A stretch of DNA of 63,765 bases, counting the filler, from Octopus bimaculoides (Eukaryota), in assembly GCF_001194135.2 (NCBI RefSeq). It is 5 parts of 5 records of this genome, joined end to end, with 100 filler letters (N's around TTAATTAATTAA, not from the genome) between each part and the next. Parts side by side here need not be neighbours in the genome. Positions count along the whole stretch, not along the records: positions 1 to 23,742 come from NC_068982.1; 4 more parts are not named here. One strand, written 5' to 3'. Shown here piece after piece: positions 1 through 63,765 of the stretch. Positions within the stretch are counted from its first letter, which is position 1. Each line of letters starts with the position of its first letter. Made by a program: the position numbers and the translations under genes. The notes beneath the pieces were generated by a model that searched no databases, was not told where the DNA came from, and worked only from the letters and a program-made list of their open reading frames with translations.

Positions 1-384
1 TATATATATGTAAGAGAGTTAGGGGTTGAGGATTCAACCCACTATGGGATAGTATCTATCCAATATACTGCTGGGAGGGTACCCAATTATTGTTACACTA
101 GTGTTATACCAAGTGTAATAAGTGGGTGCGGGTAAAGGGGGGGGGTATTTTACCCTAAATTTATATAGCAATTAGAAAATGGAGGATAATATGCAGTACC
201 CAACGACTTGCAGACAGTGTATTCCGTTGAATTAATTAACTTATTTTGTAACTAAAATGACAAAAACCACACAATACAAATGTTTATGACAAACCATGTT
301 ATATTGACAATCGGGGTTACAAATATAAAGTACATTAGGAATTTGAGAATAAACATAAACTTACAGCTGTTTCGGTCTAGCGTT

Positions 385-1432
385 GGCATGCCTCGGATAG
401 AATGGGGCTGATCATACTAGCTCCATTTCTTTCAAGCCTACGCATGTCCTCAGAATTCACGACCCATGTTTCATTGCTGTGTAGCATAGCAGTTCACATA
501 CATGCATCATACAGTCTACCTTTCACCCTGAGTGAGAGGCCCTTAGTTGCCAGCAGAGGTAGGAGCTCCCTGAACTTTCACCAGGCTATTCTTACTCTAG
601 TCACTACACTCTCAGAGCAACCCCCACCCCACTACAGACTTGGTCACCTAGGTAGTAGAAGCTATTAACTACTTCTAGTTTCTTCCCCTGGCATGTGATG
701 GAATCTGTTTTCTGTATATCTTCAGTGTTTATTACCTCAGTGCATCTACCACACACAAAAACTACTTTCCTGGTTAACCTTCCTTTAATATTGCTGCACC
801 TTTTATGTGTTCATAGCTTACACATCGTACATTGTATGGAGTTTCTATCCACACCTTTTCTACAGATTGAGCAGGGCCATCTACCTGAAGGGGGTTGTGA
901 TTTGACAGCCTTCCTACTTACTAAGACGTAGGTTTTGGCTACCTAAGGCCTTTCGATTCTAGACCTTGCTTCCACACCCTAAACTTTGTCTCCAGTTCTG
1001 GCAGTGACTCGGCTATTAGAGCAAGGTTATCAGCATAGAGGAGCTCTCAGGGGCAGCCTGTCTTGAATTCCTCTGTTATTGCCTGGAGGACTATAATGGA
1101 TAAGAGGTGGGGGCCGAGGACTGATCCTTGGTGAATCCCAACTTCTACTCGGAATTCTTCACTATACTTGTTACCCACCCTCACCTTACTGACAGCGTCC
1201 TTGTACAGAGTTTGTACAGCTCTTACCAGCCACTTGTCTATCCCCAGTTTCTACATTGACCACTAGATAAGGGATCGAGGGACACTGTCAAAGGATTTCG
1301 CCAAGTCAACAAAGGCCAAATACAAAGGTTTATCTTTGGCTAGGTATTTCTCCTGCAGTTGCCTTACCAGAAATATAGCATCAGTGGTGCTTCTGCCTGA
1401 TACAAGACCAAAACTGCATCTCATCTAATGCT
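385..1432 (-). mobile_element. RTE-clade LINE fragment (RT region), degenerate
   Basis: Minus strand reads FVDLAKSFDSVPR..VGIHQGSVL..YADNLAL; near-identical to the 40.5-41.5 kb copy. Confidence 0.85.
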
Positions 1433-2388
1433 CTCTCCCTAATTAGTTATATATATATATGTATATANNNNNNNNNNNNNNNNNNNNNNNNNNNNNNNNN
1501 NNNNNNNNNNNNNNNNNNNNNNNNNNNNNNNNNNNNNNNNNNNNNNNNNNNNNNNNNNNNNNNNNNNNNNNNNNNNNNNNNNNNNNNNNNNNNNNNNNNN
1601 NNNNNNNNNNNNNNNNNNNNNNNNNNNNNNNNNNNNNNNNNNNNNNNNNNNNNNNNNNNNNNNNNNNNNNNNNNNNNNNNNNNNNNNNNNNNNNNNNNNN
1701 NNNNNNNNNNNNNNNNNNNNNNNNNNNNNNNNNNNNNNNNNNNNNNNNNNNNNNNNNNNNNNNNNNNNNNNNNNNNNNNNNNNNNNNNNNNNNNNNNNNN
1801 NNNNNNNNNNNNNNNNNNNNNNNNNNNNNNNNNNNNNNNNNNNNNNNNNNNNNNNNNNNNNNNNNNNNNNNNNNNNNNNNNNNNNNNNNNNNNNNNNNNN
1901 NNNNNNNNNNNNNNNNNNNNNNNNNNNNNNNNNNNNNNNNNNNNNNNNNNNNNNNNNNNNNNNNNNNNNNNNNNNNNNNNNNNNNNNNNNNNNNNNNNNN
2001 NNNNNNNNNNNNNNNNNNNNNNNNNNNNNNNNNNNNNNNNNNNNNNNNNNNNNNNNNNNNNNNNNNNNNNNNNNNNNNNNNNNNNNNNNNNNNNNNNNNN
2101 NNNNNNNNNNNNNNNNNNNNNNNNNNNNNNNNNNNNNNNNNNNNNNNNNNNNNNNNNNNNNNNNNNNNNNNNNNNNNNNNNNNNNNNNNNNNNNNNNNNN
2201 NNNNNNNNNNNNNNNNNNNNNNNNNNNNNNNNNNNNNNNNNNNNNNNNNNNNNNNNNNNNNNNNNNNNNNNNNATATACTTCACTTTATCGTGCAGTTAC
2301 TGTTAATACTTCATTTAGAGAATTAACATTGCTTGTTTTCACTTTTTCGATATCAGTGAAGAATTTCACTGGAAAAATATACATAAGG

Positions 2389-2514
2389 TTGCCAAGAATT
2401 TATCTATCTCATCGAAGATCGGTGGCTATCGTACGCTGACGAAGGGAAATAACCCTGAAACCCGGGTCCGTTCGTGCTACGGATCACGATGAGAGGGATA
2501 ACTTCCCTTGGCAA
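2389..2514 (+). ncRNA. Type I hammerhead ribozyme with extended helix I
   Basis: CUGACGA (2436-2442), helix II AGGG/CCCU with loop AAAUAA, GAAA (2457-2460), C-CCGG-G, cleavage triplet GUC (2466-2468); helix I pairs 2430-2435/2469-2474, 2422-2426/2476-2480, 2417-2420/2482-2485, 2407-2414/2487-2494 and 2389-2396/2507-2514. Confidence 0.88.
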
Positions 2515-2866
2515 AACAAACAGGACACAGTAGTGTGTCGATAAGCCAGCTGGAGGAGATGTCCTCCTGGCGCTAAAAGCAACAGTAACATCCACCCCTA
2601 GGGGTCAGCCACACTTAAGTGGCAATATACTTCACTATATATATATGCATATATTCATGTGTAAATACATATATGAACACACATGCACATACACACACAC
2701 GCACACACACACACAAACTGTTCGTATATAAATATAAGTGTGTGTAATACTTAATTATAAAGAAACCAGAGAAATGCTAATCAAATCCTTCTGCTTTCCA
2801 TATATCAACTTGAATATGCTTACACATGCACACATATATAATGTTTAAGGAATGAAATTTTCTTAC

Positions 2867-2953
2867 AATTCTTAAAGGAACAAAAACTGGTATTCCACCA
2901 GCAGTTCTGACCATTGGTTCATAGCAGTCAAAAAATGGCTCAATGATAATAAC
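2867..2953 (-). CDS. KYAT1/3: KYAT coding exon 5 [29 protein letters not shown]
   Basis: 87 nt, cag/gtaag; the [14 protein letters not shown] motif is characteristic of KYAT1/3. Later exons, including the PLP lysine, are not seen and lie in the gap or outside the window. Paralogue 1 versus 3 cannot be resolved. Confidence 0.95.
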
Positions 2954-3319
2954 CTGTGACATGAAAAAACAAAAATGAGAAAAAAAGCCATTTGTAATTA
3001 TTTGCATACAACAATAACAAACAAATTATTTACATACAAAAATAACAAACAATAATAGAACATTAACCCTTTGGAGACGGAGTCTTGTTTGGAATTTCAG
3101 TGCCAAGAAGATGGAGTCCTTTTCACAAGCCTTACAGAGGGCATGCACTTATTTTTCAAAAAAAAAAAAAGTTATAAAAGATAAATTAATGACTTTACAT
3201 ATATAAACCTATATTCACGTAGGAAATTGAATGAACTAATACAATCTTCTTCATTCAACATTTTGGCTGATAGATTGGCTCTTTCATCGTCTAAGGGTTA
3301 ATATGTGTTCATCATGGGA

Positions 3320-3930
3320 TCTTTTCCTGGGCAGTATTTTATGAAAAGGATTGCCAACAGGAAGGACATCCTGATGGCAACACTTTTAGTCACTGTATGG
3401 ATACTCTGAAAGCATAGTTGCTAGAATAAGAATGGGCTGGGCAAAGTTCAGAGAGCTGCTACTTTTGTTGGTAACAAAGAGTCCCTCCTTCTCCTGCAGT
3501 TGTCTTACCAGGAATATAGCATCAGTAGTGCTTCTTCTCGGTACAAATCAAAACTGCATGTTATCTAAGCTAACTCTTTTCCTAATTTGTTGAGCTAAGG
3601 TCTTTTCTGTAACTTTCATCACCTGGTCCAGCAATTTGATACCTCTGTAATTATTTCTGTCTAAGATATTACCTTTAACTTTGTAGCAGTTGATTATAAT
3701 GCTGCTACACCAGCCGTTGGGTGTAGCAACCTGATGGGTTGTGGACAACCTGATTAACTAATATGGGTGACTAGGCTATATCTCACTGAGCCAGGTATTT
3801 TAAGCATCTCAATGGTGATTCCTGATGGGCCAAAGGCTTTCTCTGCCTTCATATCCTTAATTGATAGGTAATATTTCCCCATGGCCTGAGAAACCTCTCA
3901 CAGAAGTCTAGAAATGAACACCACCTGCAT
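3320..3930 (-). mobile_element. RTE LINE fragments, degenerate
   Basis: NYRGIKLLDQVMKVTEK..DNMQF, an RT N-terminal motif. Confidence 0.7.
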
Positions 3931-4857
3931 GACAGAGATGCTTGTATAAAACCATCATGTGACGTCATCACAAGGACATATATGCATGCCCAAACACAAT
4001 CAATCTCACTACCACTCCCCACATACACACAAACAGACATACATATAAACAATAAGCTTCTTTCAGTTTCTATCAACCAAATCCACTAACAAGGCTTTGG
4101 TTGGCTCAGAGCTAAACTAGAGGACATTTTCCCAAGGTACTACAAGATAGAACTCAACTCAAAATTATATGGTTGGGAAACAAGTTTCTTAACCATACAG
4201 TCATGTCTATACCTCAATAATGTCTGCACCAAGCTTTGCCAGTGCCTGTATATGATAAAAAATCAGAGAAAATGTCCTAGAGGGCAATGTTTCTCCTTTC
4301 AGTTCTAATCTTTAATCATCATTATTATTACTATTGTTTTAATATTCAATTTTCCAAGATGGATTATCAAATTACTAATCTACATATATCATCTTTTCAT
4401 ATTACTTAATCCGGCAATATCATTATCACATTTGTGAGGTTTAATCTCAGGTCTTATTCAACTACTTTTTTTCTTTACTTTTTTTCTGTCTTTCTTGTTT
4501 TACTTCTCCCATAAACATGTTCACCAACTGACATAAATTATTCAGATAACATACCTAGAACAATTTTATTGTCCCTCTTCTTTTATAAATATTGAGTAAT
4601 ATCTTTTATGCTTGATTACTGCTTCAACTGCATAATAACCTAGTCTCTTTTTATAAGTTAAAATTTCATATCCAAAAGACAAAATCCTACTCATTCTTTT
4701 TTAATTGCTCCATCATTCTATATTCACTTTACTTACTTCACTGCCATCTCTATATTACTTACAACAGTATCATTATTTTCAGTAACACAACAATAAAATA
4801 ACAATATACATGTTGATCAAGAGAAAGCAATAAGAATTGTCTCCAATTCAGCCTTAC

Positions 4858-5007
4858 CTCATCTCCTGGGTTCAAGAAACCATTTATACAACTGTAAAGA
4901 GCACCATAACCTCCAACTGAAATGAGTATTTCCTTAAATGGATCAATTGTACGGCCCATTATTGGCGAATATACCTTTGATAATACATCAACCAATCGAC
5001 TTTGTCC
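4858..5007 (-). CDS. KYAT1/3: KYAT coding exon 4 GQSRLVDVLSKVYSPIMGRTIDPFKEILISVGGYGALYSCINGFLNPGDE
   Basis: 150 nt, tag/gtaag, phase 0-0; VGGYGAL and PGDE motifs. Confidence 0.95.
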
Positions 5008-5974
5008 CTAGCAATTAAGAAAAAAAGTAGGTAAATACAAAAATTTAAAAAAAACAAATAAAAATATCAAATATCTTTTCATTTGCATGCACACTCACAC
5101 ATCAAGATGCCTATAACAAGAGAAGAGTGAAGCTTCAGGTATCAATGTCCTCAACATGTAAGATTGGGAGCAGGAATGTGAATGGTGGAAGTGACTTGTA
5201 GAGGTGAAAATAGACAACCTCTATCACACTAAACTCATTTATTTAATCTGTTGTGTCTGGGGAGAGTCATTTTCTTTTTGTGCCTTATAATTTAACACAC
5301 TCACCAGTAAAATTTCCACTTATTCCTTATTTTTATTTTCCTAAAATTTCTGTTGCGTCTAACTCACATAAAGAACCTCGCAGACCAAATCCAAAAATGA
5401 AATATCATTTATTTAACATTTCTAAATATCTTTTCACATCATTTAAGTGTACAAATAATACCTCATGACTTAGGGATTAAAATGCATAGTAACCATTAAA
5501 AAGATGGCAACAAGTTTCTTTAGAGAAATCTAGTAACTACTTTGAGCAAATCAAGTGATTTCCTCATCTCAGTCTGAAGAAATGTTTATATACTGATAGA
5601 ATATCAAAATGTTTGGTAGCACAATCATAGAAGAAACATGTCTTATTTTTCACAGCTTAATCAAGAATGCTACTGGCATTTATTATTGCTAAAATCAACT
5701 AAAATCTAAGTTTCACAATATTAAAACTTAGAACTCAACATTACTAGACTTCATCATTAATTAGTGAAAGTAATTTAGCAGTTAATTCTAGCCAGATTAT
5801 TTCTGACAGTGTACAGTTTGGTCATAATTTAACTTCATGAGACATAGCTGACTTATATGTTGGCGTTGCATTCCATTCAGCACATAACAGATGTGAGAAT
5901 CACAGGTGACTAAAGTGATAATGCTGCAGATTAAAAGTTGAAGGGTTGGTTCAAAGTCTACACTATTTCTGACA

Positions 5975-6352
5975 AAGGCACTCCGTCGCTTATGACATCG
6001 AGGGTTCCAGTTGATCTGATCAATGGAACAGCCTGCTCATGAAATTAACATGTAAGTGGCTGAGCACTCCACAGACACGTGTACCCTTAACGTAATTCTC
6101 AGGGAGATTCAGCGTGACACAGTGTGACAAAGCTGACCCTTTGAATTACAGGCACAACAGAAACAGGAAGTAAGAGGGAGAGAAAGTTGTGGTGAAAGAG
6201 TACAGCAGAGTTCACCACCATCCCCTGCCGGAGCCTCGTGGAGCTTTAGGTGTTTTCACTCAATAAATACTCACAACTCCCGGTCTGGGAATCGAAATCG
6301 CGATCCTATGACCACGAGTCCGCTGCCCTAACCACTAGGCCATTGCGCCTCC
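5975..6352 (-). mobile_element. tRNA-derived SINE family C (second copy 48921-49230)
   Basis: Minus-strand head GGAGGCGCAATGGCCTAGTGG..TTCGATTCC; body shared with 48.9 kb. Confidence 0.8.
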
Positions 6353-6757
6353 AACAAAGGCATAATGCCCAGTCAAAAAGACAATTAACAGATGAGATAC
6401 AGCTCATCCATGAGCTATATCTCTTTACATAATTCATTGAATTATGAGACACCCATCCATAACAAAAATGTAGTTGCAAGTGGAAAAGACATCACTACTG
6501 ATACTGTTATCATCAACATTTTCATTATTGTAACTTTGATACTTGATTTTCTCTGCTGAACAGTTCTACAAAATGCTAGTTTTACATGCATTTTGATTAT
6601 GTTACAAATATTGTTCAATCCTGCACCCAGTATAACTATTTCTTTTTAGCTCTTACATCTACAGATACCTTCAAAAAGAAAAAGTTCAGCTGCCATAATG
6701 TAAAAGTTCACCATTTAACTTGTAAAAACAAACAGATCAGAAGAGAGAATTACTTAC

Positions 6758-6856
6758 AAAACCTCGAGTATATTGGTGTAGTAAATGGTTCTTGTTACTA
6801 GCAGCTTCTATCAAAGCGTCTGTAGCAGATGCTGGTGGTTTAAAGTCTGGAAAACC
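6758..6856 (-). CDS. KYAT1/3: KYAT coding exon 3 GFPDFKPPASATDALIEAASNKNHLLHQYTRGF
   Basis: 99 nt, cag/gtaagt, phase 0-0; GFPDF and QYTRGF motifs of the KAT I/III family. Confidence 0.95.
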
Positions 6857-7439
6857 CTGAAATTAATACAGAGTCTGCACATATAATAGTGATTTAATAT
6901 ATATATTACTAACATTTTATATGACCATTACTAACAATGTTTCCACAACGTGTTGCTGTATGCTTGTGAACATGCCGTATGAACAATAAAGATTAAAACT
7001 ATCACATCTTTTAAACTCTGAACAAAAGAAATCTTTGTTATAGTTAAAAAGCTATCTTGGATTGTTTAAAATTGCAGAATTTATGGTAAAAGTTACATTG
7101 ATTTGGTCACTTGGAATGCATAAGTGAGGAAACTGACTAAAGCTTGTTCTCACTAAAGCATTCCAGAAATCAAGGTGGATTACATATGCTCCTGGAGATA
7201 TCTAAATATTGATTATAAGACTAGCACAAAACCAAGAAGAATATAGAAAAGATACAACTATGTTAACAAAATGCCAATGGCTGGCATGCAGATCATTGGT
7301 AGTTAGTATAAGTAATGATTACAGTTAGATATTTGTAGCTTGTTTTATAATTACATATAATACAAAGAAAGCATCAACAACTATAGCATACTTTTGTACA
7401 AGCTTCAATAATGCTGGACATAGGTATAGCATACTAACA

Positions 7440-8100
7440 TTTGCCTTGATCTCTTGTCATCTCTTCAGTGAGGCCCAGTATCCTTCCTTTATCTTCATCT
7501 CCAATGGGAGCCTTCCACTCTGGCCATTCTAGCAATCATCTTTCTTACACCATTTCATTGATGCTGTTGATGCCCACTTATTCTATCAGCTCACCTGTGT
7601 TACACTTTCATGCAAGATAATATAATAACACTTGCTTCATTTTACACTAACTGCTACGTCTTCCAGAATCATACCCATAGGAGCAGTTCAATTTATTAGT
7701 ATTCTTCTGATAACTATTCTTGTGCATCAGATACATCTAACTTCCTGGTTCTCTGTAAGCTTACTAGAGATCTCTCTGAAATATTATGTACTTGTTAGTA
7801 TAATTGAGCACACAGTATCAGACTTCTATCAGCTATCTTTATACATACAAGGTAAGGCTACTTTGAACTCTTAACCATGTTTCCAGATTTTAAACATTTT
7901 CTGCAACTCTTTGGCATATTTTGCTATGCAAACCAGGTCATCAGCACAATGTTCACCAGCACTACAATGAACAGAAGTGACAAGAGAGAGAATCATAGTG
8001 AACAGTTAGTTACCTGTAGACTAAATTGTTCATGGAACATGCTGCCAACCCAAAGCTTGTTAACAGTTACTTTGCAACGGTACAATTCTTAGAAGACTAA
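7440..8100 (-). mobile_element. Old RTE-like LINE RT fragment
   Basis: Frameshifted LLFIVVL..ADDLVCIA remnants. Confidence 0.55.
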
Positions 8101-8419
8101 GCCCAGCACCTACCAAACAACAATTCAAGAACTTCATTTACATAAATATAAAACAGGCGTGCTTGCTTTTAGCAACAAATGTTTCTTTTGGTTATTTCAC
8201 TAGAAATATAGAATCTGTGGCTTCACAACCTAAATAAATCAAAACAGCATCTTATTCAGTCTAACCCTCTCTTGAATTCAGCCCTCTCTTTCACAGTCCA
8301 TCAATGTTATGCCACTGGTTTTCATTTCTAGTAGTTGACGAATATGTTGCTATGTCACACATTAAGGATAGTACTTTCTAGCACAACCCGATTAACTAGG
8401 AAAGCATATGACCTATATA

Positions 8420-8790
8420 TGCTTTCTAAAAAAAATGGTAAAGACTCCCTTTGGTCATGAATGATCGTGGGATTGCACCTAGAAAGTTCCCCTTCAAGGC
8501 GCAAGTCCAGGCAAGGTTGTCATTATGGAAGACCAGCAGTCACCCATGCAAACCAGCCTCCCCTCTCCACACCACTGATGTTATCCAAAGGAAAGGCAAA
8601 GGCCGATACAGCTTGGCACCAGTGATGTGGCAACTCATTTCTACAGCTGAGTGAACTGAAGCAACTTGAAATAGAGTATCTTCCTCAAGAACACAGCACA
8701 CAGCCCAGTCCAGGACTCAAACTCACTATATCATGATTGTGAGCCTAACCCTAACCCTAACCCTAACCCTAACCACTGAGCCATGTGCCT
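8420..8790 (-). mobile_element. Further SINE-like element (central domain also at 37440-37580)
   Basis: CAGCTGAGTGAACTG..CTCAAG(A/G)ACACA domain seen twice. Confidence 0.5.
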
Positions 8791-9796
8791 TAAAATATAT
8801 GCTTTCTAATTCTTGGCAATTATTGTTAGTAAGCATAATGCTAAAATAATGCTTTCCCTGTCTACATATTTTTGATGATCTTAGTAACCATATCACAAGT
8901 TGACATCTGCAGAGAAAATGTGGCAGGAAGAGCAGATTTGGGAATAAAACACAGAAATTGTGATATTTGAGGCAGGCTTGTGTGGAGGAGGCATGCAACC
9001 ATCTAGTACAGAAGAAAAGAATCTACTGATATAGCAATATAATAGACAGCATATCTGTGAGCCAAAAGTATTTGAAAGTTAGTTTTTGTCAATCAGTGGG
9101 CTGGCCATTTGGATGCAGTTGTTTGTAGGAAGTCAATAATGAATCAGGTCTGAAATATTTTCTCATTATGAGAAGGAAGGCTAAGGCCCCTTTGCAGATT
9201 TCATTTAGTATAGTACCAGCTCTCGCACTCATATTTTTCATTCAACAATCCTTTGTAGTGGTACAACAAATGATACATGGAACTCAAATGTCACTATATT
9301 TTTCTTTCACTATTTTTATTTTATCTATTATAGTACCAATAAGAAATATGATTCACACCAGTAGAATGACCTTAACCCAGGTCAAAAGTATATTAACAGG
9401 GTAGCAAAAATATTCATAATTAGAAATTAATAAAAGTGAACAAAATTTTTAGGGAGCATCATAAAGTAATACATAGAAACAGATGTGTGTCAGATTTAGT
9501 TGTTGTTGATTTTGTTTGTTGTTGTTTAGCTCAAATTCAACCTGACTGAGCCAAATGATGATGAATGACATTCCAGCTATGACTATTGCATATCCTTTCT
9601 TCAGGAATGTCTAAGACTACATTGCCAAATGTGTGCCAATGGCAGGATGTGTTACAAGAGAAATTTGGTAACTATTTCTAAGAAGTCAAGACTCTTTTGT
9701 TGCACGTCACAACAAAGATGAGCTTTGCAGCTAGAGAAATAAAATCAAAAATTTCTAACTTAGAGTGAAGTTTAAAAAAGAAGTAATTGAATTTAC

Positions 9797-9848
9797 CTGT
9801 CCAAGGTTGACAACATTATAGTCTACAGCCAGTTTACTCATTTCCACC
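9797..9848 (-). CDS. KYAT1/3: KYAT coding exon 2 (W)VEMSKLAVDYNVVNLGQ
   Basis: 52 nt with cag/gtaaat boundaries; carries the conserved VVNLGQ motif; phase compatible with both neighbours. Confidence 0.93.
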
Positions 9849-11245
9849 CTGTAATTACATAATGTGTTTTTTCATCAAATGAAAGATATCAAGAGCATAT
9901 GATAGAATAAAAAAAATAGAAGATCTATAAATGGCATGATAAAGTATATAGAAACATTACAAAATTAATCAAATAAATTAAAAAATACCTTGTATCAATG
10001 TAAATCAATGTTAAGGAAGAATGCAATCTATTGAAGTAACACCAGTACATGATTGGCACATATTTTATCAAGATCATCATTTTACTGAACTAATGAGGAA
10101 CTCTCTACACAAGTCAACTGATCTGCCAGAAATAAATGTCAAATTTACATCAAATCATATCCTACTGTCTTAAAACAAAGGTAAAAATGCAGAGGACAAT
10201 GTTCTAAAACCTCAACGTTGAAAGAAGAAAATATAGCAATGTGTGGAAAACTTTTGAACATAAGGCTGCTTGACAGGTGCCAACCTAGAGCAAACAAGCC
10301 AAAGAGCTGTCAAACAATGTGAACTCAAACTAAGAAAAGATGGAACTAAAAATACTGTAAAACACTGAGTCTGACACTCTTCCATTTCTGTTTTAATGAA
10401 ACAATACATCATAAATGTTAAATTCAATGAAGACAAAGATGGTAAGTAGGCAGAAGAGAACATGTTATTCAGTATTTAGTTTTGTCTTCATACAGGTTCA
10501 AATCATAACAGAGTAAACTTCACTTTTCAAATATATTCTTCCCAACAAAGTTGGTTTTGTGCAAAAAGAAATCAATATTAATATTGCCCACCCTAAATGC
10601 TGGTCGTTTCGCTCATCACACCAAACTAAACTTAGGTTAATATTGCCTCAGTTCTGGAGCTGGTGGGATTATCCAGAAGAGTGCAGATGGCTTTACCATT
10701 TGTCCCAGGATAAGAGGTAGGTGCCTCATCTGGAATACCACAGTATGTGACTGTTTTGCTCCTCCCCACATCCTGGGTGTGAGAGGGTAAATGGGAGTGT
10801 CACTGCTTCTACAGCCAAATGGAACAAAATCATTGAGTATTGGGACTTGTCAGAGAAAAATTTCTGCCAGCCTTTGGTGTTTGAAACATTTGAAGGGGCT
10901 GAGCTGCTGACAACAAAGTTCTTTTCATTGACAATTACCTTACTAAAGTGTCAGATGATGCCCGTGAGAGTGCTTGATTGTTCCAATTCCTTAGCCTCGC
11001 TGTTGCTCATGGTAATATCATGAGCATGTTGGCTTGCTTCGATAGGTTCCATTGAGTTTTGTGGTGTGCAACCAACTGGGAGGCTTGATGCTGAACTGAT
11101 GTTTTTTCTTCCTTTTTCTTTCTTTCTTCCTCTTTTACTTTTCTCTCTTTGCTCATGTTTGCATTTTCTTCAGTTTTGGACTTGTATTTTCATGTAGTTT
11201 TGTTTTATATATGTATCATATATGCATCATACATGTTTTATATAT

Positions 11246-11560
11246 ATATCACTGAAAGCCTTCAACATCGATCATGCAACTTGGGAGCAGTCTGCTCTAG
11301 ACAGAGAAAGGTGGCGATCAGATGTCCACAAGGGTACCAACACATGCGAGACCAATAGGATCACTGCTGCAGAAGACTGCAGACAAGCTAGGAAGAACAG
11401 AGCTAACAACCCTGTAGCAGGCGCTACCATTCCCTGTCCACACTGTCAAAGACTCTTTCGGGCACAGATTGGCCTCACTAGCCATCTGCGGACTCACAAA
11501 GCCCACCACCACCCCAGGATGACTAGATGGTCTTCGGCGTATCGACGGACAAACTACACA
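11246..11560 (+). mobile_element. RTE/BovB-like LINE 3' end with C2H2 finger
   Basis: SLKAFNID..WEQSALDRERWR..CPHCQRLFRAQIGLTSHLRTH. Confidence 0.8.
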
Positions 11561-11567
11561 CATCATA

Positions 11568-11970
11568 TACTCTTTACTCTTTTACTTGTTTCAATCATTT
11601 GACTGTGGCCATGCTTGAGCACCACCTTTAGTCGAGCAAATCGATTCCAGGACTTATTCTTTGGAAGCCTAGTACTTATTCTATCAATCTATTTTGCCGA
11701 ACTGCTAAGTTACGGGGGGACATAAACACACCAGCATTGGCTGTCAAGCGATGTTGGGGGAACAAACACAGACATAGAAACATATACACACACATACATA
11801 TATATACGACAGGCTTCTTTCAGTTTCCGTCTACCAAATCCACTCACAAGGCTTTGGTCGGCCCGAGGCTATAGTAGAAGACACTTCCCCAAGGTGCCAC
11901 GCAGTGGGACTGAATCCGGAACCATGTGGATGGTAAGCAAGCTACTTACCACACAGCCACTCCTGCACCT
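11568..11970 (-). mobile_element. tRNA-derived SINE family A, full length (others: 12962-13240-, 24965-25262-, 26393-26795-, 27008-27175+, 47414-47580+, 54701-54836-, 58480-58828+, 62885-62965-, 63481-63590+)
   Basis: Head AGG(T/C)GCAGGAGTGGCTGTGTGG with A/B boxes, conserved CCTTGGGCAAG central domain and AAGAGTA tail; about 10 similar copies. Confidence 0.9.
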
Positions 11971-13457
11971 ACGGTTAATTTTACAAACTATTTCTGTTTT
12001 TTGTTTAGAATACGTTTACTTTATGTTGTATTATAAAGAAATTTCCAAGCTGGTATTCTTCTAAATATCATCTGAGATGTCAGAATACTGACAACTGATT
12101 TGATCCAATCTGTCTAACTGACAAAACCTGTTCCAGTGCTACATTATGAATGAGTGATTAGCAACACAAAAGTGCATTATCATTTAGCATCTGTTTTCCA
12201 TGCCGGCATAGGTTAAACAGTCTGACTGGAACTGGCAAGCCGGAGAGCTGTCCCAGGCCCCAGTCTGATTTTAGCTTGGTTTCTACAGCTGAATGCCCTT
12301 CCTGATGCCAACCTCTCCAAGTGTGCAGTGGGTACCTTTTACATGTCACTAGCACAGGTGCCTTTTACATGTCACTGGCACTGTCCATGACTAGAATTTC
12401 ACTTGGCCTGACAAATCTTCTCAAGCACAGCAAACTGCCAACATCTGTGAGACCTACCATCTGAAGATCATGCTTCACCACCTCGTTCTATGTCTTCCTG
12501 GGTCTACCTCTTCCACAGGTTCCCTCAACAGTTAGAGGTTGGCACTTCTTTATGCAGCTGTCCTTGTCTGTAAGCATCATATCTGTAAGCATAGTCTTCT
12601 TTCTCGCACATCACATCTGATGCCCAATTATTCTCTCAAGATGCTTACATTCTGTCGTACACACACACTGACATTGCAAAAAGGGGGCACCCAATCCAAC
12701 TATAAATTTAATCCCTTCAACAGTATGTAAATGTTGAAGCAATTGGTTTTACAACTGAATGCTCTTGATTTTACAATTCCATTCACATAAGCATGGAAAA
12801 TACAAGTCACTGCCATCAGCCATGGTAATAACATCTCCATCAGTGACATTGGTATCATCAACATTTTGTGCCCTTTCTTCCATGCAGACATGAGTTAGAT
12901 TGAATAATAAGTTATTTCAGTGTGTGTGTGTGTGTGTGTGTTTTGTGTGTGTGTGTGTTTATATACTCTTTTACTTGTTTCAGTCATTTGATTGCGGCCA
13001 TGCTGGAGCACCAACTTTAGTCGAGCAAATCGACCCCGGGACCTATTCTTTGCAAGCCTAGTACTTATTCTATCGGTCTCTTTTGCCGAACCGCTAAGTG
13101 ATGGGGACATAAACACACCAGCATCGGTTGTCAAGCAATGCTAGGGGGACAAACACAGACACACAAACACACACATATATATATATATATATACATATAT
13201 ACGACGGGCTTCTTTCAGTTTCCGTCTACCAAATCCACATACACATTCACACGAGTGAGTGGACAAATGACAGAAAGCAACACTAAACACACTTGAGAAG
13301 AGTTTAACTCTGCTTCATAAGACTTAAGATTTTGTTGGAGCCTAACAAGAACCCATCTCATCAGCTATCAAGAGATAGCTGATGAGATGGGTTCATCCAA
13401 TATGCCCATGAAATTCTAAGCCATATGAACTGAGTCAAACAGTTATTAAAATATATA

Positions 13458-14340
13458 CAGGGGGGCAATGGGTAAATTGTTGCCATTTTATATTTTTAAT
13501 TTCATGCATGCGCATTGCTTGTTTTTTATATTGTCAACTACACAGTATAGCAGGATCAGTTGGGCACTGTCTATGAGAAAACCAGCACTATGATGCAATT
13601 CACTCTGCCAGAAATTAGAAAATGACATGCTATACTGCTTGGTATTTGTGCCAGAAGCTCCAATATGAACAGATGGTGAACATACAGAACAACCGTTGGC
13701 TTGCGATGTCCCCAAAACATGTACCTAAAAGTGATAAAAATCAAACATCCAATCAACATCATGGTGTTTGGAGTGATAACTAGTGATGGCGACATTATAC
13801 CTTCATTCATCTTCCCACACAGCCTCACACTCAACACGGAGGCCTACATCAAGTGCCTGGAGGAAGCAGTGCTGCCCTGGGTCAAGAGGGTGGCTACTAG
13901 AAGACCCTATGTCTGGCAACAGGACTCTGCAACCATACCATACAAGCAGGAGAACCCAGTCATAGCTGTCAGACAACTTCTTCAACCACATTACCCCTAA
14001 CATTTGGGCCCCCCGCCAACTCCCTAGACTGCAACCCCCTTGATTACTATGTGTGGGGCACAGTTGAGCGAGAGACCAACAAAACTCCTTGTAACACTAC
14101 AGATGAACTGAAGGCAAGGATTATGGCAGCATTGACTAACTTAAACAAGACCATCCAGAAGAGTTGCAGGTGAGTCGTCTGGAGGTTGTGGTTGAAGCCA
14201 ATGATGATTTTATTGAATAAATTTACTCTTTAGTATTTTAAGATATTTTTATGTAATTTTGGTAAATATATCTGTTAAAATGAGAAGTCAGTGTCATTTT
14301 CACTTTTGCATAATATAGACAATATATTCACCACACCCTG
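13458..14340 (+). mobile_element. maT (DD37D) Tc1/mariner transposon, internally deleted
   Basis: TA-CAGGG...CCCTG-TA ends with imperfect TIRs; VMVFGVITSDG..VWQQDSA..NS(P)DCNPLDYYVWG; about 37-residue D-D spacing after frameshift repair. Confidence 0.88.
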
Positions 14341-15082
14341 TATATATACTAGAAAGAAAGAAAGATATCCATATAAAAGTCAACTATACTGTCTTCAAAG
14401 GGAGAATTAAAGATAGTAATTCTTCAACAATGGAACTGGTAACTACTAATATCCTTTATTAATGATATTCTGTAGCTAATACAAAGAAATTGCAGCAGCA
14501 GCGGCAGCAGCAACAAAAGTGGCACTAATAACAGATATAGTAAAACAAATAATTATTGATGTAAATTTGAAAAGTGGAAATTTTTATTTTTTGTAGTAAT
14601 TAAATAAGTAGATAGAAATAAAAATATATAAATAATGTAATAGACATTATTTATATGTGATAGACAGTAAATAATAATAAAAATGATGATATTCCTATCT
14701 ACTATAGGCACCAAGCTTGAAATTTGTCAGGAGAGGGTTAGTTGATTACATCAACTCCGGTGCTTAACAGGTTTTTATTTCGCTGACCTCAAAAGGATGA
14801 AAGGCAAAGTCATCTTGACAGAATTTGAACTCAGAAGGTAAAGACATGAAATACCATTAAGCATTTTGTCTGACATGCTAAAAAAGGGTAATAATAATAA
14901 CAAAGAAAAGAAGAAGAAGAAGCTGATGAGAAGAAAAGAAAAAAAGGGAAATGAAGATGAAGAAGAAAAGAGGTAAGGAGAACAGAGAGGTACAGAGAGA
15001 TAAAAATGAATAAATAATTGAAATAGCCCAGCCTCAGATCAAATTACTTGCCAGATTATAAATGAGAGAGTATGTGTATTAT

Positions 15083-15139
<57 letters not shown>

Positions 15140-15186
15140 NNNNNNNNNNNNNNNNNNNNNNNNNNNNNNNNNNNNNNNNNNNNNNN

Positions 15187-15244
<58 letters not shown>

Positions 15245-15249
<5 letters not shown>

Positions 15250-15665
15250 AGTACAGGTCATGTACAGGAGTGCTGTTAGTAAGGTAAGAGTTAGCCATAT
15301 GTACAGTTATGAATTTAGTGTACAGGCAGGTGTTCGCTAGGGCTCAATCCTCAGCCCCCTCCTATTAATCATTGTCTTCCAGACCATAACAGAGGAGTTA
15401 AGGACTGGAAGCCCATGAAAACTACTAAATACTGATGATCTGACCCTCATAGCAGAATCTATAACAGAATTAGAAAAGAAATTCTCAGTGAAGAAACAGA
15501 ACCTAGAATCAAAGGGCCTTAAAGTAAACTTAGCTAAGATCAAGGTCATAGTAAACAAAAAATTGGAAAGGACACTTCACCCTTCAGTAAATGGCCCTGC
15601 TCAATATGTAAGAAGGATGTAAGCAAAATTCCATTTGGTGTACAAAAAGTGCAGTGGAAAGGTTA
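15245..15665 (+). mobile_element. RTE LINE RT fragment, internally deleted
   Basis: MYRSAVSKVRV..GCPWKLLNTDDL-like..ESKGLKVNLAKIKV; same family as the 41 kb copy. Confidence 0.7.
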
Positions 15666-16371
15666 ACAGAGAGGTTAACACAGGAAATTGTATAAGCAAG
15701 AACTCGTCTGATTAAAGCTATGTACATTTTACATTTTTTTCATTATAACACGAACAGCAATAACAGATGTGAGCTAACAAGAAAGAGAATGAAAGGTATA
15801 GGAAAGAGGTAACACAAGAGCAGAGGGATGAAACACTACAATGAACACAAAGCAGCAGCAGAGAAACAGTGGAAGGAAACATGAAAGAAAACAGTATTTA
15901 CAAAAAAATGAGAGAAAAAGTTGAAGCAAACTAACTATTGTTTTAGTTGTCAACAACCAAGAAATTCTTACTTATTTCATCATCATCAGTTGTAGTAGTA
16001 GTGAGGTGGTAAGCTGGCAGAATTGTTAGCATACTGGACAAAATGCTTAGAGACATTTCTTCCAACTCATTACATTCTGAGTTCAAATTCCACTGAGGTA
16101 AACTGTTTCATCCTTTTGTGGTCAATAAAATAAGTACCACTTTGACTCTGGGGTTGGTGTAATTGACTTATCTCCAATCCCCAAATTGCAGGCCTTGTGC
16201 CAAAATTCGAAATCATCATTATTTTTGTTATTCTGCTGAGATCAACTTTACCTTTCTTCCTCTCAGGATCAATAAAATAAGTACCAGTTGAGCACTGGGG
16301 TCAATATAGTTGACTTATCCCCAATCCCAAAATTGCTGGCCTTGTGCCAAAATTTGAAATCATTATTACTA

Positions 16372-16900
16372 TTACCTCCACCTTAACAAAAGCAGAGGTA
16401 TTGTTTTCAGTTGAGTTTGTTTGTTTGTTTGTCTGTGGACAAGATATCTCAAGAACCACTGGATAGATTCAGATGAAACTTTCAGGGATGTTTGGCTTTG
16501 TGACTGGCATGAACTGATTAGATTTTGGGATCGATTCAGAACTGGATAAGGATTCTGGATTATTTGTTATATTTACTTTACCTGAAGTATTACAATCTTA
16601 CGCTTACTTTCAAGTCTTTCTCTGATTTTTCATTTGTTATATTTACTTTACATGAAGTATTACAATGTTATGTTCTTTGATTATCTCCCTTGAAAGCACA
16701 CTCATGGTTTCCACATAAGTTATGGCAGTGTTGCTGTTTCCAAAGTTTTATTTTCGTTTCTTTATTATTAATTTTACTCGCGTTTCTATCTTAGTAGAAA
16801 CTGATAGATAAAGAAATAAAACTACATAAACAAACAGCAGCAAAACCATTCAGAAATTAAATAACACTAACATATTCAGCAACAATGATAAATTTAATTT
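16372..16900 (+). mobile_element. Non-autonomous DNA element, DINE/Helentron-like (related pieces at 17420-17630 and 24195-24580)
   Basis: Shared ACCTCC..GAGGT end, (GTTT)n-GTCTGTGGAC tract and conserved body in three places. Confidence 0.5.
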
Positions 16901-17020
16901 ATCCTTGACAATTTTTAGTTTTATCAATTTTGAATATATCACTCCTGTTTAAAACCTCTTACCTACTTGACAACTGCATTTCTAGCTATGCATTGAAGGA
17001 AAATTTACTTCTTGGACTCA

Positions 17021-17380
17021 CATTTTTGTGTGCAATGATGTTAAACCTCCATCAACAGCACCATATGCAGGTTTTTTCCGTTTTCTTTCATGCATGGATA
17101 AATTTTCACTATAGATTTTAATGGTCGTAGAGACACTATATCAGTGGATAGACTAAAAATGGATTCACGTTTTTGTGTGCAATGATGTTGTTAAATCTTT
17201 GTTAACAGCACTGTATGCAGGTCCTTTCCATTTTCTTTCACTCATGGATAAATTTTTCACTATAGATTTTAACGGTCGTAGAGACACTATATCAGTGGAT
17301 AGACTAAAAAAGGCCTTCATAGAGAAAACTGTCCCTGTTCCCATTGCAGACAATACACACACAGCATTACAAATACGGCT
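17021..17380 (+). mobile_element. Ty3/Gypsy integrase C-terminal (GPY/F) fragment, tandemly duplicated
   Basis: HIFVCNDVVK..LYAGPF..DKFFTIDFNGRRDTISVDRLKKA; an about 140-bp segment is present twice. Confidence 0.65.
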
Positions 17381-17779
17381 CACACACCCACCTTCACATT
17401 CCTTGACTACCATTTGGATCGATCTGGTACCAGATAAAGATTCAGGATTGTTTTTCCAGTTTTTTCCCTTAATTTTTGAGAGTAGTCGGGTTCATTTTTA
17501 GTATTCTTGTTTGTGAGAGCAGTCGAGTTTATTTCAAATATTCTCATTCTAAAAATCATCTCCGGCTGATCGTTGAGAGGACGTTGGTGTTGCCTTGGCA
17601 GAGGTCTGCGCTCTCTGAGTGCTCTTATTATTATTATCATTATTATGATTACTAACGCAGCAAGCTGGCAGAACTGGCATTTCATCCACCTTTACATTCA
17701 TCATCATCATCCAGTGTTTTAAATCTGGGTTTTGTCCCCATTAATGGGGGTGGCCAGATCTATCTCAGTGCCATAGTAA

Positions 17780-18430
17780 CTGCCCTCACACCATCTCACC
17801 ATTTTTTGGGGCATCCTTCCTTCCCAATCTCCTCCTCCACCTGTCCCCTCATTTTTCTCGGTCCATTTACCTCAAACTCAAGCACCCTCCCCAGAATAAG
17901 TTCCTCATCTCTCCTCAACACATACCCATACCACCGCACTCCATTCGTCCTTGCCAGTCATTCCACCAATTCCTCCAACCCCAGCATCCCATCAAGTCCT
18001 CAGTCCTCCTCTTATCAAACAGTTTCACTCCACACATTTCTCTCACCATTACTCTCTCAGTCCTTCTCAAAATTCACATCTCTCTCTCCCTCAGAGACCA
18101 TGTCTCACTCCCATACAGCATTGCAGCTCTCACGCAATTCCTATAGACCCTTCCTTTCATCTTCAATGAGAACCTTTTCCCATATAACAATGCTCTACAT
18201 TCCCTGAACTTCACCCAGCCAAGTCTTGCTCTTGCTGTCATAGCTGCTTCACATTCACCCTATCTCCCAAATAACAAAATCCTCTCACCATTTCCACCTT
18301 TGTCACATAACATTTCCACTGGTTCTGCCAGCCCTCCAGCTCCATTCTCCCATCTTCCACAAACAAACTTTCTTGCCAGTCTTGGGGTCACCTTCTTCAT
18401 TTTCGTACATCTACCATGAATCCATTTCTC
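17780..18430 (-). mobile_element. RTE LINE C-terminal fragment
   Basis: KWIHGRCTKMKKVTPRLARKFVCGR..FCYLGDRVN; 3' RT-tail sequence. Confidence 0.65.
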
Positions 18431-18994
18431 NNNNNNNNNNNNNNNNNNNNNNNNNNNNNNNNNNNNNNNNNNNNNNNNNNNNNNNNNNNNNNNNNNNNNN
18501 NNNNNNNNNNNNNNNNNNNNNNNNNNNNNNNNNNNNNNNNNNNNNNNNNNNNNNNNNNNNNNNNNNNNNNNNNNNNNNNAGGGGTCAATAAAATAAGTAC
18601 CAGTCACGTGCTAGGGTGATGTAATCAACTTCCCCTTCCCCTGAAAAGCTGCTGGCCAAGTGCCAAAATTTGAAACCATTATCATTGAGAGCTGACAGAA
18701 TTGTTAGAACACTGGACAAAATGCTTAGCGGCATTTCGTCTTCACGTTTTGAATTCAAATTTTGCCAAGGTCAACTTTACCTTTCATCCTTTTCAGGTCG
18801 ATAAAATAAGTACCTGTTAAACACTGTGGTCAATGTAATCAACTCATCCTCTCCCCCAAAATTGCTGCCCTTGTGGCAAAATTTGAAACCATTATCATTA
18901 TTATTATAAACATTGTTCATTGTCATGTGCAAAAATATTTGACGCTACAGCTTAAAATGGATGCATGAAAAACAAGTAAATAAATAAAACTCAC

Positions 18995-19050
18995 CAAACA
19001 TTCTTTTCACTGCCATAGTATTTCTTGGCTAATGAAAGTTTAGTTGACAT
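18995..19050 (-). CDS. KYAT1/3: Kynurenine--oxoglutarate transaminase (KYAT1/3, CCBL family), first coding exon MSTKLSLAKKYYGSEKNV(W)
   Basis: ATG at 19050-19048, preceded by AAAA and a cag acceptor (19057-19055); gtgagt donor after 18995; the phase-2 end TG joins the G of the next exon to give the conserved Trp of N-x-W-V-E. Confidence 0.85.
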
Positions 19051-20566
19051 TTTTCTGTATGATATTCCTTAAAAGGAAAATAATTGTATTAAACATAGAG
19101 ATAAAAATACCATTATATTAGAAAAACACATTTCATAGACAAATACATTTCATTACTTTTCAATGGTGTACCTTAATTTTAGCTAAAATTTTGATAAATG
19201 AACTAAGGTGTTTTGAAGCTGTTTCAATACAGCAGAATGCACTTAGAACTTTCAAATCAACAAGATGGCAAGAAAACAAGTAGTGTATCTCTAGTCAACT
19301 GACAGTAGCAAATATTCATTCAACACTTTCTATACCATAGCTCTGTTTTATGATAGAATTCACTGAAGCTACACAGTAACAATATCTTAATTTGGTTTCA
19401 AATTATCTTTAAACTAGTTTTTTGCCTAAAATACAAGCCATTAGAAAACAGTAAACAAGTATATTTAAATAGTGGAACAAATCCTTTTCTAAACACAATA
19501 ACTTTGGTGATAGAAACTGTTTTTTATGATTCACTACATTCTTTGAGTAGAAATATGATTCTGAACCCTAGTTTTGATTTCACACAGAAGCCATTTCATT
19601 TCACTTCAAACCCTTTCTGGAATGTATGAACAGCACAAATTTATATTCCCATCCACCCCACACAAAAGGAAAAGAAAACTGAAACGATATGAAAAACATT
19701 TCAGTTGACAGAAAACTCACTTGTCTTGAAATACTTCAGAATTTCAATGAAAATATTTAAAATTCAGTAACTTTGATACATCTTTTAGAAACAACAATAA
19801 AAAATATAGCTGAATTTGTTATCTGTCTACAGAAGTTCACTTCAAATCTTTGACCACTTTTGATTTTAATATTTGTCATTAGCCAGATTTTATGAGAATA
19901 CTTATAATTACTCTTTATTACAAAATTGAGGATTTTTTTTTTTGTTAATTTATAATAATTCTTTATTAATTATTACAGGTCATAGTGGCTATTAACTAAA
20001 ATTCAGCTGCCTGGTGTCTAATTAAGAATATAATTTTAATTAATTTTTGTAAATCATTTTGCATAAAAACTAAATATTCAGGATATCAGAATATATCTTC
20101 TATTTTAATTCTTTAGCATTCAGATTAATCAATCAAATATGAGATTTATTTATTCACAATGTTTTGAATAAATCATACCTTATCTTGTAGCTTTGAGATT
20201 TTGATGATTATTTTCAGAATAACATACTGGGGTAGGTGTGAGTGACTGAGTCTGGTCATTTGAACAAAAAACAAGAGAGAATATTTAGGCTGGATATAAC
20301 CAGTTGAAATGCTAAAGGGTTAAGAGATATATAAGGAATGGTCTTTGGGATATGTCTTTTAGATGTTGACAAAACAGTTCCAATATAGAATTTATATATA
20401 GAAATCAAAGTCTATGGAATATGGAAGAGATATAGTAGCTTTAAATAACCCTGATACTTAACAGATACTCTTTTACTGACTGAATGTGATTTGAACTCAG
20501 AAAATAAAGACATATAACAAAATACCAATATATAACTATATGTAATATATATTATTTATATATAAT

Positions 20567-21110
20567 ACTAGCAGTCACCCAGCCTTCACACCTGTCTGGA
20601 CTGTACTCAAATGTATTCATAAGGCATCTATCATAATGCCCATGTGTCTGATCACAATTAAAGGCTGTTAGTTGCTACTCTTCACAAGGGAAAAGGTCTA
20701 AATTCCAACCCGATTAATTATTACTCTGATGTTTCCAGTTCCCTGGAGCAGGCATTTCTGGCTGCACTACTTTGAAGTTGTTCTGTTAACACCTGTTCTC
20801 TTATGAGGGCTTTTCTACCACCTTGAGACTCCAACTTACATAATTTTTCCTCTGGTGTCTTGAGTTTCCTCAAGTAGGTGTGTCTACTGGCTTGAGACTT
20901 CAATCTCCATTTCTGCTCTGTGTTTTTTGTTCCCTCAAGCAAGCTAGCTTGGTTATTTCAAACTGAATTTTCACTTCTCATTGCTTTTATGTCTCCATGA
21001 CATTTTGTTGTCACTGCGACTGGAGTCTGTCCTGTGTTCCTTCTTGTATTTCCCTAGCCCTACTTCTGGAGCATCCGGCTTCTCTACTGTACTAAGATAA
21101 TACTTTCACT
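20567..21110 (-). mobile_element. Degenerate Helitron-derived element
   Basis: ACTAG (CTAGT on minus) terminus at about 20567; ORF with ET.E-type repeats resembling the Helitron N-terminus. Confidence 0.45.
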
Positions 21111-22756
21111 ATGTATATGTACATTAGTTTCATTTTTATTAGTTTCACTATGTATTTATATACATTTTTGAGTATATAATAGTGTACAAACAATTTACAT
21201 ATTTATACATGAAAGATGTGACATTTAGCAGAACACCATACATGCTAGAGAGGGAATTTAAAGCACAAACCACAAATAAGAGCAATTTCAAAAGGAACGA
21301 AAATAAAAAATATTTTTGTAGTTACCCTAATTTTTTATTTTTTTAATTTTCATTCCCTTTCAAATTGCTAATATTTGCAGTTTGGGCTTTAACTGCCCTT
21401 TCAAGCATGTAAAGTGTCCTCTTAAACATCACCTAATTTGTGTATAAATACGTAAATGGTTTCTAAACAATTATATATAAAAATATTTTGTCTATTGAAA
21501 TTATAACGCATGCTAGACACTGCTATGAAAATTTTTTCTATATTTTCTAACATTACTGTTTTCACAGTATATATATATATATAAATAAATAATATTAGGG
21601 ATAAAAATCCAAATTTACAGGTAAAAACTCAATTAAATTCAATTTATCAAAAATTAAAATTAAATTAAGTTTCACAGTATAAAATACATAAATATATAAT
21701 TTTAGAGAAAAGAACCAAAGTTCATGAACTCATCCATGAAAATCCACAGTCACATATAGAAAAATTAATAAGTAAATGCACGATAAGTATAATATAATAC
21801 AAAGTAAAAATCATAAGATAATGATAATAAAACGACATGTTTTTCATAACCAAGTTTTCAAATAGAAAATAAAATATATTCAAATAGATTAAATCAATCG
21901 AAAATCAATTCTATTCAAAAAATATAGCTAATCTTCAGGTCAAAATACAACAATAATAATAATAAAAGAATGTAAATATCAACCAACAATAAATAACAAA
22001 TGAATGTATATAAAAATACTTATTATACTAAGATAGAAAAACGTTAAACAATATTATTAAAAATATCAAAAATTATAAACGTGCCATAATTAACTTTACG
22101 TTTATTATGATATAAACTAACAGAAATATTACATGCAAATCTTATCTTAACAAATCTTTCGTTTAAAATACAATTTAAATGAAGTTTTAGGTAAAATTAA
22201 AATTATAAATGTAAAATATAAACTAACAAAAAATTAATATATAAATTAATATATAAAAGCAATTATATCACCATTAAATAAAGGAAAAAACATTTAACAA
22301 AATTATTGAAAAGAAATATAAAATTTATCTAATCGAATCTTTAGTTTAAATAAAATTATAAATGTTGTACTATTGACATAACCTTAATTAGAATATAAAC
22401 TAATAATCAAAGAAATTATATAAAAAAAACTACTTATTTATCCCATAAATCAAAAAGAAATATTAAACAGTATTATTGGAAAAAAATTCAACCCTAATCT
22501 AATCGAAGTTTTGGTTTAAACTAAGATGATAAACTCAATACTATTAACTTAGTGTCAAATAAGGTATCGACTAACATTAAATATCAATTGAATTAATATA
22601 AAAATGCATATTTTTTCAAACAATGATAGAAAATCATTTAACAATATTAATAAAGANNNNNNNNNNNNNNNNNNNNNNNNNNNNNNNNNNNNNNNNNNNN
22701 NNNNNNNNNNNNNNNNNNNNNNNNNNNNNNNNNNNNNNNNNNNNNNNNNNNNNNNN

Positions 22757-23620
22757 ATGGTGTGAGAGATGCAGGAGAAACAATTAGTGGATATATTAAT
22801 GCATATCGTGGTATAAGAATAACATTAGGTTAGTCTTACATTTTAGTTGAAGTTGTGTTAGTCTTTCTGGAAGGGGAGGTAGGGTGGGTGCTATTTAAGC
22901 TCATAGTTCCAATCTTAATCAGACGCATTCCACGTGTTGTTTTTAGAATTGAGGTGTGTGTCTTTTATTTTTAGCACTGGCGGTGTTAGTAAAGGGGAGT
23001 AATTCTAAGTTTTGGTGAAGAGGGAGCTAACTCTGATCTTATTAATATTTAATTATAATTAATTATACTTAGAAAAGGAAAATTCTTTTTTACATATTAA
23101 ATTATACTTAGAATGTATTACATATTCAATTATACTTAGAAAATGAGTATTTAGTAGCGTGTAGACAAATTCGGCTACGTTCATATCTTTTGTTTAAGAG
23201 ATCATTACTAGCCGTTAGGATTTTGAGGCGTTCAGTTAGACAGAGGTCACAGCATCTGTTAGTTGGGTTATAAGAATTAGCTGCTTTTAGTATGTGCCAC
23301 TTTAGTTTATATTCTATCTTATTGTCCTTTAGTTCCCAGATATAGCTACTAAGTCCTGTTGAATTTGCCTTTTTTCTATTTATAAAGCTAGATTGGTGCT
23401 CATTATATCTGAGGCGTGTTTGGTTTTTCGTAGCGCCAATGTAAGATCTAATATGGCTGTTTGTGTGTATGTCGCAATAAATTACCTGCCTCTGGATACC
23501 TTCAAACGAAGACGGTACCCACACAAGTAATTCCCAGGAGTACCTCCAGATTTAAATATCCCCTGGTTGCTTGGATACTTCAGACTACCCCTGAAATATT
23601 GAAACAATCCAATCATTTAC
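22757..23620 (-). mobile_element. Penelope-like retroelement 3' fragment with GIY-YIG endonuclease
   Basis: ORF 23126-23524: VIY..YIG..RYNEH..S..T.LS.YIW.LK..W.I..CDLCLTE, the typical C-terminus of a PLE GIY-YIG; flanked by gaps. Confidence 0.85.
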
Positions 23621-23680
23621 CTATATACATATATATACATATATATATAAATACATATATATATATACACATATATATAT

Positions 23681-23730
<50 letters not shown>

Positions 23731-23861
23731 GTATACATATATNNNNNNNNNNNNNNNNNNNNNNNNNNNNNNNNNNNNNNNNNNNNTTAATTAATTAANN
23801 NNNNNNNNNNNNNNNNNNNNNNNNNNNNNNNNNNNNNNNNNNATACATCTCTCTCTCTCTC

Positions 23862-24188
23862 TGTGAAAGTATCTGTCACTACAGTATCGAAATGTGATTG
23901 TTTCAGTTAGTGGAATAGTTTCATTTTTAAAGTGAAAGTATTTGACATGAGTGTTTTTGTTTCACTTTTGACACGTAATACTTAAATAGTGGAGGAGATA
24001 TTATGTTGCCTTGTGCTCGAACTCTGCAAAAAGTTAATAATTTTTTTTGACTAAAACACAACTGGAACCCTAAGTAAGGCATGTGTAAAATTTGAATGAA
24101 ATTGGTTGCGTAGTTCTCGAGTTTTAGGGATTCACACAGACAGACAGACAGACAGACAAACACACATTCTCATTTTTATATATATAGA
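23862..24188 (-). mobile_element. Non-autonomous Helitron-like element (second copy at 41572-41746)
   Basis: 5' TCTATATATATAAAA terminus followed by a (GTCT)n tract, as in Lep1-type Helitrons; shared sequence at 41.6 kb. Confidence 0.65.
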
Positions 24189-25753
24189 TTACTATAACCT
24201 TCATCTTCGCTAAGGCAGAAGTAATAATAATAACGAGTAATGTTTTCAGTCATGTTTGTTTGTTTGTCTGTGGACAAGATATCTCAAGAACTGCTGGATG
24301 GATTAGGGAGAAGTTTCAGGGATGTTTGGTTTCATGACTGACATGAACTGATTAGATTTTGGGATCAATCCGGTACAGGACAAAGATTCTGAATTATTTT
24401 TCCGTTTGTTTTTACTTAATTTTTGAGAGTGGTCAGGTTCATTTTTAGTATTCTCGTTTGTGAGAGCAGTTGAGTTTATTTCAGATATTCTCATTTTAAA
24501 AATCATCTCTGGCTAATTGTTGAGAGGACATTGGTGTTGCCTTGGTGGAGGTTTGTGCTCTGTGAGTGCTGTGTTATTATTATTATTATTAGGCAGCGAG
24601 CTGGCAGAATTGTTAGCATGCCAGGCAAAATGCTTAGCAGTATTTTGTCTGCCACTACGTTCTGAGTTCAAATTCTAGCAGGGTTGACTTTGCCTTTTAT
24701 CCTTTCAGGGGTTGATTAAATGAGTACCAGTTATGCNNNNNNNNNNCGAGCTGGCAGAATTGTTAGCATGCCAGGCAAAATGCTTAGCAGTATTTTGTCT
24801 GCCACTACGTTCTGAGTTCAAATTCCACCAAGGTTAATTTTGCCTTTCATGCCTTTGGAGTCAATGAAATAAGTACCAGCTGAGCACTGGGGTCAATGTA
24901 ATCAACTTATACTCCTCCCCCAAAATTTCAGGCCTTGTGCCTATATTTGAAGAAATTCTTAGTTGAATAAATCGACCCCAGAACTTATTTGTTTTTTGAG
25001 CCTCGTACTTATTCTATCAGTCTCTTTTGCTGAACTGCTAAGTTATGGGGATGTAAACAAACCAACAATGGTTGTCAAGTAGTGGGGAGGGACACACAGA
25101 TGACAGGCTTCTTTCAGCTTCCATCTACCAAATCCATTCACAAGGATTTGGTTGGTCCAGACTATAGTAGAAGACACTTGCCCAAGGTGCTATAAATGCA
25201 GTGGGACTGAACTTGGAACCATGTGGTTGAGAAGCAAGCTTCTTACTACACAGCTATGCCTCAGGCTGTGGAAAAAGTAGTTAGCTCTGATTTAAAAACT
25301 TTGGGCTTCACAGAGGATCATATAATACAGAGAAGCACCGTAAAGTAACACACACTCAATCCAAGCATCCTCATCGTTTAACACCCATCTTGCATGCCGG
25401 CAAGAGGTGAATAGTTTTACAGGATTCAATGAATTCAAGTGCTGTGCCAAGCTCCTATGTCTGTTTGGACACGGCCTCAACAGCCACATGCTCTTCCTAA
25501 TGCCAATCACTTTACAAAATGTATTGAGTGCATTTTTCATGGCACCAGCACGAGTGAGGCCACCATATAACTTGCAACACTAAAAAGCTTCACTCAACCG
25601 AGTGGGAGTATAGCAGAGTATAGGTGGTCCTCTGTTAAGTGGTTGAGAGGCTAAAGTATCACAGAGAGATAAGAACAGGTGTTTTGCAACAGAGGTGATA
25701 CATGGCCACCCCTCTTTATATAAGGATGGGTGCATGTACAGGAAAAAGAAAAA

Positions 25754-25800
<47 letters not shown>

Positions 25801-28169
25801 AACACTGGATTATGGATGATGATTTTGAAGATGATGATAATCTTGCCATGGTGTTGGCAGTGGCGATGGGAAGCCGGAGAAGCTTTTACTGTCAACTGTA
25901 AACTTAATGTCAAGAATTACAGCAAATGATGACATTAATTTTCTATTCTGAAATGGCTGACATTTGAACACAACCATTTTAAGATGATAGCATATCTCTT
26001 TCTTTCTCTGCCTCTCTCTGTTGATATTGTTTTGTCGTGAGCTATACCTGATGTTATTCATGTCTCAGATATTCATTGATATAGCCATGGGATATTAATG
26101 GCCTTTTTATGAATTGAGTAATTCTATTTACTTATTATTGTCATCATCATCATTATTATTATTATTATTATTATTATTAATTTTTAAAAGTTTAAGTCTA
26201 TAGCTTGGCTATATTATAACTGTGTTGTCAGGTCAATGTCTATATTAAATTAAAAAATAAAACAAAACTTAATCTTCCCATGGATTAGAAACAACTATCA
26301 GGTGAGTGCTTTCAATCTGGTCTCTGTAACAGAAGAAAGAAATTGCAATGGAGATAAAATGAAGCCCTATAATAGTGGAGAACTTGCCCAGGTTTGTTAT
26401 TCTTTTATTTGTTTCAGTCATTTGACTGCGGCCATGCTGGAGCACCACCTTTAGTCGAGCAAATTGACCCCCAGGACTTATTCTTTGTAAGCCTAGTACT
26501 TATTCTATCGGTCTCTCTTGCCGAAGTGCTAAGTAACAGGGACGTAAACACATCAGCATCGGTTGTTGAGCGATGTTGGGGGGACAAATACAGACACACA
26601 AACATATACATACACACACATATATATATACAACGGGCTTCTTTCAGTTTCTGTCTACCAAATCCACTCCCAAGTCTTTTGGTCGGCCCAAGGCTATAGT
26701 ACAAGACACTTGCCCAAGGTGCCATGCAATGAGACTGAACCTAGACCCATGTGGTTGGTAAGCAAGCTTCTAACCACACAACCACTCCTGTGCCTAATGT
26801 GTTTTTTTTTTTAGTTATGTTAACTGAGGTAAGTAAAATTAATAAAATTTACTCAGCCAAAACAAAACATGAAGCCTAATAAATTGCTGATGCCAACATC
26901 ATAACTATCCCAATATTGAAGACATTCCTGCCACCGCCACCACCACCATAACTGCACTGGAGTAATGGAAATGAGCTTGAAGAATCAGGAATATACAAGA
27001 AAAGCGTTCAGGAGTGGCTGTGTGGTTAAGAAACTTACTTCTAAACCACCTGGCCCCTGGTTCAGTCCCAATGCATGCCACCTCAGGCAGATGTCTTCTA
27101 CTACAGCCCCAAGCCAACCAAAGCCGTGTGAGTGGATTTGGTAGGTGAAAACTGAAAAGAAGCCTGCTGTATACATATGTATATGTGTGTACATGTCTGT
27201 GAGTTGGTGTTTTCTTATCTTGGCATTGTAGGATTGCTGTAAATGAGTGTCACTATCATACAAGCAGTGTCCTTTTGTTTCCAGTCTTCCATAAAAATAT
27301 AACCAGTCACAGGATAGAATTTCCTTACTCGGAAACAGTTGAGGGTTGGTGACAGGAAGGGCATCCAGCTATAGAAAACTTGCCTAAACAAATTCCATGC
27401 AAGCATGGAAAAGTAGATGTTATGATGATGATCATGGAAAGGGGGCTACAAAGTGTGGCATTCCAAAAAATTATAATGGTTATGTTAATTTATGTTAATT
27501 AAGAATATGAAAATATGGATGACTGTACCAACAATAACACACTAGTACAGGAGTGGGGAGGGGTGACTTCTTGTTCAAACAGGAAAAAAGCTATGAATAT
27601 GATAAGCAAACAGACAACCTTGGCCAAGAAACAGGGTAAGGAACTATTTCCAATTTCTGATGACCAAGGCCTATATCTCAGGTAGGGACGTGTCATTCAA
27701 CACAGATTTACCATTAATGGATTCCATTTGAATAGCAGATAAGCAGATAAAAATAGTGCAATAGATAAGCTTGCAACAGATAAGTGGCAGGCATGAAAAA
27801 CACTGGAAATAAACTAACAGTATATACATGTATAGAAGCTAGGCCAAGACTGGCCAAATTCTTGATTGTTGATCCCATCACAGACTTACAGAGGCTTCAA
27901 TGATCTCCTCCACCACAACCACCACCACTGTCACATACAAAGTAAAATATGGTAGTCTTGGAGTTTAGAGGAGTAAATTCAAATGGGAGATTTATATCAT
28001 ATTTACATTCATAAAAATTGATTTGGTTAAATGAAATCGTTGTTTTAACATCCACTCTCCCATGCTAGTATGAATTACATCAGTGATTCTCAACTGGGGG
28101 TTCATGCGAGTAAAATAGTAAATTGGGGATGCACAGTAGTATTTTAAGGGTCCATGAAAAAATTTTGCC

Positions 28170-28509
28170 TTACAAATCCTAATAAGTAGGAAGGTAGATA
28201 AAACACAAACCCCTTCAGGTAGATGGCCCTGCTCAGTATGTAGAAAAGGAGTAGGTAGTAACTCTATAAGATGTACCCGGTGCAAGCTATGGACACATAA
28301 GAGGTGCAGCAACATCAAAGGCAGGTTAACTAGCAAGTTAGTTTTTGTTTGTGGCAGATGTTCAGGTGCAATAAAGACTGCAAACAACTTCTATCTCATT
28401 CCAGGGTGAAAAACTAGAGGTAGTCGATAGCTTCCGCTATCTGGGCGACCAAGTTAGTAGTGGGGTTGGGTGCACTGAAAGTGTAGCTGCTAGAATAAGA
28501 ATAGCCTGG
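28170..28509 (+). mobile_element. RTE LINE fragment next to gap (further piece at 29965-30110)
   Basis: Reverse complement of the 700-950 and 40.7-41.05 kb segments; LEVVDSFRYLGDQV motif. Confidence 0.75.
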
Positions 28510-29090
28510 NNNNNNNNNNNNNNNNNNNNNNNNNNNNNNNNNNNNNNNNNNNNNNNNNNNNNNNNNNNNNNNNNNNNNNNNNNNNNNNNNNNNNNNNNNN
28601 NNNNNNNNNNNNNNNNNNNNNNNNNNNNNNNNNNNNNNNNNNNNNNNNNNNNNNNNNNNNNNNNNNNNNNNNNNNNNNNNNNNNNNNNNNNNNNNNNNNN
28701 NNNNNNNNNNNNNNNNNNNNNNNNNNNNNNNNNNNNNNNNNNNNNNNNNNNNNNNNNNNNNNNNNNNNNNNNNNNNNNNNNNNNNNNNNNNNNNNNNNNN
28801 NNNNNNNNNNNNNNNNNNNNNNNNNNNNNNNNNNNNNNNNNNNNNNNNNNNNNNNNNNNNNNNNNNNNNNNNNNNNNNNNNNNNNNNNNNNNNNNNNNNN
28901 NNNNNNNNNNNNNNNNNNNNNNNNNNNNNNNNNNNNNNNNNNNNNNNNNNNNNNNNNNNNNNNNNNNNNNNNNNNNNNNNNNNNNNNNNNNNNNNNNNNN
29001 NNNNNNNNNNNNNNNNNNNNNNNNNNNNNNNNNNNNNNNNNNNNNNNNNNNNNNNNNNNNNNNNNNNNNNNNNNNNNNNNNNNNNNNNNN

Positions 29091-29325
29091 NGGCACATAA
29101 AAGACACCATTTCGAGCGTGGCCGTTTTCGTGCGGGTGACACGTAAAAGCACCCACTACACTCTCTGAGTGGTTGGCATTAGGAAGGGCATCCAGCTGTA
29201 GAAACTCTGCCAAATCAGACTGGAGCCTGGTGTTGCCATCCGGTTTCACCAGTCCTCAGTCAAATCGTCCAACCCATGCTAGCATGGAAAGCGGATGTTA
29301 AACGATGATGATGATGATGATGATG
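29091..29325 (+). mobile_element. RTE-associated 3' UTR/SINE-like repeat ending in (GAT)n (also 30150-30830+, 27200-27440+, 12155-12400-, 36600-36840+)
   Basis: Recurrent GGAAGGGCATCCAGCTGTAGAAAC..GCATGGAAAGCGGACGTTAAACGATGATG. Confidence 0.75.
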
Positions 29326-32300
29326 TGTCTATTGCAAGAAGCAGTTAGGGTTTCTTTCTCTGACATCTTCCATAGTTCAACTTAAAATGGTTGAGAATTA
29401 CTGAATTAGATATTCTACGACTGGATACCCTTCCTGTAGCCAACCCTTACCTCTTTCCAAGGAAGGAAATGTTTCACCAAGGTCAGATATGTTTTCGCAG
29501 AGATTAGAAACAAAAAAAAAACACTGCTTGTATGATGACGATGACACTTGTTTACAACTATCACGTGGCGTCCAGACATGGAGATAGAAATGCACACATA
29601 TCAGCAACGAATATGACGCTCCATGCACCAGTACTGGCCATCATGTCAATTTGATGAAGGGATTGGGGGGGGGGAGTGTAGAAAGTGGAAACTGGGCAGT
29701 GTTGAGAGGTAACCATTGATGCATATGAGTTGGTGGGGGTGGGGATAAGGTGACTGACAGTGCAGAAAAGAGGCAGATGGTGAAGAGCAGCAAATAATAG
29801 TAACATAGTAGACAGAAGCACTGGTGCCATGTAAAAAGCACCCAGTCCACTCTGTAAAGTGGTTGGCATTGGGAAGGGTATCCAGCTGTAGAAACCATGC
29901 CAAAACAGATGGTGCCTGGTGTGGCATTTATATATATATATGCATGTGTGTGTGTGTGTGTGTAGAGTAAAAGGCAGACTGTATGACGCATGTGTACAAA
30001 CTGCCATGCTACATGGCAGTGAAACATGGGCCGTGACTGCTGAGGACATGACTAGTGATCGGGACTTTTGAAAATATGCAGTACGTGAGAAGACCTGGCA
30101 AGTCAAGTGAGAGCATAATCTGTGGCCTCTGCCAGAAGTGTAGCCAGCTCACTTATTGATATCTTTACTTCATTGGACACTAAACTCTGCTTGCGAAGAC
30201 CTGTTGAGGCAAGTGAATCTGAAATCTAAATCAAACCAAATTTGACGACTGGCACCCATGCCAACCTCTCCTTCATTGGACACTAAACTCTCTTTGCGAA
30301 GACCTGTTGGGGCAAGTGAAATCGAAATCGTAATTTAACCATATTCGATGACTGGCACCTGTGCCAGTGGAGCACTAACAGCACTGTCTGAGCATGTTCA
30401 TTGCCAGAGCAGCGGTCTGGCTTCCCTGCCAGTGGCCCGTAAATAGCACCAGTTGAGTGTGATCGTTACCAGCGTCGCCTTACTNNNNNNNNNNNNNNNN
30501 NNNNNNNNTTGTGTTGGTGGAACGTTAGAAAATCATTCGAGCGAGGTCGTTGCCAGTGCCGCTGGACTGGCTCCTGTGCAGGTGGCATGTAAAAAACACC
30601 ATTTTGAGCGTGGCTGTTGCCAGTACCGTGTGACTGGCCCTCGTGCTGTTGGCACGTAAAAGCACCCACTACACTCTCGGAGTGGTTAGCGTTAGGAAGG
30701 GCATCCAGCTTTAGAAACTCTGCCAGATCAGAATGGAGCCTGGTGCAGCCATCCAGTTCACCAGTCCTCAGTCAAATCGTCCATCCCATGCTAGTATGGA
30801 AAGCGGACGTTAAATGATGATGATGATGATATATATACACACACACACACACATATATATATAACCATCAGACTGTAAAGAGCCAGAATAGATACTGCAA
30901 GGCATTCTAACAGTTCTGCTAATTCTCCATTCTTTGATTGGTACTTTATTTATTGACTGCAAAATGCTGGTGAGCAAATCTGACCTCGGTAGGATCTGAA
31001 CGTAGAGCACAAAGGATTGAAACAAGTACCACAAGCTATTATTCTATCTGATGCTCTAACGACCCTGCCAACTGATTAATTCGACGAAGATTTGTTACGT
31101 ATAGCTAAAACTATATATTAACCGAATTAGCTTCTGTTGAAGAGGAAGTTGACAGTTATAAAATTCGTCCAGGGCAAAAGATGCTAGAAATATCAAGTAA
31201 TTGTTCCTCGTCGCACAACCTTCTTAAAATAAAGACACTTTCTATAACGTAATCTTCGATATCACTAAAAACACGGAATGCTTACGACTGGAGGGATTTC
31301 AAAATAGGTCTGCCCGACCAGGGTCGATCTGGGAGTAAACAACAAGTGCTTCAGCTTTCACCTAGATTTATTCATCATCATCGTTGTGTTTTAAATGTAA
31401 ATAAATGTTTCTTTGAAGTACGGCAATCTAAACAACAAATGGTTACATTATACTAATCTCCCCTGGTCTTTTCTTCGAGAGGTCAACGATCATAAAAGCT
31501 AATAAAATATAGAGAAATCATTTTCGATTGGATCATTAGAGAATCCAAATTAAAGGAAAAGGTTAATTTATATAACTTCAATAATTTTTAAATGGCTGGA
31601 GAATGTAGAAGGTAGTCGAAACAGTTTTTAATTGCTTTAATTTATTGATATACAGCAGCAATATTTCAGTTTATAAACAAAGAAGCGTACATACACAAAT
31701 GAGGAAAACCTCGGTTAAAATGCGTTAATGATGTTGAAAACATCGGTGCAAACTCGAGAAGTCCGGTTAGCGTAAAGAAAAACTGAATTGGAGAACATCT
31801 TTTATTACATCAATTATCGATTTTACCGACTTAGCTGTTGGTTGGTCATTAATTTAGCTTCCTTGTTCGATGATACATATATAGAAAAAGAAAACCAATG
31901 TAATATAGATAAAATACACATTATATCTCACCATACATGAATATAGTACAGAAGGGGTAACTACTATTGCAAGCAGGGTACAAAATGAAAGCCGGAGTAT
32001 ATGTTTACTATCGTAGTCAAATTTCATAAATCTTAAGTTAAAATTCCTTCATAAATCAATGGCATAATATAATCGAGAGCAATAGACTATATTTTCTGAA
32101 CTCTAAAATATTACGGCAATTGTTGAGTTGAAGTTCGTAAGACAGAAAATAAGGATTATATTTTGGTTTCGTATAAAAACGCTTTCAGTTTCAGAAAAAG
32201 CGGAATAACTTGATGAAGATATATTTTCTAATGTTAATTTCTACATTGTCTTTCAAATATATTATGTATCAATTTAAAAAAAAAAAATTAAAAACATGAC

Positions 32301-32401
32301 TATTTTGTATTTTTTTTTTCGGCTTAGGAAGTTCCCATAACAATTATTTACAGTACGTTCAAATGAAAAGCTGTCCTCATACACATATAATATATTTTTA
32401 C

Positions 32402-32469
32402 CTTAGTGATATACCAGCTTCGGTAAACAAAAACGGAGCTTATGTGAAGCTGAAGTTAATAAAGCCAAA
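32402..32469 (-). other. Candidate 68-nt non-coding 5' UTR exon of KYAT
   Basis: Acceptor ttttactttcag and donor AAG|gtaaaa; stop codons in all three frames. Confidence 0.35.
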
Positions 32470-33279
32470 CTGAAAGTAAAATTTTTGATTTTACACATGC
32501 AAACTTCACAATTAACAAACTCTCGTAGCCCGAATCAGGAGGGAGCATGTCCAGTGCCGCATACCTTCAAAAAAAGCCCAGCTACATTTTCTCAAATCCT
32601 ACCCAACTATGTTAAAAAGGGAAGGACACATTAGATAATACAATAAGAGAATATCTCTGATTATAGGTCTGTTAGATCAAATCTAAACAAACTTTAGAAA
32701 AAAAGTTGCCAAAATAAACTTAAATTCATTTAAAAATTAAAACAGAATTCAAATAAAGGAGTATGATGTGTTAGAAAGCATCCAAAGTAACAACTAGAAT
32801 ATATTGATCCCTTATATATACATATATGAAATATGTATATATCTATTTGTGTATATATAAAACAAAACAAACATATACCCATTGAGCGTCTTAAGATGGC
32901 ACAATGTTGTTTTGATTCGTGATGGTTTTCTTAAAATTCAATCATTACAAAAAAAAAAAAAAAATGAGAGCGACTTAATAACAACTGATATTTTAAATAT
33001 AATCAAGATCGTTTTAGTAATACGAAAAATTCTCTGAAATTAAGTAATCGATGTCTCGCTACATATATTGCCATACAAACCGGTCTCTTCGACTATGACA
33101 ACTACAGTAATTGGAATTACTGCAATGTTTATAAACATCAAAATACATTGACCGAGTGGCAAATATGATCACAAGTCGTTTCAAAATGTTAAATAATTCT
33201 TAGTTTGGAAAGAAAAGTTGATAAAATTCCAATTTTATCAAAAAATATGTGAAAGTCATGCCTGATGCATGTGACTTAC

Positions 33280-33340
33280 CGTCTGTAACCGCCATTTTAT
33301 AAACATGAGTCGCTTAGAGTCTCAACAATAACAATTTTTC
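33280..33340 (-). other. Probable first (5' leader) exon of the KYAT gene
   Basis: Ends ...AAAATGGCGGTTACAGACG|gtaagt, a perfect donor, on the KYAT strand beside the promoter; the 19054 exon has an acceptor that requires an upstream exon. The 5' boundary is a guess. Confidence 0.5.
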
Positions 33341-33810
33341 AATACAAACACACACACCCACGGGGTTGGTTCGTGATAGTTACTGGGAAATTCGTCCAAG
33401 TATAAGATGATAGGAATAAATATTGATGAGATTTATATGCATAAATGTTCTGATTATGATGATAGAGAGAGAGATAAAATTATTTACAAGTTAGCACGTG
33501 CATACGTGCATGTACACGGAAACTTGCATGTAGAAATATATGAGCCAACATGTAAACAACTATATTTTATTTATTTATTTGCTGCAAAAGCCTCACGCTC
33601 TTGTCTTAGCTTTAAAATATGTATATGCAATAAGCACAGATATAAATAAATACTAGAAAAGCATGAAAATAACCCGTTTATTGAATTTTATTAAAGGCGT
33701 AAGCGACTTAAAGATTCGGAGGAGTTGTCGAAAGAGGGCGAATATGACGTCATGCTCGGCAGTGTCCGCAGCTTTCCGAAATGCAACAAGAAACATGTAA
33801 AATGGCGACT
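33289..33810. promoter_or_regulatory. Bidirectional promoter region
   Basis: Divergent first exons about 0.5 kb apart; YY1-type CCGCCATTTT at 33289-33298 and AAAATGGCG at about 33799-33807; E-box CACGTG at 33495-33500; CRE palindrome TGACGTCA at 33745-33752; locally CpG-richer and TE-free. Confidence 0.6.
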
Positions 33811-33889
33811 GTAGGCGATAGTCCTGCAAAATACGCTGGTCAGCCTTGGACAGTTTGGGCCGAAAACGTGCCTTTAAAGGATGATGTCG
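33802..33889 (+). CDS. First coding exon of an unidentified gene, MATVGDSPAKYAGQPWTVWAENVPLKDDV(G)
   Basis: aaaATGGCG start context, gtgagt donor at 33890, non-repetitive sequence next to CRE/E-box promoter motifs. Confidence 0.65.
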
Positions 33890-34086
33890 GTGAGTTTAAA
33901 TATCAATGTCTTTCATACAGGATATACATCTATTTTGAAAAGTTAAAACTCCCGATCAGCCTTTTTAAAGACAAGACATGTACATTGGTTTTTGGGAGTA
34001 CTTACTAAAAATGATATCAACATCCTTTTAGTAAGTGTTTAGTTGTCCCGAAAGTGATTACCTTTTAATCGTCTGTTTACTTGTAG

Positions 34087-34155
34087 GTTGCACCGATACT
34101 AAAAGTGGTGACATTGCTAAAGATGATAATGACTGTATGAAGCTTCGTAAAGAAG
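34087..34155 (+). CDS. Second coding exon of the same gene, (G)CTDTKSGDIAKDDNDCMKLRKE
   Basis: Acceptor tgtttacttgtag and donor AAG|gtaaaa; 69 nt, phase 1-1, open and in frame with exon 1. Confidence 0.65.
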
Positions 34156-35187
34156 GTAAAATCTCCGAGTTTTTATTACAAATCTTTTTACTAGTTTCGT
34201 CAAACCAACTTACTACCACTAACTTCCATGTGTATTTTTTTCACCCATTTTTACTTATTTTTTGTTTTGTTTGTTTTAAATTGCTGTTGGCTATAATAAA
34301 ACTCGCACGTTTAAAGAATCGATTATAGATCTCAAATTAACTGTTGTGTCTGTGGAAACGACTCGGTTGTTATCTTTTTTCTCCCCATGTTTACCTGAAT
34401 CGTAATTATTGATCGAAAGGGACAAGGGGAGGGGGAGAGATTGTATACACAGCTCCTACATTCGCTTACCCCCCCTCCTTGAAAAAAAAAATCGTTAATC
34501 AAAGAGCACGGAAGAATCCGTTTTGATAAAGTTGTAATTCTACTCCACCCCCTGCTCGTGATTCACCCATGTTTCGTCGTCTCCCAGTCATTAAGTTATT
34601 TATACTATATTCATATACACAACTAACTCCGATCATCTACCTGACCTATATTCAATCGATGTAGACAAGAATCGAACAAATATTTATGTGGTCGCTCTAA
34701 TTTCACTCAAGGGTCGCTCTGACGTTACATTGTCATTTTAACTGTTATCTAGCGACGTAAACAACTCGTACATCTATTCTTACAATTCTTGGATTCTACA
34801 TTTGGGTTTTTAAATTTTTTTTTTCGCACTTCGACTTTCTTTTCCCCCCGTTTCTTTACAATTAATTTTTTTTTATCCTCTTTTAGCGGCATTTTTTGAA
34901 AATTTTTTTTCCCCCCCAGAAATTTCACTTATAAAATTCCACAAAAATAATTTCAGTGCCCCCATTTTTTTTTGGTGTGTATGTGTGTGTGTGTGCATAT
35001 ATGTGTATATATAAAAAGAGAGAACTTGTTGATTTTGGCACACGTGAGATACTCGACGAAACCTTTTGGAAAGATTATTGAAGTTGAATAACATGGCTAA
35101 TATTCCTAGATTTAGAGTTTTATTGCATTTCAACTTCTTAAGATTCTATACAGGTGGTTTGTATGCATGCATATATACACACACATA

Positions 35188-35226
<39 letters not shown>

Positions 35227-35429
35227 GTAGACATACACACGTATTTACGTGACTACTGGAAATCTAATAGAAATATCTACTGCATCAATAATAGTGTGTT
35301 GTTTGCTTACAGCTTTTGTGTATTTTCCCAGTCTTACAATTATTCAGTTATCTCCAGTGAAATCTGATATTTTTACTCAGGACTCGTTCATTAAAATAAT
35401 ATACATACATTTCAGTGTATGTATGTATG

Positions 35430-35465
<36 letters not shown>

Positions 35466-35979
35466 TTGACGATTCTCTGCCCTTATTCTTGTATATATAT
35501 ATATATATATATTATACATATACATACATATATATATTTATTTATATATATATATATTATACATATACGCACACATACATGCATACACACACATTTAGAG
35601 ATACATATATGCGCGCGCGCGTAATTTCTAGATTATCTATGTAAAACAATTCGCTACTATTATATTCCCAGTTCGGATTTATCCATTTTCTCTTATTTAT
35701 ATTTATTCATCTATTTTTTTGTGTTTTTTGTTTCTACGAAGCCAGACCATAGTTGACTGCATTTTCTTTTTTCGTTTGCCAGTCGGAAATATTTTTGCAC
35801 CGTTTTGGTCTCGAGCTTGCTTACTCCCAGGCTTTTTTCTATAGCTTTACGTTTGTTTTTTTTTTTTTTAAATATTTTGAGAATTCTTAAATCACAAAGA
35901 ATTTAATCACTAGGTTAGTTTTTCTCTCTTTCTCTCAAAAACACACATACATTATCTCTCTAGTCTTTGTATATTTTAC

Positions 35980-36016
<37 letters not shown>

Positions 36017-37946
36017 GATGTATTAGTAGTAATTGATTCGGTGAATAATAAGAATTGTTTATGGAGAACAGTTATGAAAATGGAAAGTTCCGAGTGGTAC
36101 AATTTGTATTGTAAAAAAATGTAAAACTTCATTTACGGAAAAAACAAAAACAAATTTTGTATTAAAAACAAAGCAATATCGGATCAGCTTAGGTTTACAC
36201 TAATACTAGATTAGTTATGATGACATTCCAAAGGTTTTGTTTTTGAATTCGACTTCAAAATGCAACATAGAAAACCTTTAGAATGCATATATATATATAA
36301 ATATTTTCATGAAAATAGTTTTAAAATATGTGTTATATAACATTATGATTGTCTGAAAAGGAAATCACTTAATTACTAATTAATACATCATAAATTCCAT
36401 TTGAACTTTTTTTGTTGGGTCAATCATATATATATACATGTGTGTGTGTGTGTGCACGCACACATACACACACAGTTCTAACAGTTCTCAGTGAGGATTG
36501 AACGCACTATCCCTGATTTATAAGACCAGTGGTCAAACCACTTAGGTATGAAGATAGCTCTATATAGATAGACACATACACGTGTGTGGTGGTTTGTGTC
36601 TCTTTGTCTGGACATTGCACGATAGTTGTAAATGAGTTTCACTGTCATACAAGCAGTGTTATATATTTCCAGAATTCTGCAACATCGTGCCTGGCAATAT
36701 AATTGGGCAATATAATAATCTTGCATGGAAACAAATGAACGTTGGTAACAAAGTACTTCTGGCTGTAGAAAATCTGCCTAAAACTCTGTCCAACCGATGT
36801 AAGCATGAGAAAAAGACGTTAAGACAATGTTGATGATGTAGATGCTGTCTCTGTGCATTACTAGACTTGTGTTGCTCAACTTGTTCAGTCAATGTTGCTA
36901 ACTGCAGAATCATAACCCTTCATTGTTATTATTATTATTATTTAAAGTATTGAGCTGGCAGAGACATTATTGCATCAGACACAATGTTTAGTGACATTTT
37001 TTGCAAAACTTTACATTTCGAGTTCAACTTTACTTTTCATCCCTTCTGGAGATACAATAAAATACCAGTCAAATAGTGGAGTTGATGTAATTGACTAAAT
37101 CCCAACTCTTACAAAACCTTGACCTTGGTCCAAAATTTGAAACGTTACTAATATTTGGTTAGTCCACATTGCTCTGTAAGGAGCATAGAGTCAATTTCCT
37201 GTTTTCTCTCTCTCATATATATATATATATATATTCCTCTCTGGATAGGTTGCCAGTCAGTGGAAGTATACAAAAATAAACATTATTTTCCCTCTTACTA
37301 TTTTGTTTCGTTTTGAAGAATAAAAATTTATTTTATGGTTTGTTATTCTTTCTATTTTGAATTACATCATCTTTTATGGGGGTACCAAAATCTTTTAAGT
37401 CCTTAGGGCCTCGATGGGTCTTAATCCAGCCCTGATGCCAGTCCATTGCAGTATGGCTCATTTTTACCAGCTAGGTGTACTGGAGCAATGTGAAATGAAG
37501 TGTTTTGCTCAAGGACACAAAACATCACCTTGTCCAGGAATTGAAACCATAATCTTGTGATCAAGAGTCCAACACAATAAGCACTGGGTTATGTTCCTAT
37601 TTGGATAGTTGAAATAAGTTGTATCTTATTTGGAACAGGCCAAGTTTTGTAGAGTGGGTGAAGTGAAATGTCAATACAGCGGATTGAACCTACATTGCAG
37701 AATTGATTTATTAGAAGCTTACTATCACACTCCACTAGTACCTCTAGGTTTAGAATTTTCAGAAAAGGTGATGGTTCACCAAAACGGGCTATACTGGTAC
37801 ACAGTACTCTTTCCCCATTTGTAACACCAAGTATGAGGTGTGTATANNNNNNNNNNNNNNNNNNNNNNNNNNNNNNNNNNNNNNNNNNNNNNNNNNNNNN
37901 NNNNNNNNNNNNNNNNNNNNNNNNNNNNNNNNNNNNNNNNNNNNNN

Positions 37947-37986
<40 letters not shown>

Positions 37987-63765: not shown

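What the first reader, a model, noticed from the sequence alone, without database searches (positions are those of the whole stretch)
2389..2514. Apparently intact, full-length type I hammerhead ribozyme in a KYAT intron
Seen: all core residues are present, with CUGACGA (2436-2442), a 4-bp helix II AGGG/CCCU capped by AAAUAA, GAAA (2457-2460) and a GUC triplet, giving predicted cleavage between 2468 and 2469. Helix I has a 6-nt proximal segment (5 of 6 paired), then a UAU/U internal loop, then about 30 further bp out to 2389/2514. Established: this 6-nt stem plus 3-nt UAY bulge plus AAAUA-containing loop 2 is the architecture of the Schistosoma Sm-alpha hammerhead, where bulge-loop contacts give fast cleavage at physiological Mg2+. 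Inference: the motif is young or under selection and probably active. It is antisense to KYAT, so it would not cut the KYAT pre-mRNA and implies a separate + strand transcript.
Basis: partly seen in the sequence, partly recalled or inferred. Interest (0 to 1): 0.92.

Follow-up and report, generated by a model that had tools for sequence, protein, structure and literature searches.

The report
Hammerhead ribozyme on an octopus retroelement
A small self-cutting RNA motif (a hammerhead ribozyme of the usual animal type) really is encoded here, but it sits on a roughly 350-base mobile-element copy inside an octopus gene intron, which is the ordinary, already described home of such ribozymes in animal genomes.

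Summary
A descriptor finds it once in the window against 0.0025 expected per shuffled window.

No Rfam hammerhead model matches it. But Rfam's type I model recognised only 3 of 12 clean hammerheads of the same architecture, so that miss is weak evidence. A model built from four experimentally validated animal ribozymes plus the Rfam consensus hits it at 24.4 bits (E 1e-5; next best 9.7).

The motif fits the published definition of the canonical metazoan hammerhead. Helix III is 2 bp with a palindromic tetraloop (ACCCGGGU), which allows dimer cleavage. It lies in a 352-nt, 43% GC, strongly self-paired unit bounded by a 12-nt direct repeat, TA microsatellite and an 806-N assembly gap. It is antisense in a KYAT intron of an Octopus genome.

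Best reading: a solo or terminal copy of a non-LTR retrozyme (Sm-alpha-like element). Activity is untested: A10.1-U11.1 replaces the conserved G-C pair. No paralogues could be fetched. It is a new member of a known kind, of modest interest.

The parts
2274..2625 (+). 352-nt hammerhead-bearing unit (retrozyme-like / Sm-alpha-like short retroelement), 43% GC
   Evidence: Bounded by the 12-nt direct repeat and the N gap. The circular fold is -110.5 kcal/mol, z = -6.1 against shuffles, with 59% of bases paired. No open frame has protein relatives. CpG o/e is 0.85 against 0.28 in the window.
2274..2285 (+). Left copy of the 12-nt direct repeat ATATACTTCACT, immediately after the assembly gap
   Evidence: Sequence read directly. 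It is either a target-site duplication or the start of the unit.
2626..2637 (+). Right copy of the 12-nt direct repeat ATATACTTCACT, followed by TA/CA microsatellite
   Evidence: It is either a target-site duplication or the first 12 nt of a second, truncated unit (terminal redundancy).
2389..2514 (+). Long imperfect hairpin (extended helix I rod) with the ribozyme core at its tip
   Evidence: 37 helix I pairs, 2 of them G.U. MFE is -52.8 kcal/mol, z = -5.6.
2427..2429 (+). Loop 1: UAU bulge on the 5' strand of helix I (opposite U2475)
   Evidence: The same U-A-Y / U layout occurs in L006, L008, L009 and L010.
2430..2435 (+). Helix I, 5' strand (CGUACG)
   Evidence: Pairs with 2469-2474; 5 of 6 paired, U2432.U2472 mismatch.
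2436..2442 (+). Catalytic core, first half: C3 U4 G5 A6 C7 G8 A9
2443..2456 (+). Helix II (AGGG/CCCU, 4 bp) with loop 2 AAAUAA; A10.1-U11.1 replaces the usual G-C
   Evidence: The pairs are fully compensated relative to other hammerheads, and the A-U at 10.1/11.1 is unique among the 13 compared.
2457..2459 (+). Catalytic core, second half: G12 A13 A14
2460..2467 (+). Helix III: A15.1-U16.1 and C15.2-G16.2 closed by tetraloop CCGG; ACCCGGGU is an 8-nt palindrome able to form an intermolecular helix III in a hammerhead dimer
   Evidence: It matches the published description of helix III in animal hammerheads (PMC4209133).
2468..2469 (+). C17 and the predicted self-cleavage site (between 2468 and 2469)
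   Evidence: Position relative to the core. Inferred, not assayed.
2469..2474 (+). Helix I, 3' strand (CGUUCG)
1468..2273 (.). 806-N sized assembly gap abutting the start of the unit; it could hide further tandem units or only microsatellite
   Evidence: Gaps in the window have different sizes (806, 47, 149, 100), as in the O. bimaculoides assembly (L015).
2870..2957 (-). KYAT exon ([28 protein letters not shown]), context only; the hammerhead unit lies in the intron downstream of it, on the opposite strand

Best explanation
The locus encodes a canonical metazoan type I hammerhead ribozyme. It is carried on a 352-nt, non-coding, highly self-paired short retroelement of the non-LTR retrozyme / Schistosoma Sm-alpha kind. 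The element is inserted in a TA-rich microsatellite, antisense in an intron of the KYAT gene of an Octopus genome.

Shown: the motif, its helices, the unit's size, composition and fold, its flanks, and its orientation.

Inferred mechanism: when the + strand is transcribed, the RNA folds with helix I extended into a rod. Loop 1 (UAU/U) contacts loop 2 (AAAUAA). The core then catalyses transesterification 3' of C2468, leaving a 2',3'-cyclic phosphate and a 5'-OH at C2469. Helix III is only 2 bp but lies within the palindrome ACCCGGGU. Two copies, in a tandem transcript or in trans, can therefore pair to form a stable double hammerhead, which is the efficient cleavage mode for many animal hammerheads.

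In an active family, unit-length RNAs released from tandem copies are circularised by a host tRNA ligase and copied back into DNA by a retrotransposon reverse transcriptase, probably of a Penelope-like element. The visible copy is one unit plus 12 nt. It can give a unit-length or circular RNA only if another copy lies in the adjacent 806-N gap. Otherwise it is a solo offspring copy that at most cuts its transcript once. It cannot cut the KYAT pre-mRNA, which has the opposite polarity.
For: Motif and chance: the motif is present at the stated coordinates. It is the only descriptor hit in the window, against 0.0025 expected per shuffled window.

Covariance models: the independent model R2, built from four experimentally validated coral, mussel and axolotl retrozyme hammerheads plus the Rfam consensus, gives 24.4 bits, E 1.3e-5, full length at 2430-2474. 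The next hit scores 9.7 bits. Model R1 gives 39.8 bits.

Published definition: the motif meets the published definition of canonical metazoan hammerheads. That definition is helix I 6 bp, helix II 4 bp, helix III 1-2 bp with a 2-4 nt palindromic loop (PMC4209133).

Natural relatives: twelve natural hammerheads with the same layout were fetched from metagenomes. They show covarying helices I and II. Across 13 sequences 85.5% of cells are paired against 65.7% in shuffles, and the covariation score is 0.617 against 0.241.

Unit features: the unit matches non-LTR retrozymes (150-450 bp, GC below 45-50%, highly self-paired; PMC7229834). It is 352 nt, 43% GC, with a circular fold z of -6.1.

Context: it is flanked by TA microsatellite, a known insertion preference of Penelope-like elements (PMC8557442). 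Solo monomers are common in retrozyme families. Dispersed, 5'-truncated solo hammerhead elements occur in another organism (L009, L011, L014).

Fold competition: the gap between the MFE fold and the hammerhead fold is 7.0 kcal/mol, the same as for the active coral (7.6) and mussel (7.4) ribozymes.

Age: CpG retention in the hairpin (o/e 1.31 against 0.28 in the window; P = 3e-4) argues that the copy is not old.
Against: No Rfam hammerhead model matches, even at E <= 10 on 76 nt. This is weakened by the control.

No second copy of the unit was found anywhere. There is none elsewhere in the window. There is none in 50 kb of other Octopus DNA. A six-frame protein search found nothing, and an exact-pattern metagenome scan found nothing. 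Family membership and tandem arrangement are therefore unproven.

A10.1-U11.1 replaces the highly conserved G-C pair, and helix I has a U.U mismatch. It is the lowest-scoring hammerhead under R2 (24.4 against 29-49 bits).

The orthologous stretch in O. sinensis could not be compared, because the contig diverges at window position 3855 and then ends.
Confidence: 0.7

Rival explanations
1. The motif is a genuine descendant of a hammerhead-bearing retroelement but is now a catalytically dead or very weak relic. It would have no processing role at this locus.
For: A10.1-U11.1 occurs in 0 of the 12 comparators, and G10.1-C11.1 is described as highly conserved (PMC4209133). Helix I has a U2432.U2472 mismatch. 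It has the lowest score among hammerheads with model R2. No Rfam hit was obtained. Helix III of 2 bp generally needs a partner copy, and none is visible. Only 1 of 9 predicted frog retrozyme dimers cleaved in vitro.
Against: All invariant core positions and the GUC triplet are intact. Both 10.1 and 11.1 are changed so that pairing is kept, and compensatory changes at these positions are also seen in cricket satellite hammerheads (PMC2837043). Mussel retrozyme hammerheads with the same 2-bp helix III plus tetraloop cleave efficiently (PMC7229834). CpG retention argues against long neutral decay.
Confidence: 0.3
2. It is the hammerhead of a terminal pseudo-LTR of an autonomous Penelope-like element whose coding part is hidden in the gap or was lost.
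For: Penelope-like elements carry hammerheads in their terminal repeats and insert into microsatellites such as (TA)n. The unit abuts an assembly gap and TA repeats. Retrozymes are related to such terminal repeats.
Against: Metazoan PLE hammerheads are minimal variants: no or 1-bp helix III, helix II of 6-8 bp, helix I of 4-5 bp, and no loop-loop nucleotides. This one is canonical. The gap is sized at about 806 nt, too small for a reverse transcriptase plus endonuclease ORF. The sequence left of the gap is an unrelated RVT_1-type LINE fragment on the other strand. To the right are microsatellite and a KYAT exon.
Confidence: 0.08
3. It is a chance constellation: a hammerhead-like core arising at the tip of an unrelated inverted repeat.
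For: The descriptor rate of 0.0025 per 23-kb window still implies a few hundred chance hits in a genome of gigabase size. The first stage scanned many windows. No Rfam hit was obtained.
Against: Features not in the descriptor also agree with natural hammerheads. These are the UAU/U internal loop exactly 6 bp from the core, loop 2 AAAUAA, a palindromic helix III, C15.2-G16.2, and a 32-bp continuation of helix I. By my rough estimate they lower the chance expectation by several orders of magnitude. The independent CM gives E 1.3e-5.
Confidence: 0.04
4. It is a domesticated, host-serving intronic ribozyme, like the conserved amniote HH9/HH10 hammerheads, or it produces an antisense transcript that regulates KYAT.
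For: It lies in an intron about 250 nt from an exon. The core is intact and CpG is retained.
Against: It is on the strand opposite to the host gene, so it is absent from the pre-mRNA. It is framed by a direct repeat, microsatellite and a gap, like an insertion. No HH9/HH10 match was obtained. Conservation in a second species could not be examined.
Confidence: 0.04

Closest known systems
Canonical metazoan type I hammerhead ribozymes of non-LTR retrozymes (Cervera & de la Pena 2020, PMC7229834; defined in PMC4209133), e.g. the mussel Mg353 and axolotl Ax353 ribozymes
   Same: Type I topology; a complete core; helix I of 6 bp; helix II of 4 bp; helix III of 2 bp with a palindromic tetraloop (mussel GCGC, axolotl ACGU, here CCGG). 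Axolotl Ax353 also has a 3-nt/1-nt internal loop after helix I. The carrier unit is about 350 nt, low in GC and strongly self-paired.
   Different: A10.1-U11.1 replaces G-C. Helix II has purines on its 5' strand (AGGG/CCCU). Only one unit plus 12 nt is visible, not a tandem array. No sequence similarity exists outside the ribozyme. No expression or cleavage data exist.
Schistosoma mansoni Sm-alpha hammerhead (Rfam RF00163 Hammerhead_1 consensus)
   Same: Helix I of 6 bp, helix II of 4 bp, a 6-nt A-rich loop 2 containing AAAUA, CUGACGA with C7, GAAAC...GUC, and a palindromic helix III. It is carried on a short non-autonomous retroelement.
   Different: Loop 2 is AAAUAA rather than CAAAUA. Helix II is AGGG/CCCU rather than GUCC/GGAC. 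It scores below any reportable level with the Rfam model, which recognises only the GUCC/GGAC relatives.
Hammerheads with loop 2 AAAUAA from metagenome contigs L002-L012 and L014 (source organisms unknown, GC 34-44%)
   Same: Identical spacing of all elements, the same loop 2, and a UAU/UAC bulge with a single opposing U in several. L005 has a long helix I extension. They sit on short dispersed repeats of about 160-560 nt.
   Different: All have G10.1-C11.1, and most have loop 3 AGCU. There is no sequence similarity outside the ribozyme, and they share no repeats with Octopus DNA.
Minimal hammerheads of Penelope-like elements
   Same: Type I core, a palindromic 15.2-16.2 region, dimer-mode logic, and association with microsatellite insertion sites.
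   Different: PLE motifs lack helix III or have 1 bp. They have a longer helix II and a shorter helix I, with no loop-loop nucleotides, and they flank a reverse transcriptase/endonuclease ORF. None of this applies here.

Membership tests
Type I hammerhead ribozyme (canonical metazoan form) | Conserved core CUGANGA ... GAAA ... with A15.1-U16.1 and a non-G at position 17 | tested here: met
   CUGACGA 2436-2442, GAAA 2457-2460, U2467, C2468.
Type I hammerhead ribozyme (canonical metazoan form) | Type I topology: helices II and III closed by loops, helix I open; helix I about 6 bp and helix II 4 bp | tested here: met
   Helix I has 5 of 6 pairs and helix II 4 of 4. Full-length alignment to models R1 and R2.
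Type I hammerhead ribozyme (canonical metazoan form) | Short helix III (1-2 bp) capped by a small palindromic loop | tested here: met
   A-U and C-G plus CCGG; ACCCGGGU is a palindrome. Definition from PMC4209133.
Type I hammerhead ribozyme (canonical metazoan form) | Loop 1 / loop 2 nucleotides able to make the tertiary contact | tested here: inconclusive
   The UAU/U bulge and AAAUAA loop are the same as in several natural relatives. The contact itself cannot be tested by sequence.
Type I hammerhead ribozyme (canonical metazoan form) | Highly conserved G10.1-C11.1 pair | tested here: not met
   A2443-U2456: paired, but A-U. This occurs in 1 of 13 sequences compared.
Type I hammerhead ribozyme (canonical metazoan form) | Match to Rfam RF00163 at the gathering score | tested here: not met
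   No hit at gathering or at E <= 10. Control: only 3 of 12 clean relatives pass.
Type I hammerhead ribozyme (canonical metazoan form) | Site-specific self-cleavage | not testable with these tools
   Needs in vitro transcription or RNA end mapping.
Non-LTR retrozyme (metazoan) | Repeat unit of about 150-450 bp with low GC (<45-50%) and no ORF, LTR, PBS or PPT | tested here: met
   352 nt, 43% GC. No protein relatives for any frame. No tRNA-like part.
Non-LTR retrozyme (metazoan) | Highly self-paired unit-length RNA | tested here: met
   Circular fold -110.5 kcal/mol, z = -6.1.
Non-LTR retrozyme (metazoan) | Tandem arrangement (dimers to multimers) so that two cleavages release a unit | tested here: inconclusive
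   One unit plus the first 12 nt of a possible second. An 806-N gap lies directly upstream.
Non-LTR retrozyme (metazoan) | Multi-copy family within the genome | tested here: inconclusive
   No other copy in the window, in L001 or in L015. No whole Octopus genome is searchable with these tools.
Non-LTR retrozyme (metazoan) | Expression as linear and circular unit-length RNA | not testable with these tools
   Needs RNA data.
Penelope-like element terminal-repeat hammerhead | Minimal motif (no or 1-bp helix III, long helix II) flanking a reverse transcriptase / GIY-YIG ORF | tested here: not met
   The architecture is canonical. The neighbours are a LINE fragment on the other strand, microsatellite and a KYAT exon.
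Amniote intronic hammerheads HH9/HH10 | Match to RF02275/RF02277 and sense orientation in the host intron | tested here: not met
   No Rfam match. It is antisense to KYAT.

The most novel reading that the evidence does not exclude
Octopus may harbour a so far undescribed, currently active retrozyme family. Its hammerhead would use an A10.1-U11.1 pair and would escape Rfam-based annotation. The 806-N gap would hide tandem copies, so this locus would produce abundant unit-length circular RNAs antisense to KYAT pre-mRNA, with possible effects on that gene.
Probability: 0.15. Interest if true: 0.5.

Novelty: new member of a known kind. Interest (0 to 1): 0.3.

Why it matters
If the copy belongs to an active family, it extends hammerhead-bearing circular-RNA retroelements to octopods. 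It would also add a natural ribozyme with an A-U pair at the metal-binding 10.1/11.1 position, a useful variant for structure-function work.

The more practical lesson concerns method. The Rfam type I hammerhead model missed this motif entirely. It also missed 9 of 12 clean relatives at its gathering score. Rfam-based counts of hammerheads in animal genomes, such as the 235 reported for the giant squid, are therefore probably large underestimates.

For KYAT itself nothing follows, because the ribozyme is on the other strand.

Tried and rejected
1. Rfam at gathering score on the whole piece, then at E <= 10 on 426 nt and on 76 nt: no hammerhead family appeared. The only hits were weak microRNA-like matches to the TA/CA microsatellite at 2635-2700, far below gathering. 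I treat those as chance.

2. Looking for paralogues by translating all six frames of the unit and searching the 5.8-billion-protein collection: nothing.

3. Exact-pattern scan of metagenome contigs with the ribozyme's own helix II and loop 2: nothing. The generic pattern gave analogues, not paralogues.

4. Orthologue comparison. The O. sinensis contig with KYAT exons is colinear at about 90% identity with window 3855-20727. It then diverges and ends, so the hammerhead region has no counterpart there.

5. Exact-product look-up of the ORF spanning the adjacent KYAT exon, to find other assemblies that might close the gap: not on record.

6. Sampling O. bimaculoides DNA through a LINE protein gave 20 kb with no copy. 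Larger sampling was not feasible with the look-up caps.

7. Literal sequence strings in the paper library: no paper.

8. SINE-type tRNA head: no tRNA-like sequence.

9. I considered the alternative register with cleavage after 2472. I rejected it because it needs an 8-nt loop 3 and loses the palindromic helix III.

10. I considered the lower nearest-neighbour energy of a competing fold (-52.1 against -45.1 kcal/mol) as evidence against activity. I rejected that because validated coral and mussel ribozymes show the same gap.

Full report
**1. Observation**

On the + strand:
- CGUACG (2430-2435) pairs with CGUUCG (2469-2474) in five of six positions; U2432.U2472 is the mismatch.
- CUGACGA occupies 2436-2442.
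- AGGG (2443-2446) pairs with CCCU (2453-2456) around the loop AAAUAA.
- GAAA is at 2457-2460.
- A2460-U2467 and C2461-G2466 close the tetraloop CCGG.
- C2468 is position 17, so the scissile bond would lie between 2468 and 2469.

Beyond the six-pair helix I there is a UAU (2427-2429) / U2475 internal loop. Then come 32 more pairs out to 2390/2513. That gives 37 helix I pairs in all, of which only two are G.U. The 141-nt region folds at -52.8 kcal/mol, z = -5.6.

**2. Chance**

I wrote a type I hammerhead descriptor of the kind used in the literature. It requires CUGANGA, a perfect helix II, GAAA, helix III including A15.1-U16.1, a non-G at 17, and at least 5 of 6 pairs in helix I.
- It finds this one locus on both strands of the 23.7-kb piece.
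- It finds 0.0025 loci per dinucleotide-shuffled piece.

That rate alone would still allow a few hundred chance hits in a genome of gigabase size. But several features lie outside the descriptor: the position and sequence of the internal loop, loop 2, the palindromic helix III, and the long continuation of helix I. All of them match natural hammerheads. By my rough estimate this removes chance as a serious explanation.

**3. Covariance models**

No Rfam hammerhead family matches. This holds at gathering score on the whole piece, at E <= 10 on 426 nt, and at E <= 10 on 76 nt.

A scan of metagenome contigs used only the generic layout, CTGANGA-4-AAATAA-4-GAAAC-4-GTC. It returned 13 loci.
- 11 have a perfect 4-bp helix II, one has 3 of 4 pairs, and one (L013) is not a hammerhead. 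That leaves 12 hammerheads. Their helix II sequences covary, and most have a well-paired helix I.
- Several have a UAU or UAC bulge opposite a single U, exactly six pairs from the core.
- Rfam RF00163 passed only three of these twelve, namely those whose helix II is GUCC/GGAC as in the Schistosoma-like consensus.

The Rfam model is therefore narrow, and its silence here is weak evidence.

I then built two models.
- R2 uses only sequences independent of the candidate. These are four experimentally validated retrozyme hammerheads (coral, mussel, two axolotl) taken from the supplement of PMC7229834, plus the Rfam consensus.
  - It hits 2430-2474 (+) full length at 24.4 bits, E 1.3e-5. The next hit in the piece scores 9.7 bits.
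  - The same model scores the twelve metagenome hammerheads at 29-49 bits. The octopus motif is a clear member but the weakest one.
- R1 also includes eight metagenome sequences and gives 39.8 bits. That figure is inflated, because those eight were selected with a pattern derived from the candidate.

**4. What kind of hammerhead**

PMC4209133 defines the canonical metazoan hammerhead as follows:
- type I topology;
- helix I of 6 bp and helix II of 4 bp, interacting through loop nucleotides;
- helix III of 1-2 bp capped by a 2-4 nt palindromic loop;
- often efficient only when two copies form a dimer with an extended helix III.

The candidate fits each point. ACCCGGGU (2460-2467) is a perfect palindrome. 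The mussel ribozyme has the same 2-bp helix III with tetraloop GCGC, and axolotl Ax353 has ACGU.

In an alignment of the candidate with the twelve comparators the shared structure is well supported.

| Measure | Observed | Control |
|---|---|---|
| Cells paired | 85.5% | 65.7% (shuffles) |
| Covariation score | 0.617 | 0.241 (shuffles); at most 0.156 (slid controls) |

The candidate's helix II is fully compensated.

Its one departure from the definition is A10.1-U11.1 in place of the highly conserved G-C pair. This occurs in one of thirteen sequences. Compensatory changes at these two positions are, however, known in cricket satellite hammerheads (PMC2837043).

**5. The carrier**

The ribozyme is not free-standing. 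Several features frame it as an insertion.
- The sequence from 2274 to 2625 (352 nt, 43% GC) begins with ATATACTTCACT. The same 12 nt follow its end at 2626-2637, after which TA/CA microsatellite begins.
- Immediately upstream is an 806-N gap, and TA repeats lie on the far side of the gap.
- Gaps in the piece differ in length (806, 47, 149, 100). This matches the O. bimaculoides assembly, of which I fetched 20 kb. The gaps are therefore probably size estimates.

Folded as a circle, the unit reaches -110.5 kcal/mol with z = -6.1. None of its reading frames has any relative among 5.8 billion proteins. It has no tRNA-like part.

Size, composition, self-pairing and lack of coding capacity are those of metazoan non-LTR retrozymes (PMC7229834). 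These are thought to be mobilised by Penelope-like elements, which favour microsatellite targets such as (TA)n (PMC8557442; bioRxiv 10.64898/2026.07.22.740005).

The 12-nt repeat has two possible readings, and I cannot tell them apart without an empty site or other copies:
- a target-site duplication, which in animal retrozymes is longer than 4 bp when present;
- terminal redundancy from copying a circular template slightly more than once.

Solo monomers are common in retrozyme families. In one unidentified organism among the metagenome hits, the hammerhead sits on a roughly 220-nt dispersed element. Its copies share a 3' end and differ in 5' truncation.

**6. Host and orientation**

Four KYAT exons lie on the minus strand. 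The best protein match is Octopus sinensis kynurenine--oxoglutarate transaminase 3 at 92% identity. The O. sinensis contig is colinear with window 3855-20727 at about 90% nucleotide identity.

The piece is therefore from a congener. It is probably O. bimaculoides, judging by the gap style and shared repeats. That is an inference, not a test.

The unit lies about 250 nt into the intron that follows the exon at 2957-2870, on the opposite strand. It cannot cut the KYAT pre-mRNA.

**7. Age and activity**

- **CpG retention:** CpG observed/expected is 0.28 for the piece and 0.24 and 0.09 for the two LINE fragments nearby. It is 0.85 for the unit and 1.31 for the hairpin. The unit has 14 CpGs where 4.6 would be expected at the local rate, P = 3e-4. 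This suggests a copy that has not sat long in a CpG-decaying region. Part of the signal may simply reflect the composition of the ribozyme.
- **Activity:** this cannot be decided here.
  - In favour: an intact core, a GUC triplet, compensated helices, and the right loops. The energy gap between the nearest-neighbour optimum and the hammerhead fold is 7.0 kcal/mol, equal to that of the active coral (7.6) and mussel (7.4) ribozymes.
  - Against: the A-U pair at 10.1/11.1, the U.U mismatch in helix I, the short helix III with no visible partner copy, and the low model score. In addition, only one of nine predicted frog retrozyme dimers cleaved in vitro.

**8. What is known, and novelty**

Hammerheads of this architecture have been described in animal genomes since 1987. 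They are now understood as parts of retrozymes and related elements, including in molluscs (PMC7229834). The giant squid genome paper lists 235 Rfam hammerhead_1 loci (PMC6962438).

I found no paper describing this octopus element or its sequence. It is therefore a new member of a known kind. It has one unusual base pair and carries a useful warning about the sensitivity of the Rfam model.

**9. Limits**

I could not obtain a single paralogue or an orthologous site, so three questions remain open:
- whether this is a multi-copy family;
- whether the units are arranged in tandem;
- whether there is covariation within the family.

These are the decisive computations, and they need a full Octopus genome.

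Noticed in passing
L002-L014 (metagenome contigs), e.g. L009:1646-1690, L005:73-117: Rfam RF00163 (Hammerhead_1, 45 positions, gathering 34 bits) passed only 3 of 12 clean type I hammerheads that share the canonical animal architecture. The three that passed have helix II GUCC/GGAC. Rfam-based hammerhead counts in animal genomes are likely to be underestimates.
   Followed up: partly
L009:1600-1758, L011:1284-1505, L014:6564-6785: In one unidentified low-GC organism (contigs ERZ1740055), the same hammerhead sits on a roughly 220-nt dispersed element. Its copies share a common 3' end and have variable 5' truncation, the signature of target-primed reverse transcription.
   Followed up: partly
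window 380-1424 (-) and 3389-3897 (-): Two separate fragments of an RVT_1-type LINE reverse transcriptase, with stops and frameshifts, lie on either side of the hammerhead unit and the KYAT exon. Both are strongly CpG-depleted (o/e 0.24 and 0.09).
   Followed up: partly
window 23129-23551 (-), next to the (TA)n run at 23622-23742: A 141-residue open frame whose YIG...R..EH and CC.LC motifs remind me of the GIY-YIG endonuclease of Penelope-like elements. It has no Pfam match even at E <= 10 and no PDB sequence match, so this is only a lead from memory.
   Followed up: partly
window 2635-2700: Weak matches to mir-297 and other microRNA families (41 bits against a gathering score of 90) fall on the TA/CA microsatellite just downstream of the unit. 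They look like low-complexity artefacts.
   Followed up: no
window 3855 / L001:26555: Colinearity with the O. sinensis KYAT contig (about 90% identity over 17 kb) stops abruptly here. The O. sinensis contig continues with unrelated sequence and ends in a TA microsatellite, so the two species differ by at least one large insertion or deletion in this intron.
   Followed up: partly
window 8744-8774: Five perfect copies of CCTAAC (an interstitial telomere-like hexamer run) lie inside the KYAT intron.
   Followed up: no
window 13680-14170 (+): Open frames with a look of a Tc1/mariner-type transposase C-terminal part (from memory). They had no Pfam hit at E <= 0.01.
   Followed up: partly
window 17013-17310; 16083-16374 and 18759-18903: A 151-nt tandem duplication (87% match), and three copies of a roughly 145-nt SINE-like repeat also found in the O. 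bimaculoides locus L015 at 88-91% identity.
   Followed up: no
whole piece 1-23742: Overall CpG observed/expected is only 0.28 at 35% GC. This indicates strong CpG decay in this gene body and makes the CpG-rich hammerhead hairpin stand out.
   Followed up: yes
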